Assembly (NCBI GenBank): GCA_963727175.1
Contig: CAVSFD010000002.1
Coordinates: 4,701,381-4,765,380 of the forward strand
Reading direction: 5' to 3'
Source: an uncultured Spirochaetota bacterium
GTDB taxonomy: Bacteria; Spirochaetota; UBA4802; UBA5550
DNA: 64,000 bases
Below are positions 1 through 64,000 of the stretch, in pieces. The notes under the pieces were generated by a model that had not been told where the DNA came from, did no database searches, and saw nothing but the letters and a program-made list of their open reading frames with translations. Within the stretch, counting starts at the first letter, position 1. Every line of letters starts with the position of its first letter. A program made the translations under genes and the position numbers.

Positions 1-747
1 GAGCTCACCCATGGATCCGTCGTCCTTGATGCGGTACTTGGGCACCAGGAATATCGATATCCCCTTGGTTCCTTCGGGATCACCTTCGATCCGGGCAAGG
101 ACCGGGTGTATAATGTTCTTTGAATAGTTATTGTCGCCGGAGGAGATGAATATCTTCTGCCCCTTGATGGAATAGCTCCCATCGGCATTTTTGGTTGCCT
201 TGGTCTTGAGTGCGCCCACGTCAGAACCGGCATCGGGCTCGGTGAGACACATGGTGCCGCCCCATTCGCCGGACAGCATCTTATCGACGACCGCCTTCTT
301 CCAGGGATATTCGGGGAGAAACTTCATGTACATGTTGCAGGCGCCGATGGACAGCATCGGGAACATGGTGAAGGCGCAGCTGGCAGCGGTGAAATAGTCG
401 GTCACCGTGTAGTATATTGATTCCGGCATTCCCATGCCGCCCCACTTGGGATCGGTGGCTACACTCATGAAGCCTGCTTCATAGTAGGCTTTCAGACCCG
501 GAAAGTATTCCTGGGGAATCGTTACCTGTTTTTTGGCGGCATCATATTTGGCTCCGCTCTTGTCAGCAGTCGCATTGATCGGGTAAACCTGCTCAACGGC
601 GATGGTTTCCGCAAGATCGACGACACTTTCCATGGTGTCCTTGTCAAAATCGGCAAACTTTTCAAACTTGGTCAGCTTATCGACTTCAAACATTTCAAAT
701 AATATGAACTTTGTGTCTCTTGAATCAACGATAGGATTTGCAGCCAT
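1..747 (-). CDS. Acyl-CoA dehydrogenase, N-terminal part; the gene's 3' end lies beyond the left edge of the window
   Basis: Reverse translation from ATG at 745-747 gives MAANPIVDSRDTKFILFEMFEV..., a typical N-terminus of long-form acyl-CoA dehydrogenases. GGAGGA RBS lies 8 nt upstream. The frame stays open to position 1. Confidence 0.75.
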   Translation of the reverse strand, partial: MAANPIVDSRDTKFILFEMFEVDKLTKFEKFADFDKDTMESVVDLAETIAVEQVYPINATADKSGAKYDAAKKQVTIPQEYFPGLKAYYEAGFMSVATDPKWGGMGMPESIYYTVTDYFTAASCAFTMFPMLSIGACNMYMKFLPEYPWKKAVVDKMLSGEWGGTMCLTEPDAGSDVGALKTKATKNADGSYSIKGQKIFISSGDNNYSKNIIHPVLARIEGDPEGTKGISIFLVPKYRIKDDGSMGEL

Positions 748-994
748 AAATCACTCCTCCGTAAAAATATAATATACCATCCCCGTATGCGGATTAATAA
801 GTATGCACAGTATTAACCAAACATTATTAGCACCGCGTTTTTTGTCAAATAATATTGGACCGCATACAATACCTGTTTTTTGTTATTTTGCACAGGGTGT
901 CAGTTGACGGACGGGAGGGTGGATTTAACAGGCTATGAAATAATCGCCAGAAATTAACAATTCAATTATGCCCCAACCCCATAAAAGGGGCTAT

Positions 995-1546
995 CTATTT
1001 CAGGCTTTTCGCGATCTCAATGCCCCGCTCAATGGCTTTCAGGTTGTCCGGAATGGTATCTTTAAGTCGCGCGGGGATAACCTTGCCGATAATCTTCTCA
1101 AGGTCGTTAAAATCGAGAAAGGGGAGACTTTCTACAAAACAGCCCAGGGTTATCATGTTGGCCATCTTCGGATTTCCCATGGCAACGGCTTCTTCATTGA
1201 TCTTTACTTTCATGACATTGACGCCGTCTTTTGTTTTAATCATATCTTCCGGGATGAGGCTGGTATTGGCTATCAAGAGGCTTCCCTTTTCCAGCATGTT
1301 CTGGTAGAATTCCAGACCGATGAGATCAAGGGCAAGGAGAGCCCGGGGATTGTTAGTTATGGGCGAGCCGATTTCCTCATCGGACACGATGACGTACACG
1401 TTGGTCCTTCCGCCGCGCTTTTCCACGCCGTAGGAGGGCAGGTACGTCACCTCCAGGTTCTTTTCCATCGAGGCAAGGGCAACGATAAGGCTGATGGTCT
1501 GTATCCCCTGCCCGCCGAATCCGGTCATTATCACATCGTAGTACAT
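995..1546 (-). CDS. 2-oxoacid:ferredoxin oxidoreductase gamma subunit (POR/KOR/VOR family)
   Basis: 183 aa with MTGFGGQGIQ... N-terminal signature of the gamma subunit. It is the last gene of a delta-alpha-beta-gamma operon on the minus strand. Confidence 0.8.
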   Translation of the reverse strand: MYYDVIMTGFGGQGIQTISLIVALASMEKNLEVTYLPSYGVEKRGGRTNVYVIVSDEEIGSPITNNPRALLALDLIGLEFYQNMLEKGSLLIANTSLIPEDMIKTKDGVNVMKVKINEEAVAMGNPKMANMITLGCFVESLPFLDFNDLEKIIGKVIPARLKDTIPDNLKAIERGIEIAKSLK

Positions 1547-1588
1547 AGAGTCCTCATAGGCGCTGTTCCTGAACCGCGCTTACTCTAT

Positions 1589-2341
1589 CTACAGGAAATC
1601 CTTCCCCGTCCGCTCCTTGAAAACCCCCAGCGGGAAATAGGGGATCATCTCGTTTTCTATAACGTCAAGTGCCTCAACGGGCGATACGCGCCAGTTGGTA
1701 TTGCAGGTGGACAGCAGCTCCACCATGGAGAACCCCATCTGGTTTATCTGCATTTCAAAGGCCTTGACAATGGCCTTCTTCGCCTGGATCACGTTTTTCG
1801 GCTTGTGAAGTGACACCCTGGCGGAGTAGGCAACGCCCTCCAGGGTCGCCAGCAGCTCGGCCATCCTGATGGGATATCCCTCGGTCTGGAAATTCCTGCC
1901 GTAGGGCGATGTCGTGGTCTGCTGGCCCAGAAGCGTCGTGGGCGCCATCTGTCCTCCCGTCATGCCGTACACGGAGTTGTTGATGAAGATGACGGTAATG
2001 TTCTCTCCGCGGTTGGCGGCATGGATGATTTCCGACGTGCCGATGGCGGCCATGTCGCCGTCGCCCTGGTAATTGAAGATGATCTTGTCCGGCTGGGCCC
2101 GCTTCATGCCCGTGGCGCATGCCGGCGCCCTGCCGTGGGGCGCTTCGAGCACATCGATGGGAAGATAATGATACAGGAACACGCAGCAGCCCACTCCGGG
2201 GATGCCGATGGTCCGGTCCGTAATGCCCAGCTCGTCGAGGGCCTCCGCCACCAGGCGGTGGGCAATGCCGTGGGTGCAGCCGGGACAGAAATGGGTCGGC
2301 GTGTCGGTGAGGCATTCGGTCCTGCTGAATACTTGGTTCAT
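1589..2341 (-). CDS. 2-oxoacid:ferredoxin oxidoreductase beta subunit (TPP-binding)
   Basis: 250 aa with CPGCTHG Cys cluster, a TPP-binding GDG...NN region, and a 4-bp gap to the alpha subunit gene. Confidence 0.85.
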   Translation of the reverse strand: MNQVFSRTECLTDTPTHFCPGCTHGIAHRLVAEALDELGITDRTIGIPGVGCCVFLYHYLPIDVLEAPHGRAPACATGMKRAQPDKIIFNYQGDGDMAAIGTSEIIHAANRGENITVIFINNSVYGMTGGQMAPTTLLGQQTTTSPYGRNFQTEGYPIRMAELLATLEGVAYSARVSLHKPKNVIQAKKAIVKAFEMQINQMGFSMVELLSTCNTNWRVSPVEALDVIENEMIPYFPLGVFKERTGKDFL

Positions 2342-2344
2342 GGG

Positions 2345-3399
2345 CTACTCCAGCGCCTTCTGTATCTCGGCCAGCACCTCGTCGGGAAAGGGTATCCCCC
2401 CGCCGGGCCTGCCGTAGAATGATATCTTCGCGTCCTTGTGCGCGTTAATCTTCACGTCATAGAGCATCTGGCCGGTGTTCATTTCCACAACCAGTATCTT
2501 TTTAATTCTTTCGGAGTGACGGTATACCTGCTTTTCAGGGAACGGGAAGAGCGTGATCGGCCGGAGCAGCCCTATCTTCATTCCCTGCTCCCGTGCCATC
2601 CGTATCGCCGTCTTGGCGATCCGCGCCGGGGTGCCGAAGGCCACGATCATCAGCTCCGCATCATCCAGGAACTTTTCCTCGCAGAGGACCTCGTTTGGCG
2701 CGGATTTCGTCATATTTTTTCTGAAGATCAAGGTTGTGCCGCTTCCTGTTCGCCGGGGCCCAGGTAGAGAGACTTGAGGAGCTTCGGTTTCTGTCCGTTG
2801 CGGCCTTTCAGCGCCCAGGGTTTTTCAGGAATGACGATGGGATGATCCGGAGTGAGCCGGCACGGCTCCTGGAACTGGCCCACCATGGCGTCCGCCAGAA
2901 TGACAGAGAGCATCCGGTACTTGTCAGCCAGTTCGAAGCCCTTGATGGTCAGGTCAAACATTTCCTGGACCGATGCCGGCGCCAGCACGATGTTATGATA
3001 ATCGCCATGACCGCCGCCATGGACAGCCTGGGTGTAATCCCCCTGGGTGGGGGATATGCCGCCGAGGCCCGGACCGCACCGCATGATGTTAACCACCAGA
3101 CCCGGGATTTCAGATCCGGCGATATAGGAGAATCCTTCCTGCATGAGGGATATGCCCGGGCCGGATGACGACGTCATGGCCCGCTCCCCCGACGCGCCGG
3201 CACCGAGGACCATGTTGATCGATGCGATTTCGCTCTCGGCGGGGATAAAGGTGCCGCCGTGTTTGGGGAGCTCCCGGGCAAGGTATTCGGGGATGTCGTT
3301 CTGAGGGGTAATGGGATAACCGAAGTAATACCGGCATCCCGCCTGTATCGCTCCCTCGGCAAGGGCTATGTTCCCCTTGGTCAGCTTCTTATCGGTCAT
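2345..3399 (-). CDS. 2-oxoacid:ferredoxin oxidoreductase alpha subunit, split into two ORFs (2728..3399 and 2345..2731) by an apparent frameshift or stop
   Basis: The N-terminal ORF (MTDKKLTKGNIALAEGAIQAGCRYYFGYPITPQ...) and the C-terminal ORF (...DDAELMIVAFGTPARIAKTAIRMAREQGMKIGLLRPITLFPFP) together make a normal ~350-aa alpha subunit. The junction sits at a TTGA overlap next to an A6 run. A third frame carries HNLDLQKKYDEIRAK, which reads like linker sequence. Confidence 0.7.
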
Positions 3400-3606
3400 T
3401 TGAACACCTCAATGGCGGTATCGGGGCACATGAGGGCGCAGGTTTTGCAGGCGGTGCACTGTGTCTTCCCCGTCTTCTGAAAACTGCGCCGGGAAATAAC
3501 CTACCCGGTTATGCTTATCTGAAACAACGATGAGCTGCTTGGGACAGAATTTAATGCAGAAATAACATCCTTTGCACCGGTCAGCGTCAATTGTAATGTG
3601 GGCCAT
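3396..3606 (-). CDS. 2-oxoacid:ferredoxin oxidoreductase delta subunit (2x[4Fe-4S] ferredoxin), with a 1-nt frameshift near the 3' end
   Basis: The ORF frame gives CKGCYFCIKFCP and then nonsense (EDGEDTVHRLQNLRPHVPRYRH). Removing one G from the GGGG run (plus-strand CCCC at about 3467-3470) restores a second CTACKTCALMCPDTAIEVFK* ferredoxin motif. That frame ends at a TGA that overlaps the korA ATG. Confidence 0.7.
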
Positions 3607-3687
3607 AATGGCGGTGAATAATCCTTTTTAACTTTTTAGTCAGTATTAAAATACCACATGGTTTAATATATAATCATTTTAAATATT

Positions 3688-3709
3688 AGTCAACCAAAAC
3701 ATTTTGACT
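3688..3709. promoter_or_regulatory. AGTCAA-N10-TTGACT inverted repeat in the AT-rich divergent intergenic region between the kor operon and the XRE/cupin regulator gene
   Basis: The palindrome was read directly in sequence. It lies inside a 300-bp AT-rich region flanked by divergent gene starts at 3606 and 3912. Confidence 0.25.
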
Positions 3710-3911
3710 CTCATATACACTGTATAAAATTTACCATTTTCAAGTCAACAAAATCTGGCGGTGCAATCAAAATTTTAACCTGTAATAAAGTTGGACGGCG
3801 ACCAACCTCAATGTTATTTCCATGCGTGCACTATGCCTTGTAAATTATATTTGACAGATAAACCTTCACACATTTCATTTAATGTAATTATTCAATCTGC
3901 GGAGAGGGATC

Positions 3912-4478
3912 ATGGACAATACCGATATCAAAGTGGGCGAAAAGATAAAGAAGTACCGCGAAACAATGAACATATCCCTGGCTGACCTTGCCGAGCGGAC
4001 AGGGTTCTCCCCGGCGTTCCTGTCCCAGCTTGAAAACCACCTCATCTCGCCCCCCCTGGGAGCCCTGATGAAGATAGCCCGTTCCCTCGGCATCGAAATC
4101 GGCAAGCTTTTCGGGCAGAAGGGCACAGCGCCCTTCACCATCGTCCGGAAAGACGAGCGGATCCAGACCTCCCGGGTTGCCTCCAAGGAAGGAGTCCGGT
4201 ACGGGTATTCATACGAATCACTGGCGCCGGATAAGATAAACCGCAAGATGGAGCCCTTCCTGGTGACGCTGGAGCCGGTTTCAAAGAAAGGAATGCCTTA
4301 CAATCACGACGGCGAGGAGTTTCTTTTTGTCCTTGAAGGCAGGGTCGAGATTCAGCTTGGCGAGCATACTGACATTCTCGAGGCGGGGGACAGCATTTAC
4401 TACGATTCAAAACTCGACCACCGGGTCTCCTGCGCCGACGACAGGCCGGCCAGAATAGTCGCCGTCATCTACGCGTAA
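3912..4478 (+). CDS. XRE-family HTH transcriptional regulator with C-terminal cupin domain
   Basis: 188 aa. The N-terminal HTH_3-like segment is IKKYRETMNISLADLAERTGFSPAFLSQLE. The C-terminal cupin-like beta-barrel segment is GEEFLFVLEGRVEIQLGE...GDSIYYDS. Confidence 0.75.
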   Translation: MDNTDIKVGEKIKKYRETMNISLADLAERTGFSPAFLSQLENHLISPPLGALMKIARSLGIEIGKLFGQKGTAPFTIVRKDERIQTSRVASKEGVRYGYSYESLAPDKINRKMEPFLVTLEPVSKKGMPYNHDGEEFLFVLEGRVEIQLGEHTDILEAGDSIYYDSKLDHRVSCADDRPARIVAVIYA

Positions 4479-4490
4479 ACGACAGCGGCA

Positions 4491-6710
4491 TCAATCATCC
4501 CTTTTCCCGGTCATGACAATCTCTTTCAACTCGTTCGCCTTGTCCGCGATGACGTGAGTAAACCGCTGCAGCTTCCTGCTTGATTCTGCTATGCCCTGGG
4601 CCATTTCAGAAATGCGGAGTATTGTCCGGGAATTCTCTTCCATCGATTTCCTCTGCTCCGTGGTGGAGTTCTGGATGGTGCGCGACACCTCCTCCAGTAT
4701 CCGCGCCTGGTCTATGATTTTCATGATAATGGCTCCGAGATCACCCATCGCCCCTGACACCGTATCGACCTTTCCGGTAATCCCCTTTATGAGGGTGAAG
4801 ATCGCCTCTGTCGATTTCCTCGTTTCGTTCAGCATGGCGATACCGCTGGCGATATCGCTGGTTATCTTCGTTACCTGGTTCGATATGACTTTCGAATTCT
4901 CGGTGGTCCTGGCCGCCAGCTTCCCGATCTCGTCGGCGACCACGGCAAAACCCCGTCCATGCTCGCCGGCGCGCGCCGCCTCTATGGCGGCGTTCAAGCT
5001 GAGAAGGTTGATCTTGTCGGATATGTCGTCGATGACCGATATGAAATTATTGATGGTCTGGCCGCCCTCATTGATGATATGCATCATTGACATCATCTTC
5101 TCGTAATTTTCGCCGGTGGCGTCGGTGGTCTTTTCAATATCAGTAATGCCGGAATGCATCGCCTCGCTCAGGCTTTTCACGGACTGCTGTGTCCCCTTCA
5201 GGTTGTCGACCATCACGGATACCTTCGCCCGCTCCTCTTCCTGGCGGAACACCGAGTCCACGATCGACTCGATGGCGGAGGTGAGCTCCTCGAAGGAAGC
5301 GGACATCTGCTCGCTCAGGGATGCCTGCTCCATGGACATCTCTGACAGGCTCTTGCCCATGAGTTCTTCCTCCCTGCCGACGTTAAGGAGTTCGTTGGAG
5401 GTCATCTGCGCCTTCTCCATGACGCCTTCCAGGTACCGGTTCCGGTCTTCCAGATTGTCCTTGAGTTGATGCACCTCCCGGTTCATGGTCTTTATCTTGT
5501 CGGCGAGCCCAAGGGAAAGAAGCACCATCTGTGCGGCCCCGCCGAGAGGGACGCCCTGGTGCGTTATGAAGGATTCCGGAAGAACACGAACTGCCTTCAG
5601 GATATACAGACACGCGCCGAGGATCAGCGCGCCCCAGGCTATGAGGAAAAACCGCGCCGGCCTGCTGCCCTGACGCAAACAAATGACGCCGGTAACGATG
5701 AGGATGATGGCCAGAACGAAAGTCACCGCCATGGCGGGGATGACGATGCAAAAGTACGCGGTGTTGCCGAAAAAGGGCGTGAGGGCCCCGGTCGCGGCCA
5801 TGATGACGGCTCCCAGGACCGGAAAAGCCACGATCACCCGGTGGAGCCGGGGTACATGCACCTTCGTATCAAGAAATTTCTGCATGAACATTGAGCTGGA
5901 TATCATGACCAGGGAGACGCCCAGGAGTATGCAGTTCATCGCCATCCAGCTGAATCTCTTCCATATGAATTCGTTGCCGATGCCGTTCTCGGAGATGATG
6001 TAAAACAGGAACGAAAAAATGAAAAAGACCAGGTAAAAATAGTTTTCATCGCGTGACATGAAGAAGATGAAAAAATTATAAAGCATGATGATAATCATGG
6101 CCCCCAGGAGAACGCCCAGCACGATCTGTTCCTTCCGCTCGGCCTTGATGAATTCGATCTGGGACATGAGCCGCAGGGGAAACACGATACCGTCGCCGCT
6201 CTGAGCCCGGAGGTAAAAATGACGCGTCTCCCCCGGCTTGAGGCGCAGCTCATAAACAAACGTGCGCCGTTTTATCTCTTTCCCCGTGTAAGGCATGGAG
6301 CGCCCCTGCTGTTCTTCAATGAAGCCGCCCTTCGGCTGCGCGGTAAAAAGGGAAACATAATCTATGAGGGGATGGTTCAGCTCGAGGAGCCAGTCCTTTT
6401 CCTCCCCGGACGCGTTTTGTATGGAGAACCGTATCCACCAGGCGGACATGGTCTGCCCGATGTTGGGGACCTCCTCAGTGCTGATTGTGAACCTTTTTTG
6501 AAAATCAGGTCCCGATACCCGGTCTATCGTCAGGTTTTTTTCCGGGTCCTCCAGCAGGGCTATATACCTGCCCGGTATCTCATAATAATCGCTGCCTTTA
6601 TTGATCCTGAATGCATTCTGCGCAAACAGGGGCATGATTACCGATAACAAAAAAGTCATGACGAGCATACAGATGATGGCGGCCTGTGAAAATAGGGTTC
6701 GGTTCTTCAT
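4491..6710 (-). CDS. Methyl-accepting chemotaxis protein with 7TMR-DISM extracellular domain and 7TM module
   Basis: 739 aa with a signal peptide, a periplasmic ~150-aa domain, about 7 hydrophobic helices and a C-terminal MCP signalling domain ([30 protein letters not shown]). Confidence 0.8.
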
Positions 6711-6842
6711 TGCAGTGGTCCTTAATCGCTGAGATGCCTGTATACCGAAATAATATACTGTGTTGTCTTTGCTGTAATACAGCCTGATTATGATAATGCT
6801 GCGCCATCAGTCTGGCTGGCCAGCTTCCTGCGCCGGCCCGTG

Positions 6843-7523
6843 TTAACGGAGAAGGCGCTCAGCGACAAAGTAAAAAAACGCCGCAGCCCCGAGATAGAGG
6901 AGCATGACGGAAAACGCCGCGGGAATCTTGAGCCAGTTCCTTTTTTCCCTGACCTGCTCAAAGGCATACCGGCACGACAGGCCCAGGATGATCTCGGGGA
7001 TAATGATATAGACCGCGGTATGCCCCACCATGGCCACGTTCCGCGCATACCAGGAAGGAAGCATCCACACGGTCTCCTCTGACGCGCCGAAAATCACCAG
7101 GGCCAGGAGCGCAGCGGCCCAGTAGCCGAAACGGGGAGAGAGGCGTTCACTGACCCGCCCGGCAGCGTATATAATGATGAAAACTGGAATGGCCCACAGG
7201 CCTGCCATGTAACCGGAGACTGTGCCGATTTTCAGGAACCCGTCCTCCGGGAAGACCAGTACTCCCAGCTGGTGCGAGAGGAACCAGTCAGGGAACACCT
7301 GGAAGACGCTCAGGATAAGGGCAAAGAGCCAGATGTTGATCCAGAGATCATAGCCGCGGAGCTTTGCCGTGACCGGCAGGGCGATATTGTACAGCACAAC
7401 AAGGATGAAAAGCTTGATGCCGATCTCAGGGCCGGGGATCAGGAGAACCGGGAGGCAGATCAGGGAAAAAGCCGCGTGGAGGATAATAGCATCGCGCTCT
7501 TCACGGGTTAATGAAAACTTCAT
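6843..7523 (-). CDS. Integral membrane protein of unknown function (5-6 TM helices)
   Basis: 226-aa ORF that is hydrophobic throughout. I recognise no catalytic motif. Confidence 0.45.
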   Translation of the reverse strand: MKFSLTREERDAIILHAAFSLICLPVLLIPGPEIGIKLFILVVLYNIALPVTAKLRGYDLWINIWLFALILSVFQVFPDWFLSHQLGVLVFPEDGFLKIGTVSGYMAGLWAIPVFIIIYAAGRVSERLSPRFGYWAAALLALVIFGASEETVWMLPSWYARNVAMVGHTAVYIIIPEIILGLSCRYAFEQVREKRNWLKIPAAFSVMLLYLGAAAFFYFVAERLLR

Positions 7524-7568
7524 GAATGCCTCCTTGAATCAAAATATCAGCCTTCTCAACAATAATTG

Positions 7569-8396
7569 CTATTTCTCGATGCCGGGAATATCAGCCACTT
7601 CGCTGATCCGTTCCTTGATCTGCCTGAGGAGCTTGTCTTCGCCGGCGATTTTTATCAAGATTGCCTTTTGCGGACAGACCTCGGCGCAGCGCCCGCACCC
7701 CTTGCAGTCAGGCCCGATGACGGCCTTGCCCTTTTTCATCTCGATGGCGCATACAAAGCATTTGTCCACGCAGATTTCACAGCCGTCACATTTCTTCGGT
7801 TCAACACGGACCGTGATGCCGGGAAGTTTCTTGAAGGCATTATCAAGGGTGGGGCCCCTCTTTTTCATGTGTGTGCGGTAGATACAGTTGACGTCGTCGC
7901 AGAAACATATGAACATGAGGTCCCTGAAGCTGAGCCAGAAGGCGAAAGGATCAATCCACACATGGGCGACGTTGGCTATGAGTCCCAGTTCCCCGGCGCG
8001 GCGGATATGCTGGATGGCTTCTTTCGTGGTAATCCTGCGGCCGTGAGAGGGATGCATCCTTTTAATGGCCGGTCCCATGGCGATGCACCCGATATAACGG
8101 TCCTCGGTGGCGACCTTGTTGTGGTGCCGGCAGATACATTCATCAAGAACAAACTTTTCGTCAATTTCCGTGACAAGCTTTTCTACGATGTTGCGCGGCA
8201 GCGGCACTGACTTCGGAAAGTCAAGGTTAACGCTGATGGGGATCGATGTCACTTCATTGTGAGGGCGCATGAAAAACGGATTGATGATCCATTTCAACAC
8301 CGGCAGCGAGCTCCATTTTTTTCCGGCCCGAATGATCGGCCACGACAGCCACACCATGAAAGCCACCATCTTTTTCCCTGGACCGTGTTTGAACAT
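7569..8396 (-). CDS. Fe-S cluster-binding protein with a C-terminal 2x[4Fe-4S] ferredoxin-like domain
   Basis: 275 aa. C-terminal CDGCEICVDKC...CKGCGRCAEVCP motifs plus additional upstream Cys clusters (CICRHH, CFCDD). Confidence 0.55.
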   Translation of the reverse strand: MFKHGPGKKMVAFMVWLSWPIIRAGKKWSSLPVLKWIINPFFMRPHNEVTSIPISVNLDFPKSVPLPRNIVEKLVTEIDEKFVLDECICRHHNKVATEDRYIGCIAMGPAIKRMHPSHGRRITTKEAIQHIRRAGELGLIANVAHVWIDPFAFWLSFRDLMFICFCDDVNCIYRTHMKKRGPTLDNAFKKLPGITVRVEPKKCDGCEICVDKCFVCAIEMKKGKAVIGPDCKGCGRCAEVCPQKAILIKIAGEDKLLRQIKERISEVADIPGIEK

Positions 8397-8414
8397 GATT
8401 ACCTCGCCAATGTA

Positions 8415-8693
8415 TTATCTTTCAATGATGCCCTTTTTCAGCGGCAGCCACCAGGTGAACCCGTAGAGGATCGTCTTCAATACAACCATCGACGCGGGAA
8501 CCCCCTTATCCCTGCCTATTTTCAAAGACACCGCGGGGATCTCCACTACATGCAGGATCAAGAGGCCGATAAAAAATATCCTCGACATAAGGGGATCGCC
8601 GGGAAACAGGTAGCGTCCTAACGCCAGGGATAAACCATAAAGGACGATGGCGCCGATCATCAGGAAATACCAGAACATTTTGTTTTGAATCAT
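8415..8693 (-). CDS. Small membrane protein, hypothetical
   Basis: 92 aa with 3 predicted TM helices, immediately downstream of the Fe-S protein gene. Confidence 0.35.
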   Translation of the reverse strand: MIQNKMFWYFLMIGAIVLYGLSLALGRYLFPGDPLMSRIFFIGLLILHVVEIPAVSLKIGRDKGVPASMVVLKTILYGFTWWLPLKKGIIER

Positions 8694-8923
8694 ACCGCCT
8701 CCCAGTCGCTCTCATAATATATCACAAGAGTTAATAGAATGTCAAGTTGGACAATCGTCCAACTATCATCAATAGGTAAGCAGGGCTAAATGTCAACAAT
8801 TAACAATATATTCTTCAAGGAATTATTAGAAAGCCAGGAAGAGGGTACTACCGGGGTCAGAGCAACCATCTTGTGCTGGTTATAGCACCTTTATATAGCA
8901 TGACCACCTGTTATACGTTTTAC

Positions 8924-9002
8924 TCTGACCCCAATGCAACCGGAACCCGGGGTCAGAGCAACATGCCATGAAACAACTGGCCCCCATGCGATTGGGGGCC
9001 AG
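8924..9002 (-). terminator. Two stem-loops downstream of the secreted hydrolase gene. One has a 10-bp perfect stem (CTCTGACCCC / GGGGTCAGAG). The other has an 8-bp stem (TGGCCCCC / GGGGGCCA).
   Basis: Inverted repeats read in sequence at 8924-8959 and 8979-9002. They lie just 3' of the stop codon at 9034 of the minus-strand gene. Confidence 0.4.
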
Positions 9003-9033
9003 CAATGTCATCATATATACTATGCAGCGGTTG

Positions 9034-10077
9034 TTACCGGGTCAGCTGGGTAACGGCCTTGACCGGCGTACCGTCGCTCCAATTACCCATATCAAAGGTA
9101 AGAGTATTTTGTCCGTCCAGGGCTGCATCAAGGGCGGGCCAGAAAACCCGGTAGTCGAAAGCATCCACCTCGCCGTCGCCGCCGAGCATATTCATCGCCC
9201 AGCTGGGCATCCAGCCATCGTCGCAGATGGGGGCCATGTGGTCGGCTTTAAGGTCCTTGTCGCCATGAGTATCGGTATTGTACTGGTAAATCACCTTTGA
9301 TGGAGCATTCACCAGGGCATCATAGGCCTCATAGGCGGTCTCCGGCAGGGCAATGGTATCATCTGATCCGGTCAGTATAATGACCGGGACCGTGGTTGCA
9401 CGGGCCTTGGCATTGAAATCGAGCTCTGTCACGTCAACAAAGGCGTCAACAAAGGCCGGAATATTGGCGTACAAACAGGGGTCAGCAAGAACGATCCTCT
9501 TAACTGCCGGAGCAATGGCGGCGCCTTCATTATCTGCCCAGCAGAGGCTGATAAGGCCCCCCAGGGAGTGACCGAAAAGCACCATGTTGCTTCGGTCGGC
9601 CTTTGATCCTATCTTATTCAGGGCATCATTCACCGAATCGATGGTCCGGTGCATCATGTTGTACTGATTGTTATCGGTAGCCAGGCCTACGAGGCCGCCC
9701 TTGTTTATCTGCGGGAACAGGACGATGTAGCCCTGCCTGCAGAGGTGCTCGATATGGTCCATGTAAATATCAGGCGCCATAAGCATCATGCCGTGAAGGT
9801 AGATGACAACCGGCGCTTTGGTCCCGTTCTTCAATTTATCGGGGATATAATACCAGCACCAGTAACCGCTCCAGGGATTGTACCAGGCGCCAACCCTGCC
9901 CTCGGTAAAGCCGTTGCATATGTATTTAGCGGATGAGCCATAACCGGATACTGCCTGACCCGGGGCAGTTATCCCGGCCGCCCCGGCCGAATTGAAATCA
10001 CAGTTCAAGGAGAAAATCAGCACCAGCAACGCGATCAATAACAATTTACCCTTCATTGACAAGACCTCCCATTGCAA
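9034..10077 (-). CDS. Secreted alpha/beta-hydrolase (lipase/esterase-like, GHSLGG nucleophile elbow)
   Basis: 347 aa with an N-terminal signal peptide (MKGKLLLIALLVLIFSLN), a GxSxG motif (GHSLGG) and a YLHGM oxyanion-region motif. Confidence 0.7.
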   Translation of the reverse strand: MQWEVLSMKGKLLLIALLVLIFSLNCDFNSAGAAGITAPGQAVSGYGSSAKYICNGFTEGRVGAWYNPWSGYWCWYYIPDKLKNGTKAPVVIYLHGMMLMAPDIYMDHIEHLCRQGYIVLFPQINKGGLVGLATDNNQYNMMHRTIDSVNDALNKIGSKADRSNMVLFGHSLGGLISLCWADNEGAAIAPAVKRIVLADPCLYANIPAFVDAFVDVTELDFNAKARATTVPVIILTGSDDTIALPETAYEAYDALVNAPSKVIYQYNTDTHGDKDLKADHMAPICDDGWMPSWAMNMLGGDGEVDAFDYRVFWPALDAALDGQNTLTFDMGNWSDGTPVKAVTQLTR

Positions 10078-10298
10078 TTTTTTAAGCCGATAACTATCAC
10101 TGCGCCTCCAACTCCAAAATCAGTCTTTATTTATATAAACGTCCAGCGACCGTCCAGTCGGTTTGATGTATACACTATATGCATATACAAAATCCAGATG
10201 CTACTCAATATTACAGATTCTGTAAATTTGACAGAATTCTCGCAGGAAATCTCTTTTTAAAGGGCCAAATCCCTTGAACAACGAGGTATTGCCTTTTA

Positions 10299-11867
10299 TT
10301 AGCGAATATCAAGTTTTAATTCAGCCCGGTACTCGGTAGGTGTTTTGCCGGTGCAGTTTTTAAAGGCCCTGTTGAATGTTGACAGGCTGTCAAAACCCGT
10401 GGCCAGGGCGGCATCAATGATCTTAACCTGCTTGTCCTTAAGGCGTTCCATCGCCTCATGTATCCTGAGCTCATTTATGTAATCATTGATTTTTTTTCCG
10501 GTGAATTCCTTGAACTGGCCGCTGAAATAGTTGGGGTTCATCCCTACCGCAGCGGCAAGGCCCTCGCGGGAAATATCAGACCGGTAATTCTCATTGATGA
10601 AGGCTATGATACTCTTCAATTTTTCCCCGGTTGAATCGGTTACGACCTTTCGCCTGGCATGGTCCGATTTCTGGCCGGGCACATGGAGCTGTTCATAGAG
10701 GACCTTCAGGCTGATCATCCTGCGCTGGTATTCACGCGATCCCAGCACCGCGAAGCCGAGGATAACGAAAGGCGAGAAATAGGTTACTATAAGGAAGGAG
10801 TACCTGCTCCCGGTGATATACAACAATACCTCGAGGATCCCGCCGACGGAGAGGAGCGACACCAGAACCAGGATCACCGCGCACTTGAACCTGTCGGGCC
10901 GAAGCCTGTTGATCCTCAGGGTCATGTACACGGCATAGGGGATGAAAGCGGTTATTATCACCAGGCCATAGAGAGGGTTCAGATAAAAATCGAGGACGAT
11001 GTAATTCAAAAGAAATATCACGCCGGACACAGCAAGTACCCCGCCGTTGATGATCCATGAATATTCAAACAAATCAACGCGGTACAGCGCCTGAATAATG
11101 AGAATGAACAGAATGCCGAAGAGCGGCATTGCCAGCATAAGCAGGGGCGGGATCATATCAAGGGCAACCATTTTGTAGGGGGAAAAAATGGTGATGATGT
11201 AGACCGCATTGAGGAGCTGCACCAGGATCTCGTACAGGAAGAGCCTGTCATATCCGTAAAAAATTGTCACTGCCGTCATGAGCAGGATGCTTCCCGCGAG
11301 GAGAAGGAGTATGCCGATGGGAAGCTGGTTGTAGATCAGGTCATAGAAGTTCTTCAGGCGGCGGTATTCCATCTTCGGCTGGATATAGACCCCGTCAGGG
11401 AGGCCGCCGTACTCATAGCTGTAAATGCCCAGGTACAGGTAAATTTCATTTTTTCCTTTTTTGAGGAGGCCCCGGGGCATCATAAAACTTTCCGGGTAAT
11501 GAAGATTGGATATCTCGGGCGGCGTTTTAACGTCGATCAGGTAATCATTGATGAATATTTCATACGTGTAATTGATTCTTCCCAGCGTAATGCCGTAATA
11601 CTTCTCCGGATTGTCTTTTATATCAAATTCACCCCTGAGCCAGCAATACCGGAAGGCCCGCTCCGCCTTATAGGGCAGCCGAAACTTCGATGGTATTTGT
11701 ATGGGGACCCATCCGGTCATTCCCCGAACAGCGTCGATTGACGGCTCCTGGCTGTACAGCACCATCCATTCCCGTACCTGGATGGATTCCGGAATAGCAG
11801 GAAAGCAAAATGATCGGGCCGGCAGTAAGATAAAAAAACACGCGGCGATGAGCAATGGCAACTTCAT
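10299..11867 (-). CDS. Membrane-bound AraC-family transcriptional regulator with 7TMR-DISM sensor (periplasmic domain + 7TM) N-terminal to the HTH
   Basis: 522 aa with a signal peptide, a periplasmic domain, about 7 TM helices and a C-terminal AraC HTH (DSLSTFNRAFKNCTGKTPTEYR). Confidence 0.75.
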   Translation of the reverse strand: MKLPLLIAACFFILLPARSFCFPAIPESIQVREWMVLYSQEPSIDAVRGMTGWVPIQIPSKFRLPYKAERAFRYCWLRGEFDIKDNPEKYYGITLGRINYTYEIFINDYLIDVKTPPEISNLHYPESFMMPRGLLKKGKNEIYLYLGIYSYEYGGLPDGVYIQPKMEYRRLKNFYDLIYNQLPIGILLLLAGSILLMTAVTIFYGYDRLFLYEILVQLLNAVYIITIFSPYKMVALDMIPPLLMLAMPLFGILFILIIQALYRVDLFEYSWIINGGVLAVSGVIFLLNYIVLDFYLNPLYGLVIITAFIPYAVYMTLRINRLRPDRFKCAVILVLVSLLSVGGILEVLLYITGSRYSFLIVTYFSPFVILGFAVLGSREYQRRMISLKVLYEQLHVPGQKSDHARRKVVTDSTGEKLKSIIAFINENYRSDISREGLAAAVGMNPNYFSGQFKEFTGKKINDYINELRIHEAMERLKDKQVKIIDAALATGFDSLSTFNRAFKNCTGKTPTEYRAELKLDIR

Positions 11868-12020
11868 AACTTTATAAATTTCACTTCAAGGTAATTTTAA
11901 CAAGTAAAAAATATCCTGTGAGCGGATAATTTAGAGGTCAGATTATCACTGTCAACCTATGATTATCTGCATGAGATGTAAAGCATCAGAAATACAAGCC
12001 GTGAGACCGGGTCAGATTAA

Positions 12021-13988
12021 TTATTTTCCTGCGCTGTACCGTCCATCAAGGTCAATGATCATGCTGTCGACGCGGCTCTCGAAGAGCTCCAAAGCCTCGT
12101 CAAAATATGCGCGGAAGTCCCTGTTGACGGAGCGGTATTTTTTACGCGCCCTCGCTTTCAGAGCGCGGCAGTATTTCTGAAGATCAGGGAGTGAATCACC
12201 GCCCGGGGCCATCGCCTCGATCTTCTTTTTCATAGATAGAGTCATGGCGTCAATGTATATCCGCATATCTTCGGCAAGCTTCTTCATCGGCTCCTCGATG
12301 GTGCTGTGGAAATCGTCATGGAGCATGCGGTATTTCATTCTGACTGCCGCGGCAAAGGTCTTTCCGAACACCTCGCGGTCGAGGGCAAGAAGCTCCCGAA
12401 CGATATCCTCCATGCGGCCGAAGCGGGCCCGTTCGATCCTGTTTCTCAGGCTCATCCGCATCGTTTCGATCGATGCAGACAGGTCATCCGCCGCGAGGAT
12501 TTCTTTTGTTATCCTGAAAAAGTGGTACCCGAAAAGGGCCATCTTGACCGCCTTGGGAAAGAGCCCCGGCCGAATCCGCACGGCCGCGGCAAGGTAGTTC
12601 AGGTATTCCCTTCCATATGAAGAGAATATCTGACGGAACACCGAGGAGAGAAAAATCCTGACAACGAGGAGGATCGTCCAGAAGGATAATGCCCCGCGGC
12701 CAACCTTCCCCCGGGGCATTCTCTGCATCATGGTAAGGCACCGGTTGAAGTACTCCCGGGGCGTGTAGATCTGCGATATCAGCTCCCTGTACCCCTTCGC
12801 CAGCGTTTCTCCGTCCATGACAGGGATAAAGTTGGTGGTGAAGCTGTGGGTGTTGTTCCCCGACGTCTCCGACAGTATCCGTCCCTCCGAATTGAGACGG
12901 CGATAAAGCCGGGTATTGGGAAGGGCGATGAGTAGTCCCGCCATGGCCATGGGTATGCCCGATTCGCGGATGAAATCGATCTGCAGGTCAAAGACATTCT
13001 CAGGGTCGCTGTCAAAGCCGATGATGAACCCTGCCGTCACTTCCATTCCCTTGCGCTGGATGCGCTCCACTCCCCGGAGAAGGGAACCCTTGAGGTTCTG
13101 CTTCTTCCCGGCCTGTTCGAGGCATTCCGCGACCGGGGTTTCGATGCCCAGGAAGACCTTGTTGAACCCGGCGTCGATCATCAGGTCCATCAGTTCCTCG
13201 TCGTCGGCGAGATTGACGCTGGCCTCGGTGGTTATCATGTAGGGATAGTGCCGTTCCTCCTGCCACCGTGCGACCGCGGTGAGAAGCTCTTTCACATTCT
13301 TTTTGTTGCCGATAAAGTTGTCGTCCACTATGAAGAGCGGCCCCCGGTAACCGGTGCGGTACAGCGCTTCCATTTCGGCGATAAACTGCTCCGGCGTCTT
13401 GGCACGGGGCACCCGGCCGAAAAACTCAATGATGTCACAGAACTCGCAGTTGAAGGGACATCCCCGGGAATACTGCAGTGACATGGTGGTATAGCGGCGG
13501 TGCTTCACCAGGCTGAAGCGGGGGACCGGTGTTTTCGTGATGTCCGGTCTCGAATCGCTCCGGTACAGGGGCCGGGCCTCGCCCTTCTCCCAGTCCTGAA
13601 GGAACTGCGGCAGCGTTACCTCCGCCTCACCCAGGACAAAGTGGTCAACGCCGGTAATATGCCGGTGAGACCCCGTGGGATAAGGTCCCCCGGCCACGAC
13701 GGTTTTACCGAGTCTGTTGCACAGGGCCACGACCCGGTCAAAGGATTCCTTCTGTATGATCATGGCGGAGATGAAAACCAGATCAGCCTTCTTTACATCC
13801 CGCACCATCAGCTTCTCAGTGTTCATGTCCACCAGGGTTATATCATAGCTGTCCGGGATAAGCGATGCCACGGTCATCAGTCCCAGCGGCGGAAAGGCCG
13901 AACGCCGGCCCACCAGCTTCAGTATGTACTTAAAGCTCCAGTAGGTCACCGGGGTATCAGGATATATCATCAGTATCTTTTTTTTCAT
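12021..13988 (-). CDS. B12-binding domain radical SAM protein (class B rSAM with C-terminal DUF4070-like extension)
   Basis: 655 aa. The N-terminal Rossmann-like cobalamin-binding region is MIYPDTPVTYW...LGLMTVASL. The rSAM Cys motif is CPFNCEFC (CxxxCxxC). Confidence 0.8.
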   Translation of the reverse strand: MKKKILMIYPDTPVTYWSFKYILKLVGRRSAFPPLGLMTVASLIPDSYDITLVDMNTEKLMVRDVKKADLVFISAMIIQKESFDRVVALCNRLGKTVVAGGPYPTGSHRHITGVDHFVLGEAEVTLPQFLQDWEKGEARPLYRSDSRPDITKTPVPRFSLVKHRRYTTMSLQYSRGCPFNCEFCDIIEFFGRVPRAKTPEQFIAEMEALYRTGYRGPLFIVDDNFIGNKKNVKELLTAVARWQEERHYPYMITTEASVNLADDEELMDLMIDAGFNKVFLGIETPVAECLEQAGKKQNLKGSLLRGVERIQRKGMEVTAGFIIGFDSDPENVFDLQIDFIRESGIPMAMAGLLIALPNTRLYRRLNSEGRILSETSGNNTHSFTTNFIPVMDGETLAKGYRELISQIYTPREYFNRCLTMMQRMPRGKVGRGALSFWTILLVVRIFLSSVFRQIFSSYGREYLNYLAAAVRIRPGLFPKAVKMALFGYHFFRITKEILAADDLSASIETMRMSLRNRIERARFGRMEDIVRELLALDREVFGKTFAAAVRMKYRMLHDDFHSTIEEPMKKLAEDMRIYIDAMTLSMKKKIEAMAPGGDSLPDLQKYCRALKARARKKYRSVNRDFRAYFDEALELFESRVDSMIIDLDGRYSAGK

Positions 13989-14399
13989 TATTGCAGCTCC
14001 TGAAAATTACGCGTTGCGGAAGCGATGCCTATAATACAACAATATCGGCCCGTATCAATCAATACAGCACTTAAAGAACGCGCTAAACAGGGATCATGTG
14101 ATTGTTTGAATTAATATACGGCGAGGGCAGAATCATGTCAAGAAAATAGTTGGACAGTAACCAGTTATCTGGCTTTATCAGAATCATGGCGATTATTGCT
14201 TGCAGCGATAGTAGCAGGTGCCTGAGCCGTCCCAGCGAGCAGGCGACAGGGATGTCGCCGATTCCGCCAAGTCAATATGGTGCGCTGGTCAGGATGGCCG
14301 AGTGCAGAGCCGCGACAGGATGTCGCATTTGGCTCTGCTTATACGAGGCGGACAGGCTGTATAGCTCCGCGCCCTTTATGATTTTTTTTGTGGTGGCGA

Positions 14400-16298
14400 C
14401 TACGCCGAGTCACTGAAGCGCAGCACCAGCTCGAAGACCCCGTCATCCATTTTCTTCTCGATGTCGGGAAACATTTTTTCGAACACGTGAAGCATGGGAC
14501 GGTTCTCCACCAGGACCTCGGCGGTGAAGCCGAGGAGCCCCTCGCGCTTGGCAAGGAGAATGAGATATGCCAGGAGTTCGGTTCCGATCCCGCGGTTGTG
14601 CATATCGTCCCGGACCGCAAAGGCCACCTCTGCCGTGTGGCTTTTTTCATCCTTGATCATCTGACCCATGCCGGCGGCGACATCCTTGCTGCCTTCCTCG
14701 ACAAAGGCCAGGATAACCAGCTCCTTCGTGTAATCAATCACCACGAAATCCTGCCGCCGTTCGTGGGGCATGTCAAGGCGCGACGACATGAAGCGGCGCT
14801 GGAAGCTCTGGTCCGAAAGGGAGTAGAACAGGTCCTTGATGATGGACTCGTCGTTTATATTCACCGGACGCATCATCAGCGCAGCACCCTGCCTGGTCGT
14901 CCGGTAGGTTATCAGGTATGACGGGTATTCTCCGCGCTTGCCGGGGATGAAGGCCTGGTCCTTGTAAATCAGATTGAGTCTCTTCGCCTCTTCGATCAGC
15001 CATGGCCTGAACTTCGGGTGGGCGATGGCAATGAGGTCCATGGCCCGCTCGCGGATGTTCTTACCGTGGATGTATGCGATGCCGTATTCGGTCACCACGT
15101 AATTGACGTCGCCGCGGTTCAGGGTCACACCGGTGCCGGGGTCAAGGAACGGGACAATGCGCGACACCTCGCCTCCCCGGGCAGTGGACTGCAGCACGAG
15201 GATCGTCTTACCTCCCGGGGAAAGGATTGCGCCGCGCATGAAATCGGCACTCCCGCCGATGCCGCTGAAGAACTGGTTGCCGATCGACTCCGCCGTGGCC
15301 TGGCCCGTGAGGTCTATCTGGAGGGCGGCATTGATGGCCGCCATGTTACTGTTCTGCGCTATCACAAGGGGATTATTGGTATAGCTGATCCGCTTGAATT
15401 CGACAAAAGGGTTGTCGTCGATGTACTCGTATGTTTCTTTCACACCCATGCAGAAGGCGGCCATGGTCTTGCCGCGGTCGGCCGTCTTTCTCGAATTGTC
15501 CACCACTCCCTTCTTGAGGAGGTCCATCATGGAGTGGGTGAAGAGCTCACTGTGCACGCCAAGATTATTCTTTTCGCCCAGGCTGGACATGATGGCGTTG
15601 GGCATGCTGCCGTATCCCACCTGTATCGTATCACCGTCATTCACGATGCTTGCCACATATCGGCCTATCTGGTGGGCTATTTCGTCCGGGACAGCCGGGT
15701 TATATTCCAGAAGATCCTCTTCGTGCTCGACAACAAAGCCGATGTCCTTGATGCTCAGGAAGGTGTCGCCATGCACCCGTGGCATCCGGGGATTCATCTG
15801 GGCAATTACCAGGGAGGCATTCTCAATGGCGTCCATGCAAATATCCACGCTGACCCCCAGGCTCACATAACCGTTCTGGTCGGGGAGCGAGGTCTGGATG
15901 AGGGCCACGTCGATAGGGATCATCTTGTTACGGAAAAGCTGCGGTATCCGCGACAGGAAAATGGGCGTGTAATCCGCCATGCCGGTATTGACGGAGTCAC
16001 GGGTATTGTCTCCAACGAAAAAGGAATTGGACCTGAAATTTGATCCGAACTTCTGGTCCGAGTACGGCGCAACGCCGAGGGTCCATACCTGCATCAGTTC
16101 CGCATCGACAATTGCCTTGGGGTGCGACTCGGCATATTGCACCAGGGCCTTGACCAGGTACTGCGGTTCGCCGCATGCGGTGCTGATGAATAACCGGTCC
16201 CCGCGGTGGATATGGGAAAAAATTTTGTCCTCGGATTCAAATTTCTCCGGGTACCCGTCCTTCCACATTTTGAAGTAATCGCCGCGTCGTCTGTCCAT
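14400..16298 (-). CDS. Acetyl-CoA hydrolase/transferase family domain fused to a C-terminal GNAT N-acetyltransferase domain
   Basis: 632 aa. Residues ~1-440 resemble 4-hydroxybutyrate/acetate CoA-transferases (GIGGSADFMRGA motif). Residues ~470-632 carry GNAT motifs (AFAVRDDMHNRGIGTELL). Confidence 0.75.
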   Translation of the reverse strand: MDRRRGDYFKMWKDGYPEKFESEDKIFSHIHRGDRLFISTACGEPQYLVKALVQYAESHPKAIVDAELMQVWTLGVAPYSDQKFGSNFRSNSFFVGDNTRDSVNTGMADYTPIFLSRIPQLFRNKMIPIDVALIQTSLPDQNGYVSLGVSVDICMDAIENASLVIAQMNPRMPRVHGDTFLSIKDIGFVVEHEEDLLEYNPAVPDEIAHQIGRYVASIVNDGDTIQVGYGSMPNAIMSSLGEKNNLGVHSELFTHSMMDLLKKGVVDNSRKTADRGKTMAAFCMGVKETYEYIDDNPFVEFKRISYTNNPLVIAQNSNMAAINAALQIDLTGQATAESIGNQFFSGIGGSADFMRGAILSPGGKTILVLQSTARGGEVSRIVPFLDPGTGVTLNRGDVNYVVTEYGIAYIHGKNIRERAMDLIAIAHPKFRPWLIEEAKRLNLIYKDQAFIPGKRGEYPSYLITYRTTRQGAALMMRPVNINDESIIKDLFYSLSDQSFQRRFMSSRLDMPHERRQDFVVIDYTKELVILAFVEEGSKDVAAGMGQMIKDEKSHTAEVAFAVRDDMHNRGIGTELLAYLILLAKREGLLGFTAEVLVENRPMLHVFEKMFPDIEKKMDDGVFELVLRFSDSA

Positions 16299-16480
16299 AG
16301 CGCCATCCTTAAAGACCGCATAGTGCGGATCATTATTTCAATTATATAACCAATTATGCATATTTCAAGGATTATTTGGTGATAGTGGCACATTCGACAG
16401 TAAAAAACTTTGCCGTCATAATGGGATGATTTTTTGAAAAACAGATAGAAACGGTGCTATGTTTGACGGTATGTCAGATC

Positions 16481-17473
16481 TTAAACCTTCACGGCAGCTC
16501 TTCTTTTAACCGACCGCATCTTCCCATCATTACGAAGCGCAACTTTTTTCTTCATGGCGGGCTTCTTTCCCTTCATGAAAAACGCGTGGGCGTCACGGGC
16601 AGTCACGGCCGGCATCTCCTCCATCGGCATATGGCCGCAGTCATCATAGAGCACCAGCTCCGCGTGGGGAAGGTCCCGCTTCCAGTGATCAATCGTCTCC
16701 TTCCATCGCGACCAGATATCCTTCTTTCCCCATGCCATCATCACCGGCATCTGTAGCTTTTTGACATCGAGATAGATCGTGTCAGACCTGCTCATGTCGG
16801 CAATCACCTTGAAGATTTTCGACAGGGTGCGCCGGTTCCCCTCGCGCATGATGAGGTCCCAGTACATGTCATACACTGCCGGCGTAATTCTTTCCTTCCT
16901 GCCGTACAGGCGTTCGATGCTGGTCTTGATCAGCAGCCGCGGCAGCATCACGTTATTGATTACGGATTTTACTCCCGGTATCTGCGCCAGCTTGAATTCA
17001 TACGGAAGGGACTGGTTATAGGCTATCGGATCCAGCAGCAGAAGTTTTTCTATCATGTCCGGACGGTGTACGGCGTATTTCCATGCGTAGAAACCGCCCA
17101 GAGAATTCCCCGCGATAAAGCAGCGCTTGATCTTCAGCGCATCGAGGAAAGAATCGAGAAAGGCGTTCATGGCTTCGTCCATGTATTCCTCTTCCCTTGA
17201 AGGACCGGTGATGCCCCACCCGGGCAGGTCCAGACGGATGATGCGGTAGTGGTCTTTCAGCTCATTGTACCAGCCGTCCCAGGTATGCAGAAAGGCGACA
17301 ACGCCATGGAGCAGCACCAGCACGGGGCCCGTGCCCTGGTCCTTGTAATGCACATCCATGCCGTTTATCGTTATGAATTTTGAATCCTCATCGCAATACT
17401 TGCATTTCATCTTTTCTAACGGGTTTGAGCGAATGCCGGGATTAAAATTCTGGAGAAACATTTCTACTGACAT
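16481..17473 (-). CDS. Alpha/beta-fold hydrolase (GNSLGG) with a Lys-rich C-terminal tail
   Basis: 330 aa with an HG oxyanion-hole motif (VLLHGVVAFLHTW), nucleophile GNSLGG and the catalytic His region (DDCGHMP). Confidence 0.75.
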   Translation of the reverse strand: MSVEMFLQNFNPGIRSNPLEKMKCKYCDEDSKFITINGMDVHYKDQGTGPVLVLLHGVVAFLHTWDGWYNELKDHYRIIRLDLPGWGITGPSREEEYMDEAMNAFLDSFLDALKIKRCFIAGNSLGGFYAWKYAVHRPDMIEKLLLLDPIAYNQSLPYEFKLAQIPGVKSVINNVMLPRLLIKTSIERLYGRKERITPAVYDMYWDLIMREGNRRTLSKIFKVIADMSRSDTIYLDVKKLQMPVMMAWGKKDIWSRWKETIDHWKRDLPHAELVLYDDCGHMPMEEMPAVTARDAHAFFMKGKKPAMKKKVALRNDGKMRSVKRRAAVKV

Positions 17474-17754
17474 GATGGACCCCTGGGAATTAATTTACAA
17501 TCTTCATTAAATTAAAACGCTAACCGCATCGGTAAGTAATAAATCCGACCGTCTGTATGGATTAAAAATATCACATTGCAAGTCCTTTGTCTGGCCACAT
17601 ATCGTTATGCCAGAATCTGTCCCTGCATCATAAATTGGATGGCGGAATTGAATCAACATGCCATTGCGCCAAATCAAGATCGTGCTTGATTTGGCCAGAT
17701 GCGGGATTATTCAGAAGATTTTTCAGTTACAGGGTCAGAGTAACACCAGTTTTG

Positions 17755-17950
17755 CACCGATAACAATCGGCCTATAAGATCAAAAAGCATGGTGCCTGAG
17801 TAAATTCCCGTCTCTGTACCGATAACTATCGGTCACAAAATATAATAATTGGGCTGTCAAAGCAAACTCCTGCCTCTGTACCGATAACTATCAGCCTCAA
17901 AACCAAAAATCCGGGTGCCAGAGTAACACACCAAACAGATGGATAACTGA
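17755..17950. repeat. Three to four tandem ~62-bp repeats, each carrying the inverted repeat ACCGATAAC(A/T)ATCGG, immediately upstream of gltS
   Basis: The copies sit at 17757-17770, 17819-17832 and 17881-17894 with a period of exactly 62 bp. A partial fourth GATAAC lies at 17943. The inter-copy segments are diverged but alignable. Confidence 0.6.
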
Positions 17951-17996
17951 CAATTTATTCATTGACGCCGGCATTCTTCTTTGAACAATTTCCCGC

Positions 17997-19229
17997 ATGT
18001 TTACATTAGACATGATACAGACCGTGGCCTTTGCCGGGCTGGTGGTCTTCACCGGCTATGGCATAAGGAAGATCGTCCCGATCCTGGCCCGCTACAATCT
18101 GCCGGCGCCGGTGCTGGGAGGACTGGTCATCGCCCTGGTCAACCTCGCGGCCCGGGGCTTTGGAGGAAGCCCCTTTACCTTCGACACGTCCCTGCAGACG
18201 CCACTCATGACCGCATTTTTCACCTCCATCGGCCTCGGGAGCAGCCTGAAGCTCTTACGGACCGGTGGAGTCAAAATAGTCACCTTTTTGATCATCGCCA
18301 TACTTTTCACGATACTGCAGAACGCCATAGGGATAGCCGTAGCCGTGCCCCTGGGCCAGCACCCCCTTTTCGGTGTGTTCAACTCCTCGGTGACCCTGGT
18401 GGGAGGGCCCGCCACGGGACTAGCCTTCGCGCCTCTCTTCGAGAAGGCCGGCGTCCACGGCGCGTCGTCCCTGGCTGTCGCCTCTGCCATGACCGGAATC
18501 ATCTGCGGGGGCCTCATCGGCGCCCCTATCGGAACCTGGCTCATTGAGCGTTACCGCCTGCGCCACGGCACCGGCAACCCCATCCCCGGCCGCGTGCCTG
18601 CCCCGACGGAGATCGTGGAAGAACAACTCGCTGAAGAAATTGGGGAATCCCCCTCCGGGGAAGATCCATCGGCCTATATTCTGCTGAAAAACCTGGTGGC
18701 CATCCTCGCGGCCATGTGGATCGGTTACTGGATCAGCAGGGGCTTCTCCGCACTGGGGATGACACTGCCCGCCTATATCGGTGCCATGTTCGCCGGCGCC
18801 ATCATCAGCAACCTGGCTGATCTCACCGGCGTTATCACCCTGTCACAGAAATCGATCGACGATATCGGCACCGTGGCCCTCACCCTCTTCATCGCAATGG
18901 CTATGATGACCCTGAAGCTATGGGAACTGGCGGACGTGGCCCTCCCCATGCTGGCGGTCGTGGCGGCGCAGGTAATCGTGGTGGGGGCGGCCTGCTTCTG
19001 GCCCCTCTTCCGCCTCTTCGGCAGGGACTATGACGCTGCCGTCACCTGTGCCGGCTTCTGTGGCTTCATGCTGGGCACCACTGCCAACGCCATGGCAAGC
19101 ATGGAGTCCCTTGCCGAACGGTACGGCCCGGCGAAGCGCGCTTTCCTGGTGGTGCCGATCGTGGGGGCCTTCTTCATAGACTTCGCCAACGCCATCATCA
19201 TCACGGTGTTTTTGAACCTGTTCTCATAA
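17997..19229 (+). CDS. gltS: Sodium/glutamate symporter
   Basis: 410 aa and polytopic, with conserved GltS segments (LPAPVLGGLVIAL...GGPATGLAFAPLFEKAG). Confidence 0.85.
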   Translation: MFTLDMIQTVAFAGLVVFTGYGIRKIVPILARYNLPAPVLGGLVIALVNLAARGFGGSPFTFDTSLQTPLMTAFFTSIGLGSSLKLLRTGGVKIVTFLIIAILFTILQNAIGIAVAVPLGQHPLFGVFNSSVTLVGGPATGLAFAPLFEKAGVHGASSLAVASAMTGIICGGLIGAPIGTWLIERYRLRHGTGNPIPGRVPAPTEIVEEQLAEEIGESPSGEDPSAYILLKNLVAILAAMWIGYWISRGFSALGMTLPAYIGAMFAGAIISNLADLTGVITLSQKSIDDIGTVALTLFIAMAMMTLKLWELADVALPMLAVVAAQVIVVGAACFWPLFRLFGRDYDAAVTCAGFCGFMLGTTANAMASMESLAERYGPAKRAFLVVPIVGAFFIDFANAIIITVFLNLFS

Positions 19230-19450
19230 CATCGGCGGATGGCATAAAACACGGGCCTTGCACCATTATTGCGCCGGATGATGCGGCTACGGTCTGTTAT
19301 ATGATTCTGTATGGCCGCGATGGGCTTCTCTGAAATTTTCGGAGAACAAGGCGGCAGGTAATTTCCTTGACATCCAGCAGTGAATAAAATATTTTTTTGC
19401 AATTACATTGCAACAGACTGCATATTCAACGGCATGCGGGGTGAGATAAT

Positions 19451-20002
19451 TTGAAGAAATATATTATTTTCTCTCTTATAACTGTTATATTCTTATCCGG
19501 CTGTACTTATTTTAGAATAAAAAACAAAAAAAATCCGGCCGTTGATTTAAACAGGTATAACAAAATATACCTCGGGTGGATGGATCTTGGTGAAGAAAAA
19601 TGGGCAGCATATCATTATTCAAATGAAAAAGAATGGCTTGACCTGATCAACCGCGCAAATCGATCGGCAATGCCTTCATATTTCAAAGAAGTTTTTGAGG
19701 ACAAATTTATTATTGCAGCAAAAAAACCGGGTGAACCCCTTCCCAAGGACGGCTTAATCATAAAATTTCAAAACGCGAATTACATATATGCGGATGATGA
19801 ATTGTACGTGGTGATAAATCTGACAGATGGCGCAACCTCTCAAAACCTGGCAATGACATCGGTGTATATAAAAGCCTGGCGGGGAGGCGGATGGAGCGTA
19901 TGGACTTTTGAAGACCGGGTAATGAATTCCATCCGAAATCTTGCTTATTTCGTAAAAGAAATAATCTTCAGGATCAACAGCATTAATAACAGACCCTGGT
20001 GA
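19451..20002 (+). CDS. Lipoprotein of unknown function, encoded in a local AT-rich patch (~34% GC)
   Basis: 183 aa with signal peptide and lipobox (IFLSGC). No catalytic motifs. Base composition differs strongly from the flanking genes. Confidence 0.5.
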   Translation: MKKYIIFSLITVIFLSGCTYFRIKNKKNPAVDLNRYNKIYLGWMDLGEEKWAAYHYSNEKEWLDLINRANRSAMPSYFKEVFEDKFIIAAKKPGEPLPKDGLIIKFQNANYIYADDELYVVINLTDGATSQNLAMTSVYIKAWRGGGWSVWTFEDRVMNSIRNLAYFVKEIIFRINSINNRPW

Positions 20003-20010
20003 AAAACCGT

Positions 20011-20406
20011 TCAGCTTTTGATCTTAACCAGGGTCGAAGTCACCAGGAGCGCCGAATCCTCCAGTGCGGCTTCGCGGTCCCCGTGAATTTTCATGTAATC
20101 CGGCCTCGAGATCATGGTAAGGAATGCTTTTCGGGAAGGATATTCGACAAGCAGGACCTCGTCCCACCGGTCCTTATCCGCGCCTATGAAGACCTGCCCC
20201 ACGGAGCCGTACCAGAGTACCCGCGCACCTATCTCGGCGAGGAATGGTATGGCGGCCCGGCCGTAGCGCTCATAGGCCGTTCTGCCCGGCTCTCCCGTCT
20301 CAGTCTTTTCCCTGAACTTCAATAAATTTACCATAACGACCGGACCTTCATCAACGCCGGTCATGAGTTCTTTGATCTGGCCCTGTGTCGGCTGTATTGA
20401 TCCCAT
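20011..20406 (-). CDS. DUF1330-family protein
   Basis: Core sequence is VVMVNLLKFRE...AIPFLAEIGARVLWYG...VLLVEYPSRKAFLTMISRPDY. I chose the MGSIQ start over the longer ORF, which would overlap queG. Confidence 0.55.
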   Translation of the reverse strand: MGSIQPTQGQIKELMTGVDEGPVVMVNLLKFREKTETGEPGRTAYERYGRAAIPFLAEIGARVLWYGSVGQVFIGADKDRWDEVLLVEYPSRKAFLTMISRPDYMKIHGDREAALEDSALLVTSTLVKIKS

Positions 20407-20455
20407 CAGTGCTTCTCCTTTTTTAGTAATTGCGGGCGCGGCCGCGAAACCGCGC

Positions 20456-21580
20456 TTATCCCATCTGTCCATCGAGTGCGGCTGCGATTTCCCCGCGCAC
20501 CATGCCCTCACTCCTCGTCAGAAAAGTTTTCAAAGCATCCATCGCCCTGCCGCCGCCGATGCGTCCGAGAGCCCAGGCGATCATCCCCCGGACCCTCCCG
20601 TCCTCATTATCATCGAAGGCGCGCACCAGGTCCGCCACATACCCCGCGTCGAGGCTGTTCCCCATGACCCTGGCTACGTTCATCTTCCACTTCCAGATGT
20701 CGTCCGGGGACATGTAGAACATGTGGGGCCACACCTTGCCCGTGAAATATTCGCGGTCCATGTGGAGAAGCGCCCTGAGGTCGAAATTATCCGCCTTTGC
20801 CGCAACGCGCCGGTTCTGCGGCAGCTTCTGCGAGAGCCAGGGCCGGTTACGCGGGCACACGTTCTGGCAGACGTCGCAGCCGTACACGTACATCCCCATC
20901 TGCTCGCGCATTTCCAGCGGCGTTATTTCCTTCCCGAAGTAAGTCATGTATGATATGCACCGGCGGGGATCAATGGTCCCGTTCCCCCTGAGGGCACGGG
21001 TCGGGCAGGCGGCAATGCAGGCGTTTCTGCACCAGTCAGGGCACCCCATCCGCACCGTCGGCTCCCCGGGCGTAAACTCACGGTCGACCACCAGGGTGAT
21101 CGGGAGCACCCAGGAGCTCTGACGCACCGCGCGTCCGGCGTAGAAAAGGCAGTTCTTGCCAAACGTTCCCATGCCGGCCCTGGCGGCCGCGACGCGGTGC
21201 GGCAGATTGAAGGGGACTTTTGAATCAATACCGTTGTCCCGCAAAAAGGATCGGAATGATTTTATCCTGAGGGCCAGGCCGTCCTTGGTAATCCGGTCGT
21301 CATCGAGATAGCAACGTCCGAAATTTCCCTCCAGGGAGCGGGGGAAGGAATGGGTGCAGTAGCAATCGAGAAGCACAATGATGGATTTAGCCCCGGGAAG
21401 AACTGTCAGGGGATCGGTCCCGTCCATCAGGGCAAGTCCCACCTTCTCCGCCCACCCGTACTCATCCTGCCTTTCGCGCAGGAATTCCCGGTGCGATTCA
21501 AAGGGTTCAGCGGTGGTGAACCCGGCGTCGACGAATCCCAGGCCCAGGGCTTTTTCGATTATCTGTTTTTCGGTAATCAT
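20456..21580 (-). CDS. queG: Epoxyqueuosine reductase (tRNA queuosine biosynthesis), 4Fe-4S + C-terminal HEAT repeats
   Basis: Conserved Cys clusters (CIAACPTRAL, CDVCQNVCP) and C-terminal HEAT-like repeats. The start was chosen at the second ATG, which has a GGGAG RBS. Confidence 0.8.
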   Translation of the reverse strand: MITEKQIIEKALGLGFVDAGFTTAEPFESHREFLRERQDEYGWAEKVGLALMDGTDPLTVLPGAKSIIVLLDCYCTHSFPRSLEGNFGRCYLDDDRITKDGLALRIKSFRSFLRDNGIDSKVPFNLPHRVAAARAGMGTFGKNCLFYAGRAVRQSSWVLPITLVVDREFTPGEPTVRMGCPDWCRNACIAACPTRALRGNGTIDPRRCISYMTYFGKEITPLEMREQMGMYVYGCDVCQNVCPRNRPWLSQKLPQNRRVAAKADNFDLRALLHMDREYFTGKVWPHMFYMSPDDIWKWKMNVARVMGNSLDAGYVADLVRAFDDNEDGRVRGMIAWALGRIGGGRAMDALKTFLTRSEGMVRGEIAAALDGQMG

Positions 21581-21606
21581 GTGTTCACTCCCTTTTTCTT
21601 TCACCA

Positions 21607-22188
21607 TTATTTAATCCCGATGAGCTTTTCTATGTACCCGATAGACTCTACAATCGGATCTTCCTTCTTGTGCAGACGCGCCATCATGATGCTGCCCTCC
21701 ATGGCTGCGACAATATGCCGCGCCATCGGTTCCGGCTTGATGCCGGCAGGAAGCGCTCCCGCCCGTCCCGCTTCGCGGAGATATCCCGCCAGTATCCGCA
21801 CCCAGCGGTCGAATATATCTCTCACCTGGGCTGTATATTCCCTGTCGGTATCACTCATTTCCAGAGCGGTGTTGCCGAAGATGCATCCGCCGACAAATCC
21901 CCTGCGGCGGTGGAACCGCAGCACGGCATTGAGGACATCCCGTATCCTGTCCAGGGGTTTCTCGCTGGTGGCGCTTTTCGAAAGATATTCAAAGTACCGG
22001 TCGGCTGCTTCCCTGATAAGGGACCGGCCCAGTTCATCCTTGCCGGCAAAATGAAAATAGAGGTTCCCCTTTTTAACGCCTGTTTCGTCTATGATATCCT
22101 GGATACTGGTGTTCCTGAAACCCTTCCGGTTGATGAGGTCAACTGCCGCATCGAGCACCCGGGCACGCGTTTCTTCACCTTTTGACAT
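21607..22188 (-). CDS. TetR/AcrR-family transcriptional regulator
   Basis: The HTH is ARVLDAAVDLINRKGFRNTSIQDIIDETGVKKGNLYFHF. The start was chosen at MSKGEE, which is preceded by an AAGGAG RBS and a TATAAT box. Confidence 0.8.
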   Translation of the reverse strand: MSKGEETRARVLDAAVDLINRKGFRNTSIQDIIDETGVKKGNLYFHFAGKDELGRSLIREAADRYFEYLSKSATSEKPLDRIRDVLNAVLRFHRRRGFVGGCIFGNTALEMSDTDREYTAQVRDIFDRWVRILAGYLREAGRAGALPAGIKPEPMARHIVAAMEGSIMMARLHKKEDPIVESIGYIEKLIGIK

Positions 22189-22235
22189 GGGAATTTTACT
22201 CCTTAATATATTATACCGACCGTTTGGTACATTAT

Positions 22236-22257
22236 TTGACACCCTGTTTTTTGTCAA
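22236..22257. promoter_or_regulatory. TTGACA-N10-TGTCAA inverted repeat upstream of the TetR gene, a candidate TetR operator
   Basis: On the TetR-gene strand the sequence reads TTGACAaaaaacagggTGTCAA. It lies in the divergent region between the TetR and VOC genes. Confidence 0.4.
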
Positions 22258-22380
22258 CGATAATCAGCTGCCGCAAGAATTTTACAGAAGGCCCAAAGGA
22301 CGATCCCCCATTAAAACAGAAAATACGCTTGCTGAAAATACCGGCTGACGGATATAACCCTAAAAAAATCGAGAGAAGCC

Positions 22381-22839
22381 ATGATTGCCAACGCTAAATA
22401 TGTTCACACCAATGTAATTTCAGAAAACTGGGAAAAGCTAGCCCGCTTTTACGAGGAGGTCTTCGGGTGCAGGCGCATCCTGCCCGAGCGGGACATGTCG
22501 GGCCGGTGGATCGAGGACGGCACCGGCGTTCCGGGAGCCCATCTGAGGGGAGCCCATCTCCGTCTGCCCGGACATGGCGACAGCGGCCCCACGCTGGAAA
22601 TCTTCCAGTACAACAGCGGCATTCATGGCAGTGATAAGAAGATCAACGAAACCGGTTTCGTCCACATTGCCTTTCTCGTTGATAACGTGGAAGAAGCCCT
22701 GAAGGAGGTCATTGCCCGCGGCGGCAGCCAGCTCGGCAGGGTCGTGACCAAAGATATTGAAAATGTTGGACTGCTGACCTTCGTGTACGCGCGGGACCCT
22801 GACGGGAACATCATAGAACTGCAGAACTGGAAGAAATAG
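22381..22839 (+). CDS. VOC/glyoxalase-bleomycin resistance family protein
   Basis: 152 aa with a paired beta-alpha-beta-beta-beta module and conserved HIAF/ELQ segments. Confidence 0.7.
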   Translation: MIANAKYVHTNVISENWEKLARFYEEVFGCRRILPERDMSGRWIEDGTGVPGAHLRGAHLRLPGHGDSGPTLEIFQYNSGIHGSDKKINETGFVHIAFLVDNVEEALKEVIARGGSQLGRVVTKDIENVGLLTFVYARDPDGNIIELQNWKK

Positions 22840-22849
22840 CCCTCAACGA

Positions 22850-23653
22850 TCAGTAGTAATTATGGATGAGGGGGTAGATTTCATTGCTTACCCGCTCAAT
22901 TTCAGACCGTATCCCCGAGTTCCGCCTTGTTCTCCCGGCGTAATACTTGAAAATCGGCCCGGACATGTCCTCATCGCACTTCAGGCAATCGTTCAGGCTT
23001 CCATCGGCCCTGTTCAGGGGTTCCCCTTTCATCCATGACAGGAGGCAGGTGCCCAGGCAGTTGCGGCCGGTATTCCTTATATTGTAATACCAGGTCAGTG
23101 CGCAGGGCCGCGTGAATCCTATCTCTTCAAGGCAGGACAGGATGGGCCCCCGGGCAATTTTGAAGGAACAGGCGCGCACGGCATAGGTCATATCACGCCG
23201 CTGGAGGTACACGGCGAGATCCTGAAGCGAGGAACAGGTTCCGCAGTATCCCCGGTGGGTCACCGCGTAACCGGAGCGCACCGCTTCTGTTTCATCGCGC
23301 AAGGTCCTGATGACATACTGCTTTTTCCCGGCATCAATATACCTGATCCCGCACACCGCCGCCTGCATGGCGTGATCACCCGGGGGTTCCGTCACCCTGT
23401 CATAACCCGCCTGGTACGGATCCGCCTCCAGCGTGACGGGATTAATGATGATCTTATTTCTGAAGGCCTTTATCCTTTCGCCGGAATCAGCATCACCAGC
23501 CGTATCACCTGCCGTATTATGATGAGACACCGGCAACGCGGCGCCCGGCATGGATCTCCCTGCATGTTCTGCCGGCGCACCATGCCGCAACATTGCAATC
23601 AGGGCAACGAGAAACAAAACCAGGAGGATGCAACTGAGCAGTATGGACCGCAT
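22850..23653 (-). CDS. Cysteine-rich secreted or membrane-anchored protein, hypothetical
   Basis: 267 aa with an N-terminal hydrophobic helix and about 13 Cys residues in the C-terminal half (CGTCSS, CLGTC, CLKCDED). Confidence 0.4.
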   Translation of the reverse strand: MRSILLSCILLVLFLVALIAMLRHGAPAEHAGRSMPGAALPVSHHNTAGDTAGDADSGERIKAFRNKIIINPVTLEADPYQAGYDRVTEPPGDHAMQAAVCGIRYIDAGKKQYVIRTLRDETEAVRSGYAVTHRGYCGTCSSLQDLAVYLQRRDMTYAVRACSFKIARGPILSCLEEIGFTRPCALTWYYNIRNTGRNCLGTCLLSWMKGEPLNRADGSLNDCLKCDEDMSGPIFKYYAGRTRRNSGIRSEIERVSNEIYPLIHNYY

Positions 23654-23816
23654 ATCTGAAAGAAGCCCCCCATGTAGATCAAGTTGAAAAGACGTTAGTA
23701 TTATTAAAACAACACCAATCCGGTCAATGCATATTTACCACGGCATTCCCCGATAAGAAAAAAAATTGTTTACAAAAATAAAAGGTGCCCCCTGTCTTAA
23801 CCAGGGGGCGCACACC

Positions 23817-24482
23817 ATGGATTTCAAACCGTCAAAAAACCTCGCAGAACAGATTGCCCAGTACCTGGGCGATAAAATAATACTTTTCCAGCTGAAGCCG
23901 GGGGAACGGCTCATTGAAGAAGATCTTGCCCGGGAACTGGGGGTGAGCCGCAGTCCATTGCGTGAGGCCCTGCGCATCCTCGAAAAAAAGTGGCTGGTGG
24001 ACCTGATCCCCCGCCGCGAGGCCCGCGTGTCCGTACTGAACGAGGAACTGCTGGTTTCCACCGGCGACATCCTGAAGGAGATTTACGGCCTGGTGGCCCG
24101 GAGGGCCGCGGAATTCGGGACCAAGGAAGAGCTGGATCTGGTATCGAAAAAGCTTTCCATCTGCGAGGAGTGCGCCAAAAACGATGACCGCCGCGGCTAT
24201 TTCGACGCCCTCATTGAATATGAGGCGGCATGCCTCAAGGCCTCCAAGAATGTCGTGCTGGATATTCTGCTCAAAGACCTGTGGCCGTCAACCAGGCGCG
24301 TCCAGTATGCCACCATAAAGCTCCGGACTGAGAGTCTCACTGATACCGTTAAGTATTTCCGCCAGGCCTTTCCATTCCTCATGGAAAAAAACGGCGACAA
24401 GGCTGCCGCGATAATACGCGAAGTCGTAGGAATCGAAACACGCTACAGCGTAAAATACTTTTCGCAGTTCAACTCCCTGTAA
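23817..24482 (+). CDS. GntR-family transcriptional regulator, FadR (FCD) subfamily
   Basis: The N-terminal wHTH is LKPGERLIEEDLARELGVSRSPLREALRILE, followed by a helical C-terminal domain. The start was chosen at MDFKPSK. Confidence 0.75.
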   Translation: MDFKPSKNLAEQIAQYLGDKIILFQLKPGERLIEEDLARELGVSRSPLREALRILEKKWLVDLIPRREARVSVLNEELLVSTGDILKEIYGLVARRAAEFGTKEELDLVSKKLSICEECAKNDDRRGYFDALIEYEAACLKASKNVVLDILLKDLWPSTRRVQYATIKLRTESLTDTVKYFRQAFPFLMEKNGDKAAAIIREVVGIETRYSVKYFSQFNSL

Positions 24483-24670
24483 TACAATCTGTCGGATGAG
24501 CTTTGCCACGCAAGCCCCGGTAGGAGGGCCCGGGGAAAGTATGCCGAGAATCTTCACTATGGTCAAAAAACTGTCAGAACCGATGGTGATGAGCATTAAT
24601 ACGCCGAATAAAAGAGGGGCTGCCGTTTTGCGCGGCAGCCCCTCCTGATGTTATCTCAATATCGATCGTA

Positions 24671-26236
24671 TTAGCAGACTTTGAACGTTCCGATCTCCCT
24701 GTCTCCCTCAACAACGTGGACCGCGCAGGCGATACACGGGTCAAAGGACCGAACCACGCGGGCGGCCTCGATGGGGTTCTTCGGATCCGATATCGGCGTG
24801 CCGATGAGAGCCTGCTCCACGGGGCCCCTGACACCGTTGTCGTCACGGGGTCCGCAGAACCAGGTGGTGGGAACGACGCACTGGTAGTTGGCGATCTTCT
24901 TGTCCTTAACCACGATCCAGTGTCCGAGTGCGCCCCGGGAAGCCTCGACGAGTCCCATGCCTTCGCCTGTGTCGGGAATGTCGAAGGAATTCCTCGGCTT
25001 GCCGTTCACCTCGAGTTCGTCAATCCACTTGTGCATCTCGGCGACGATGAGCTTCGCCTCGATGGCGCGGGCGGCATGCCGTCCCAGGACCGAGAACACG
25101 GCTGAGATGTCCGCGTTGAAGACTTTCAGCAGCGCGTCGACTTCGCTCTTGACCGCTACGTTACCGGACAGGTAGCTGATGACCACGCGTGCCAGAGGGC
25201 CGACTTCCATGCCCTTCCCGTCGTACCGCGGCGCCTTGAGCCAGGTATAAGCCCCGCCCTTTCCGGGCTGCGGCTCGGTCTGTCCCTGGTAGGGGTGCAG
25301 ATTCGAACCGGAGCTGTACCGCGCGTACCGGACCTGCTCCTTGATCTTTTCGGCGTCAAAGCCCTCGAGCTTGGTCCCGTAGGCCACGCCGCGCTGCAGG
25401 AAGAACTTCTTATCGTCCACATCCTGTTCGAACAATCCGTAGGAGAGGAAGTTCGTGAATGAGCCGATCTTGAAGTAGTCTTTGAAAGTCTTCGCCACCG
25501 CGATGACGTGGTTCATGTACACGTCGTTTATGAAGTTTTCGATTTCCTTGATGTGTTTCTTGTATTCCCTGATCATGGCCCGGGTCGGCACCTGGGTCAC
25601 GCCGCCGGGGACAAGGCCGATAGCATGGGGCGCGCGGCCGCCGATGGCCGAAACCATCTTGTGGGCCTTCATCCGCATTTCCAGCGCCTTCACGTAGCCG
25701 GCGATGGCGTCGATGTTGGTGTCAACGTCTTTGATATAGAAGTTGCCTTCATAGCGCGGCAGGAAGGGTGCGCCGGCGGTGATGGCGTCGATGCGGCCCT
25801 TCTTGGTCTTGACTTCGCTCTCCACCCATGCTTTCAGGTTGTTGATCTTGGAATCGCCGCCGTTGTATTTCAGCAGCGCGGTGATGTCCACGTAGTCCAG
25901 TGCCGCCAGGTGGTAGAAATGGATCAGGTGCGAATGCATGTAGTTCGCCGCCAGCATCAGGTTCCTGAGGACGCGGCCGTTGTTGTTCGGCTTGATGCCG
26001 AAGGCGCCTTCAAGACACTTGCTGGACGCTATGCCGTGCGAGATGGGGCATACACCGCAGATCCGCTGCGTTAACTGGTTCGCGTCGAGGGGGTTGCGTC
26101 CCTGGAAAATCTTTTCGTAACCGCGGAACATGTCACCGATGCTCTTCGCGTCAACGATCTTCCCGTTCTCGACATCTATCTCTATTGAAAGGTGACCTTC
26201 AATCCTTGTTATGGGGTCAATTAATACTTTAGCCAT
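24671..26236 (-). CDS. [NiFe] hydrogenase large subunit (group 1, periplasmic uptake type)
   Basis: Carries RIEGH, the N-terminal RICGVC motif and the C-terminal DPCIACAVH motif followed by a cleavable extension. Cys, not Sec, occupies the proximal position. Confidence 0.9.
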   Translation of the reverse strand: MAKVLIDPITRIEGHLSIEIDVENGKIVDAKSIGDMFRGYEKIFQGRNPLDANQLTQRICGVCPISHGIASSKCLEGAFGIKPNNNGRVLRNLMLAANYMHSHLIHFYHLAALDYVDITALLKYNGGDSKINNLKAWVESEVKTKKGRIDAITAGAPFLPRYEGNFYIKDVDTNIDAIAGYVKALEMRMKAHKMVSAIGGRAPHAIGLVPGGVTQVPTRAMIREYKKHIKEIENFINDVYMNHVIAVAKTFKDYFKIGSFTNFLSYGLFEQDVDDKKFFLQRGVAYGTKLEGFDAEKIKEQVRYARYSSGSNLHPYQGQTEPQPGKGGAYTWLKAPRYDGKGMEVGPLARVVISYLSGNVAVKSEVDALLKVFNADISAVFSVLGRHAARAIEAKLIVAEMHKWIDELEVNGKPRNSFDIPDTGEGMGLVEASRGALGHWIVVKDKKIANYQCVVPTTWFCGPRDDNGVRGPVEQALIGTPISDPKNPIEAARVVRSFDPCIACAVHVVEGDREIGTFKVC

Positions 26237-26239
26237 TGA

Positions 26240-27226
26240 CTACACCTCCGTCCTGTGATTAAAAACCGACACCCGGTGCTCCGGCTTGATGAGATGCTCA
26301 TTCTGAGCGGTCAGGTGCTTGAACACGCCCCGCTTGCCGTAATCCGGGAAAACGTCCTCGGTACAGCCGATGCATCCCGCGCCGCACTGTGTGCAGGAGT
26401 TGACGCCGCCAAGCCATTTCCGGGCGGGGATGTCGCAGCAGGAATCCATGCCGAGACAGCCGACATTGTAGAGACATCCTTCATCGCCCCAGTTCTTGGC
26501 AAACTTGCCGCTTTTATAATAACTCAGACGCTCGCACTGTTCGTGCACGGTCTTACCGTAGTACATCTTGGGCCGGTTATACTCGTCAAGCTCAGGCATG
26601 CCCTTCAGCAGTACGTGCAGGAGGGTGCCCACCATCCAGTCAGGATGGGGCGGGCAGCCGGGGATATTCAATACGGTCTTGCCCTTCATAAGCTGGCTGA
26701 GGCTGACCGCGCCGGTCGGGTTGCCGGTTCCATTCCGCATTTCGCCTGCGGGAATGCCGCCGAAGGCAGCGCAGGTACCGACGGAAACGAGAGCCTTGGC
26801 GTTCGCGCCGAGCTTCTCGATCCATTCACGGGCACCGATAAGCCTTCCGTCCATCTCACCGATAGTGCAGAACTTGTCATCCTTCATAGGGATGGATCCT
26901 TCAACTATAAGCACAAAATCCTTCCGGTTTTTCTTGACCGCTTCCTCCAGGACGCTGATAGCCACATGGCCCGTCCCGGCCATGAGTGTCTGGTGGTAAT
27001 TCAGGCTTATGTACTCTGTTATAACTGAAACGATACTCGGGTCCATCTTATTCAATATTGATACTGAACAACCGGAACAGGACTGCGCCTGAATCCATAT
27101 GACCTGAGTGCGCTCAGCGGCTTTCTCCAGTGCCTTCTTGCATCCCTGCAGTATGACCGAGGGGAAGGCGAAAGCGGCTGATGTTCCGCCCATCAGTTTC
27201 AAGAAGTCCCTTCTGTTCAAAGACAT
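26240..27226 (-). CDS. [NiFe] hydrogenase small subunit with Tat signal peptide
   Basis: Tat motif is SLNRRDFLKLMGG. The Cys ligands for three Fe-S clusters are present. Confidence 0.9.
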   Translation of the reverse strand: MSLNRRDFLKLMGGTSAAFAFPSVILQGCKKALEKAAERTQVIWIQAQSCSGCSVSILNKMDPSIVSVITEYISLNYHQTLMAGTGHVAISVLEEAVKKNRKDFVLIVEGSIPMKDDKFCTIGEMDGRLIGAREWIEKLGANAKALVSVGTCAAFGGIPAGEMRNGTGNPTGAVSLSQLMKGKTVLNIPGCPPHPDWMVGTLLHVLLKGMPELDEYNRPKMYYGKTVHEQCERLSYYKSGKFAKNWGDEGCLYNVGCLGMDSCCDIPARKWLGGVNSCTQCGAGCIGCTEDVFPDYGKRGVFKHLTAQNEHLIKPEHRVSVFNHRTEV

Positions 27227-27245
27227 ACATATCCTCCTCTTTTTT

Positions 27246-27701
27246 TTAATGAGTCGCAGCGTCGAGAATCACTTCCACAGCGCGGGGAATTGAATCCAGA
27301 ACCGCCTGACTTATTGTTGTATCTACGTCACATATGTTCTCCGGGACAATCCCGACGAACTCTATCTCAGGATTGTTATCCATTATCCTGAGGGTTTTGA
27401 TCACTTCCATGATTCCCACTTCGTGCAGTGAGAACTGTGCGCGGCGCTCGACCGCGTGTTCCGGCGTGAAACGGTAGATGCTGCCCGGCCTGTCATCGGT
27501 CTTGAGGGCATCTACGATAACTATTTTATCGTAACCGTCGATCAGTCCCAGCAGGTCAAACCCGGCAGTCCCCCCGTCAAGAAGTTCAACTCCCTCCGGC
27601 AGGGTTATCCCGGATTCTTCCATCTGCCTGACGATATATACTCCCAGTCCGTCATCGCACCGCAAGGTGTTGCCGATGCCCAGGATCAATACCTTCCGCA
27701 T
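27246..27701 (-). CDS. Hydrogenase maturation endopeptidase (HyaD/HybD family)
   Basis: Sequence is MRKVLILGIGNTLRCDDGLGVYIV...LLDGGTAGFDLL. It lies upstream of the small-subunit gene. Confidence 0.8.
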   Translation of the reverse strand: MRKVLILGIGNTLRCDDGLGVYIVRQMEESGITLPEGVELLDGGTAGFDLLGLIDGYDKIVIVDALKTDDRPGSIYRFTPEHAVERRAQFSLHEVGIMEVIKTLRIMDNNPEIEFVGIVPENICDVDTTISQAVLDSIPRAVEVILDAATH

Positions 27702-27721
27702 CTCTACCCGCAACGTTATAA

Positions 27722-28030
27722 CTACTTGCCGTCTGCCGTATGGCATTTAAGGCACGTGTCTTTTGTTATCTTTTCAATGTCTTTCTGATGGCAGTTGGAA
27801 CAGTTCCTGATCCTGTCAGGGTTCTCCCATTTATGATGACACCTATAGCAGTCTATGCCCGCATTCTCATGTGTCTTATGAACAATGTCCATTTCATCTT
27901 TACTGCTCTGAGTGGAAACAATTCGCGTCAATGCAGAAATATCGGTGGGACCTTTCTTTTTGCAGGAAATAAACAGGGCCGGAATCATCATGGCTACGAG
28001 GCAACATATAAGTAGGTTCAATTTGTTCAT
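27722..28030 (-). CDS. Triheme c-type cytochrome (c7/c3-like), probable lipoprotein
   Basis: 102 aa with a signal peptide and lipobox (LFISC) and three CXXCH motifs (CYRCH, CSNCH, CLKCH). It is the first gene of the hydrogenase transcription unit. Confidence 0.7.
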   Translation of the reverse strand: MNKLNLLICCLVAMMIPALFISCKKKGPTDISALTRIVSTQSSKDEMDIVHKTHENAGIDCYRCHHKWENPDRIRNCSNCHQKDIEKITKDTCLKCHTADGK

Positions 28031-28322
28031 TATGGCTGTTATTCTCTTTATGATTTATAATTTATTCCCTGTGGCCGATTCTGCAGCTACCCGGTTCACA
28101 TTCGTGAAACAAATACAGTCTATCTTGTTAATGAACTTTGAACACGCTAACTTTTGATTGACCCATGTCAACAGATTTTTTTGAAAATACCTACAAATTC
28201 CGACAATCTTTCTATAATTTCTGGCCATCCCTGGACCTGCCCAAACTGCAGGTTGTTGAACCCGAAGATACCCATCTGTAATCGATATAACTGAACCAGG
28301 CCCTATAATTGTGAGCCGGCGC

Positions 28323-28643
28323 TCATGTGTTTTCAAAAAATAAAACACATATTGAGCCTCCATGAGATATAATAGTCTTATGCTTATCACTGTCTCCGGA
28401 CGGTATATCGATAATATCACCTTTTGAAAACCCGGTCTTCCTGCCGTTCTTAAACAGCACCTCCGCCCGGCCCTCCAGTACAATCCCCAAATGGCCCTTC
28501 ATGCACCAGTCATTCTCAATAAATCCATCGTAAAATTCGACCAGCCGCAGTCTTAACGCATCCCTGGTGTATACCTTATAGCGTAAACCTGTCGCCGTGC
28601 TGGTCCAGGGAATGGTATCGAATAGCAGTTTGTAATCATTCAT
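28323..28643 (-). CDS. Cupin-domain protein
   Basis: 106 aa with a beta-barrel signature (GHLGIVLEGRAEVLFKNG...GDIIDIPSG). Confidence 0.5.
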   Translation of the reverse strand: MNDYKLLFDTIPWTSTATGLRYKVYTRDALRLRLVEFYDGFIENDWCMKGHLGIVLEGRAEVLFKNGRKTGFSKGDIIDIPSGDSDKHKTIISHGGSICVLFFENT

Positions 28644-28716
28644 GGGTTTTCCTTTATATTACAGAGTCTTCTACCAGCGGAAAGTTTAAACCCGCCGCCG
28701 GCAGAAGACACTACGT

Positions 28717-29574
28717 CTATTCCTTACCGCCAGCTGCCCTGAGAAGTTGTACCACCTCATCATTACCATACTGGAGCGCCTTGGTCAGGGCCGTCTGCCC
28801 CAGGTTGTCCCGGGCGTTTGCATCAACCTGGTTCTTGAGAAGCAGCCTCACCACTGCCGCGTGTCCGTTAAGGGATGCCAGCATCAGGGCTGTAACGCCG
28901 TAGGAATCCGCCAGAGTGATCCTGGTGTTCACCCTGGCGCCGGCCCTGATGAGCAGCGCGGCGACATCGGCATGGCCGCCGTAGGATGCCATTAGAAGGG
29001 ATGTCCATCCCTTATCGCTGGCCGCATTCACGGCCGCATTGCTCTTAATGAGAAATGCAACCATGTCAGCATGACCGCCGCCGGATGCCAGCATGAGAGC
29101 GGTCGCGCCATGGTTGTCCCGCGCGTTGACCTGGGCTCCGATCTTCACCAGGTACTCGGCTACGCCCACGTATCCGTATTCCGCTGCCCGCATCAGGGCG
29201 GACATGCCATTGTTATCCTTCGTGTTAACACCGGCGCCTGCAAGGAACAGCGCCCTGACCGCATCAACAGTGCCGCTTTCTGCTGCCATCATGACCGCGG
29301 TCCTGCCGTTGATATCCTTCAGGCTGACGTCGGCCTTCTTACCGGTCAACAGGGTTATAATATCGCTTTTGCCGGCTCCGGCCGCCGCCATCAGGGCTGT
29401 CATGCCGTCACCGTTCCTTGCGTCGACCAGGGCTCCCGCCGCCAGCGCGGACCTCACGCCTTCGATGGACCCGCCGCGGGCAGCGTTGATAAGATCGTCA
29501 TTGACGCCGGCATGAACAGCAGAAAATGCGCTGAGAACCACGGCGAAAACCGCACCGTGCTTCATGAGATTCAT
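28717..29574 (-). CDS. Secreted ankyrin-repeat protein (7-8 ANK repeats)
   Basis: Signal peptide MKHGAVFAVVLSAFSAVHA followed by tandem 33-residue repeats (DxNGxTALMxAAxxGHxxxVxxLLxxGAxVNA). The start was chosen at MNLMKH. Confidence 0.75.
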   Translation of the reverse strand: MNLMKHGAVFAVVLSAFSAVHAGVNDDLINAARGGSIEGVRSALAAGALVDARNGDGMTALMAAAGAGKSDIITLLTGKKADVSLKDINGRTAVMMAAESGTVDAVRALFLAGAGVNTKDNNGMSALMRAAEYGYVGVAEYLVKIGAQVNARDNHGATALMLASGGGHADMVAFLIKSNAAVNAASDKGWTSLLMASYGGHADVAALLIRAGARVNTRITLADSYGVTALMLASLNGHAAVVRLLLKNQVDANARDNLGQTALTKALQYGNDEVVQLLRAAGGKE

Positions 29575-30279
29575 CGGGTCCCTCCTTGCTGCGCAGCAGC
29601 GGGCTGCCGGCGGCAACTGATCACCGCGTTATTTTCAACAGAGTCTATTATCCTCCATTTTCCGGAAATGTCCATATTTTTTTTAACTCTAACCGGAAAA
29701 TAGAAGCGAAGTGTTTGAGGGGTGTCACTATCCATGCAAACATGCAGGTCAGGTTGTGGTCATGGCAGGAACAGCCGCCGGACAATCGTGTGTGCCTATA
29801 TTTTATCCGTTACGGCGAATTCAAACTGGATAACCTGTTAAAAAAAGAGCCTTGCAACTTCATTGACAGTCCGACCCCGATGTTGAGCTGCTCCCCTTTC
29901 CAGCTCCCGGCAGGCCCACTGTACAAAGAAGGCATAACCAGTGCGGCATCACCGACCTTTGCCTCTTGTTCGACAGAAACCGCGTGGGCACTATTTCGGC
30001 CGATGAAGGTGAAAAGCATGATCACGCTGAAACACCCGATACCGGCGCTTAATTTGCTAGAATCAGGCTGAATAAAGGACTGCAGCATTGATCAGAAATA
30101 ATTATAACTGTAATAACCGCCCCTCACTGTATATAGTGTCACCGGCAAGTCATGATAAACAAAAAAATGTATGCATTTTTCCTGCGAGCCACCGGTATCG
30201 CGCCAGGAGCCGAGAAATTGATCTTGACTGGCCCGGTAAGATCGAACACCATAGCCGGGAATATTGAATCAATCCATTC

Positions 30280-30972
30280 ATGCCTATGCCTGAAAAGCAG
30301 ACAGTCCTTGTCATAGAAGACGAAGCGGGTATCGCCGACACGGTGACCTTTGCCCTTTCCCGCGAAGGGTTCGAGCCGGTCTGGACCGCCACGGGCGCCG
30401 AAGGCATATCCCGGCTGGAGCGGGGCGGCATCGACGCGGTTATCCTGGACATCGGCCTCCCTGACATCTCCGGTTTCGATCTTGCCGGAAAGATCAGGAG
30501 GCAGTCGAACGTGCCGCTCCTCATGCTCACCGCACGCACCGATGAGATCGACCGGGTCCTGGGCCTGGAGCTGGGCGCCGACGATTACATCGTAAAGCCC
30601 TTCAGCCCGCGGGAGCTTGTCGCCCGCGTCAGGGCGGTCCTCCGGAGAAGCGGCGGAACACCGCCGGCGGCACCGGAGAGCTCCCCCTTTGCCATCGATG
30701 CCGGCCGCCGCCAGATCTCGTACCGCGGCGTTGTGCTCGATCTCGCCCGGTACGAATACGAGATCCTCCGCCTCCTCGTCAGTCGCCCCGGCTGGGTGTA
30801 TACGCGGGAGAAGATAATGGAGATGGTGTGGATCGAGCCGGATGAAAGCTTCGAGCGCACCGTGGACACGCACATCAAGACGATACGGGCAAAGCTGCGC
30901 ACCGTCGATCCTGAGACCGACCCCATCATAACGCACCGCGGCGTGGGATACGCCCTGAAGGAGGACCTGTGA
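30280..30972 (+). CDS. creB: OmpR-family response regulator, CreB-like
   Basis: Receiver domain (VLVIEDEAGIADT...DAVILDIGLPDISGF) plus a winged-helix domain. It is followed by creC-like and creD genes. Confidence 0.75.
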   Translation: MPMPEKQTVLVIEDEAGIADTVTFALSREGFEPVWTATGAEGISRLERGGIDAVILDIGLPDISGFDLAGKIRRQSNVPLLMLTARTDEIDRVLGLELGADDYIVKPFSPRELVARVRAVLRRSGGTPPAAPESSPFAIDAGRRQISYRGVVLDLARYEYEILRLLVSRPGWVYTREKIMEMVWIEPDESFERTVDTHIKTIRAKLRTVDPETDPIITHRGVGYALKEDL

Positions 30973-32405
30973 GAATCAGGACGCGCATCCTCATCGGCTT
31001 CATACTCCTCTACGCTGTCGGATCCTATTTCGTGTTCGACATGATCGTCAGCGATATCCGCCCCCGTTACCTGGAAGCAGTCGAGGAATCCCTCAACGAT
31101 ACGGCCCACCTGATGGCGGCGCTGATCGAATCGGATATGAAAACAAAAGGATCCCCGTACGAAAGCATAAAAACAATTTTCAGCGCCGTGTCCCGGAAGA
31201 AAATATCATCCCGCATATACGGCCTTATAAAGTCGGATATAAACCTGAAGGTCTACGCCACCGACTCCCGGGGCATCATACGTTACGACTCCGATGGCGG
31301 CAAAAACGAGGGAAAGGATTTTTCCCGGTGGAACGACGTGTACCGGTCCCTGCGGGGGGCCTACGGTGCCCGGTCGTCACGATCGGTGCTCAGCGACCCC
31401 TCGACGAATGCGCTCTACGTGTCCGCGCCGGTCATGAAGGACGGCGCCATCGCCGGCGTGGTCACCGTGATCAAGCCGGAAAACAGCGTCACCCTCTTCA
31501 TGAACCTTGCCAGGCGGAAGATAATAACGGCGGCAGTCATATCAGGCATTGCCTTCATCATCCTGGGCGTCCTTCTGACCCTCTGGATCAACCGGCCCAT
31601 AGCAACATTGCTCCAGCACGTCAGGAACCTCCGCGCCGGGAAACGGGAGGAATTCCCCGACCTTTCCGCCGCCGAAATAAGGGACCTGGGGCTCGCCTTC
31701 GAGGATATGCGCGCCGAACTCGAAGGCAAGGATTACATCGAACGGTACATCCAGGCCCTGACCCATGAACTCAAGAGTCCCCTCTCATCGATCCGCGGTG
31801 CGGCAGAGCTCCTCGACGATGATATGCCGGAGGAGCAGAAAAGGAAATTCCACCGGAACATCCTGAATGAAACAGGTCGCATCGACAGCATCATCGAAAA
31901 ACTGCTGCAGCTGACAGCCATTGAGAAAAGGAAAAAGCTGAAAGACCGGGAGACGGTCTCCCTCAGCGGGATCGTTTCAGAGGTCATCGCAAGCCTGGAA
32001 CCGCAGATCATAAAGGGCGGGGTACGCATCGAGAACAGCGTTTCTCCGGGTCACGCAGTTACCGGGGAAAAATTTCTTATAACCCACGCGGTCCTGAACC
32101 TGGTTAAAAATGCGCTCCAGTTCACCCCTGACGGCGGCACCATAACACTGATGTCGGTTGCACAGGAGGTCTTCACCATCCTGACGATAGTTGATACCGG
32201 CACCGGCATTCCCGCTTTCGCCATGGATAAAATATTCGACAGGTTTTATTCCCTCCCGGGCAGGGACCGGATGCGCGGCAGCGGCCTGGGCCTCCCCTTC
32301 GTGCGCGAAGTAGCCTATCTCCACGGCGGGTATGTAGAGATTAAAAACAATTCCACCGGGCCGGGAGTCACCGCGACCCTGGCGCTTCCGTGTAAACGCG
32401 CCTAA
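30969..32405 (+). CDS. creC: Sensor histidine kinase, CreC-like
   Basis: 478 aa with a GTG start overlapping the creB stop, 2 TM helices flanking a periplasmic domain, H-box ALTHELKSPLSSIRG and an ATPase domain. Confidence 0.75.
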   Translation: MRIRTRILIGFILLYAVGSYFVFDMIVSDIRPRYLEAVEESLNDTAHLMAALIESDMKTKGSPYESIKTIFSAVSRKKISSRIYGLIKSDINLKVYATDSRGIIRYDSDGGKNEGKDFSRWNDVYRSLRGAYGARSSRSVLSDPSTNALYVSAPVMKDGAIAGVVTVIKPENSVTLFMNLARRKIITAAVISGIAFIILGVLLTLWINRPIATLLQHVRNLRAGKREEFPDLSAAEIRDLGLAFEDMRAELEGKDYIERYIQALTHELKSPLSSIRGAAELLDDDMPEEQKRKFHRNILNETGRIDSIIEKLLQLTAIEKRKKLKDRETVSLSGIVSEVIASLEPQIIKGGVRIENSVSPGHAVTGEKFLITHAVLNLVKNALQFTPDGGTITLMSVAQEVFTILTIVDTGTGIPAFAMDKIFDRFYSLPGRDRMRGSGLGLPFVREVAYLHGGYVEIKNNSTGPGVTATLALPCKRA

Positions 32406-32563
32406 CGCGGCGTTACCTTTTTTGCCCGAGGGGCCGGCATTATTGTGAGGGGGACTGTCTTCGCGGCCTCCCCCCTTGCGCTCCTCCCTCCCGGTCGCTC
32501 AAACGGCGCGGCGGCCTACGGGCGGTTGTTTTGAGGGCTTTGAGTTAGGATTAAATTTTTCTA

Positions 32564-32584
32564 TTAATACCCGCGGCAGGGATG
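32564..32584. repeat. Left copy of the direct repeat TT(A/T)ATACCCGCGGCAGGGATG. A G/A-rich hairpin lies 3' of it at 32688-32722.
   Basis: 20 of 21 positions are identical to the copy at 33541-33561. The AT-rich leader AAATTTTTCTAT is also similar. Confidence 0.5.
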
Positions 32585-32758
32585 CCGCAGGCGGTAATCG
32601 TCTGCAGGATGCTGCATACGATTGCCGAACAATTGAAGTAAATTCATAATTTAAGCCCGGCCCTCCGCAGGAGCGGGGTGATGGGGAGCACGAGGGGAAG
32701 AGGGAAGTCGCCCTCTTCCCCTCGCAATAGTGCAGACCCGCACCGGGTCATATAAGCA

Positions 32759-33418
32759 CTACTTCATGTACTTATCCCAATTGGTTGCAAGAAATAATGA
32801 GGTTATCTCCTTGATTGCCGCATTCACGTTCTCGATTTTGTCCGGCATGTGAACTATTCGGATCTGGATCATCATGTTGTTTTTATACAGGTAGGCTTCC
32901 GCTATATAGTAAACGTAATCGACCCGGGTTTTATCATCGAGCTCGACATTCTTCTGGGTCATCTTCTGGATGTATACATCGGCCTGGTTTATCGTCGATT
33001 TCGTGACCGGCCCGTAACTATGATTGCCGTGGTCTTTCTGGCCGTCCATTTTCCCGTACTGTTTTTGCTGCTGGGCCATGGAGGACCAGGTGGACGCCAT
33101 GTAGCCGGCGGTCCGGGGATTGTATCCCATGATCCCGACCTGGAGTTCAAGGCTGTAGTGGCCCTGCCTATTGTAATTTTTCTCGCCCTGTATGCCAAGA
33201 CAAAGAAACATCTTCTGGGTTTCCTCGTAGACCCAGTTCTTCGACTTGATGGGCACCCCCTTCGGCATCAGGCCCTCGAGCTCTTTCGGAAAGTTCTTGC
33301 CGCTCTTGTCCCCCATGTTCATGTATTCGTTCATCATGTCCGATGCCTGGTCGGCAAAAACCACGCAGGGGAACAGCGCGAGGAGGAAGTATACTATAAT
33401 TTGTGTCATTTTTTTCAT
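32759..33418 (-). CDS. Secreted protein of unknown function, encoded on the opposite strand between creC and creD
   Basis: 219 aa with a signal peptide (MKKMTQIIVYFLLALFPCVVFA). The sequence is Met/Gln/Tyr-rich and carries no known motif. Confidence 0.5.
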   Translation of the reverse strand: MKKMTQIIVYFLLALFPCVVFADQASDMMNEYMNMGDKSGKNFPKELEGLMPKGVPIKSKNWVYEETQKMFLCLGIQGEKNYNRQGHYSLELQVGIMGYNPRTAGYMASTWSSMAQQQKQYGKMDGQKDHGNHSYGPVTKSTINQADVYIQKMTQKNVELDDKTRVDYVYYIAEAYLYKNNMMIQIRIVHMPDKIENVNAAIKEITSLFLATNWDKYMK

Positions 33419-33540
33419 ATTAAAACTCCATGATATTGTAAGTTTCGGTAATCAGGTTCGATTTCTCCCTCAACTACCCGGCTGACATATGATGATACTA
33501 TTAATAAATAATCGAGAAATTAATTAATCGGCAAATATTT

Positions 33541-33561
33541 TTTATACCCGCGGCAGGGATG
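33541..33561. repeat. Right copy of the direct repeat TTTATACCCGCGGCAGGGATG. A hairpin GAGAGGGAAG...CTTCCCTCTC lies 3' of it at 33582-33612.
   Basis: See the left copy. Together the two copies bracket the secreted-protein gene. Confidence 0.5.
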
Positions 33562-33642
33562 GGAGTGCGCGAGAGGGAAGGACGGGGCGTGCTTCCCTCT
33601 CGCATGCAGGCCTGACCGGCTCCCGGTCAAAAAAACTCAAAC

Positions 33643-33669
33643 TTCATGGTATCTTCATAATAGTTTCAC
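33643..33669 (+). promoter_or_regulatory. cre-tag-like direct repeats TTCAT-N6-TTCAT-N6-TTCAC, 46-72 bp upstream of creD
   Basis: The sequence acTTCATggtatcTTCATaatagtTTCACc has 11-bp phasing. The E. coli CreB site consensus is TTCACnnnnnnTTCAC. Confidence 0.45.
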
Positions 33670-33714
33670 CCGCCCCCCCTATGTTATTGTAAAACATTAC
33701 ACAGGAGGAAACCC

Positions 33715-35082
33715 ATGTTTCTCAAAGGATTATCAGAATCCCTGATTTTTAAAATAGTTTTTACCGGAATGCTATCCCTTGCCCTGCTGATTCCCCTCAC
33801 CATGGTGAGCGGCATCGTGACTGAGCGGGAATCCAGGCGGGAATCGGCGGTAAGCGAGGTAAGCGGCAAGTGGGGCCATGAGCAGACGATCATCGGACCG
33901 GTGCTCACCGTGCCCTACCGTCATTATTACAAGGATGAAAAAAATGTCGCGCGGATGAGCATAGAAAACGCCTATTTCCTGCCGGACACTCTCGCCATCG
34001 ACGGCACTATCCTGCCGGAAAAACGGTCCCGCGGCCTCTACGAGGTGGTCCTCTACCGGCTGGAAGACCTTTCAATCCTGGGTCGCTTCAGCGCGCCGGA
34101 CTTCACGCGTCTCCGGGTCCCGGAGAAAGACATCCTGTGGGATGAGGCCTGCCTCACGGTGGGGATCCCTGACACGAGAGGCATCCAGCAGCGTGTCTCC
34201 CTCACCTGGAACAAGAAGGCGGTCCCCTTCCTTCCGGGGGTGCGCGGCAGCGGTCTGTATCAGTCGGGAATCCACGCCTTCATCAGGGATATCCGCTCAG
34301 GCGGCCGCACCTTCGATTTTGCCATGAAGCTATCCCTTCAGGGAAGCTCCTCTCTGAGCTTCGCTCCCCTGGGACAGGAAACGACAGTGCGCCTGAGCTC
34401 GACATGGCCGCACCCGAGCTTCACCGGCGCCTGCCTGCCCTCAACGCGGAAGATAACGGCGAAAGGATTTGAAGCGGGATGGAAAGTGTCGTACTTCGGC
34501 AGGAACTTTCCCCAGGAATTTACCGATGAAGCGAAAATCAACCCCGCCGATTCGGCCTTCGGCGTCATCCTCTACCAGCCGGTCGATTTCTACCAGAAGT
34601 GCGTGCGCGCGGTGAAGTACGGGTTCCTCTTCATCTCACTCACGTTTCTATGCTTCTTCCTCTTTGAAGTGTTCATGGGACTGAAGATACACCCCCTCCA
34701 GTACCTGATGGTGGGATTCGCCCTGTGCCTGTTCTATCTGCTCTTCCTGTCCCTGTCTGAATACATGAATTTCATCGTGTCCTACCTGGTAGCAAGCATT
34801 GGTACTATTGCAATGATTACCGGGTACAGCGTCAAGGTATTGAAGACGAGAAAGCGGGGCGGTGTCATGGCGGGGTTCCTGGCCGGCCTGTACGCGTATC
34901 TTTTCATCCTGCTGCAGAACGAGGATTATACCCTTCTCCTGGGGTCCGTGGCGCTCTTCGTAATCCTCGGTGCCGTTATGTATATCACGAGAAACATAGA
35001 CTGGTACCGGGTGAGCTTGAATACACCTGCACAGTCCGCAGCCGTGGGTCCGGGAGGAGGTCACAATACAGGTAATGATTGA
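33715..35082 (+). CDS. creD: Inner-membrane protein CreD
   Basis: 455 aa with an N-terminal TM helix, a large periplasmic domain and a C-terminal cluster of TM helices. Length and architecture match CreD. Confidence 0.75.
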   Translation: MFLKGLSESLIFKIVFTGMLSLALLIPLTMVSGIVTERESRRESAVSEVSGKWGHEQTIIGPVLTVPYRHYYKDEKNVARMSIENAYFLPDTLAIDGTILPEKRSRGLYEVVLYRLEDLSILGRFSAPDFTRLRVPEKDILWDEACLTVGIPDTRGIQQRVSLTWNKKAVPFLPGVRGSGLYQSGIHAFIRDIRSGGRTFDFAMKLSLQGSSSLSFAPLGQETTVRLSSTWPHPSFTGACLPSTRKITAKGFEAGWKVSYFGRNFPQEFTDEAKINPADSAFGVILYQPVDFYQKCVRAVKYGFLFISLTFLCFFLFEVFMGLKIHPLQYLMVGFALCLFYLLFLSLSEYMNFIVSYLVASIGTIAMITGYSVKVLKTRKRGGVMAGFLAGLYAYLFILLQNEDYTLLLGSVALFVILGAVMYITRNIDWYRVSLNTPAQSAAVGPGGGHNTGND

Positions 35083-35172
35083 AATTCGGCTTACCACCTA
35101 CCCCATGAAGGCGTTTGCCGCAAAGCGCGGTCTGGTGACCGCGCTTTCTGCTTCATTCCCGCTCGGGAGAAA

Positions 35173-36321
35173 TTATTTAATCAAAGTGATATAGGCCGGA
35201 GACTTAAGCAGAAAGTGTTCGGCCATTTCGAATATTACGATATCGGGCTTCTCCGCCTCGATAACGTCCCGGTTGAAGCGGCCGTAGCTCTGGAAGCAGG
35301 CCATCCGGCTGAAATGGTCCGCCATCAGGGGCTTGATGAAGTTGAAAAACGAATCGTGGAACACAACTGCTTTCGGCCTGCTCCGGTCGTTCGATTCGAT
35401 CGCTTCGGTGAATCTGCTGAAGGGAGCCGGGTAGGTGACGGCCGCTGTTTTCCATTCCCGCTTTTCCTTCGGAATGAAAATGGGGATTTCCTCGGTGAAC
35501 CTGTCCTCGAGACCCAGCAATCTCGCCAGATCCCCGCCGATAAAATGTTTCGTTGTTACCGTGAAATTTTCCAGAGAATGGGGAACCATCGGTCCCAGGA
35601 TGCCGGAGAGCCTGCCCATTATGGCGCGGTACGCGTAGTAGGCTCCGTAGTCGTTCCAGTGAACATCATGCTTGTAGAATACCAGATGGCCCTTCTTGCC
35701 GGTGATGACGCCGGGGCCGGTGTCAAGAACATCAATATCGGTGTGCTGTTTCATATACTGCATGATCTGGTCGAGGCGGGTCCGGTCCTGCACCGGCCTC
35801 AGGTACTCCGGTACGTATTCGGGATACACCCGCGGCTTCATGGGAACGAACACAACCAGCATCCGGATCCCTCTGCCGGCAAGGAACTTCTGTATTTCGG
35901 CAAGGGGCTTCACCCATTCCGCCATTTCCTTTTCCCCCTTGAACAGGGAAAGGGAACGGTAGTAGTCGAAGGAATTGTTCCCGTCGTCGTCCTTGATGAG
36001 ATAGAGCCAGCCCTTCCTGCCGACGAGCACCTTGGGAAACTGTTCGACCCTGAGGACATTCAGCTTGAAGAGGCTGTTCCACCGGATGAGGACGTTGCGG
36101 AAGCCGAAATTGTCCACGTAGTACTTCATGAACTTGCTCTGGAATTCTATAATCGACCTGCGGTCTAGCGTTAGCTCCGGCAATTTTGTCATGGTGCGCT
36201 GTTCAGTGTTCTCCCCCGGTGCGATCCCCATCATGCTTCCGATGTTAGGCACCCAGATGGCCATCATGAACAGTACTATGGTGATTGTATATGCGACTGA
36301 TGTTATCCTGGATTCCTTCAT
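35173..36321 (-). CDS. AlgX/AlgJ/PatB-like periplasmic O-acetyltransferase partner (SGNH-like)
   Basis: 382 aa with an N-terminal TM anchor and a periplasmic domain. It sits immediately downstream of an MBOAT gene, which is the typical MBOAT + AlgJ-like pairing. Confidence 0.55.
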   Translation of the reverse strand: MKESRITSVAYTITIVLFMMAIWVPNIGSMMGIAPGENTEQRTMTKLPELTLDRRSIIEFQSKFMKYYVDNFGFRNVLIRWNSLFKLNVLRVEQFPKVLVGRKGWLYLIKDDDGNNSFDYYRSLSLFKGEKEMAEWVKPLAEIQKFLAGRGIRMLVVFVPMKPRVYPEYVPEYLRPVQDRTRLDQIMQYMKQHTDIDVLDTGPGVITGKKGHLVFYKHDVHWNDYGAYYAYRAIMGRLSGILGPMVPHSLENFTVTTKHFIGGDLARLLGLEDRFTEEIPIFIPKEKREWKTAAVTYPAPFSRFTEAIESNDRSRPKAVVFHDSFFNFIKPLMADHFSRMACFQSYGRFNRDVIEAEKPDIVIFEMAEHFLLKSPAYITLIK

Positions 36322-36331
36322 GGATTGTACC

Positions 36332-37777
36332 TCAGAATTGCCTGTAGATGAACGGGGTATACGTATCGCTCGCCAGGGCCATCGCCGAGAGGAGCAGCAC
36401 GCAGGCCAGGAAGATTATCTGCGCAGTGAAAAAGGCTATGGAAAGCACGCGGTAGGTGGAGCCGTTTTGGGCATCAATGAAGGCTTCTACTTTTCCCCTC
36501 ACGAAGGGAGCCAGGGGCACCGAGCCTACCAGGGCCAGGATGATCCCTATAATCGTGTCTGAATTGCTTATGAACTGGATAAAGTCATAGCGGGCAACGG
36601 CGGGACGGATGGCGCCGTACATGGTGGCGATATAGGTTCCGGCGGCGGCCAGGTCGTTGGCGCGGAAAAAGACAAAGGATGTGAAATAGAACATGAGCAG
36701 GTAGAGGTGGCCGAAAGGCGACCGTTCGGTTACATTACTGGTGGCCCTCTCGAAGGCCATGAAGATGCCGTGGCACATGCCCCAAATAACGAAGGACCAG
36801 GCGGCTCCATGCCAGAGGCCCGATATGAAGAAAATGATGATAATGTTAAAATACGCCCGCGCATTGGAAACACGGTTGCCCCCGAGTGGAATGTAGAGGT
36901 AATCCCGGAACCAGGCTGTCAGCGTTATATGATAACGGCGCCAGAATTCGCCGACCGAACGCGATACCAGGGGATAATTGAAGTTTTCCATGAACTTGAA
37001 CCCGAACATCTTCCCCAGGCCGATCGCTATGTCGCAGTACGCGACCCAATCGAAGAGCAGTTGGAGCCCGTAAAGGGCCGCCCCGAGCCAGGCCACCCCC
37101 GCCGTCAGGTCCCGGGCCGGGACCGCGAATATCTTGTCCACAGGCACGCTCAGCACATTGGCAATCAGTGCCTTCTTGCCAAGCCCCATGATGACCCGCC
37201 TCACCCCTTCGGCGAAATCGGTCCTGGTGACGCGACTATCCGCCAGCTGGGGCGCCATGTGGTGGTATGTCTCAATTGGTCCCTGCAGCACCTTGGGGAA
37301 CATGGCAATGAACAGGCCGAGCTTCACCGGGTCTTTTTCAGCTTCAACCTTACGGCGATATATATCCATGCAGTAGGTTATTATCTGGAACGTGTAAAAC
37401 GACAGGCCCACCGGCAGCTTGAAACGCGGGACGGTAAAGGGCGCCGCACCGAAGAGACCGATGATTGTGTTGATATTGGTGACGAAAAAACCCGTGTACT
37501 TGAAAAAAACAAGGGGGAATATGTTGCACACCAGGGATATAACCAGGATCATCTTCCGGCGCTCGCCTGCGCGGGCGAGAAGGATCCCGAAATAATAGTT
37601 CATGACTATGTATAGCACTATCAGAAGGGTGTATATCTTCTCGTCCCAGAAATAAAACACGAAGCTCGCTATAAGAAGGTATACGTTCCTCGCCATCGGC
37701 CTGTTTCTCAGGAAAAAGAAAATGACCAGCGTTATGGGAAGGAAAAAAAACAGGAATGTAACTGAACTGAAAACCAT
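36332..37777 (-). CDS. MBOAT-family membrane-bound O-acyltransferase (AlgI/DltB/PatA-like)
   Basis: 481 aa and polytopic. The conserved His region is WHGAAWSFVIWGMCHG, and the sequence matches the FYTFQIITYCMDIYRRK segment of AlgI/DltB. Confidence 0.8.
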   Translation of the reverse strand: MVFSSVTFLFFFLPITLVIFFFLRNRPMARNVYLLIASFVFYFWDEKIYTLLIVLYIVMNYYFGILLARAGERRKMILVISLVCNIFPLVFFKYTGFFVTNINTIIGLFGAAPFTVPRFKLPVGLSFYTFQIITYCMDIYRRKVEAEKDPVKLGLFIAMFPKVLQGPIETYHHMAPQLADSRVTRTDFAEGVRRVIMGLGKKALIANVLSVPVDKIFAVPARDLTAGVAWLGAALYGLQLLFDWVAYCDIAIGLGKMFGFKFMENFNYPLVSRSVGEFWRRYHITLTAWFRDYLYIPLGGNRVSNARAYFNIIIIFFISGLWHGAAWSFVIWGMCHGIFMAFERATSNVTERSPFGHLYLLMFYFTSFVFFRANDLAAAGTYIATMYGAIRPAVARYDFIQFISNSDTIIGIILALVGSVPLAPFVRGKVEAFIDAQNGSTYRVLSIAFFTAQIIFLACVLLLSAMALASDTYTPFIYRQF

Positions 37778-37984
37778 GTCGTGTTTTAGGTAATAATCCT
37801 TACTAGTTTGTCTGTAGTAATATCATGCACAGCGGTCCTGGTCGGTGTCAAATCATTCCAGCCGGAGCATAATCATTCGAGAAGCTGTAGGATAAAAATT
37901 ATCTTCAGGCACAAGTCAAGGAAAAAACTGGATGATACCCATTGTATTACATACAATCATACTGAAGGGGTGGGGGCGGACACC

Positions 37985-40132
37985 CTAAAAATCATAGACC
38001 AGCTTCATGAGTAGACCGGGGTTATTATCGATGAATCTTTTTATATCATCGCTCTTCATCGCGTACACCGCGACTGTCTCCCGGTTGGAAAAAGTATAAT
38101 CAGCAGGCTCATTCAGGTGCAGCCTCTGCACCGAACCGATGAAATCGCCCCGTTTCAGCTCGGCAACGCGCCTCCCTTCCTTCGTGACCTCCACTTCCCC
38201 GTTCCTGAGAATATAGATATACTGCATCGGCTCCCCTTCGCGTATGATGTCGCTCGGACCCCGCAGCTCCATCGGGATAAATATCGATTCGAGCCAGGTC
38301 TTCTGCGAGGAGGTGCAGTACCGGAAAAAATCGCTGGTGGAGAGAAGGTTCCACGTCTCGCTGTTGCGTATCCTGGCGAGCCGCTGAAGGGTCTTCTCGA
38401 ATTCGGTGCCGACAATGAAGTTCTGGAATTTCTCCCTGCTGATGGTGTACACGACCAGGTCCGTTTCAGCGATGACGTCGGCGGCCCGGTTCTGTTCGGT
38501 GACGAGGGCCACTTCGCCGAAGTAATCATAGGTGCCGTAGATCTTCTTCTCCTCGAGGCCGCCGCTGTCGACGGAGACATTGCCCGAATAGATGATGAAG
38601 AACTTGTCACCTGCGGTCCCCTTCCTGATGATGACGTCGCCCTTCCGGTACCGCTCCTCTTCGACGATATCCAGGAATTCCTGGGCCTTCGACAGGGGGA
38701 GCGCCTCGAAGAAATCGAGATTTTTCAGGATGCCCATGATCTGGTACGCCGTCTCAAAGCGGGGGTGCTTCGTCTTGAAGTAGAGCGTGTTTTCCATGCC
38801 GAACTTTGCCAGGGTCAGGGCGGTCTTCGCAGGAAAATCCTTCTTGGCGATATGGTACACGACGATTTTCTTCCTGATCTTTTTAGGGAGGGAATTCAGG
38901 TACGTTATGGGCGTGTGGAGCGGGGCAATGCCTGATTCGTGATAGATTACCTTTGAGTCCCATGGAAAATTGCAGAGATCGTCATAACGCTCCCCGGTTA
39001 TGAGCCTTTTATCGAGAAGCTCCCGGTGGATATTCGGATCGTTGTTGTGGTCCGAGGAATACACGAAGGTCTGGTCCTGAAACCCCATCTTGAACCCGAT
39101 GGTGGGTATCGAATGGAGCGTATAGAACATGTCGAACCTGCCCCCATGGATGAAAGTCGGTGTCCCGATCTTGATGGGATGAAAGTCGAAAAGACGCATC
39201 AGGTACGATATGGGCATGTTGCTCAGCGCCGAATACTTGCGCAGAAAGCTCATCATCACCGTCTCGGTGGTATAGATGGTGACCCGCTGCTCCTGGAGTA
39301 TCTTCTGGAATGTGCCGGCATCATGGTCCGCGTGGCAGTGGGTGAGAATGATGCTGTCGGTAAGCTTCGGGTTCACGTTGGAGTCGACGAGCCATTCCGT
39401 CGAGTTCACCGGCGGGTCCACCATGACGCCGTTATGATTCAGCCAGATGATGAAACCGGAGGTGTTCTCCTCGGGGTCAAAGCCGTGGCTCGGGCCCAGG
39501 CAGGTGACGCCGAAGAGGGGCGGTTTGTACGGCTCCGGGAGCCGCTTCCCTATAAGGTACTTCGGCTTGTACTCGACCCGTGAAGGCACCACGGCAATCA
39601 GGTCAGCCCCCTGGCTCACCCGGAAATCACCGTCATTCCCGATCTCGATGGTTACTCCCTGGAGGGTGAAGCTGTTGTTCTTGAAAAAGCCGAAGGAAAG
39701 CAGGTCGGAGAATTTCAATCCCCTTCTGAAGTAATCCATTTCCATTTTGATATCGGGGATGGTACGACCGCCGCCCGATACAGATTCATAATCGGTGGTA
39801 ATATCGAACTCTTTCGGCCCGAAGAGAGCCTCCTGGAGGACCTTCTTCATCTGCTCAAACTGGCTTTCCCTGCATATGATGGTTGTCCGTCTCTTCTTCA
39901 GGAAAAAGTTATAATAGATCGGGAATTCGATCTCCGCGATGCTTATTCCCTTGAGCCAGTTGAAGAGGTCATTGGTGAGGACAAAGATCTGCGGCACGCC
40001 CTTGGCCATGCCCATGGTGTCCTTGATCGTCTCCGGAGGAGATCCGAACTGTATGTATCCCGCCGGCGTATCCACCAGGTATCCGCCCCGGGGAAGGACC
40101 GCAATGTTTTTCATTGTTTGTTGTTCATTCAT
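37985..40132 (-). CDS. Multidomain protein: N-terminal domain, metallo-beta-lactamase fold with class-II cyclic-nucleotide phosphodiesterase-like HxHxDH motif, and two C-terminal cNMP-binding (CAP-family) domains
   Basis: 715 aa. The THCHADH motif lies in a metallo-beta-lactamase fold core. The two cNMP-binding beta-barrels are FGEVALV...RAADVIA and GDFIGSV. Confidence 0.65.
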   Translation of the reverse strand: MNEQQTMKNIAVLPRGGYLVDTPAGYIQFGSPPETIKDTMGMAKGVPQIFVLTNDLFNWLKGISIAEIEFPIYYNFFLKKRRTTIICRESQFEQMKKVLQEALFGPKEFDITTDYESVSGGGRTIPDIKMEMDYFRRGLKFSDLLSFGFFKNNSFTLQGVTIEIGNDGDFRVSQGADLIAVVPSRVEYKPKYLIGKRLPEPYKPPLFGVTCLGPSHGFDPEENTSGFIIWLNHNGVMVDPPVNSTEWLVDSNVNPKLTDSIILTHCHADHDAGTFQKILQEQRVTIYTTETVMMSFLRKYSALSNMPISYLMRLFDFHPIKIGTPTFIHGGRFDMFYTLHSIPTIGFKMGFQDQTFVYSSDHNNDPNIHRELLDKRLITGERYDDLCNFPWDSKVIYHESGIAPLHTPITYLNSLPKKIRKKIVVYHIAKKDFPAKTALTLAKFGMENTLYFKTKHPRFETAYQIMGILKNLDFFEALPLSKAQEFLDIVEEERYRKGDVIIRKGTAGDKFFIIYSGNVSVDSGGLEEKKIYGTYDYFGEVALVTEQNRAADVIAETDLVVYTISREKFQNFIVGTEFEKTLQRLARIRNSETWNLLSTSDFFRYCTSSQKTWLESIFIPMELRGPSDIIREGEPMQYIYILRNGEVEVTKEGRRVAELKRGDFIGSVQRLHLNEPADYTFSNRETVAVYAMKSDDIKRFIDNNPGLLMKLVYDF

Positions 40133-40207
40133 ACCGGGTCCGGGTTTCCTGCCTCACCAATAAATTTCATGTATTGTTTCCAATAAGATAAATAAATCAA
40201 GTACTTT

Positions 40208-42241
40208 TTATTTCAGGAGATCGCGCAGCTGTGACGTGGATTGGACCGGCGGGAAGCAGCGGTTCCCCCGGCACACATACGCAACCGGACGCCCGTCAGC
40301 GGATTTCATCGACGCGGTGAAAGGCGCGAGCCGATCTGAAACCAAGCCGCCATCTCCTGCCGGCCTGACCAGAACAACACAGTTGGGTCGGTACTCCCGG
40401 CTCAGTTCCCGGACCATTTCCTGAAAGAGACTATCACCCGGGTCGCCCGTCAGTACTACCTCGCAGGATTCCCCCAGGGCGTACTGGAGGGAGGCCAGGA
40501 GCATCCCGTGCCCGTGGGGGTACTCCCGCAGACCTTCCCCGGCGCCCACGAGGATCCTGCCCGCCGCATCCCCCCATGCCGGATCGCCGGTTATCCGTGC
40601 CAGCCGCACCAGGTTATAATACGCGATAGAATTCCCCGACGGATACGCCCCGTCATGGCTTTCAACGGTTACGGCGATCAGCCGCTCCCCGTCCAGCGGC
40701 GCGAAGGTAAGGCCGCCGGAACCGCCTGAAAAATATTTCAGCATCGATGCTGACAGGCGTAGGGCCAGGTCCAGGTGCTCCGGGTCAAACCCGGCCTGGT
40801 AGAGCTCGATCAGGCCCCAGGCAACAAAGGCATAATCATCAATGTTGCCCCGCACGGAGGCCTCACCGTTGCGGTAACGGTGCAGGAGCCTGTCGCCGTC
40901 CACAAGCATTTCATTCTTAATGAAGGAAGCGGCCTTTCCTGCCATGCAAAGGTACCGGTCCTCGCCCAGGGCCCGCGCCCCCAGCGCCAGTGCCGCTATC
41001 ATGAGGCCGTTCCAGTCGGTAAGCACCTTGTCATCCCGGAAGGGCCGCGGACGGCGTTCCCTCGCGGCGAAAAGCTTTTTCCGTATCGACTCAATGCGGG
41101 CGGCGTCGGCCGGGATCCCGTCGAGATGAAGGATGTTCTCGCCGGTCATCATTCCAGACGCCTCGTCTCTGAAATTTCCGCTTTCGCTGACACGGTATGT
41201 TTCCATGGCATGCTTCCCGTCGGCGCCGCCCAGCAGGTCCAGCATCTCACCGGCCTTCCACAAATAGAAGGTGCCTTCCCTACCCTCGCTGTCGGCGTCC
41301 TCAGCGGAGTAGAAACCGCCCTCCGGCGCCGTCATGTCCCGGGACACATACTCGAAGATTTCCAGCGCCGTTGACGCGAAGAGCTGGTCGCTGCCGGCCT
41401 GGTAAGCCTCGGCATAGGCCATGGCCAGCATGGCCTGGTCGTAGAGCATTTTCTCGAAGTGCGGCACCAGCCACTCACTGTCGGTGGAATAGCGGTGAAA
41501 TCCGAAGCCGACCTGGTCATAGATGCCGCCCATCCGCATGCGCCGCAGCGTCTCAAGGGCCATGACGCCTGCCCGTTCATCACCGGCCAGTTTCCATCGG
41601 CGGAGAAGGAAGAGAAGATTGTGCGGTGACGGGAATTTCGGCGCCCCGCCGAAGCCGCCATGTAACGGGTCATAGAGGTCGGCAAAACGCGAGGAGGCCC
41701 GCCGGAGAAGATCATCATCCGCCTGCCCGGACCCGGCCGCCGCCGGCCCGCTGCCCAGGGCAGCCGCTATGGTGTCGGCCGAAGCATCGACCTCGTCGCG
41801 CCGCTCCTTCCAGACAGCAATGACCCGCCCGAGAATCTCCCTGAGGCCGGTCCTGCCGTGCATGCTTTCGCGCGGCAGATAGGTGGCAGCGAAAAAGGGC
41901 TTTCCCGAAGGCGTCATGATAATCGTGAGGGGCCAGCCGCCGGTGCCGGTCATCATCTGGCACACGTTCATGTACACCTTGTCTATGTCGGGCCGCTCCT
42001 CGCGGTCCACCTTGATCGACACAAAATTCTCGTTCAGGATGGCGGCAACGGCATCGTTCTCGAAGGACTCCCGTTCCATGACATGACACCAGTGACAGGT
42101 CGAATACCCGATGGAGAGGAATATCGGCCGGTCCCCGGATCGGGCGCGACTAACGGCCTCTTCACCCCAGGGATACCAGTCAACCGGATTGTGAAGATGC
42201 TGGAGAAGGTACGGGCTCTTCTGACCTATAAGGTGGTTCAT
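40208..42241 (-). CDS. Thioredoxin-domain protein of the DUF255/YyaL family (thioredoxin + six-hairpin glycosidase-like domain)
   Basis: The N-terminus [50 protein letters not shown] is highly characteristic of the family. Confidence 0.8.
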
Positions 42242-42418
42242 TGTGGATCCCTCACGTCCGGAGTTGAGTATATGACCGCGGCCCCGGATAAATTATATTA
42301 ATATAATGATGACATTGGAGTGGGTCAACCTGATGTTTAAGTTTTTTAGTTAAAACTTAATTTCCTTACATTCAAAATGATATTTGACAGAGTTCATAAA
42401 TTGGATTAAATATTTAAT

Positions 42419-42823
42419 GTGGGGGTGCCGGCCATGCTTGAATTTCTCGATTACTTCTTTCTTATCTTTCACACTATCTTCACCCTCTTCAACATGACGG
42501 GATGGATCTGGAAAAAGACGAGAAAAATCCACCTGGCCACTATCACGGCCACTGCCTTTTCCTGGTTTATCCTGGGGATCTGGTATGGTTGGGGGTTCTG
42601 CTTCTGCACCGACTGGCACTGGAAGGTGCGTTCAGCCCTGGGCCGGCCCATCACCTCCGATTCATACATACACTTTCTCATTCTCGACATAACCGGAATC
42701 AACCTGCCCCCCCGCCTGGTGGATACGGCCACCCTGGCGGTCTTCGCGGCGTGCTGTGTTGCCAGCATCGCATTGAACCTGAAGGATTTTGCAAGGTATC
42801 GCGCGGATAAGCGCAAAGGCTGA
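42419..42823 (+). CDS. Small integral membrane protein, hypothetical
   Basis: 134 aa with 4 predicted TM helices. Confidence 0.4.
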   Translation: MGVPAMLEFLDYFFLIFHTIFTLFNMTGWIWKKTRKIHLATITATAFSWFILGIWYGWGFCFCTDWHWKVRSALGRPITSDSYIHFLILDITGINLPPRLVDTATLAVFAACCVASIALNLKDFARYRADKRKG

Positions 42824-42931
42824 CCCAGGCTCCCGCCCGGGAGTACCGCCACAATCCCGGACGCAGGATCCATACAGACTGTTGCTGCCGGCTGCCCGAA
42901 TCTCTTCTGCGGCAGGAAGAACCAACGTCCG

Positions 42932-43396
42932 CTAAAAACCGATCTTCTCCTTGCTCATTTCAGGAACCGGGATATTCTTGATGACCCTGTAGGAACCGGC
43001 CGGAAGCTTTTCGCTCCACTGACGCTCTGCCACGATGAGCCGCTGGAGCTGCTCGTTGTAGCGGACAAGCACCTCATGGCCGCGGCCGCCGGTATTTGTT
43101 ATAAACCCGGACAGGGTACCGCCCACCATTTCGCGGTTGATCTCGGCGGGGCTCAGGATTTTCCGGACCCTTCCATAGAAGACGCCGATCATGTGCCTGT
43201 GCGCCCTGCTGCCGTTTACGATCAGGGTGGCCTCGGTATAGGGCTCACCGTCCCTGTCCGCGCTGGAAAATTCCCAGGTCACGTAAATCCCGTCCTGCCG
43301 TTCTGTCCGCGGCGCCTCGCGGACGCTTTTACTGCAGCCCGCTGCGAATAAACCTGAGGCGGCTATTACTGCTATAATTACAATCAATCGTTTCAT
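42932..43396 (-). CDS. Lipoprotein, hypothetical
   Basis: Signal peptide and lipobox (LFAAGC). No motifs were recognised. Confidence 0.45.
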   Translation of the reverse strand: MKRLIVIIAVIAASGLFAAGCSKSVREAPRTERQDGIYVTWEFSSADRDGEPYTEATLIVNGSRAHRHMIGVFYGRVRKILSPAEINREMVGGTLSGFITNTGGRGHEVLVRYNEQLQRLIVAERQWSEKLPAGSYRVIKNIPVPEMSKEKIGF

Positions 43397-43438
43397 GGAT
43401 AATCTCCTCTTCAATGCGGCAGCCCGGACCGCGGGCCC

Positions 43439-44437
43439 TCACCCGCCGATCTTTGACATGAACCCTGACCTGGTCAGGGCCGAGCATCCGCCCTCATCAG
43501 GGGCGCAATCGAGGCTGTGGCCCTCACCTTTCATTGAGACGGCCTTCATTATTTCCCCGCGGACCGTATCGTCGTCCGCCCCTTCGCGGAAAAGCTTTTT
43601 CAGGTCATGGTCTGCACTTGAATGCAGGCACGTCTTCAGATAACCATCAGAGGTGATCCTGAGGCGGTTGCAGGATGAGCAGAACTTCTTCGTAAGGGGC
43701 GGTATCACGCCGATCCTCATCCTGTGTCTCCCCCGGTAGCGGTAATCATACATCAGGGCGACATTCGTGTCGATATCCCTGTTGCGCTCAAGGTCTCCCC
43801 TGGCACGCAGTTCCCCGATGAGCTTATCCGATGAAAGGAAAGACCCGCCGGATTCATCTTTAACGAAGGGCATCTTCTCGATAAATCGCACGGTCACGTC
43901 CCGGTCTTTGAAAAATTCAAGATAATCATCCAGCTCGGCGATGGTCTCCCTGAAGAGCACCGCGTTCACCTTCACGTCAAAAAACCCGTGCGCCAGGGCC
44001 CTGTCGATGGCGGATAGTACATCGTCAAGGCCGTCACGCATCGTAATGGCACGATAGGTTTCCCTTGAAAGCGTGTCGAGACTGATATTAAGTTTTCTCA
44101 CCGCCAGGCGGCGCAGGTCATCGATATAATCGCCGAGCAGTATGCCGTTGGTGGTAAGACAGAGTTCAAGCCCCGGGTATGCATCCCTGGTCTTCGACAC
44201 GATATCGATAAAGCCCTTCCTGACAAGAGGCTCGCCGCCTGTGAAACGCACTTTCACGATGCCCATGGAAGCAAAAATGCCGATAAGCCTGACAAATTCC
44301 TCGTTCCTGAGGACCTGGTCATGCGGAAGCAGTTCCACGCCCTCGGGGGGCATACAGTACCGGCATCGCAGGTTGCATTTGTCGGTTATGGAAACACGCA
44401 GGTAGTCGTGTTTGCGCAGATAGGCGTCGGTAAGCAT
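43439..44437 (-). CDS. moaA: GTP 3',8-cyclase (molybdenum cofactor biosynthesis protein A)
   Basis: 332 aa with the rSAM motif CNLRCRYCMP, the C-terminal auxiliary cluster CSSCNRLRITSDGYLKTC and the GG tail. Confidence 0.85.
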   Translation of the reverse strand: MLTDAYLRKHDYLRVSITDKCNLRCRYCMPPEGVELLPHDQVLRNEEFVRLIGIFASMGIVKVRFTGGEPLVRKGFIDIVSKTRDAYPGLELCLTTNGILLGDYIDDLRRLAVRKLNISLDTLSRETYRAITMRDGLDDVLSAIDRALAHGFFDVKVNAVLFRETIAELDDYLEFFKDRDVTVRFIEKMPFVKDESGGSFLSSDKLIGELRARGDLERNRDIDTNVALMYDYRYRGRHRMRIGVIPPLTKKFCSSCNRLRITSDGYLKTCLHSSADHDLKKLFREGADDDTVRGEIMKAVSMKGEGHSLDCAPDEGGCSALTRSGFMSKIGG

Positions 44438-44784
44438 AGCGCCATGAATACTCCACGGAAAAACTAAATATCATCCCAGGTAAGATACAATAGAAATGAG
44501 GATATATTGGCAAGTATTTTAATGATGCTGGTTTTTTTCATCAAAACAGATTCCGGACTATCCAATAATACAAAAAATGCCCTAAGGTTATGAGAGAACC
44601 GATAATATACATTCATAAGCAATAATTAAGAAAAAGAGATCAGTCATAAAGGATGATTAACCAGTTGAATGACAGCACATATTATTTTGATCCTGAATTA
44701 TTTTTTTATTGATAATAAAGTAAATCAATATAATCATGGCATCCTTCTTCGTGATTTTAATCTTATAATGCGGAGCGAGACGAC

Positions 44785-45576
44785 ATGCACAGCTTTGATG
44801 ATCTGAAAAGAAAACTTGAAAAGAAAATCGCGGGAAATGAGATCAAGTCACCCGACGATGTCAATGCAGCGATTATTAAAATATTAGGCGAAAAGAAATA
44901 TTCAGCATATAAAACACATGTTGATGACATAATAGCTTTTTACCGCACAATGGTTCTGGAAAGAAAAGTAGAGAAATTATTCTATCATGTAATAGATCTT
45001 GGAAACGGCGAAGTAACCAAGGGCATGTTTGATATACGGAACATTTTACATGAATATAAATTCCCCGAGTCCCTGAGGGGGAAACGGGTGCTTGATGTTG
45101 GTTGCGCTGACGGTTTTTTTTCCTTTCATTTCGAGCGGCTGGGGGCAAAAGAAGTTGTCGCCATTGACACTTTCGAAAATGAAAATTTTCTCTACGCCCG
45201 GAAAAAATTGGCCTCAAAAGTCAAGTATAAATTGATAGATGTCATGGACATAAACCCGATTGACATGGGATACTTCGATTTTGTTTTTTGCGGAACCGTC
45301 CTCATTCACTTGTCAGACCCGATATATGCCTTGAAAAATATCAGGAACATGATACAGCAAGGTTCTTTTTATTGTTCAAGCAACATTCATTTTCATGGGA
45401 CAAGCCTGCCCCGGAAGGCTTTATCAAAGTTGCTGAAGAAGTCACCAAACTACGCCCTGCTTGAAACCGGCGGTCTTGGAGAAGGCGAGGTCCCATCATA
45501 CTGGATACCGACTGCCGATACATTAAGACTCATGCTGCTGAAAGGGGGATTTAAAAACCATCGAAGGGGCCGATAA
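44785..45576 (+). CDS. Class I SAM-dependent methyltransferase (in AT-rich island)
   Basis: Motif I is VLDVGCADGFFS, with motif post-I following. Local GC is about 38%. Confidence 0.65.
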   Translation: MHSFDDLKRKLEKKIAGNEIKSPDDVNAAIIKILGEKKYSAYKTHVDDIIAFYRTMVLERKVEKLFYHVIDLGNGEVTKGMFDIRNILHEYKFPESLRGKRVLDVGCADGFFSFHFERLGAKEVVAIDTFENENFLYARKKLASKVKYKLIDVMDINPIDMGYFDFVFCGTVLIHLSDPIYALKNIRNMIQQGSFYCSSNIHFHGTSLPRKALSKLLKKSPNYALLETGGLGEGEVPSYWIPTADTLRLMLLKGGFKNHRRGR

Positions 45577-46132
45577 ATGTTCAATATATAATAGCACCTT
45601 CGGAAAAAAAATACGCTCATACAAAGGAACATGGAATTATCCACAGGTATGCTTCAAGTGCATAGTCTAACTACAATCACCTGGTGAATGTATTTATTGA
45701 TTCTAAATACATTGCCTTTTATAGTAGAACATCCCCTATCGTATACGCACTTAACAGCACTATTAAGATTATCATAGTGATAAAAACCGCAGATGACGTA
45801 AATAATAAAATGCGCCGGCATGAAACAGTAAACAATCGCCATGGGGACCGGACAAACACTTCGGTTATATCATGTTTCACCATGGTCAATTTGATATATT
45901 TAAAAAAATATTTATTGCTCACCATTATCCTTATGAACCAGGCATGTTCCTCCCTTTTTTCTGGAGTAATCTGAAAAAATGGTTGTTCTGGAGACGGTTA
46001 ATAATAACATTTATTCTGATATTAAATAATTGTCCGGCGAATGATGCCGGGGATGAACACCATGCTCGCCAATTATTTATAGATTCAAGATTAATCATGA
46101 AAACAATCGTTTAATGCAAAAAAGGATACGAC

Positions 46133-47290
46133 ATGAATATCGCATTCGAAGCATTCGCCCTGTCCTTCAAAAACCTAACCGGCATCGGGAACGTGACCCT
46201 CAACTATATCAGGGAGCTTCAAAAAAATGATCCTGATAATCGCTATTACATCTATACCATCGATGGGCTCCTCCATGCCGAGCTGCAGAGCGAAAAGTGG
46301 CGTCACGTTCAGACAGGACTGGCGTGTCAACACCTTTAGATATCCCGGTGCCGGCAGGCCCTGGCACGCTGAGAAGCGGCAATGTATGATACGATATCAT
46401 ACAAACTCAGGCTGTTCTTTTACCGTGTACTGAAAATGGCCCTGGAAGTGATTGACCGGGGCTGCCTCTACTTCTGGCTTGCAAAATCTATGCGCGACAA
46501 CAGGATAGATGTCTATATCGGTTTCTTCGCCGATTTTTTCCCCTTCTGCTTTTTTTCACCGGTAAAAAAGATATGGATCATTCACGACCTTGTATGGAAA
46601 CTTTATCCTGAAACGACTGACATAAACAGCAGATACAAAAAGCGCGCCATTGTCAGGAACATGAAGCGGGCCGATCTGCTCCTCTCGGTATCTGACAGCA
46701 CCAGGAACGACCTGATAAGTCTTCGGAACATTCGAAAGGAGATCATAACACTCCACAACGCAGCAGACCGGAGCGTGTTCTATAAGGCCGACCAGAAATC
46801 CGTTATGCGCATCACCAGGAATTATGGCATTACCCGTCCCTACATATTGTCCGTATACACCCTGGCGCCCCGCAACAGGTAGTCGCGGTTATTGACGCTT
46901 ACGGAAAAATCGGGCGCAGTGTGAAGCACCAGCTGGTGCTGGCGGGGATGAGCGGGTGGAAGAACACGAAGCTCTTCGAAATGATAGAGCACAGGCAGAT
47001 CTTTTTTATCGAATTGATATCCCGGCAGAAACAAGGACAAAGGAGTCATGTGTTTCTTGCTTCCCAATCTCTGCGAAGCGTCGGTGCAGGTCCTTGAAGC
47101 GATCCAGTGAGGTTATGTCCTGCATTTCACGACATGGCCTCGAAACCTGAAGTGGCCGGCGATGCGTGCATCCTGGTGGACCCCAACGACATTGATGGCC
47201 TGGCATCGGCAATTAAGCGGGTGCTGGGGGACAGGAACCTGAGAAAAACCATGGGCAGGAACGGCCTGGACAGATGAAAAAAACGCACCG
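46133..47290 (+). pseudogene. Glycosyltransferase family 4 (GT-B) gene broken into at least 4 frame-shifted pieces
   Basis: The pieces are MNIAFEAFALSF...TGIGNVTLNYI, ...YILSVYTLAPRNR, LVLAGMSGWKNTKLFEMIEH and PEVAGDACILVDPNDIDGLASAIKRVLGD. They lie in three frames, with stops at A and T homopolymers. Confidence 0.55.
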
Positions 47291-47907
47291 GGAATTCATC
47301 GGCGGACAATAATCAGAGCGTTAACCTTTCGAACCAGAGACTTCCGGTACATATGCCGGTCCAGGTACTGCTGATCTATTGATCATCTACTTATACGTAA
47401 CAGGTATATGGTCATTTAAAAGCACTCAATGATCTCAATGCTGCATCATTAACTTCATTGGGGTCATAGGATATATAAAAAATTTTATCTACTTTTATTA
47501 TGTTGACAAATATTGACATGTCCCTTTAAAAGATAGATTCAGATTATGTTATAATTTTCCCTTTACTTATACCAGAGAAAAAAACGGAGACATGAAAGGA
47601 GCCGTACAGTTACATTACTGCAACGCCCGTGAAGCCAGGGAACAAGCGGACAAATACGGAACAAGCGAGTAGCTTGCTCAAATATAATTTCTAATTCGGG
47701 ATACATGCAACATGGTGCATGCAGATTTACAGTATTTTAACATGACAATCGAGTACTGATTATTCGATCAGCATGGAACGTATACGGCGGAGGCGAGATT
47801 TTAACGTCATGACTCTGCAACTACCTCTCCAGCCAGGCATGCAAAATTCGATACTGACAAGTGAAATGTTCCCGAAATAATTTCCGGCCTGATACAACAC
47901 CGATGTC

Positions 47908-48889
47908 ATGATAGAAAAAATAAAACCCGGCGAACTGCGATCCATGATGGACAAGTACAGGAGGCAGATGAAATCGCTTTCACTGGGCTTAAGGAAACAT
48001 CAGGAATCCTTTGATGTCATCAATGCGCATAATTTTCCGGCGGAAATCGTCGCTGCGTCAAGCAGCAAGCCCGTGGTCTGGATGTGCAACGAACCGGAGC
48101 TATCTCTGATTGGCAAGCAACCGGGTTTAAAATCATGTTTCACGCCCAGCATGATTTACCTCTATATCCAATATTTACGAGAAAAATACCTGGTTAAGAA
48201 TAAAATAAAAAATATCGTTGTATCCGATGAATTCAATGCGGAAAGATTTCATACAATTTACGGGTTACATCCGACAATTATCAATTATGGTATAGATTAT
48301 GACTTCTTCTCCGGCAGGGGCGAAGGAGAACGGCAGGAGGATGATTCTTTCGTCAAGAAATTCGACGATCTCCATGTAGGCATGATCACAGGGTTCAAGA
48401 ACCAGATGTAAAGCCTGGAAGCTCATAATGCCACCAAGAATAAAATACCGGAAAGTGTTATTGTATTCGCCGGTGGAGGATATGACGAAAACTATAAAAA
48501 GCTGATTGATGCGTACATCCAGGACAATGATCTACTGATCGGGTCATTTTCAAAGGCCACATCAACAGGAGCCAACTGCGTTCACTCTATCACAGATCAA
48601 ACGTCATGATCCACCCGATCAAGGCCCAGGGCGGATGGCTGAGCCCCTTTGAAATGATGAGTGCCGGGAAGCGGTGATAGTGTCAAAAGAATTCACCGCA
48701 TCCGACCTGATTGAAAAAAACCGGCTGGCGATCATAACTGATAATTATGACGAAGCCATTCTCGATAGATATTTGCACCACGGCAGGATTGCCGGGATGG
48801 TGGAGCGCGGCAGGGAATACGTAAAAAACAACCTCTCCTGGGACTCATTCGGGAAAAAGATGCTGGATGCATACACCGCAGCCCTGTAG
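47908..48889 (+). pseudogene. Second GT4-family glycosyltransferase gene, frame-shifted
   Basis: The N-terminal-domain ORF covers 47908-48411. The C-terminal part is in other frames (GHINQLELRSLYHRSNVMIHPIKAQGGWLSPFEMMSAGKAVIVSKEF...). Confidence 0.5.
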
Positions 48890-48910
48890 TCCTTATACAG
48901 TGAACATCAT

Positions 48911-50253
48911 ATGGAAAAAATAAAACTCAACGAGCTGCAGAGATTTTTGAAAAATTTCTTTTTCAGGATCGTGGGACTACTGATTTCGACATTGTTCAAT
49001 ATCCTTCTGGTCTCCCATTATTCAAAGGTCCTTCTCGTAGACGGTTTTGGAAGGTACAACTTTCTACTCACCTACACGTCATATTTCCACCTGATAATCT
49101 CGCTCGGCCTCGACGTCGTGTCGATGAGAGAGATCTCTATATCGAAGGGTGAAGACTGTTTCGGCACCATGATGTGAGGAATCTTATTCTTGCCGAGATC
49201 CATTGGTATGATAGCCGCCATACAAAAAGCGACTATGGATGGCTGCTGGTAATATCGGTGCTCTACACTGTTGTCTTATCCACATATACATCGATATTCA
49301 AGATCGGGACCTTATCATTTATTTGTAGTCCCTGCAGAAATATTTTAGTAGTGTAAAACAGGGATCTACGCGGCGGGCATCATTAACACGGCTTCCATGG
49401 TGATGATTGTATTCATGCAGCTGATACTTGTCATGAAGATACATGGTAGCCACCCCCGATTTGAGCGGACGTCAATGGGAACAAAGAGTGGCATAATTAT
49501 CGGATTCATCCAGATCATGCTTACCATGGTTATTACTTCAACATAATTCTGCTGGAATGACAGACGAAGTGACGATCGTTGCCAACGCCGATCCGCTCAT
49601 GCACCGATCCGCTGGGGATTTCATAACTCATGAATCCTATCCTCTTCGAAAACTAAAAAAGAGCATCGATGATTTTAAAAAGTATTTTGAAAAATACATG
49701 AAATTCATGATCTTTTTCAGTTATGGCGTCACCGTGATTTTCATTATCCTGGCTGAACATTATTTGCAGATTTTCTACAACCTCAAGGATTACCATGAAA
49801 GCATATTCTGTTTCAAGATCCTCATGTTGTCCCTGCTTTTCATGACCATCAACTCACCGCTCCATGGCGGCATGCTGGCGGCGCACAAGGAAAAAACGAT
49901 CCTTTTAATCACGGTAGTCAATTTTTCTTCTTCATAATAGCAAGAACCTGCCTGGTTATTCGGCATACGCCGGCCATGACGGCCTGATTTACCGGCCTTG
50001 GGGCCCCCACATAACTACTTTAAACAAACGTTCCTACACATTGCTTAAGATTTGTCATTCCATTCTTTTAGCAATCCCCATGGGGATATTTCTATATTTC
50101 AGCCCGCTGCATTACATGATCACGGGAACCATTGGGGTGGTAATCATGATTATTTTCGCTGTTATTCTACGAGGTTATACTATTGAGGAGATAATGACCA
50201 TCAAGAAGACCCTGTTTTCAGCCAATAAACAAGATGAATCCGCAGAACTGTAA
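48911..50253 (+). pseudogene. Wzx-like polysaccharide flippase gene, fragmented
   Basis: Consecutive hydrophobic ORF fragments (MEKIKLNELQRFLKNFFFRIVGLLISTLFN..., ...IFFSYGVTVIFIILAEHY..., ...LLAIPMGIFLYFSPLHYMITG...) lie in different frames. Confidence 0.45.
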
Positions 50254-50317
50254 CTCCTCGGTCCGGCTGCACGGCATCATCAAATCACGATAAACATACG
50301 GGCACAAGCCAGAGCCA

Positions 50318-50797
50318 TCAATCATTTCCGCCGGTAACCGGAGAAATGATGAAGTTGTTCCTGAAAACAACATTGTCCGGCGCGATGCGGCAGGCCTCCA
50401 GGTACATCCGGAAGGCACCGTCCCTGTTGCCGGTTATCTCGTAAACGACCGCCAGGTTGTTGCGCGCGGCCGGTTCAAGGGCATCCTCGGCCAGGACCTC
50501 CCTGAAGAGAATCTCCGCCTGGCCGTACCGCCCCTCAATGGCAAGGTCAACGCCCCAGTTGTTAATGGCGGCAACCGGTGATAGACCGCTCTTCCGCGCC
50601 AGTACCTTCTTGGCCGTGACGTGGTACTGTGCCGTCAGGCTGCGGCCGCCGGCGGGGTCGGGGCGGTACAGGTCATGCCTGCGGTCTACCGATACGGTAT
50701 GGTAGCAGTAGCACGATTCCATGGCAAGGGACGCGAATATAGCGATTATCACCGCAAAACGTGTCACGGAATGCCTCCTTTCATACAAAGAAGACAC
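50318..50797 (-). CDS. TPR-repeat protein, probably periplasmic
   Basis: 159 aa with an N-terminal hydrophobic segment and TPR-like helices (AEILFREVLAEDALEPAARNNLAVVYEITGNRDGAFRMYLEACRIAPDN). Confidence 0.45.
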   Translation of the reverse strand: MSSLYERRHSVTRFAVIIAIFASLAMESCYCYHTVSVDRRHDLYRPDPAGGRSLTAQYHVTAKKVLARKSGLSPVAAINNWGVDLAIEGRYGQAEILFREVLAEDALEPAARNNLAVVYEITGNRDGAFRMYLEACRIAPDNVVFRNNFIISPVTGGND

Positions 50798-51095
50798 ATC
50801 ATGTTCCGTATGATGTCAATATAAAAAACCATGCGGCCCCGTCCTGTTTTTCCGCCTGGTGATCCAAGGCCGCCTGCTGAATAACGTGTAACCTTTCCAA
50901 ATAATTATTGACTAATTACTTTATCTGCTTTTTTTAGTGATACAATTACAGTATTTCTTAATATAGTTGTTGCGAAGCTTACGTATCGCGTTCAGAGTAG
51001 CCCCGCGGAGGGGCTTTGTAAGGGGCTTCACCCCCTTAACCCCTGAAGACTAAAATATTTTGCAGCAATTCTAAAATTATCCGGAGAAAAACCCA

Positions 51096-53042
51096 ATGTC
51101 GAAAAAGTACCTGGTCCTGATCGCGACCTTTGCGATCATACTATCCTGCTTCAAGAATTCCGAAGGCCTTAAAAAGAACGACATCCCCGCGCTGGTTAAC
51201 CAGTTCCTCGCCATGCACGTGCAGTACCACTCCCTGAACGACGAGCTGTCCGAACGCATCCTCGACAACTTCATATTGTCCCTGGATTACGGCAAGTACT
51301 ACTTCTACAAAAAAGACATCGAAGGATTCAAGAAATACCGGCACAAAATAGACGACTATGTCCAGAACAACCAGTTCGACTTCATGGACGACATCTATTC
51401 GCTTTACAAGAAGCGCTTCATGGAAAGCAACAAGCTCATCAACGAGCTTATCACAAGCAAGTTCGATTTTACCGTCGAAGAAAAAATAGTCGTCGACCGC
51501 GACAAGGTAGACTACGCCGAGACAAAAAAGGAAATGCGGGACCGCTGGCGCAAGAACATCAAGCTTCAGCTCCTCAACTACCTATCGTCAGGCCAGAGCC
51601 TGTCTGAGGCGAAAAAGAAGCTCGCCAAGAAATACAACCTTCTCAACAAGCGGGTCGATGAAATCGACGAGGAAAAGCTCCTCGACCGCTTCATGAACGC
51701 CTTTTCAATGGCCCTTGATCCCCACTCCAATTACCTCACGCAGGAAGAGAACGAGGATTTCAGCATATCCATGAAACTGAAGCTTGAAGGGATCGGCGTC
51801 CGGCTCAAGACAGAGGACGGCTTTGTTATCGTAGAATCGATCATCACCGGCGGAGCAGCCGACAAGCTGCCGGAAAAGATCAAGCTGAAGCCGGGCGACA
51901 AGGTTATCGCCGTGGCACAGGGCGGCGACGAGCCGGTTGACGTGGTCGACATGGACCTCCGCGACGTGGTGAAAAAGATCCGCGGGACCAAGGGAACCGA
52001 GGTGCGCCTCACCGTGCTGCGCGAATCCGGCGAGGGCAACAAGCCGATCCGGATGGTGGTCCCCATCGTCCGCGAGGAGATAAGCCTCAAGGACAGCGCC
52101 GCAGAATCTCAGATACTGACCATCGACGGCGACAAAAACCGGAAGGTCGGATACATCAAGCTCCCATCCTTCTATTACGACAAGGAGCGGAGTAAAAGCT
52201 CGTCCGGCGACGTGCGGGAAATCCTCCTGAAGCTGAAAGCGGAAAAAGTCAAGGGCATCATCCTCGACCTCCGCGGGAACCCCGGCGGTCTGCTCAACGA
52301 GGCTATCGATATCGCGGGCTTCTTCATCACCGGCGGCCCGGTACTCCAGATCGTGGACGGCAGGAACCAGCCCCACGTGGTCAATGACAACGACGAGAGC
52401 ATCGTCTATGACGGCCCGATGGTGGTGCTGATCGACAAGTTCAGCGCCAGCGCCTCGGAGATCCTTGCCGGCGCCATCAGGGACTATAACCGCGGGCTCA
52501 TCATCGGACCGGACAACACCTTCGGCAAGGGCACCGTGCAGTCATACAATGAGCTCCCCTTCAAGAAGGGAGCCATCAAGATCACCATTTCCCTGTTCTA
52601 TCAGCCGGACGGCTTATCGAACCAGCTGACCGGCATCGCGCCGGACATCAGGGTGCCTGACCTCTCATCCATATGGGACATAGGCGAAAGCAAAAACCGC
52701 TATCCGCTCAAGTGGAAAAGGATACCGGCCGCGGAGCATAAAAACTTCGGCCTGGTGAACCAGGCCCTGGTGGCGCAGCTGAGCGGACAATCGGCGGCCC
52801 GCGTCAACGTCAGCGACAAGTACCGCAAGCTCATTGAAAAAATCAAAAAATACAAGGATCAGGTCAACAGCAAAACCATCAGCCTGAAGGAGGAGTCCGC
52901 CCTGGAGAAGCAGAAGCAAAAGGAGCTGGAAAAGACCTTCAACAAGGACAGCGGCAAAAAGCTGGTAGACCTGGAGAACGACCTGTTCCTGGGCGAGGCC
53001 TTCAAGATTACCGGTGATTACATCAACATGGTGGGCCGTTAA
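51096..53042 (+). CDS. prc: Tail-specific (C-terminal processing) protease, S41 family
   Basis: 648 aa with a signal peptide and PDZ domain. The S41 catalytic region is DLRGNPGGLL...SASASEILAGAIRDYNRGLIIG. Confidence 0.85.
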   Translation: MSKKYLVLIATFAIILSCFKNSEGLKKNDIPALVNQFLAMHVQYHSLNDELSERILDNFILSLDYGKYYFYKKDIEGFKKYRHKIDDYVQNNQFDFMDDIYSLYKKRFMESNKLINELITSKFDFTVEEKIVVDRDKVDYAETKKEMRDRWRKNIKLQLLNYLSSGQSLSEAKKKLAKKYNLLNKRVDEIDEEKLLDRFMNAFSMALDPHSNYLTQEENEDFSISMKLKLEGIGVRLKTEDGFVIVESIITGGAADKLPEKIKLKPGDKVIAVAQGGDEPVDVVDMDLRDVVKKIRGTKGTEVRLTVLRESGEGNKPIRMVVPIVREEISLKDSAAESQILTIDGDKNRKVGYIKLPSFYYDKERSKSSSGDVREILLKLKAEKVKGIILDLRGNPGGLLNEAIDIAGFFITGGPVLQIVDGRNQPHVVNDNDESIVYDGPMVVLIDKFSASASEILAGAIRDYNRGLIIGPDNTFGKGTVQSYNELPFKKGAIKITISLFYQPDGLSNQLTGIAPDIRVPDLSSIWDIGESKNRYPLKWKRIPAAEHKNFGLVNQALVAQLSGQSAARVNVSDKYRKLIEKIKKYKDQVNSKTISLKEESALEKQKQKELEKTFNKDSGKKLVDLENDLFLGEAFKITGDYINMVGR

Positions 53043-53123
53043 TTAAGCCATCTGAAATTTCTTAAAAAGCAAAGGCGAGGTCGTTCAACCTCGCCTTTGT
53101 CACATATATCCCCGGCTGCCCTT

Positions 53124-54176
53124 TCACATCCTGGCAATATATTCCCTCACCTTCCCGACCGATTCGCCCGGCGCGATCACGACAGGGTCCACCCCTGACC
53201 GCATGAGGCGGATGCGCAGGTCGCCGATGTCCCTCCTCCGGGCAGGGCAGCAGAGGTCCTCGATAAACAGGACCGCCTCGATGCCATGGCCCTTGATCAT
53301 CGAATAGAGAAGAGCGACACGCTCCTCCACAGGCCGCACCGACGGGCAGCGCGGGCGGTATGAAAAAGCGTCCAGTATTTCTCCATACAGGTCCGCCGAT
53401 TCATGGTTGTAGGACATGTCGAACTGCCTCCTGCCGCCGCAGGCGTCATCCTCCACGATGAGACACCCGGCGTCCTCGATCTCGTCCAGCAACGCCGCGT
53501 CGCAGGCAAAGCTCGCGTAGACCATCACCGGCACCGGGCGTACAGCCGCGCCGCTTTCCGCCCGGTTCAGCGCATCCAGGACCGATGCCAGGAACTCCGA
53601 AATCACGGCCGGCGGGAACATCACAGCCGCCTCCAGTATGACCCCCAGGTCGCGGCACGAGAGAAGGTCCGGCTTTTCACGCCGGGCCGATACGATTCCC
53701 CGCACCATCCTCCGCGCACTGTTGTACTCGGCGGTCACGGCAGCGAGCCTCCCGCGGTCAAGGCGGGACAGGCCGGGACACCCGGCATCCTCAAGAAGTT
53801 TTTCCAGGGAAGTCTCCATCATCCGGGATGATTCTTCACCCCAGCCGGCAGGGCAGTTGAATTCGTGCACCTTCAGTCGGGCTTCCCTCGTTCCTTCCCT
53901 GCCGGCGCATCCCCGCGGAACCACCAGGAGATCATAGACTCCCTCGATGCCGTCAATGGCCGGCACTCCCGCGGCGGTGCAATGACCGATCATCAGCGAG
54001 GGCAGCCGCAGTGGAACGAGCCCCAGGGCCGCGGTTATCTCTGCGGGGATCATATCGCAGGTGACGCCGGCCACGCGGGAGCCGGTCTCCTCCCGGAACC
54101 TGGCGACCGCCATGCCAGACTGATATATCATTTCCCTCAGGGGATCGACCAGATGTGAAAGCTTAGATTCCATCAT
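53124..54176 (-). CDS. 2-hydroxyacyl-CoA dehydratase / benzoyl-CoA reductase B/D-subunit family protein (orphan)
   Basis: 350 aa with the length and Cys pattern of the HgdB/BcrB/BadD family. I see no adjacent partner subunit or activator ATPase. Confidence 0.45.
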   Translation of the reverse strand: MMESKLSHLVDPLREMIYQSGMAVARFREETGSRVAGVTCDMIPAEITAALGLVPLRLPSLMIGHCTAAGVPAIDGIEGVYDLLVVPRGCAGREGTREARLKVHEFNCPAGWGEESSRMMETSLEKLLEDAGCPGLSRLDRGRLAAVTAEYNSARRMVRGIVSARREKPDLLSCRDLGVILEAAVMFPPAVISEFLASVLDALNRAESGAAVRPVPVMVYASFACDAALLDEIEDAGCLIVEDDACGGRRQFDMSYNHESADLYGEILDAFSYRPRCPSVRPVEERVALLYSMIKGHGIEAVLFIEDLCCPARRRDIGDLRIRLMRSGVDPVVIAPGESVGKVREYIARM

Positions 54177-54429
54177 ACCATCACTGTTGTTGTTTAACTA
54201 CATATAATTATTTCCATGCGCCCCGCCGCCTGCGGCGGCAGCACACAGTATTGATCAGCAAGTTTTCAACAGGTCTATAATTAATTTTAAAAAAATGTTT
54301 GTATTTATGCAGATAATTCATTAACTGTTGCTTTTTGCAAGAATAAAACAGATTTGCAGTGAAACCGGCGTCTTCCGAACCGTAATGCCCCGCTGCCGCA
54401 GGGCCGGGCGGCAATTCTGACAATCAACC

Positions 54430-55480
54430 GTGACACGGAGAATCCCTATGCCAGCGGCAAAATCAGCACAGAAAAAAAAGTCCCCAGCGCCCTACCTGTC
54501 CGTCGTCCTGCCGGTTTACAACGAGCAGGACAACATCAGGCTCCAGTACGAGGAGATCGTCAAGGCACTGAAACCGCTCAATGTCACCTATGAAGTCATT
54601 TTCATCGACGACGGCAGCATCGATTCATCGCCGCAGATCCTCCGCGACATCGCGAAAAAGGACCGCAACATCAAGGTCGTCCTGTTCCGCCGCAATTTCG
54701 GCCAGACGGCTGCCATGTCGGCCGGCATTGATTTCGCGGCGGGATCAATCATTATATTCATGGACTCCGATCTTCAGAACGATCCCAACGACATCGGCAT
54801 GCTGTTCAAAAAGATCGAGGAAGGATATGACGTGGTGAGCGGCTGGCGGAAAAAACGAATGGACAAGTTCTTTTCACGAAAGCTCCCGTCGCGGATCGCC
54901 AACTGGCTCATCGCCAGGGTCACCGGGGTCAAACTCCACGACCTGGGATGCTCCCTCAAGGCATACCGGAGCGAAATTCTGAAGCAGGTCAGCCTCTACG
55001 GCGAGATGCACCGCTTCATCCCGGTCCACGCGTCATGGATCGGCGCCAAGATCACGGAAGTACCGGTCATGCACCACCCGCGCAAATACGGCGCGTCAAA
55101 ATACGGCATCAAGCGCACCTTCAAGGTAATCCTGGACCTCATAACCGTCACCTTCATGGGCAAGTATTCCACCAAGCCGATCTACGTCTTCGGCGGCACG
55201 GGGTTCTTCATGTTCATGCTGAGTATTGTAAGCGGCATCGCGGTCATCCTGATGAAGGTGTTCCTCAACCAGTCCATGAGCAGGAACCCGCTCCTGATCC
55301 TCACGGTAATGCTGCATCGTCCTTTCCGTCCTGTTTATCCAGATCGGGATCCTGGCGGAAATCCTGATACGGATATACCACGAGTCCCAGAACAAGCAGC
55401 CCTACAGCGTGCTGGAAACGGTCAATATCGCCAGGAAGAACACGGTGATCATTTTTTTTCTTTTGCCCGCGAAGAGGAAC
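54430..55480 (+). CDS. GT2-family polyprenyl-phosphate glycosyltransferase (GtrB/ArnC-like), with a C-terminal frameshift near 55290
   Basis: Motifs are LSVVLPVYNE, FIDDGS and FMDSDLQND. After ...LLILTVML the expected C-terminal TM region (IVLSVLFIQIGILAEILIRIYHESQNKQPYSVLE) continues in another frame. The 3' end is uncertain because of a T8 run at about 55455. Confidence 0.65.
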
Positions 55481-56186
55481 TTCATCGGGTGCTTCTTGAT
55501 CTCCGCTGGCCACTTCGTCCAGCGTCCGGGAAGTTTTCCTCATGCTGCCGACAATGTCGATGATGTCCTTCTGCGAGTTCTGCAGAATATTGTTGATGTT
55601 CGCCATGCTCGTCGGCCAGGCTGGTGACAAGCTTGCGGATGTCCCCGCGGCTCTCCTGCGAGACTTCCCGGTAAAGGGTCACGATGGTCGTCACCTCGGT
55701 CAGCAGGGTGTTGACCTTGGCCATGATGTCCTCAATGCTGCCGGATTCGATCCCCTCGATAACGTCCCCCTCCATCAGGAAGGCGCCCTTCTTCTCCGGA
55801 TTGCGCAGCTCCACCACCGGGTCGCCGATGACGTTCTGGTTGGTGATGATGGCGGCGCAGTCCTCGTACAGCTCGATGTCCTTCTTGATGCGGAGGGTCG
55901 CGATGAAATGGAGGGCCGGTTTGAAGAGGGGCTGCACGTCGACGACGCGGCCAAGCTGGTGACCCTTGATCTGGACGGGTGTTCCCTTCTTCAGAGATGT
56001 GATGCTGTTCACCTTCACGTACACGTCCATGGTGGACGTGGCGAGTGAATAGCCGAGCTTCACCAGTATGAAGAGGACGATGACGACGGCCGGAACAAGG
56101 ACGAAGAGGCCCACCCGGTATTCGATCCTTCCCATTCCCTCGCGGATCCTGCCGATTATCATGTTCCTGTCGAATTGCAATTTCAT
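55400..56186 (-). CDS. mlaD: MCE-domain protein MlaD-like, with a frameshift in the C-terminal region near 55600
   Basis: N-terminal TM helix plus an MCE domain (VKVNSITSLKKGTPVQIKGHQLGRVVDV). The C-terminal coiled-coil region (ANINNILQNSQKDIIDIVGSMRKTSRTLDEV) is in a different frame. The exact 3' end is uncertain because of an A8 run. Confidence 0.6.
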
Positions 56187-56197
56187 ACACCCTCGCG

Positions 56198-56935
56198 TTA
56201 GCGGATCTCCATGGGCCCTTCCAGGGCCATGTCCCTGAACTGGACCAGGTAGGGGTTATCTGACTCGAGGAATTCCCCGCGTGTCCCCGAGAACACCATC
56301 CTCCCTTTATACAGCATACGAAAGGTATCGGCAAAATCAAGATATTTTTGCGGATCATTGGTCATGAATACCACCGACCTGTCCGGGCGCTCCACGCGCC
56401 GCTTCAGCACGTCCATGAAGGAGCGGATATTGAGGGGCGACTGGCCCACAAAGGCGTGCTCGATGATAAGCAGGTCCGGGTCATGGGCCACCGCCCGGCC
56501 GTAGGCGGTGCGGAAGATCTGGGATGCGGTAAGGGCCACGGGCCGCAGGTTCCTTTTATCGAGGATATTCAATTCCCCCATGAGCCGTTCCGTGATGCCG
56601 GTGATCTCCTCCGGCGAGTACTCGGAATAATAGTCAAGGCGCAGGGAGATGTTCTGCTCAACGGTCATGTTGGAGATGAGGCCGTATTCGCCGTGGAGGT
56701 AGCCGATCTCGTTCTTGTAGCGAAGTTTTCCCAGGTAATCGAGTCCCTGCAGCGTGGATCCCCGGTACCGTATGTCGCCGGTATACAGCTCCTCCAGGTT
56801 CAGCATCAGCTGCGACAGCGTCCGCAGTCCCGACTCCTCGACCCCGAAAAAAACCGTGTTCTCGCCGGTCCCTATGGAAAAGGAGAGATTCTCAACCGGC
56901 TCGGCGGCCGTCGCAGGATACGTTGATGAATTCAA
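56198..56935 (-). CDS. mlaF: MlaF-like ABC ATPase homologue with degenerate nucleotide-binding motifs
   Basis: It aligns with MlaF, but Walker A GPSGxGKT(T) is replaced by GVEESGLRT and signature LSGGM by LTASQ. Walker B DEP is replaced by IEHA, and the H-loop His by Asn. Confidence 0.65.
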   Translation of the reverse strand: MNSSTYPATAAEPVENLSFSIGTGENTVFFGVEESGLRTLSQLMLNLEELYTGDIRYRGSTLQGLDYLGKLRYKNEIGYLHGEYGLISNMTVEQNISLRLDYYSEYSPEEITGITERLMGELNILDKRNLRPVALTASQIFRTAYGRAVAHDPDLLIIEHAFVGQSPLNIRSFMDVLKRRVERPDRSVVFMTNDPQKYLDFADTFRMLYKGRMVFSGTRGEFLESDNPYLVQFRDMALEGPMEIR

Positions 56936-56951
56936 TCAGCGGGGCCATATC

Positions 56952-57782
56952 CTACTCCAGCCACACGTAATAGAAGGCCACCGAAATGGCAACATTAAGC
57001 AGGACGATGAAGAAGAGCGTCCGGCTCACCGCGCGTGACACGAAGATCGGGATCTCGAACTTCGACCGGGGCATCATCCCGTAGTAGCAGCTGATGAGGG
57101 GAATGAGCAGGCCGAAGGTCAGGCTCTTGAGGATGGTGGCCGTCAGATCTTTAAGAGAAAAGGCCAGGATCAGGTTCTGGAAGAACACGTCCAGGGGAAT
57201 GTAAATCGTCGAGAGGGATATAAAGTAGCCGCCCAAAAAGGCCGCGATATCGAAAAATATAATAAGTGAAAATATCGAGATAATCGACGCGGCGATGCGG
57301 GGTATCACGATGTAGAGGCGCGGGTCAATGCCTGATATCTCCAGGGATAGTATCTCCTTGCTCCACTGCTGCGTCGCCGTCTCGGTGGCCATGGCGGTCC
57401 CGGACCGGCTTATCACGATGAGTGCCGTTACCAGGGGCCCCAGCTCGCGGGCAATGATGATCACCAGCAGGTTGCCGAAATATCCCTCGATGCCGTACTT
57501 CGGCAGGTTGGTCTTGCCCTGGATTATGACCACGCCCCCCAGGAGCATCGCTATGACGATGACAATGGGAAGCGCGTCGATGCCGGTATACCGGGTCTGG
57601 TTCAGGATGATAGTATTAATCGCGCGCATACGGATAAACTGCAGCGACTTGAAGGACTGGAAGATGGAATATACGTAAGTACCGAAGTCCCGGACCCCGT
57701 CCCAGAATCGCAGAGCTGCCGCGCCGACGGCAACCGGCAGCGCCACGCCCCGTGCTCCATTGTTCTGATTATCAGCCATTGC
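56952..57782 (-). CDS. mlaE: ABC transporter permease MlaE
   Basis: Polytopic permease with MlaE-like conserved segments (ARELGPLVTALIVISRSGTA). The start was chosen at MADNQ. Confidence 0.8.
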   Translation of the reverse strand, partial: AMADNQNNGARGVALPVAVGAAALRFWDGVRDFGTYVYSIFQSFKSLQFIRMRAINTIILNQTRYTGIDALPIVIVIAMLLGGVVIIQGKTNLPKYGIEGYFGNLLVIIIARELGPLVTALIVISRSGTAMATETATQQWSKEILSLEISGIDPRLYIVIPRIAASIISIFSLIIFFDIAAFLGGYFISLSTIYIPLDVFFQNLILAFSLKDLTATILKSLTFGLLIPLISCYYGMMPRSKFEIPIFVSRAVSRTLFFIVLLNVAISVAFYYVWLE

Positions 57783-58013
57783 CAAACCCTTACGGCCACA
57801 TTCTACCCGGCAGGGAGATACTATCACAGGGACGATAAATTTATCAATTACAATTTGTTAACAGACGCGGTGATGGTGCTCTATAATAATATATTCCTTG
57901 ATAAAAATATCTATTGCTATATACATATTCATGAGTTGTGGTTTTTTTCCAATATGCGATTTTTCACAGCCGCATGGATCCCTTTCAGAAATAACACTCG
58001 CCAGGAGGGACTG

Positions 58014-58835
58014 ATGAAACGACTGTTTGTAAGTGTAACAGCGATAATGTTCATTGCGATGATGGCGTACGGTCTTGATGAAACTGATCCGGAAAAACGC
58101 GAGATAATAAAGAAGGACCCCCGGCAGGGCAGAATGGAGTCTCAGGGAGGCAGGTCCCGTGCGCGGCTCAAACCCGGCGAAACAGGGATAGGCGGCATCG
58201 CCTTCGTGAACATTCCCGCCGGAGAATTCATGATGGGCTCGCCCAATTCCGATCCCGAAAGCAATTTCGCGGAAAAACCGCAGCACACGGTGCATGTGGA
58301 CTCATTTCACATGAGCGTGTATGAAATCACCCAAGCCGTGTACGAGGAGGTGATGGGAAAAAATCCCAGCCGCCAGAGGGGCGGGAACTTTCCCGTGGAA
58401 AACGTGACCTGGAACGATGCCGTGGCCTTCTGCGCAGCATTTTCGAAAAAATACGATGTGGCGATGAGGCTCCCTACCGAGGCTGAATGGGAATACGCCT
58501 GCCGCGCCGGCACTGTGACGCGGTATTACTGGGGCGACCAGTTCGACAAGACAAAGGTTATCTCGCGCGACAGTGCCGCAAGGCCTTTCCCGGTCGGCAG
58601 CCGGCAGCCGAACCCATGGGGACTCCATGACATGCTCGGCAATATGCAGGAATGGTGTCTTGACGTATACGATGTCGGTTATTACGCCAAGAGCCCGGCG
58701 AAAAATCCCGCCGGTCTTGTAAACAGCGCCTCGCCATGGCGCTCCATACGCGGAGGGGGTTTCACGTCGAGCCCCCGGCGGTGCCGCTGCGCCTACCGGC
58801 TGGGCGATTACACGCACTATGCGGGCGCCTTCTAG
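58014..58835 (+). CDS. Formylglycine-generating-enzyme (SUMF1/FGE-sulfatase) family protein, secreted
   Basis: Signal peptide followed by the FGE-sulfatase domain (NVTWNDAVAFCA, RLPTEAEWEYACRAGT, GNMQEWCLD, RGGGF). Confidence 0.75.
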   Translation: MKRLFVSVTAIMFIAMMAYGLDETDPEKREIIKKDPRQGRMESQGGRSRARLKPGETGIGGIAFVNIPAGEFMMGSPNSDPESNFAEKPQHTVHVDSFHMSVYEITQAVYEEVMGKNPSRQRGGNFPVENVTWNDAVAFCAAFSKKYDVAMRLPTEAEWEYACRAGTVTRYYWGDQFDKTKVISRDSAARPFPVGSRQPNPWGLHDMLGNMQEWCLDVYDVGYYAKSPAKNPAGLVNSASPWRSIRGGGFTSSPRRCRCAYRLGDYTHYAGAF

Positions 58836-58952
58836 GGGTTCAGGGTGGTAATAACTGGTAAGATCCCGAAGTAGGAGCACCTGCCACAGGGGGGCATGCC
58901 GGCCCGATCAGGGCCGGCTTCCTTCATCATTTTGGTGCCAGGTCTCTTTTTA

Positions 58953-60950
58953 TCACGGGGTTACGATATTGAAGTCGCTTTTGAAGGTGTCCATCATTCC
59001 CATCAATTCCGCGAGTTTTTTACCGTTGCCATCGATCTTTATGGTTCCTGCTGCGATTTCCTTTTCAAAGGTTGTTTTTTGCAGGGTAATTGCATCGAAT
59101 ATCGCCCGGCTGAGGGTTATCGTGACGTCAGCCCTGGGTGATTGAAAACCGGATTTATGCGTGAGCGCGCAGTTTTCCAGGTTCATGACATATTTCTCAC
59201 CAACATCCGTGAAATTCCAGTTTATGACCATCGTCTTGCCTTCCGCCTTGGGCCCGTTGAGGCATATGCCCATAAAATTGAAGAACATTGGGATGGTCAT
59301 TGCCTTAAGAACATCCGGGGTTAGGGTCGAGTTATATACATGGACCCCCGTGCGCAATTCATAGGCCGCGGTCAGGTAATTGCAGCGCCACGTGCCCGCC
59401 TCCGCCTGGTAGCCGAGCTGCTCCAGCGCGTCGGCCTGAAGGTTGCGCGCCTCCTTATTATTCGGATCGGCGAAAACAACCTGGTTCATCGCCTGGGCCA
59501 CCCAGCGGAATTCGCCTTTCCTGAAGTCCGCGCGGGCCTTGGCAATAACCGACCTGGCGCCGCCCATGTACTGGACATACTTTTTGGCGGATTCAACGGG
59601 CGTCAGCGGGTTGAGATTGGCCGGATTCATGTCGTACCACCCCAGGTATTTCTGGTACACGGCCTTCGCGTCATGATTGATTGTTCCATAATAGCCGCGG
59701 GCATGCCACTTGCGGGCAAGTGTGGACGGCAGCTTGAGCATCGGGCCGATTTCATTCATGGTATAGCCTTGATTCGCCAGCCGCAGCGTCTGGTCATGAA
59801 CATACTTATACATGTCACGCTGGTCTTTCAGGAAATCGATGCATCTGTCATGGCCCCACCGCGGCCAGTGGTGCTGGGCAATGAGCACCTCTGTTTGATC
59901 ACCGAATGAGTCAATCGCCTCATTCAGATAATCAGACCACTTTTCCGCGTCGCGCACCTGGGCCCCTCGCAGCGTCAGGATATTGTGCATCGTGTGACAT
60001 GCCAGCTCGGCGGAGTCCAGCACCTTGAACTGCGGAAAGAAGATCATCATTTCGGAGGGCGCTTCAGTGCCGGGCACCAAGCTGAAGATCATCTCCACGC
60101 CGTCAATGGTCCTCTTCTCCCCGGTTTTAGTAATAATGTCCGTGGGCGGAATAAGAGTGAGGCTGCCCAGTGAAATGGCTTTGCCGAGTCCGATATCAAC
60201 CATGCCCCGTTCACCCCGGGGCAGCAGATTTCCATACCAGTAATACGTGCGCCGGCTCATGGCTGCGCCGGCCGTAACATTTTCACTGATTGCCGCATCC
60301 ATGAAGCCATCCGGTGCGAGAATTCTGACCTTTCCTGCTTTCACATCAGTCTCTTCCACTACACCCTTAACACCTCCCCAGTGGTCAGCGTGGCTGTGGG
60401 TATAAATCACGGCTATGACCGGACGTTTGCCCCGCTGCTGGAAATACAGATCCAGGGCGGCGGCGGCTGGTTCCCTGGTCATCAAGGGGTCAATGAGGAT
60501 TAGACCCTTATCGCCTTCGATAATGGTCATATTCGAAACATCGAGGCTCCGCACCTGGTACACGCGGTCAACGACCTTGAAGAGACCGGAATACATGTTG
60601 ATACGTGCCTGGCGCCAGAGGCTCGGGTTGACCGTTGCAGGGGCATCTTTCTTCTTATTTATAAAATCGAAAGCATTCAGGTCCCATGCCACCATGCCGT
60701 TGCTCTCTTTTACTACTCCGCCCGGCAGGCCGATGATAAAACCGCGTTGCGCGTCAGCGAAATCATCCTGGTCATTAAAATTAAGTTCCTTCAGCACGGC
60801 GTTGTTGGCTTTTTTCGTGGCCGGGTGCGCATCCTTGGGCCCTTCAGCGCCAGCCCCTGCCTGAGCGGTAAATGCCGCTGTCATGATACACATTATAGCT
60901 GCCGTTATTAATACGGCTATCGCTCTCCTGAAAACTTTTTCTTTCATCAA
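58953..60950 (-). CDS. Metallo-beta-lactamase-fold alkyl/aryl-sulfatase (SdsA1/Bds1 family) with C-terminal SCP2-like domain, secreted
   Basis: 665 aa with a signal peptide. The HxHxDH motif is YTHSHADHWGG. Confidence 0.8.
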   Translation of the reverse strand: MMKEKVFRRAIAVLITAAIMCIMTAAFTAQAGAGAEGPKDAHPATKKANNAVLKELNFNDQDDFADAQRGFIIGLPGGVVKESNGMVAWDLNAFDFINKKKDAPATVNPSLWRQARINMYSGLFKVVDRVYQVRSLDVSNMTIIEGDKGLILIDPLMTREPAAAALDLYFQQRGKRPVIAVIYTHSHADHWGGVKGVVEETDVKAGKVRILAPDGFMDAAISENVTAGAAMSRRTYYWYGNLLPRGERGMVDIGLGKAISLGSLTLIPPTDIITKTGEKRTIDGVEMIFSLVPGTEAPSEMMIFFPQFKVLDSAELACHTMHNILTLRGAQVRDAEKWSDYLNEAIDSFGDQTEVLIAQHHWPRWGHDRCIDFLKDQRDMYKYVHDQTLRLANQGYTMNEIGPMLKLPSTLARKWHARGYYGTINHDAKAVYQKYLGWYDMNPANLNPLTPVESAKKYVQYMGGARSVIAKARADFRKGEFRWVAQAMNQVVFADPNNKEARNLQADALEQLGYQAEAGTWRCNYLTAAYELRTGVHVYNSTLTPDVLKAMTIPMFFNFMGICLNGPKAEGKTMVINWNFTDVGEKYVMNLENCALTHKSGFQSPRADVTITLSRAIFDAITLQKTTFEKEIAAGTIKIDGNGKKLAELMGMMDTFKSDFNIVTP

Positions 60951-61155
60951 ATCCTCCCCTTCACATTAATGATAATACCTTGCATAGTTACTCCAACCGG
61001 ATTGCATGAACAATCCCGGTGAATTTAAATTGCTCTTAATATTTATAGCAAGAACAAATCAGTAATCAGGATAAGATTATTACCCTCCCGTAATAAAAAA
61101 ATCATTGATTATAGGGGACGAATATTATGTCATGTACCGCGATCGGGATTCCGTA

Positions 61156-62634
61156 ATGAAAAAAAATCTGAAATATATCATCGTCGCCTTTCTCGGGGCA
61201 TGCACCCTTCTGGCCGGCGTCATCACCCACCTCGACACGGTCCTGTACCTGCACGACTGCGCCCTCGGCTTTTACATTGAAACGGCCGAGACCCTGATCC
61301 CGTCAAGCCCCACCTATACGATAGTCAACCACCGCGATTACCGCCCCCAGGTTCGTACCTACGGTGACCTTCCCCGCGGATTCATTCACAGCGGGAGCAT
61401 CTTCATGTACCGGGCCGGGAAAGAGGACGAAGACCTGGGCGATATAGCATCGGAAGCGGTCCGCTACACCGATTTTTACCGGGCCTCATCACTGGCCGCG
61501 TCCATCCGTGAATACAACGGCATTCGGGGCACCGATATCCCGGCAGGGACCGCCCTGGTCATCCCCGGTTCCGCGCCGGCCCTGCGGCATGATCCGAGGA
61601 ACCGGGCCATGCCGCCCCTTATCACGGCCCGCGGCCTTTACTTCACCGGCACCAGCATAGGGGGGAGCAAGATCCTGGGGAACCTCGACCGGTTCAAGGA
61701 ACTCGGCATCAACACCATCGTCTTCGACGCCAAGGACATCGGCGGCGATCTCAGCTATTACAGCAGGCTCCCGGAAGTGCAGCGGCTCAATACCCATGAA
61801 AAGCGCAGTATCGACAATATCGAAAAATTCATCCGCACTCTCAAGGAGAACGGCTTCTACACCGTGGCGCGCATGGCGGTGTTCCACGACCACCTGCTCC
61901 GGAAAAAGGACCCGTCCCTGGCCATCAGGTCGCGCGGCGGCGGCCTGTGGAATTCCGAGGCGAAGGAAAAGTGGTGCGATCCAACCAGTAAAAAAGTGCA
62001 GGACTACAACATCGCCATGGCGCTGGAGCTTGCCGACATGGGAGTTGACGAGATCCAGTTTGATTATATCCGCTTCCCCACCAAGGGGAACGCTAAAGAC
62101 GCGGACTTCAAATACGATTTCGGAAAGATGTCCCGCGAAGAAGCCATCACGCATTTCCTCAAGCGGGCACATGAAGCCATTGCCTCCCGCAAATCGCGCC
62201 TGTCCATCGACATCTTCGGCGTTGTCGCGTGGGGAAAGGACGTCGACATCGAAAGCACCGGACAGAGGATCGAGCTGCTGGCGCGGCACTGCGACATCAT
62301 CTCGCCCATGCTCTATCCCTCGCATTTCAATGACGATTTCGACGGGTACGCAAAGCCGGGCGACAATCCCTACTATTTCATCTACAGCGGCTGCCGGAAG
62401 GTCCTTCACCTTGCCGGGAAGAACGTCGTTGTGCGGCCGTGGCTGCAGGCCTTCCGCTGGCGCGTTTCCCACTACAACAGCCAGTACATCAAGACGCAGA
62501 TCAAGGCCACGAACGAATCAGGAGCCCGGGGCTACCTTTTCTGGAACGCGGCAAACGACTACGACACGGTGCTCAGCGCCCTGGAAGACATTAATGGCGC
62601 AAAACCGGGGAAGGACGAACAGGGAAATGAATGA
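61156..62634 (+). CDS. Secreted protein with LysM-like segment and TIM-barrel glycoside-hydrolase-like (GHL) domain
   Basis: Signal or TM anchor at the N-terminus. The LysM-like stretch is YTDFYRASSLAASIREYNGIRGTDIPAGTALVIP. The C-terminal ~330 aa resemble the DUF4015/YngK-type hypothetical glycosidase family. The start was chosen at MKKNLKY. Confidence 0.5.
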   Translation: MKKNLKYIIVAFLGACTLLAGVITHLDTVLYLHDCALGFYIETAETLIPSSPTYTIVNHRDYRPQVRTYGDLPRGFIHSGSIFMYRAGKEDEDLGDIASEAVRYTDFYRASSLAASIREYNGIRGTDIPAGTALVIPGSAPALRHDPRNRAMPPLITARGLYFTGTSIGGSKILGNLDRFKELGINTIVFDAKDIGGDLSYYSRLPEVQRLNTHEKRSIDNIEKFIRTLKENGFYTVARMAVFHDHLLRKKDPSLAIRSRGGGLWNSEAKEKWCDPTSKKVQDYNIAMALELADMGVDEIQFDYIRFPTKGNAKDADFKYDFGKMSREEAITHFLKRAHEAIASRKSRLSIDIFGVVAWGKDVDIESTGQRIELLARHCDIISPMLYPSHFNDDFDGYAKPGDNPYYFIYSGCRKVLHLAGKNVVVRPWLQAFRWRVSHYNSQYIKTQIKATNESGARGYLFWNAANDYDTVLSALEDINGAKPGKDEQGNE

Positions 62635-62677
62635 CGGATACCGCGGCCATCCCGGTTCAACAGCAGGAGAAAGCAAG

Positions 62678-63571
62678 ATGGACTTCTATAAATATCACGG
62701 CCTCGGAAACGATTACATCGTCATCGACCCTGCTAAGAACGGCATCGCCCTCGCTCCGGGGACCATCAGGCTCATCTGCGACCGAAACTGCGGCATCGGG
62801 TCTGATGGCATTCTCCTGGGCCCTGTATATGACAACGGATCCATGGGTGTCCGGATATTCAATCCCGACGGAAGCGAGGCGGAAAAGAGCGGTAATGGCG
62901 TGCGGATTTTCACCCGCTATCTCCACGAGCACGGTTACCTGACCGGAGATACGGCATCATTCAATACTCTCGGCGGTCCCATAGAAGCGCTGCTTCTTGA
63001 TCCCGCGACATACCTGATAAAAGTGAACATGGGCTTCTGCACCTTCGACAGCGAAAAAATCCCGGTATCCGGACCCCGCCGCGAAATTATCGATGTGCCA
63101 ATTGATATAAAGGAAAAAACGTACCGGATGACCTGTCTCTCCGTGGGGAACCCCCATTGCGTGATTCCCCTTGATGATATTTCCCGGGAGCTGGCCTACG
63201 ACATCGGGCCGGTCATAGAGAATAATCCCCTCTTCCCGAACAGGATCAACATGCAGCTGGCGAAGGTCATCGACCGCCGCGCAATCCGCATAGAGATCTG
63301 GGAGCGCGGCGCCGGCTACACCCTGGCATCGGGTAGCAGCAGCTGCGCCGCGGCATGCGCGGCCCGCCGCCTCGGCCTGGTCGACGGCAGCGTGACCGTG
63401 CACATGCCGGGCGGGTCTCTCTCCATAGACATCTGCGATGACTGGTCGGTCTCCATGACCGGGCCGGTGGCCAGCGTTTCGGAAGGAAATTTCACGCCGG
63501 AATTCAAAAAACTCCTGGCTGCGGAAGATCGGGAGACTGAAACCGGCATTGCGGTGCGTCATGAAATATAA
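62678..63571 (+). CDS. dapF: Diaminopimelate epimerase
   Basis: The two active-site Cys are at MDFYKYHGLGNDYIVID...NPDGSEAEKSGNG and ...GSSSCAAA. The start was chosen at 62678, not at the long upstream in-frame ORF. Confidence 0.85.
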   Translation: MDFYKYHGLGNDYIVIDPAKNGIALAPGTIRLICDRNCGIGSDGILLGPVYDNGSMGVRIFNPDGSEAEKSGNGVRIFTRYLHEHGYLTGDTASFNTLGGPIEALLLDPATYLIKVNMGFCTFDSEKIPVSGPRREIIDVPIDIKEKTYRMTCLSVGNPHCVIPLDDISRELAYDIGPVIENNPLFPNRINMQLAKVIDRRAIRIEIWERGAGYTLASGSSSCAAACAARRLGLVDGSVTVHMPGGSLSIDICDDWSVSMTGPVASVSEGNFTPEFKKLLAAEDRETETGIAVRHEI

Positions 63572-64000
63572 CCTGGGCGATAAAAATATCATAATCGAGG
63601 GCGATGATTATTACATCGCGGAGAACGCGGTGGTGGTGGGATCGGTCCGCATCGGCAACAATGTGAGCGTATGGTTCAACGCCGTGGTGCGCGCCGACGA
63701 CGGCACGATAGTTATCGGTGAGAATTCAAACATACAGGACGGAGCCGTGCTCCACTGCGAAAAGGAAAACGACCTTGTCATCGGCCGGGGCGTCACCGTG
63801 GCCCACCACGCGATGCTCCACGGCTGCGTCATCGGAGACAACTCCCTCATCGGCATCAACGCCGTGGTCCTGAACGGGGCGGTCATCGGGAAAAACTGTC
63901 TCGTCGGCGCCGGGGCCCTGGTCCTGGAAAAGAGCGTCATCCCGGACAATTCAATGGTTCTCGGCGCCCCGGCCAGGGTCGTTCGGCCGGTGACGGAGGA
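63558..64000 (+). CDS. Gamma-carbonic-anhydrase-like / hexapeptide-repeat (left-handed beta-helix) protein, 3' end truncated by the window
   Basis: Repeating [LIV]-G-x-x-x-x hexapeptides. The His ligands are at AHHAMLHGCVIG. Confidence 0.7.

Follow-up and report, generated by a model that had tools for sequence, protein, structure and literature searches.

A putative CreB operator of three TTCAY units upstream of creD in an uncultured Spirochaetota bacterium

Three TTCAY pentamers, arranged as direct repeats in front of the creD gene in the 64,000-nt stretch of DNA analysed in this study (hereafter the window), very probably form the CreB operator (cre/blr tag) of an activator-dependent creD promoter. 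This assignment takes together the sequence of the array, its conservation and geometry, the co-occurrence of creBC with it, and the recognition helix of CreB, which is conserved and co-varies with the repeat. The closest CreD proteins and loci to those of the window are found in Spirochaetota/Leptospirales MAGs, and the locus is that of a Spirochaetota, not an enterobacterial one. The cre/blr tag upstream of creD has been described as TTCACN6TTCAC (PMC4689548, PMC13214185), and CreB is stated, in a passage of PMC3962086 that cites Avison 2001, to bind this tag in vitro. Our literature search detected no paper combining 'CreBC' and 'spirochete'; CreB is absent from the main text of the P. aeruginosa HT-SELEX atlas, and the search for DAP-seq data gave only a review.

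The direct-repeat array and its conservation in Spirochaetota

The array and its surroundings read aacTTCATggtatcTTCATaatagtTTCACccgcccccccTATGTTattgtaaaacattacacAGGAGGaaacccATG. The first-pass annotation had described pentamers TTCAT, TTCAT and TTCAC, spaced at 11 bp and located 46-72 bp before the creD start, and this description is exact: the start-to-start period of the three pentamers is 11 bp (6-nt spacers), all three lie on the + strand, and the creD ATG (33715) sits 46-72 nt downstream of the array. The features of the locus are listed below, with positions in the window.

30280 to 30972, + strand: creB, OmpR/PhoB-family response regulator (NF008296, 306 bits; cut-off, 273), the presumed binder of the array
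30969 to 32405, + strand: creC, sensor histidine kinase (NF008312 CreC, 540 bits; cut-off, 356)
32759 to 33418, - strand: ORF of 219 aa, N-terminus resembling a signal peptide, unmatched in Pfam and NCBIfam; variable, inverted cassette parting creC from creD
33613 to 33635, + strand: hairpin TGACCGG-ctc-CCGGTCA followed by an A7 tract, directly upstream of the array; 5' edge of the creD-attached module
33643 to 33647, + strand: cre-tag unit 1, TTCAT (from the sequence), promoter-distal, centre at about -47 from the predicted start
33654 to 33658, + strand: cre-tag unit 2, TTCAT (from the sequence), centre at about -36, where a -35 element would sit
33665 to 33669, + strand: cre-tag unit 3, TTCAC (from the sequence), promoter-proximal, at about -27 to -23 (centre near -25)
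33680 to 33685, + strand: predicted -10 hexamer TATGTT, at a fixed offset of 10 bp after unit 3
33692, + strand: predicted transcription start (A), 7 nt past the hexamer, which would give a 5' UTR of about 23 nt
33703 to 33708, + strand: Shine-Dalgarno sequence AGGAGG of creD (from the sequence); GGAG precedes the ATG in all spirochaete loci
33715 to 35082, + strand: creD, 455 aa (NF008712 CreD, 511 bits; cut-off, 275; PF06123 homologues), the putative regulated gene

The search for TTCA[CT]N6TTCA[CT] that had been proposed as a check was run over the 64-kb window. It gave 4 matches, where dinucleotide shuffles led to an expectation of 0.72; two of the matches are overlapping registers of the creD array, and no promoter-like site was found beyond creD. 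The triple pattern with at most one mismatch gave a single match in the window (0.05 expected). One might consider that a common pentamer has clustered by chance, and without function, in an AT-rich promoter region, since TTCAY is over-represented in the window (418 copies on both strands against 250 expected) and the two other dimers, at 7511 and 42468, look like chance occurrences. The expectation per window calculated from the observed TTCAY frequency is, however, about 1.4 dimers but only about 0.005 triples, so that the two other dimers are unremarkable and the creD triple is not.

The comparison with related genomes bears on the same question. Among 19 genome loci fetched, 13 represent Spirochaetota with usable upstream DNA, and the CreD proteins of these 13 are 56-90% identical to that of the window. 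TTCAY-N6-TTCAY-N6-TTCAY is present upstream of creD, at the same place and in the same orientation, in all 13 relatives, one of which (L007) carries a four-unit array, unlike the triples of the others. Anchored on unit 1, the consensus of the 14 spirochaete promoters is caCTTCACac....TTCAyAaTc..TTCAc. The columns of unit 1 are near-invariant, with T instead of C at position 5 solely in the window; unit 2, with the consensus TTCAyAaT, always follows 11 bp after unit 1, and TTCAT is common at this place in the relatives. Over the 14 arrays, the mean pairwise identity and the information content were 0.93 and 1.86 bits per column for the pentamers, 0.52 and 0.97 bits per column for the spacers, and 0.36 and 0.51 bits per column for the 10 bp after the array (a random column at n=14 gives 0.17 bits); as the 14 promoters are homologous and not independent samples, it is the contrast between pentamers and spacers that forms the argument. 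The conservation of the pentamers against the divergence of the spacers argues for purifying selection acting specifically on the pentamers.

In leave-one-out scoring, the window array was the weakest of the 14, with 26.7 bits from a position weight matrix (PWM) trained on the 13 related loci only, compared with 31.9-45.2 bits for the others, mainly because its unit 1 reads TTCATgg instead of TTCACac. With the same window-free matrix, the best other non-overlapping match in the 64 kb scored -0.2, the background having a mean of -54 and a standard deviation of 12.3. Chance clustering is extremely improbable in view of these scores and because the array has kept its place, phase and orientation in 13 relatives whose spacers diverge; these relatives are not near-identical strains (CreD identity goes down to 56%), and the same architecture is found in E. 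coli and other lineages. On its statistics and its conservation, the creD array is a real feature under selection, and, as judged from the aligned promoters, an array of three units is the form that this Spirochaetota clade conserves, and no peculiarity of the window.

Promoter geometry and the predicted mode of CreB action

Downstream of the array, a hexamer of the form yAnnnT is located exactly 10 bp past the last unit. Its second base is A and its sixth is T in every one of the 23 arrays compared, which come from the window, E. coli K-12 creD, the 13 spirochaete loci and 8 loci of distant metagenome lineages. The mean information of the hexamer columns is 1.18 bits, against 0.51 in the 10-bp gap before it. 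The spacing of units is 11 bp in all arrays except for the third unit of E. coli (10 bp) and the arrays of L070 and L072, in each of which one unit is degenerate. The hexamer of the window, TATGTT, is a plausible -10 element, and a patch rich in A ('aaAa') that is conserved 7 nt beyond it led us to predict the transcription start at around 33692. A generic promoter scan detected no sigma-70 -35/-10 consensus upstream of creD, and a canonical sigma-70 promoter was rejected on this basis.

At PhoB-dependent pho-box promoters, the array of direct repeats ends 10 bp from the -10 hexamer and replaces the -35 element, and the regulators of the OmpR/PhoB family bind direct repeats as head-to-tail dimers. 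From the end of the array 10 bp before the -10-like hexamer and the missing -35, we infer class II activation by CreB; by this analogy, the geometry suggests that the creD promoter is activator-dependent and pho-box-like. Phosphorylated CreB, an OmpR/PhoB-family winged-helix protein, would bind successive units head-to-tail on one face of the DNA with the 11-bp period, the middle unit taking the place of the -35 element and the proximal unit ending 10 bp before TATGTT (33680-33685). The bound CreB would then substitute for the missing -35 and recruit RNA polymerase, as PhoB does at pho-box promoters, and creD would be transcribed from about 33692 upon signalling by CreC.

CreB could also bind the array as a repressor or dual regulator, occluding the -35 region, in which case creD would be de-repressed without (phosphorylated) CreB. 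In S. maltophilia, in which a tag homologue (TTCACACTCGCTTCAA) is present, the creD transcript increases 3.83-fold upon inactivation of creBC (PMC4689548), and the units in the window cover -49 to -23, where a bound protein could block the polymerase. Repression is nevertheless unlikely for the window promoter, because no -35 recognisable by unaided polymerase is present (the sequence spanning this region, 33657-33662, reads ATAATA) and because the invariant 10-bp offset to the hexamer is a signature of class II activation of the PhoB type. In addition, creD is activated by CreBC in both E. coli and P. aeruginosa (PMC4689548; PMC2654508), and in P. aeruginosa creD is the tightest of the CreBC-dependent genes (PMC2654508).

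CreB, its recognition helix and the creBC-creD neighbourhood

The presumed regulator is encoded nearby, the window carrying creBC 1.3 kb upstream of creD. The window CreB shares 46% identity with its E. coli counterpart (about 33% for CreD), and it scores above the cut-off of the CreB model NF008296, while the PhoB models score below their own cut-offs. Its recognition helix, RTVDTHIKTIRAKL, differs from that of E. coli, RTVDTHIKTLRAKL, by one I/L replacement, and the lineages with TTCAY arrays share the helix RT[VI]D[TA]H[IV]K.[IL]R.K[LM]. At two distant loci with CTCAC repeats (L040 and L046), the CreB helix is RAVDTVIKNIRNAL and the wing is also changed. The helix and the repeat (TTCAC or CTCAC) appear to co-vary, a suggestive relation that comes from a single lineage pair. 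Among solved structures, the nearest to the window CreB are RegX3 (2oqr), MtrA (2gwr), BaeR (4b09) and the M. tuberculosis PhoP-DNA complex (5ed4), with E-values of 1e-51 to 1e-34, and the solved-structure matches include no CreB structure, either free or on DNA.

The association between creBC and the array was examined over a distant set of 75 usable metagenome creD loci (CreD 40-51% identical), for which adjacency of creBC was judged within +/-3.5 kb. YTCAY arrays were detected at all 5 loci with adjacent creB or creC, in contrast to 7 out of 70 loci without (Fisher p = 4.6e-5); when TTCAY arrays alone were counted as such, and not the CTCAC ones, the p value was 0.015. The five arrays consist of four TTCAT units each at L039 and L062, of TTCAC, TTCAC, TTCAA and TTCAA at L071, and of CTCAC repeats at L040 and L046 as described above. 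An unbiased search for pentamers repeated exactly and in phase at least three times in front of creD, run on 80 distant creD genes, gave TTCAT/ATTCA alone, with no competing motif. The CreD proteins of the array-bearing metagenome loci do not exceed 50% identity with any named protein among the matches listed.

The array might instead be the operator of another regulator of the OmpR/PhoB family, its likeness to the cre tag being convergent. Many OmpR-family regulators bind direct repeats phased at 11 bp; the arrays at L047, L058, L070 and L072 have no creBC visible within 3.5 kb, and a different triple repeat, TTGCAC, is present without creBC nearby at the creD genes of L013, L014 and L019. 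We consider this reading very unlikely for the window, since creBC adjoin the array in all 12 spirochaete loci with upstream DNA available, the pentamer is the same as that of the experimentally defined CreB site of E. coli, and the recognition helix of CreB is conserved and is altered where the repeat is altered.

The assignment of the array to CreB raises the matter of the DNA between creC and creD. The first-pass annotation had noted an insertion at this place and had proposed that CreB control of creD is kept despite it. The insertion is real: creD directly follows creC in 9 of the 13 Spirochaetota relatives, whereas the creC-creD interval of the window measures 1.3 kb and accommodates the cassette with the 219-aa ORF. 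L002 has a 520-bp spacer without this ORF, while L003 and L012 carry the ORF on the + strand (71-74% identical to that of the window), and relative to these two loci the ORF of the window together with its 5' region (32715-33525) is inverted. The cassette of the window is bracketed by direct copies of an ancestral spacer module, TTAATACCCGCGGCAGGGATG, at 32564 and 33541, with a GC-rich hairpin and a GACC.GG/CC.GGTC hairpin after each of the two. The search of the creC-creD spacer against Rfam gave only a meaningless sub-threshold match, and a known RNA element was rejected for this reason. An A/T tract is observed upstream of unit 1 in most spirochaete loci.

Homology to all four close relatives (L001, L002, L003 and L012) resumes at 33596-33622, just upstream of the hairpin, the A-tract and the array, which indicates that the promoter module stayed with creD. 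At the level of sequence, the proposal of retained CreB control is well supported by this position of the homology boundary: an autonomous promoter module would have remained on creD in spite of the variable cassette that entered between creC and creD and, in the window, is inverted.

Cre regulon prediction and comparison with known operators

The first-pass annotation had also expected the motif to be usable for prediction of the rest of the Cre regulon. A usable matrix was indeed obtained, but the prediction itself is weakly served by the 64 kb, in which the triple PWM finds creD alone and no second promoter-like site. Applied to the 13 spirochaete relatives, 138 kb of sequence altogether, the 14-array PWM identified the own creD array of each locus with its overlapping registers, and no site elsewhere. 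Neither the window nor any of the spirochaete loci has an array in front of creB, and autoregulation of CreB through such an array was rejected on this ground. The best additional match of the dimer PWM (42467-42484) includes a perfect TTCACN6TTCAC at 42468, located 34 nt inside a DUF2784 ORF and followed at the canonical offset by ATGACG, not yAnnnT; being inside an ORF, without promoter geometry and within the number of dimers expected by chance, it was rejected as a regulon site. The DUF2784 gene is found in none of the fetched loci. The remaining dimer (7511-7526, - strand), which overlaps the ATG of a DUF6989 gene, was judged to be a chance occurrence. Given whole genomes, the motif can serve for regulon prediction, and the cross-validated position matrix together with the architecture rule (3-4 units, 10 bp, yAnnnT) could predict Cre regulons in complete genomes.

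The resemblance to the CreB element of E. coli, proposed from the window alone, is borne out by the upstream sequence of E. coli K-12 creD, TTCACcgtcacTTCACatagcTTCAA, which carries the same repeat at the corresponding place before the gene, in agreement with the tag of the literature. Two canonical units are present in this sequence; a TTCAA (NC_000913.3 4638122-4638126) comes next, offset by 10 bp, and a further 10 bp separate it from CATAGT. As read from its sequence, E. coli creD has three units in this same architecture, the proximal one being degenerate, and TTCAA is also the proximal unit at L071 and L085. Taken together with the tag homologue of S. maltophilia, these proximal TTCAA units make the two-unit tag look like the best-conserved part of an array of 3-4 units. 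We propose tentatively, as a possibility below even chances, that the ancestral and functional CreB operator consists of 3-4 in-phase TTCAY units with the proximal unit kept at a fixed distance of 10 bp from the -10 hexamer, that this arrangement is conserved in lineages as far apart as Spirochaetota and E. coli (in which the third unit would be the overlooked TTCAA), and that the two-unit tag under-describes the operator. If so, CreB would act as two overlapping dimers or in a trimeric or tetrameric form, the co-variation of helix and repeat (TH..T with TTCAC; TV..N with CTCAC) would represent a readable specificity code, and the array model could chart Cre regulons in uncultured phyla. The E. 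coli sequence itself suggests another look at the creD promoter of this organism, in which a degenerate third CreB site may be present.

A regulator-operator pair so far known from Gammaproteobacteria alone would hereby be extended to an uncultured spirochaete lineage, and the CreB-creD circuit would be ancient and common to several phyla, with its promoter geometry kept to the base pair. What CreD does and which physiological signal CreBC respond to are both still poorly understood; a recognisable, conserved reporter promoter would be useful for both without solving either.

Among known operators, the pho box of PhoB-dependent promoters resembles the window array in that direct repeats follow one another every 11 bp along one face of the DNA, and in that 10 bp part the -10 hexamer from the proximal unit, with no -35 consensus; in the window, tandem repeats of about one helical turn are likewise followed by a -10-like hexamer without a -35 consensus, and both PhoB and the window CreB belong to the OmpR/PhoB family. 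The two differ in the core of the repeat (TTCAY in the window, CTGTCAT in the pho box), in the regulator (CreB by the NF008296 score, not PhoB) and in the number of units, which is odd (three) in the window, in contrast to the pairs of the pho box.

The closer agreement is with the cre/blr tag (TTCACnnnnnnTTCAC), the operator of CreB/BlrA in E. coli, Aeromonas, P. aeruginosa and S. maltophilia. The pentamer, its 11-bp period and its orientation are alike, the target gene creD and the adjacent creBC are common to both, the recognition helix of CreB is identical but for one I/L, and the proximal unit lies 10 bp from a -10-like hexamer in E. coli as well; the window has the direct repeat with a 6-nt spacer at the position of the creD promoter, together with a CreB orthologue with conserved helix. 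The differences are that the host belongs to Spirochaetota and not to Gammaproteobacteria, that three full units are present (3-4 in other lineages) where the published tag is defined by two, that two of the three units are TTCAT instead of the canonical TTCAC, and that creD is parted from creC by the 1.3-kb cassette. By this comparison the array is probably of a known kind, the cre/blr tag operator, and as such largely expected, now in a new phylum, with modest new points relative to the two-unit definition: an apparently base-pair-locked array of 3-4 units, a putative cryptic third unit in E. coli, and a candidate CTCAC/helix variant.

Interval between creC and creD and its flanking genes

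The following features lie in or beside the cre locus of the window.

32759-33418, minus strand: ORF of 219 aa with a signal peptide, within the stretch 32414-33622 between creC and creD
33629-33635: A7 tract, at about -63 to -57
35173-36321, minus strand: AlgX-like SGNH hydrolase/acetyltransferase gene
36332-37777, minus strand: MBOAT/DltB-like gene

The cassette carrying the 219-aa ORF, for which no family was assigned, is variable among the related Spirochaetota creD loci: L002 lacks it, L003 and L012 have it on the plus strand, and in the window its orientation is inverted. In the window a direct copy of the spacer module TTAATACCCGCGGCAGGGATG stands on either side of it, at 32564 and at 33541, and GC-rich hairpins come after the two copies (32691-32724 and 33569-33603). 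An A/T tract ahead of the first array unit, corresponding to the A7 tract of the window, was found in most of the spirochaete loci, at the equivalent positions in L001-L015, as A-runs in some and T-runs in others. It could be what is left of the creC terminator, or else an UP-like element.

The AlgX-like and MBOAT/DltB-like genes are convergent with creD. Since this synteny is kept in L001, L002, L003 and L012, CreD may be functionally linked to acylation of envelope polysaccharide or of the teichoic-acid type. Upstream of the cre locus, the window also carries an ankyrin-repeat protein gene (28717-29616, minus strand), and overlapping ORFs in L002, L003 and L012 have the same synteny. Ankyrin-repeat proteins are unusual in a free-living bacterium.

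In the MAG L012 (2721-6287), creB and creC are apparently fused via a deletion that joins creB residues 3-175 to creC residues 202-478, with loss of the CreB DNA-binding helix, and creD has an early stop and is split across three frames. The cre-tag is nonetheless intact (TTCAC, TTCAT, TTCAC), and the state of this locus reflects either recent decay of the cre system or an assembly error.

Other cre-tag-like dimers in the window

42468-42483, plus strand: perfect E. coli-type cre-tag, TTCACactatcTTCAC, inside ORF 42434-42823
7511-7526, minus strand: dimer TTCATgaagttTTCAT, overlapping a DUF6989/acyltransferase-like gene (6843-7523, minus strand) at its start codon

The former dimer sits 34 nt into a gene for a DUF2784 membrane protein, which is present in none of the fetched loci, and the yAnnnT hexamer was absent at the canonical +10 offset from it. 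As about 1.4 dimers are expected by chance per window, this one is probably a chance occurrence; the dimer on the minus strand was also judged to be due to chance.

Repeats upstream of other creD genes

L013 ~4800-4835, L014 ~390-420, L019 ~4815-4845: TTGCAC triple repeat
L040 ~3275-3345, L046 ~3295-3355: CTCAC repeats
L040 882-1601, L046 988-1743: creB
L020 4102-4143 (NC_000913.3 4638101-4638142): E. coli K-12 creD promoter

The creD genes of L013, L014 and L019 come from Thermodesulfobacteriota/Syntrophaceae-type MAGs, and no creBC was found within 5 kb of them. The different in-phase triple repeat upstream (TTGCAC, TTGCAC, TTGCC/GTGGC, at 10-11 bp spacing) suggests control by another direct-repeat-binding regulator.

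In the metagenome loci L040 and L046, with the gene order creB-creC-creD, the repeats are CTCAC, not TTCAC, and form two pairs, and CreB carries a changed recognition helix (RAVDTVIKNIRNAL) together with a changed wing. Between the last CTCAC unit and the -10-like TACATY the distance is about 20 bp instead of 10 bp.

In the E. coli creD promoter, two canonical TTCAC units are followed by a degenerate third unit, TTCAA, at a 10-bp offset, and CATAGT lies exactly 10 bp past this unit. The E. coli promoter, with its degenerate third unit, mirrors the three-unit architecture of the spirochaetes.

Follow-up and report, generated by a model that had tools for sequence, protein, structure and literature searches.

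The low-GC block between moaA and a TPR-repeat gene of an uncultured Spirochaetota genome is probably an ordinary strain-variable glycan cassette whose sequence was locally corrupted in assembly. All four cassette genes, including the methyltransferase, are disrupted in the genome record, and this apparent pseudogenisation is most likely not biological. Compared to an independently assembled, intact copy, the block deviates in a few scrambled patches and is otherwise identical, and conserved genes outside the block carry private frameshifts as well.

Gene content of the block

The block was analyzed in a 64-kb stretch of DNA (64,000 nucleotides; in the following referred to as the window). The source genome is represented by a single contig of 4.80 Mb. 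The block occupies the gap between moaA and the TPR gene, and no other 5.8-kb stretch of the window has a GC content as low. A first-pass annotation, which was made from the sequence alone, had estimated a GC content of about 38% and a gap of about 20% to the flanks; the low GC content as such stood, whereas the values were 42.6% for positions 44450-50260 and 55-56% for the flanks, which corresponds to a difference of 12-13 points. GC content is uneven inside the block (50% in the first GT4 gene, GT4#1; 41-45% in the methyltransferase, GT4#2, and wzx; 31-37% in the spacers), and A/T homopolymer runs of at least 6 occur at 4.5 per kb compared to 1.3-1.7 per kb elsewhere. The domain and tblastn matches agree with the gene content that the first-pass annotation had suggested for the interval from moaA to the TPR gene, namely a SAM-methyltransferase, a Wzx flippase, and two glycosyltransferases of family GT4, and all four genes lie on the plus strand. 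The following features were assigned:

43439-44437, minus strand: moaA, conserved left flank (Radical_SAM and Mob_synth_C domains)
44438-44784, no strand: AT-rich spacer (31% GC) from moaA to the methyltransferase, identical to that of contig L004 apart from a 1-nt deletion (position 44527)
44785-45667, plus strand: class I SAM-dependent methyltransferase (Methyltransf_11/23/25 matches)
45680-45907, minus strand: remnant of an earlier Wzx flippase gene (3' end), interrupted by two internal frameshifts (tblastn against the Wzx of L007)
46133-47330, plus strand: GT4#1, clade-conserved glycosyltransferase in about 4 pieces (Glyco_transf_4 and Glycos_transf_1 matches)
47747-48889, plus strand: GT4#2 glycosyltransferase, split into about 5 fragments (tblastn with the L086 GT4, P0054, and P0055)
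48911-50253, plus strand: Wzx-type flippase, split into about 5 fragments and shortened by about 100 nt relative to the homologues (Polysacc_synt match)
50318-50797, minus strand: TPR-repeat gene, conserved right flank, syntenic in all relatives (TPR_2 and TPR_10 matches)

The methyltransferase contains the SAM-binding Rossmann-type core (Methyltransf_11/23/25, E 3e-12 to 1e-9, residues 93-199), and it shows 100% identity to P0047 over residues 1-258. The ORF of the window, however, ends at 45576 and comprises 263 aa, compared to 293 aa for P0047 and 286-295 aa for the homologues, whereby the last approximately 35 residues, which are conserved in homologues, are replaced by 5 and the C-terminus is displaced to frame 2, ending at 45667. 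Thus, while the first-pass annotation rightly described both GT4 genes and the flippase as broken by frameshifts and in-frame stops (about 4-5 pieces each), the methyltransferase is not intact, as had been implied, but has lost its C-terminus. Its nearest homologue (50%) adjoins a wzx gene in the glycan clusters L001 and L002.

Five in-frame stops are present in the block (TAG 46337, TAG 46880, TGA 47095, TGA 47275, and TAA 48409). The disruption of GT4#1 involves two frames and 5 stops. Both GT4 domains (PF13439 and PF00534) are recognizable on the window fragments, but the EX7E-type motif region of GT4#1 is scrambled (46991-47148); this region and the full domain pair are intact in the L004 copy of 408 aa. 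Orthologues of GT4#1 with 65-79% aa identity adjoin the TPR gene in L006-L009 and L086. A recent import of GT4#1 was therefore rejected, as it is a clade-conserved resident with approximately genomic GC content. GT4#2 shows 54-82% identity to the L086 GT4 in blocks (tblastn), with frame changes near 47840, 48535, and 48671 and the TAA at 48409, where L005 has GAA. For the flippase, a PF01943 match was obtained at 48911-49177 together with tblastn matches to 480-aa flippases, and a clean block at 49656-49925 has 83% aa identity to the L086 Wzx.

The 5.8 kb are wholly assigned to four genes, one relic, and spacers. Positions 45600-46130, where no recognizable gene had been seen at first, hold the methyltransferase 3' end, the flippase relic, and about 225 bp of sequence preceding GT4#1. 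The relic aligns to residues 417-488 of the L007 Wzx (tblastn, 38% identity, E 8e-8); the L086 Wzx also matches the relic in L005, and the relic sequence is common to the window, L004, and L005. It is a genuine scar of cassette turnover. An Rfam search of the spacer 44438-44784 yielded no matches. In the rest of the 64 kb, no stretch of more than 470 bp lacks a stop-free frame of at least 130 codons. The broken ORFs are those deposited in the genome record, and every one of them is a singleton in a collection of 15 billion proteins.

Scrambled patches and independent contigs

The left half of the block was compared with L004, whereas the region from 47.4 to 50.3 kb was compared only with the noisy contig L005 and a 70-80% identical outgroup. 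Altogether, about 10 short stretches of the block (37-230 bp) are 17-46% divergent. These include:

45558-45594: patch 1, 8 substitutions and 4 indel columns (net +4 nt), truncates the methyltransferase
46309-46429: patch 2, 16 substitutions and 5 indel columns (net +3), includes the in-frame TAG 46337
46857-46916: patch 3, 10 substitutions and a 1-nt deletion, frame change and TAG 46880
46991-47148: patch 4, 56 substitutions and 28 indel columns (net -24 nt), includes TGA 47095
47276-47405: nonsense change TCA to TGA (47275-47277), followed by patch 5 over the GT4#1 3' end
49130-49360: Wzx patch with many 4-13-nt deletions, nucleotide identity to L086 25-53% in the window and 63-77% in L005
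49440-49640: Wzx patches, worst bins against L086 36-42% in the window and 53-68% in L005
49930-50060: Wzx patch, identity to L086 28-35% in the window and 55-67% in L005

Window and L004 differ in 137 columns, 128 of which fall into four patches of together about 400 columns that are about 32% divergent and contain non-triplet indels. Outside these four patches there are 9 differences over about 2470 bp (99.6% identity), with none at all in 44528-45557. Thus, 93% of the differences are located in 14% of the length, and in 50-bp bins the variance/mean ratio is 18.6, with 39 of 57 bins being empty. Lesions of this kind are not random, and gradual erosion into pseudogenes, which the first-pass annotation had read from the broken frames, was rejected.

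The patches are absent from L005, and a three-way alignment with L004 and L005 showed that patch 1 is private to the window. Within wzx, comparison to the outgroup L086 revealed that the aberrant sequence is that of the window and not that of L005. Patch changes strike columns irrespective of their conservation, and patch 4 overlies the conserved GT4 motif EGFG...PVLEAM. Substitutions in the patches are distributed over the codon positions as 34:35:38, compared to 49:47:175 for a true orthologue, and the Ts:Tv ratio is 0.65-0.8 compared to about 1.1-1.2 between orthologues.

Contig L004 encodes an intact methyltransferase (293 aa) and an intact GT4#1. The first-pass annotation had considered that a better sequence might restore intact ORFs, and L004 does so for the left half. 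L004 originates from the same Logan run (ERR10755939) as contig L088, which starts at 50371, 53 bp inside the TPR gene, and matches the window with 100.000% identity along 3794 bp, up to 54164. Thus, the read set that contains window-identical DNA beside the block also holds the intact left half. The first 42 nt of moaA show 8 nucleotide differences from L004 and L005, which are mostly synonymous or affect residues that vary among relatives, and represent a natural allele; with its different moaA 5' allele, L004 derives from a co-occurring sister strain. L004 crosses all four patch sites unbroken, yet it breaks at the moaA allele junction, where it begins exactly 30 nt (k-1, k=31) before the first allele difference. 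This start point is as expected for a de Bruijn branch point; with the start of L088 inside the TPR gene, it points to strain heterogeneity at both block borders. L005, which carries a Flye-style contig name, contains different private changes in the same genes, both micro-clusters and single-base indels. Since these differ from the changes in the window, two assemblies are broken in unrelated ways and one is intact.

Private, closely spaced frameshifts were also found in three conserved genes outside the block. A VorB/KorA-like alpha subunit has two shifts about 50 nt apart near 2700-2750 and comprises 223 aa here, whereas each of the 10 remaining members of its 90% cluster has 350 aa; the two pieces of the subunit jointly align to residues 23-391 of 1yd7_A. 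Single-base insertions are present in a GT2 gene (55316) and in MlaD (55503 and 55610), and are absent from L006, L008, and L009.

Origin of the broken reading frames

Local consensus corruption, as the probable explanation, would require that the block differs between co-occurring strains and that the consensus across it, for which read support was poor or mixed, underwent no more than partial correction. This would leave about ten short raw-read-like stretches with non-triplet indels within otherwise exact sequence. Contig size and error pattern point to a long-read or hybrid assembly. Several observations argue against corruption. As L004 belongs to a sister strain, the strain of the window could truly hold a damaged copy; a patch divergence of 30-46% is high even for an uncorrected consensus; and the stop-creating isolated substitutions at 47276 and 48409, which lie outside the dense patches, hint at relaxed selection. 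The alternative is a strain in which clustered lesions have truly inactivated the cassette, be it as a mosaic that arose when a resident copy, old and decayed, recombined with an intact sister-strain allele, or by some localized mutagenesis of unspecified kind. We consider such real damage rather unlikely. Its appeal lies in these two nonsense substitutions, in the moaA allele, by which a distinct strain does exist, in the pseudogene-like combination of codon-position-unconstrained changes with a net deletion bias, and in the genuine older relic at the locus. Moreover, the window lineage has no MBOAT-family O-acyltransferase gene and no adjacent 357-aa ORF, 1.5 kb to the left, both of which are kept by seven relatives, so that a real loss of glycan function in this lineage is plausible. 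However, about 130 changes in 400 bp next to 9 in 2470 bp are impossible by neutral decay, homologous recombination cannot initiate in 30%-divergent partners, islands of 37-184 bp would not be expected, and the patches are unlike any available orthologue or paralogue. Real damage would also require a second, independent patchy decay in L005, would leave the paired frameshifts in VorB, MlaD, and GT2 unexplained, and does not fit with L004 being unbroken at the patches and broken at the allele junction.

It might also be that the patches are real and stem from a localized mechanism by which 40-230-bp segments of the glycan genes of one strain are rewritten, either through segmental conversion by silent copies that have degenerated or through mosaic imports in which segments of the recipient are interspersed, but we regard this as quite improbable. 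Segmental conversion is known for the spirochaete antigen genes vlsE and tprK, and the short replaced patches in identical DNA resemble it in their pattern. A programmed or semi-programmed replacement, either from silent degenerate cassettes or via an error-prone reverse transcriptase, nevertheless has a very slim chance of being correct: neither the remainder of the 64-kb window nor any of the fetched loci yielded a donor for the patch sequences, the other GT4 paralogue of the genome (P0135) is only 48% identical, the outcome is frameshifts and stops in enzymes rather than surface-antigen variants, and the mutated bases (A 24, C 32, G 19, T 22) lack the adenine bias of a DGR-like process. The alternative offered by the first-pass annotation, sequencing indels at A/T homopolymers that break otherwise intact genes, can hardly be upheld. 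A/T runs of at least 6 are indeed three times denser in the block, and there is one isolated A4/A5 length difference at 45782, but the breaks lie elsewhere. The half covered by L004 contains 32 runs of at least 5, of which 28 agree exactly with L004, and 3 of the other 4 merely touch patches. Among 17 indel events, isolated changes in the length of a run of at least 4 are limited to the one at 45782, several indels are 2-10 nt long and lie amid dense substitutions, and the five in-frame stops arise from substitutions.

The glycan slot and comparison with known systems

In related uncultured Spirochaetota MAGs, the slot between moaA and the TPR gene is empty in L010 and L011, contains the GT4#1 orthologue alone in L008 and together with other DNA in L006 and L009, carries about 7 kb of other glycan genes in L007, and an intact 7-kb cluster in L086. 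The flanking tRNA or integrase that the first-pass annotation proposed to look for was not seen: the 64 kb contain no tRNA, and the flanks consist of syntenic core genes. The block borders show repeats at chance level only, and no plasmid, phage, or mobile-element similarity of the block was found. With respect to an integrative island, deviant composition and variable presence were observed, but not tRNA, integrase, or direct-repeat borders. With respect to a Wzx/Wzy cluster, the flippase (frame broken here) and repeat-unit glycosyltransferases are present, but a Wzy polymerase, an initiating phosphoglycosyl transferase, and chain-length or export genes are absent from the 5.8 kb, as judged by Pfam/NCBIfam scans of ORF fragments and tblastn with proteins of neighboring clusters. 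Bac_transf occurs in L001 and L002 and not in the block; nucleotide-sugar biosynthesis genes are absent from the window, while epimerase, NTP-transferase, and radical-SAM genes are present at the equivalent slot in L086 and in L087. Hence, of the horizontally acquired O-antigen or exopolysaccharide cassette proposed before, a polysaccharide cassette in a variable slot stands, whereas a complete cluster has to be rejected even if the genes were intact, for want of polymerase, initiating transferase, and sugar-nucleotide genes, and so does the recent import of GT4#1.

The cassette consists of the methyltransferase, the clade-conserved GT4, a GT4-Wzx module, and the scar of an earlier flippase gene. 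As judged from family membership and gene neighborhoods, its intact form may attach sugars to a lipid-linked oligosaccharide, methylate them, and flip the oligosaccharide across the inner membrane, whereby the initiating transferase, the sugar-nucleotide genes, and any polymerase would have to be encoded elsewhere. The block is thus another strain-variable surface-glycan slot in a poorly known clade of uncultured Spirochaetota and of small biological significance, although it documents cassette turnover by being empty, otherwise filled, or carrying a relic flippase end. The lesson is that a "pseudogene" cluster in a single-contig metagenome-derived genome is not to be taken as decay. In the present case, the cluster coincides with strain heterogeneity, and an independent contig from the read set that holds the window's flank contradicts it. 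Scoring such ORFs as pseudogenes inflates estimates of gene loss. If, on the other hand, the patches were true, highly clustered damage in otherwise identical DNA would require a new explanation, and localized rewriting would mean that a surface-glycan cassette is switched off within an otherwise clonal population.

Among known systems, the block shares multiple frameshifts and stops, the lack of a codon-position bias, and net deletions with pseudogene clusters of reductive decay, but differs from them by the extreme clustering of the changes; since the rest of the block is identical to the intact copy, there was no time for decay. Wzx-dependent glycan clusters that occupy fixed slots between conserved genes and are swapped via flanking homologous recombination include the rfb locus of Leptospira and the O-antigen cluster that lies between galF and gnd in enterobacteria. 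The block resembles these in its low GC content, in its GT4 genes, Wzx, and sugar-modifying methyltransferase, in its varying content among close relatives, in the lack of integrase, tRNA, and repeats, in allele breakpoints within the flanking genes, and in the relic of a previous occupant. In contrast to them, it comprises only four genes, GT4#1 is a resident outside the swapped module, and the slot is without the Wzy polymerase, initiating phosphoglycosyl transferase, chain-length regulator, and sugar-nucleotide genes that L086 and L001 have. In long-read or hybrid MAGs, residual consensus errors fragment genes, and this is worst at low coverage or strain heterogeneity. Such errors are matched by the private indels in the conserved VorB, GT2, and MlaD genes, the exact match to an independent contig outside the bad stretches, the branch points at the borders, and the second long-read-style contig L005 with private errors of its own. 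The usual errors of this kind are isolated homopolymer indels, whereas here they are patches of 37-230 bp with 17-46% divergence that consist mostly of substitutions, which points to uncorrected raw-read-like segments rather than to ordinary polishing residue.

Composition and Gene Content of the moaA–TPR Block

The block at 44450–50260 is the lowest-GC 5.8 kb within the window, and it was rightly described as AT-rich in the first-pass annotation. Its GC content is 42.6%, however, and not approximately 38%, and since the 6-kb flanks to the left and right have 55–56% GC (53% in the whole window), the suggested contrast of about 20% shrinks to 12–13 points. By part, the GC content is 50% in the glycosyltransferase gene GT4#1, 41–45% in the methyltransferase, GT4#2, and flippase genes, and 31–37% in the spacers. 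The location between moaA and the TPR gene and the predicted content of the block were both confirmed, with all four cassette genes on the plus strand:

43439–44437, minus strand, moaA (Radical_SAM and Mob_synth_C domains), left border of the block
44785–45576 (as ORF), plus strand, class I SAM methyltransferase
45680–45907, minus strand, relic of a flippase C-terminus with two frameshifts (E 8e-8 against the flippase of the related locus L007)
46133 to about 47330, plus strand, glycosyltransferase GT4#1
about 47747–48889, plus strand, glycosyltransferase GT4#2
48911–50253, plus strand, Wzx-type flippase
50318–50797, minus strand, TPR-repeat gene, right border of the block

GT4#1, GT4#2, and the flippase gene are indeed fragmented, each into 4–5 pieces, by frame changes and in-frame stops (TAG at 46337 and 46880, TGA at 47095 and 47275, TAA at 48409). 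The damage is not confined to these three genes, as had been assumed, because the methyltransferase is also affected (263 aa versus 293 aa). Likewise, the segment 45600–46130, which had been regarded as free of genes, holds the displaced methyltransferase 3′ end and the flippase relic; gaps of more than 470 bp between long open frames do not occur elsewhere in the 64 kb. The deposited 4,802,620-bp contig has the same broken ORFs, and exact look-ups in the protein collection showed every fragment to be a singleton. Genes for a polymerase, an initiating transferase, or sugar-nucleotide synthesis are absent from the cassette, which thus, even if intact, covers a pathway only in part. Two directly repeated 28-nt sequences (82% identical) lie exactly 1000 nt from each other, at 47911–47938 inside GT4#2 (MIEKIKPGEL) and at 48911–48938 at the flippase start (MEKIKLNEL), which is probably due to chance.

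Occupants of the Slot in Related Spirochaetota

Going by its moaA homologues, the window belongs to a clade of MAGs from uncultured Spirochaetota, for which some records say Leptospirales. The flanking genes are syntenic across all close relatives; the content of the moaA–TPR slot varies.

Content of the moaA–TPR slot in related Spirochaetota loci
L010, L011: empty
L008: intact GT4#1 orthologue alone, adjoining the TPR gene
L006, L009: about 1.3 kb of other DNA besides the GT4#1 orthologue
L007: different glycan genes (about 7 kb), among them a flippase next to moaA
L086 (30-kb contig, JGI 3300069939): slot at 5664–12680, intact seven-kb cluster with epimerase, nucleotidyltransferase, radical-SAM/SPASM, GT4, Wzx, and GT4#1 orthologue

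On the proposed comparison with relatives for an intact cassette, the left half is intact in the public contig L004, the L086 slot is intact with other genes and can serve as a reference for a complete occupant, and two slots are empty. Low GC of the slot is also found elsewhere (43% vs. 57% in L007; 42% vs. 48–50% in L086). Because of its 65–79% amino-acid identity across relatives and its GC content close to that of the genome, GT4#1 is a clade-conserved resident, and the accessory low-GC part is the methyltransferase together with the GT4#2–Wzx module. The nearest methyltransferase homologue (50%) adjoins a Wzx gene of another glycan cluster. The flippase relic is common to the window and to both public contigs with the same island, L004 and L005, and is a genuine old scar.

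The search for a flanking tRNA was negative, as the window contains neither tRNA nor tmRNA. No Rfam family was found in the window at the gathering threshold, nor in 44300–47800 at E up to 1. Direct and inverted repeats, including those at the borders, are at chance level only, and no plasmid or phage similarity was found. Given the missing tRNA, border repeats, and plasmid or phage similarity, homologous exchange via the flanking regions would best account for slot turnover, and an allele breakpoint located in the first 42 nt of moaA supports this. Here, at 44396–44434 (codons 2–14), the window has eight nucleotide differences to L004 and L005, seven of them in one 19-nt stretch. Five of the eight are synonymous; the remaining three lie in two codons whose residues differ from one relative to another. 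These differences directly adjoin island DNA that is 100% identical and have the look of a strain allele or a natural breakpoint of recombination. Further left, only about 108 bp (42823–42932) lie between a DUF2784 gene and the 160-aa ORF adjoining moaA; in seven relatives (L006–L011, L086) the same interval is about 2.9 kb long and encodes an MBOAT-family O-acyltransferase (538–551 aa) and a 350–357-aa protein. The window retains a paralogous MBOAT and AlgX-like pair at 35176–37822.

Distribution of the Differences Between Island Copies

L004 (Logan, run ERR10755939; 3.06 kb) spans 44366 to about 47400, with the methyltransferase (293 aa) and GT4#1 (408 aa) both intact, and L005 (ENA, 6.1 kb, Flye-style contig name) covers the whole island. 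Beyond these, the methyltransferase search of 185,579 species genomes and the search of JGI metagenomes with two exact 31–32-mers from clean blocks gave no match, and a concatenated GT4#2 and Wzx query yielded nothing closer than 48% overall.

In the three-way alignment the window alone accounts for nearly all differences. Within 44438–47283, 137 columns differ between the window and L004, 128 of which lie in four patches (45558–45594, 46309–46429, 46857–46916, and 46991–47148) that comprise about 400 columns, are 17–46% divergent, and contain indels of 1–10 nt that are not multiples of three. Outside the patches there are nine differences in ~2470 bp, and none in 44528–45557. Counts per 50-bp bin have a variance/mean ratio of 18.6, with no difference in 39 of the 57 bins. 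The changes inside the patches appear free of constraint: they are distributed 34:35:38 over the codon positions (49:47:175 for a true orthologue), have a Ts:Tv of 0.65–0.8 (about 1.1–1.2 between orthologues), and strike conserved and variable columns equally, with the GT4 catalytic motif region garbled. In the flippase gene, with L086 as outgroup, L005 is 53–82% identical to L086 throughout, whereas the window falls to 25–50% in 49130–49360, 49440–49640, and 49930–50060. In a polarity test of whether the patch bases are ancestral, window and outgroup agreed at 54 of 136 positions (45 expected), which fits errors and neutral divergence alike.

Origin of the Broken Reading Frames

The block had been interpreted as an eroding cassette. 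Neutral lesions accumulate in proportion to time, yet the DNA between the patches is nearly identical and shows essentially no elapsed time, so that gradual erosion was rejected. Homopolymer sequencing errors, the alternative offered at the time, are very improbable as the cause of the broken genes: in the half covered by L004, 28 of the 32 runs of at least 5 nt match L004 exactly, of the remaining four three do no more than touch a patch, and the only isolated run-length difference is A4/A5. As the runs are not at the damage sites, slippage was dismissed. A programmed patch conversion has a similarly slight chance. With eight patch sequences as blastn-short queries, the rest of the window and 87 fetched loci gave only L004, L005, and chance 13–15-mers, and in the orthologue alignment the patch bases follow no relative, which rules against conversion from a paralogue or orthologue. 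An intact GT4 paralogue of the same genome (P0135, 412 aa, on the 4,802,620-bp contig) is 48% identical to GT4#1 and thus too distant as a donor. DGR-like adenine mutagenesis was discarded because the mutated bases are evenly A, C, G, and T.

From the sequence comparisons, we consider it rather probable that a local assembly corruption at the strain-variable island left the genes broken in the record. L088, a second contig from run ERR10755939, matches the window at 100.000% identity along the 3794 bp (50371–54164) directly right of the island; together with L004 this means that the read set holding the window backbone yields an intact left island half. The start of L004 lies exactly 30 nt (k-1, k = 31) ahead of the first moaA allele difference, and that of L088 lies 53 bp inside the TPR gene. 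Such starts would be expected where a de Bruijn graph branches at an island that varies between strains, presumably the place where a long-read consensus is weakest. In the same island genes, L005 carries micro-clusters and single-base indels that differ from those of the window; thus, the breaks of the two long-read-style assemblies are unrelated, whereas the k-mer-based L004 is intact. Paired frameshifts private to the window also occur in conserved genes outside the island. A VorB/KorA-like 2-oxoacid:ferredoxin oxidoreductase alpha gene (2348–3408, minus strand) changes frame twice, at sites separated by about 50 nt (near 2745–2756 and near 2697), which leaves an ORF of 223 aa versus 350 aa in every one of the 10 further proteins in its 90%-identity cluster, and its two pieces jointly align to residues 23–391 of PDB 1yd7_A. 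The convergent genes for a GT2 glycosyltransferase (54430 to about 55440) and MlaD (56255 to about 55454) have frameshifted 3′ parts owing to single-base insertions at 55316 and at 55503 and 55610, respectively, all three private to the window and absent from L006, L008, and L009. Several observations speak against corruption. The moaA 5′ allele of L004 is different and natural, so L004 is a sister strain and the distinct window strain could carry a truly damaged copy; the comparison of 47.4–50.3 kb was with the noisy L005 and a 70–80% identical outgroup; the patch divergence is high even for an uncorrected consensus; two nonsense substitutions (47276 and 48409) are isolated; and the lineage lacks the MBOAT-family gene and adjacent 357-aa ORF kept left of moaA in seven relatives. 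Even so, a real strain-specific inactivation through some clustered process appears unlikely. With assembly corruption as the preferred explanation, the "decay" of the block is probably not a real feature, and the main value of the case is a caution on pseudogene calls in metagenome-derived single-contig genomes.

The block is neither a self-contained O-antigen or EPS cluster nor an integrative island. It has the flippase and the transferases of a Wzx-dependent glycan cluster, and the locus resembles such clusters in occupying a fixed slot between conserved genes whose content is exchanged between strains.

Follow-up and report, generated by a model that had tools for sequence, protein, structure and literature searches.

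The closest described counterparts of the locus analysed here are the MlaFEDB complexes of Escherichia coli, Acinetobacter baumannii and Pseudomonas aeruginosa (6xbd, 7d06, 7cha). The direction of Mla and MCE lipid transport and the purpose of the ATP are still debated. Other MCE systems do without an ATPase gene of their own. The mycobacterial Mce1-4 operons have no gene for a nucleotide-binding domain (NBD) and are powered by a shared active ATPase, MceG (8fed), encoded elsewhere. PqiABC and LetAB (YebST) of E. coli carry out MCE lipid transport without ATP hydrolysis by an ABC subunit.

MlaEFD is widespread as a core; outside Proteobacteria, MlaA, MlaB and MlaC occur sparsely (PMC10665443). 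Such a core is found in Veillonella parvula, where a three-gene operon lacks MlaA, MlaB and MlaC and MlaF's C-terminal extension is shortened; this MlaF is regarded as an ordinary ATPase, and the MlaD is long and envelope-spanning (PMC10665443). In E. coli, MlaF carrying either K47A or E170Q alone does not complement, and function is lost in vivo (PMC7367683). ABC transporters with one degenerate site, among them TM287/288, TmrAB, CFTR NBD1, TAP1 and Pdr5, have been reviewed: their non-canonical Walker B, H-loop and signature residues are selected and used for regulation rather than hydrolysis, one competent site is kept, and ATP is still bound at the degenerate one (PMC7756269).

We analysed an operon in a 64-kb stretch of DNA (the window) from an uncultured Spirochaetota bacterium, part of a single 4.8-Mb contig. 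The initial annotation had read the gene order as mlaE-mlaF-mlaD, and this order proved real on the minus strand, with Pfam matches to MlaE, ABC_tran and MlaD. The three genes are as follows.

56952..57779, minus strand: mlaE permease gene, encoding 275 aa when started at the ATG at 57779; Pfam MlaE (PF02405), 1e-52
56198..56948, minus strand: MlaF-derived pseudo-NBD gene (the middle gene); true ATG at 56948-56946, frame broken at 56911
55449..56186, minus strand: mlaD (MCE) gene; Pfam MlaD (PF02470), 2e-11; match to E. coli MlaD, 6e-6

The longest mlaE ORF reaches an upstream GTG at 57827. The best PDB matches of its product were MlaE of P. aeruginosa and E. coli (4e-24 and 3e-19), and alignment with the PDB MlaE sequences showed that the coupling-helix region RELGP...R.G.A...E is kept in the window. 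The protein is also 72% identical over its full length to its orthologue at a related locus (L001). By Pfam and PDB matches, the operon encodes both an MlaE-type permease and an MCE-domain MlaD, the partners expected of an Mla core. The junctions are tight: 3 nt separate the mlaE stop from the ATG of the middle gene, and 11 nt separate the stop of the middle gene from the mlaD ATG, which is preceded by GAGGGTG. After frame correction, the mlaD product is 244 aa long and ends ...EIKKHPMKFLFAGKRKK. The middle gene had been placed at 56198-56935; the gene is there, but its start lies further upstream. That ORF was called from an internal TTG at 56935, and the true ATG at 56948-56946 opens MAPLIEFINVSC..., which is the N-terminus of every orthologue. 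An Rfam scan of the 64-kb window gave zero matches.

Curated models recognised the product of the middle gene weakly. Its Pfam ABC_tran (PF00005) score was only 34.5 bits, just over the 25-bit cut-off, and it reached 47.3 bits against the NCBIfam MlaF equivalog NF008809, where 441 are required; it fell far under every curated NCBIfam cut-off. Searches against known structures gave a closer placement. With the single sequence, A. baumannii MlaF came first in the PDB (4e-16), in an alignment running to the last residues of both proteins. With the family profile, MlaF was again on top (1e-33 and 1e-28), over positions 2-249 and including the C-terminal MlaF motif; the next non-Mla NBD followed at 1e-27, a modest margin below. 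An AlphaFold model built from the family alignment (pLDDT 95.1, pTM 0.90) contained the RecA-like core and helical subdomain, and it had more than 1200 PDB NBD matches with TM up to 0.92. Foldseek ranked MlaF in MlaFEDB complexes first and second (TM 0.92, rmsd 2.1 Å). The full-length profile match and the best superposition on MlaF answer the concern, raised in the initial annotation, that the alignment to MlaF might be spurious. The middle gene is an MlaF derivative by fold and closest relatives.

The end of the protein carries a further mark of this ancestry.

56201..56260, minus strand: C-terminal MlaF-type motif, DNPYLVQF......GPMEIR, which lines up with MlaF of E. coli and A. baumannii (..P.V.QF.....GP..)

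The tail (..NPYLVQY......GPM.I) aligns to residues 236-254 of E. coli MlaF and stops before the terminal helix (Y261, L265, L266). In E. coli, MlaF residues 247-269 make up a reciprocal 'handshake' extension (PMC7367683).

The motifs of the ATPase have fared differently. We mapped them by residue-by-residue alignment to A. baumannii MlaF (7d06); the ABC signature LSGGQ takes the form LSGGM in Mla/TGD NBDs.

56819..56845, minus strand: former Walker A / P-loop; GPSGTGKTT replaced by GVEESGLRT, with Lys to Leu and Ser to Glu at P-loop position 3
56678..56704, minus strand: former Q-loop, GYLHGEYGL; LFQSG replaced by LHGEY, with Gln to Gly
56519..56533, minus strand: former ABC signature; LSGGM replaced by LTASQ
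56435..56473, minus strand: former Walker B and D-loop, LLIIEHAF-VGQSP; Asp to Glu and catalytic Glu to His
56354..56365, minus strand: former H-loop, MTND; SHD replaced by TND, with His to Asn

Within the Walker B stretch (56450-56473), MYDEPF of A. baumannii MlaF reads IIEHAF in the window. Walker A, Q-loop, signature, Walker B and H-loop are thus all replaced relative to 7d06, which bears out the earlier claim that every catalytic motif is substituted.

A motif census of 55 orthologues gave the same picture across the family. Walker A Lys was found in none (0/55), its place being taken by Leu, Ile or Met, while P-loop position 3 was Glu in 55/55 and the P-loop Ser was present in 51/55. The Q-loop Gln was likewise missing from all (0/55), and the Q-loop region carried His in 51/55 and Asp in 44/55. 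The family consensus of the signature was L[TS]xS[EQ], with Ser in 53/55 followed by Glu in 44/55. At Walker B, Asp had become Glu in 51/55, followed by His in 39/55; the catalytic Glu occurred in 0/55, replaced by His, Tyr or Phe at a position that varies (H, Y, F, N, Q). The H-loop His survived in a single orthologue (1/55), and 53/55 had Tyr or Phe there, of which Tyr accounted for 46/55. We infer from the sequence that the protein would neither bind nor split ATP. Transport driven by ATP through the operon's own NBD is therefore not expected, all of its catalytic motifs being missing. The operon has a single NBD gene whose product is presumed to form a homodimer, and with all five motifs lost both composite sites would be dead.

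The operon is not confined to the window. A protein search returned some 60 clusters from 'Spirochaetes bacterium' MAGs, with proteins of 249-253 aa and 39-89% identity to the query. Scanning one genome per GTDB species, we found the operon in 54 species, all of them Spirochaetota MAGs and many labelled uncultured Leptospirales. With HMMs made from the operon proteins, the order of mlaE, middle gene and mlaD was recovered in 54/54 species, with junctions that were short or overlapping. The neighbouring genes (DUF4015, GT2, an HGD-D-like gene and an S41 peptidase) were syntenic in 32-47 of the 54 loci. We considered these neighbours as energy partners and rejected them: none encodes an ATPase, and nothing we found ties them functionally to the operon.

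All three operon genes are constrained. In close pairs, dN/dS (Nei-Gojobori) was 0.17-0.27 for the middle gene, 0.10-0.17 for mlaE and 0.07-0.19 for mlaD, so the MlaF derivative is clearly under purifying selection, comparable to MlaE and MlaD. Because of this selection, we prefer a retained pseudo-ATPase to a decaying gene; retention for a non-catalytic role would fit a dN/dS of 0.17-0.27 better than decay, which lends support to the pseudo-ATPase that the initial annotation had predicted. Measured as mean top-residue frequency, conservation was highest in the Q-loop/groove block (0.84). The former Q-loop opens this block, which corresponds to the membrane-subunit-binding groove; in ABC transporters generally, this is the part of the NBD in contact with that subunit. 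The former catalytic motifs followed at 0.67-0.75, in most cases higher than the remainder of the protein (0.49-0.73). The ATP- and Mg-binding and catalytic residues of the NBD have thus all been lost while the NBD, the permease and the MCE protein stay under selection in more than 50 species.

Set beside MlaFEDB, the operon shares homologous MlaE, MlaF and MlaD, the MlaF fold (TM 0.92), the C-terminal ..NP..xQ[FY]......GP motif and the coupling-helix region of MlaE. Unlike MlaFEDB, it lacks all ATP-binding and catalytic motifs in its MlaF derivative, it has no MlaB, and no mlaC or mlaA lies near it. The MlaF derivative also stops short of the 'handshake' helix found in E. coli MlaF (Y261/L265/L266), and the window MlaD extends further in its C-terminal helical region (about 240 aa vs 183 aa). 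The arrangement is like the V. parvula core in being a three-gene operon without MlaA, MlaB or MlaC and in the shortened C-terminal extension of MlaF, and unlike it in the degenerate NBD and the short MlaD (PMC10665443). As in the one-degenerate-site transporters, non-canonical Walker B, H-loop and signature residues have been selected; unlike them, no competent site would be left and nucleotide would be bound at neither (PMC7756269).

The likeness to Mce1-4 is that the operon itself provides no working ATPase; the difference is that a dead NBD gene is kept inside it. In PqiABC and LetAB, unlike the window operon, the membrane subunits (PqiA, LetA) are not MlaE-type ABC permeases, and there is no NBD-like subunit. 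A literature search on degenerate MlaF, on pseudo-ATPases in MCE systems and on Mla in spirochaetes or Leptospira returned no description of such a case, in keeping with the initial annotation's remark that the arrangement is not well described for Mla systems. One-degenerate-site transporters are well known; for an NBD that comes from a single gene, is presumably a homodimer and is retained with both sites dead, we found no earlier description.

On balance, we lean towards reading the middle gene as a catalytically dead descendant of MlaF, held in a fixed and selected operon between mlaE and mlaD, where it would act as a non-hydrolysing subunit on MlaE in ATP-independent lipid transfer. The protein would still dock, in dimeric form, against the coupling helices of the two MlaE subunits. 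Since it could not run an ATP cycle, it would serve there as a structural or regulatory clamp that keeps MlaE in a single conformation. An ATP-independent conduit would then be made up of the MlaE cavity and the pore of the MlaD hexamer, with phospholipid moving down its gradient. Such a conduit would work in the passive mode seen for E. coli MlaFEDB in vitro without ATPase activity, where lipid transfer to apo-MlaC does not require it (bioRxiv 10.1101/2020.06.04.133611). In the same in vitro work, the FRET signal for export was gone with the ATP-binding mutant K47A, so a fully passive mode is not firmly established even in E. coli (bioRxiv 10.1101/2020.06.04.133611). With these points weighed, an Mla-type transporter in more than 50 uncultured spirochaete species probably works without the usual energy source. 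The operon offers a direct test of the functions open to MlaE and MlaD when there is no ATP cycle and of the structural contribution of an NBD, which will be of interest chiefly to specialists in ABC transporters and envelope biogenesis.

An alternative that we consider unlikely, a second ATPase as already suggested in the initial annotation, keeps the ATP drive: a canonical MlaF-like or MceG-like ATPase encoded elsewhere would in some conditions replace the MlaF derivative on MlaE, or heterodimerise with it, leaving the derivative as an accessory or regulatory paralogue. Mycobacterial Mce operons, which share the one remotely encoded MceG, set a precedent; MceG (8fed) matches the MlaF derivative in structure and sequence, and relatives of the middle gene that are paired with mlaD and have no adjacent mlaE (L062, L063) indicate that the components can be dispersed. 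However, operons served in this way have no NBD gene, whereas here an NBD-like gene sits in the canonical slot in 54/54 species and under purifying selection. Through its conserved groove, moreover, its product would compete with the incoming ATPase for both binding sites of the MlaE dimer. A heterodimer with a canonical partner would, from ABC architecture, be expected to have two defective composite sites, one without Walker A and Walker B and the other without the signature.

Searches around the loci also speak against an ATPase supplied in trans. The pattern GxxGxGK[ST] did not occur in any of the six frames of the 64-kb window, and no operon-associated ATPase was present within ±10 kb of the 54 loci. 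Scanning about 1 Mb of related loci for Walker A plus Walker B gave two canonical NBDs only. One (at L024) begins 18 nt after the gene for a 780-aa FtsX-type permease and was assigned to that system; the other (at L051) is ABCF-like and lies 8 kb away. The signature of one canonical NBD in these loci reads ASGGQ. The initial annotation had further pointed to the lack of an MlaB/STAS gene. The absence itself holds, in the operon and its neighbours and within ±10 kb of six related loci, but it carries no weight as evidence because MlaEFD without MlaB is common, and indeed normal, outside Proteobacteria (PMC10665443).

It is also conceivable, if quite unlikely in our estimation, that the former ATP pocket has been repurposed, so that the protein binds a metal ion or small metabolite, or a nucleotide without hydrolysing it, and thereby gates the MlaE-MlaD conduit. 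The substituted positions are steady (P-loop Glu 55/55 and Ser 51/55, Q-loop His 51/55, H-loop Tyr 46/55), and few other regions of the protein match these motifs in conservation; such strong conservation of substituted active-site residues could equally mean a new ligand in the pocket. Related clades have GPExSGK with the Lys in place and yet no catalytic Glu, signature Gly or H-loop His, a pattern resembling an intermediate that can bind without hydrolysing. Against a new ligand, the second Walker B position is variable (H, Y, F, N, Q), and a permanent nucleotide-free dimer interface predicts the same conservation.

These relatives came from a profile search of the family against 1.84 billion representatives, in which the window clade scored 276-328 bits and a second tier 150-210 bits. 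Second-tier proteins have in common with the window clade a P-loop Glu (GPE.SG), an L[ST]xSE signature, Tyr in the H-loop, a QCP/QSP D-loop and the C-terminal motif. In most of them the Walker A Lys is retained, as are the Walker B Asp and Q-loop Gln in some. The tier includes Turneriella sp. MAGs (the P0085 family) and a Spirochaetia MAG (P0073), and all members of known source are Spirochaetota. Their genes are paired with mlaD, and no mlaE adjoins. Compared with the Turneriella and Spirochaetia proteins, which mostly keep the Lys and have no adjacent mlaE, the window clade has lost the Walker A Lys and has mlaE next door. The window clade thus stands at the far end of a wider radiation of degenerate MlaF-like proteins.

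A wider version of the preferred, ATP-independent reading can be put forward only tentatively. A whole diderm lineage may have an MlaE-MlaD transporter that lacks an ATP cycle, with its NBD turned into a pseudoenzyme whose Glu/His/Asp/Tyr pocket serves either to lock a permanent dimer or to sense a gating ligand. If true, this lineage and its Lys-keeping relatives (Turneriella and others) would form an evolutionary series within one ABC transporter family, from an ATP-driven pump through an ATP-binding switch to a nucleotide-free scaffold.

The window copy differs from its orthologues by an extra base in the middle gene, seen by DNA alignment to an orthologous operon of 85% identity.

56911, minus strand: 1-nt insertion in the middle gene, TGCGACGGCC against TGCG-TGGCC in orthologues

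This base puts the true ATG out of frame. By tblastn and DNA alignment to orthologues, mlaD has three further insertions, at 55611, 55506 and within the A8 run 55452-55459, and the convergent GT2 gene has one at 55319, giving five +1 insertions within 1.6 kb. Downstream of each frameshift, conservation persists at 48-90% identity, and the insertions are therefore errors or very recent mutations. Assembly errors are probably the better explanation, given that all five are insertions, that the window belongs to a 4.8-Mb contig and that a second long-contig MAG (locus L059) likewise has a split middle gene. If the frameshift in the middle gene and the three in mlaD are real, the operon is inactive in this particular genome.

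That the degenerate motifs, together with the frameshift, reflect sequencing error or a dying mlaF in this genome is very improbable: the five 1-nt insertions, the split gene at L059 and a database entry for the window protein called from the same shortened ORF would suit such an account, but the same substitutions occur in intact orthologues from 54 species, with a dN/dS of about 0.2, sequence beyond the frameshifts is still conserved, and the flanking S41 peptidase, HGD-D, mlaE and DUF4015 genes are intact. Nor would error correction bring back canonical motifs, as the initial annotation had allowed it might, since these are missing in 55/55 orthologues. We accordingly rejected sequencing error as their source.

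A GACG context was shared by three of the four non-homopolymer insertions. As to naming, PGAP calls the relatives of the middle gene merely 'ATP-binding cassette domain-containing protein', and some pipelines annotate them as 'MlaF ATPase subunit', a label that claims more than the sequence supports.

Taking the orthologues as reference, a cluster of five single-base insertions lies within 1.6 kb of the window.

Positions of the single-base insertions relative to orthologues (window coordinates)
55319
55452-55459
55506
55611
56911

One insertion disrupts the GT2 gene, three disrupt mlaD and one disrupts the catalytically degenerate MlaF-like gene; the genes on either side are intact. Of the four insertions outside a homopolymer, three are sited at GACG on the minus strand. 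The five insertions could be recent mutations, or else errors that long-read sequencing makes systematically, at a methylated motif for instance.

The degenerate gene may also have frame problems in other assemblies. In one related locus, from a long-contig MAG (L059, 8395-9143), two ORFs stand in place of the single gene, and in another (L060, 7371-8021) the gene is short at its N-terminus. The split and the shortened gene are possibly further frameshifts in assemblies of the clade.

A divergent DUF4015 gene (putative glycosyl hydrolase) is found directly upstream of mlaE in 47 of the 54 related loci. In the window, the DUF4015 gene (61105-62634) is shifted approximately 3 kb away from mlaE, with two genes between them (57855-60950), and these apparently constitute an insertion.

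Genes between mlaE and the DUF4015 gene
57855-58835, FGE-sulfatase-domain gene
58953-60950, alkyl-sulfatase gene

Downstream of the mla operon, the window carries a further gene on the same strand, an arrangement shared by 37/54 species.

Downstream gene
53124-54176, minus strand, HGD-D-like gene (2-hydroxyglutaryl-CoA dehydratase D-component family)

In one related locus (L005), only 4 nt separate the end of mlaD from the start of the HGD-D-like gene. There is no activator ATPase gene close by.

MlaF-like and MCE genes also occur in other arrangements among Spirochaetota.

MlaF-like and MCE genes in other arrangements (locus coordinates)
L062, 10001-11568, partly degenerate MlaF-like gene (Spirochaetia MAG)
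L063, 8001-9487, partly degenerate MlaF-like gene (Turneriella-type genome)
L044, 2476-3417, second MCE/MlaD-like ORF (313 aa; weakly related, 33 bits)

Both partly degenerate MlaF-like genes overlap the start of mlaD, and mlaE adjoins neither of them; in L063, the gene instead overlaps the 3' end of a MiaB-like radical-SAM gene. The second MCE/MlaD-like ORF, present in one species, is found immediately before radA, at a distance of 7 kb on the upstream side of the operon. Some genomes of the clade therefore carry additional MCE proteins.

Elsewhere in the window, GC content falls to 41-46%, versus about 54%, in an island at 44785-50300.

Genes bordering the low-GC island
43439-44437, MoaA-like radical-SAM gene
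50318-50797, TPR gene

The island contains a methyltransferase gene, a pair of truncated GT4 fragments of 166 and 167 aa, and a 126-aa fragment of a MATE/MurJ-like flippase. It looks like a variable polysaccharide-synthesis island with fragmented genes. At the same position, the related locus L006 carries an intact GT4 gene and an epimerase gene.
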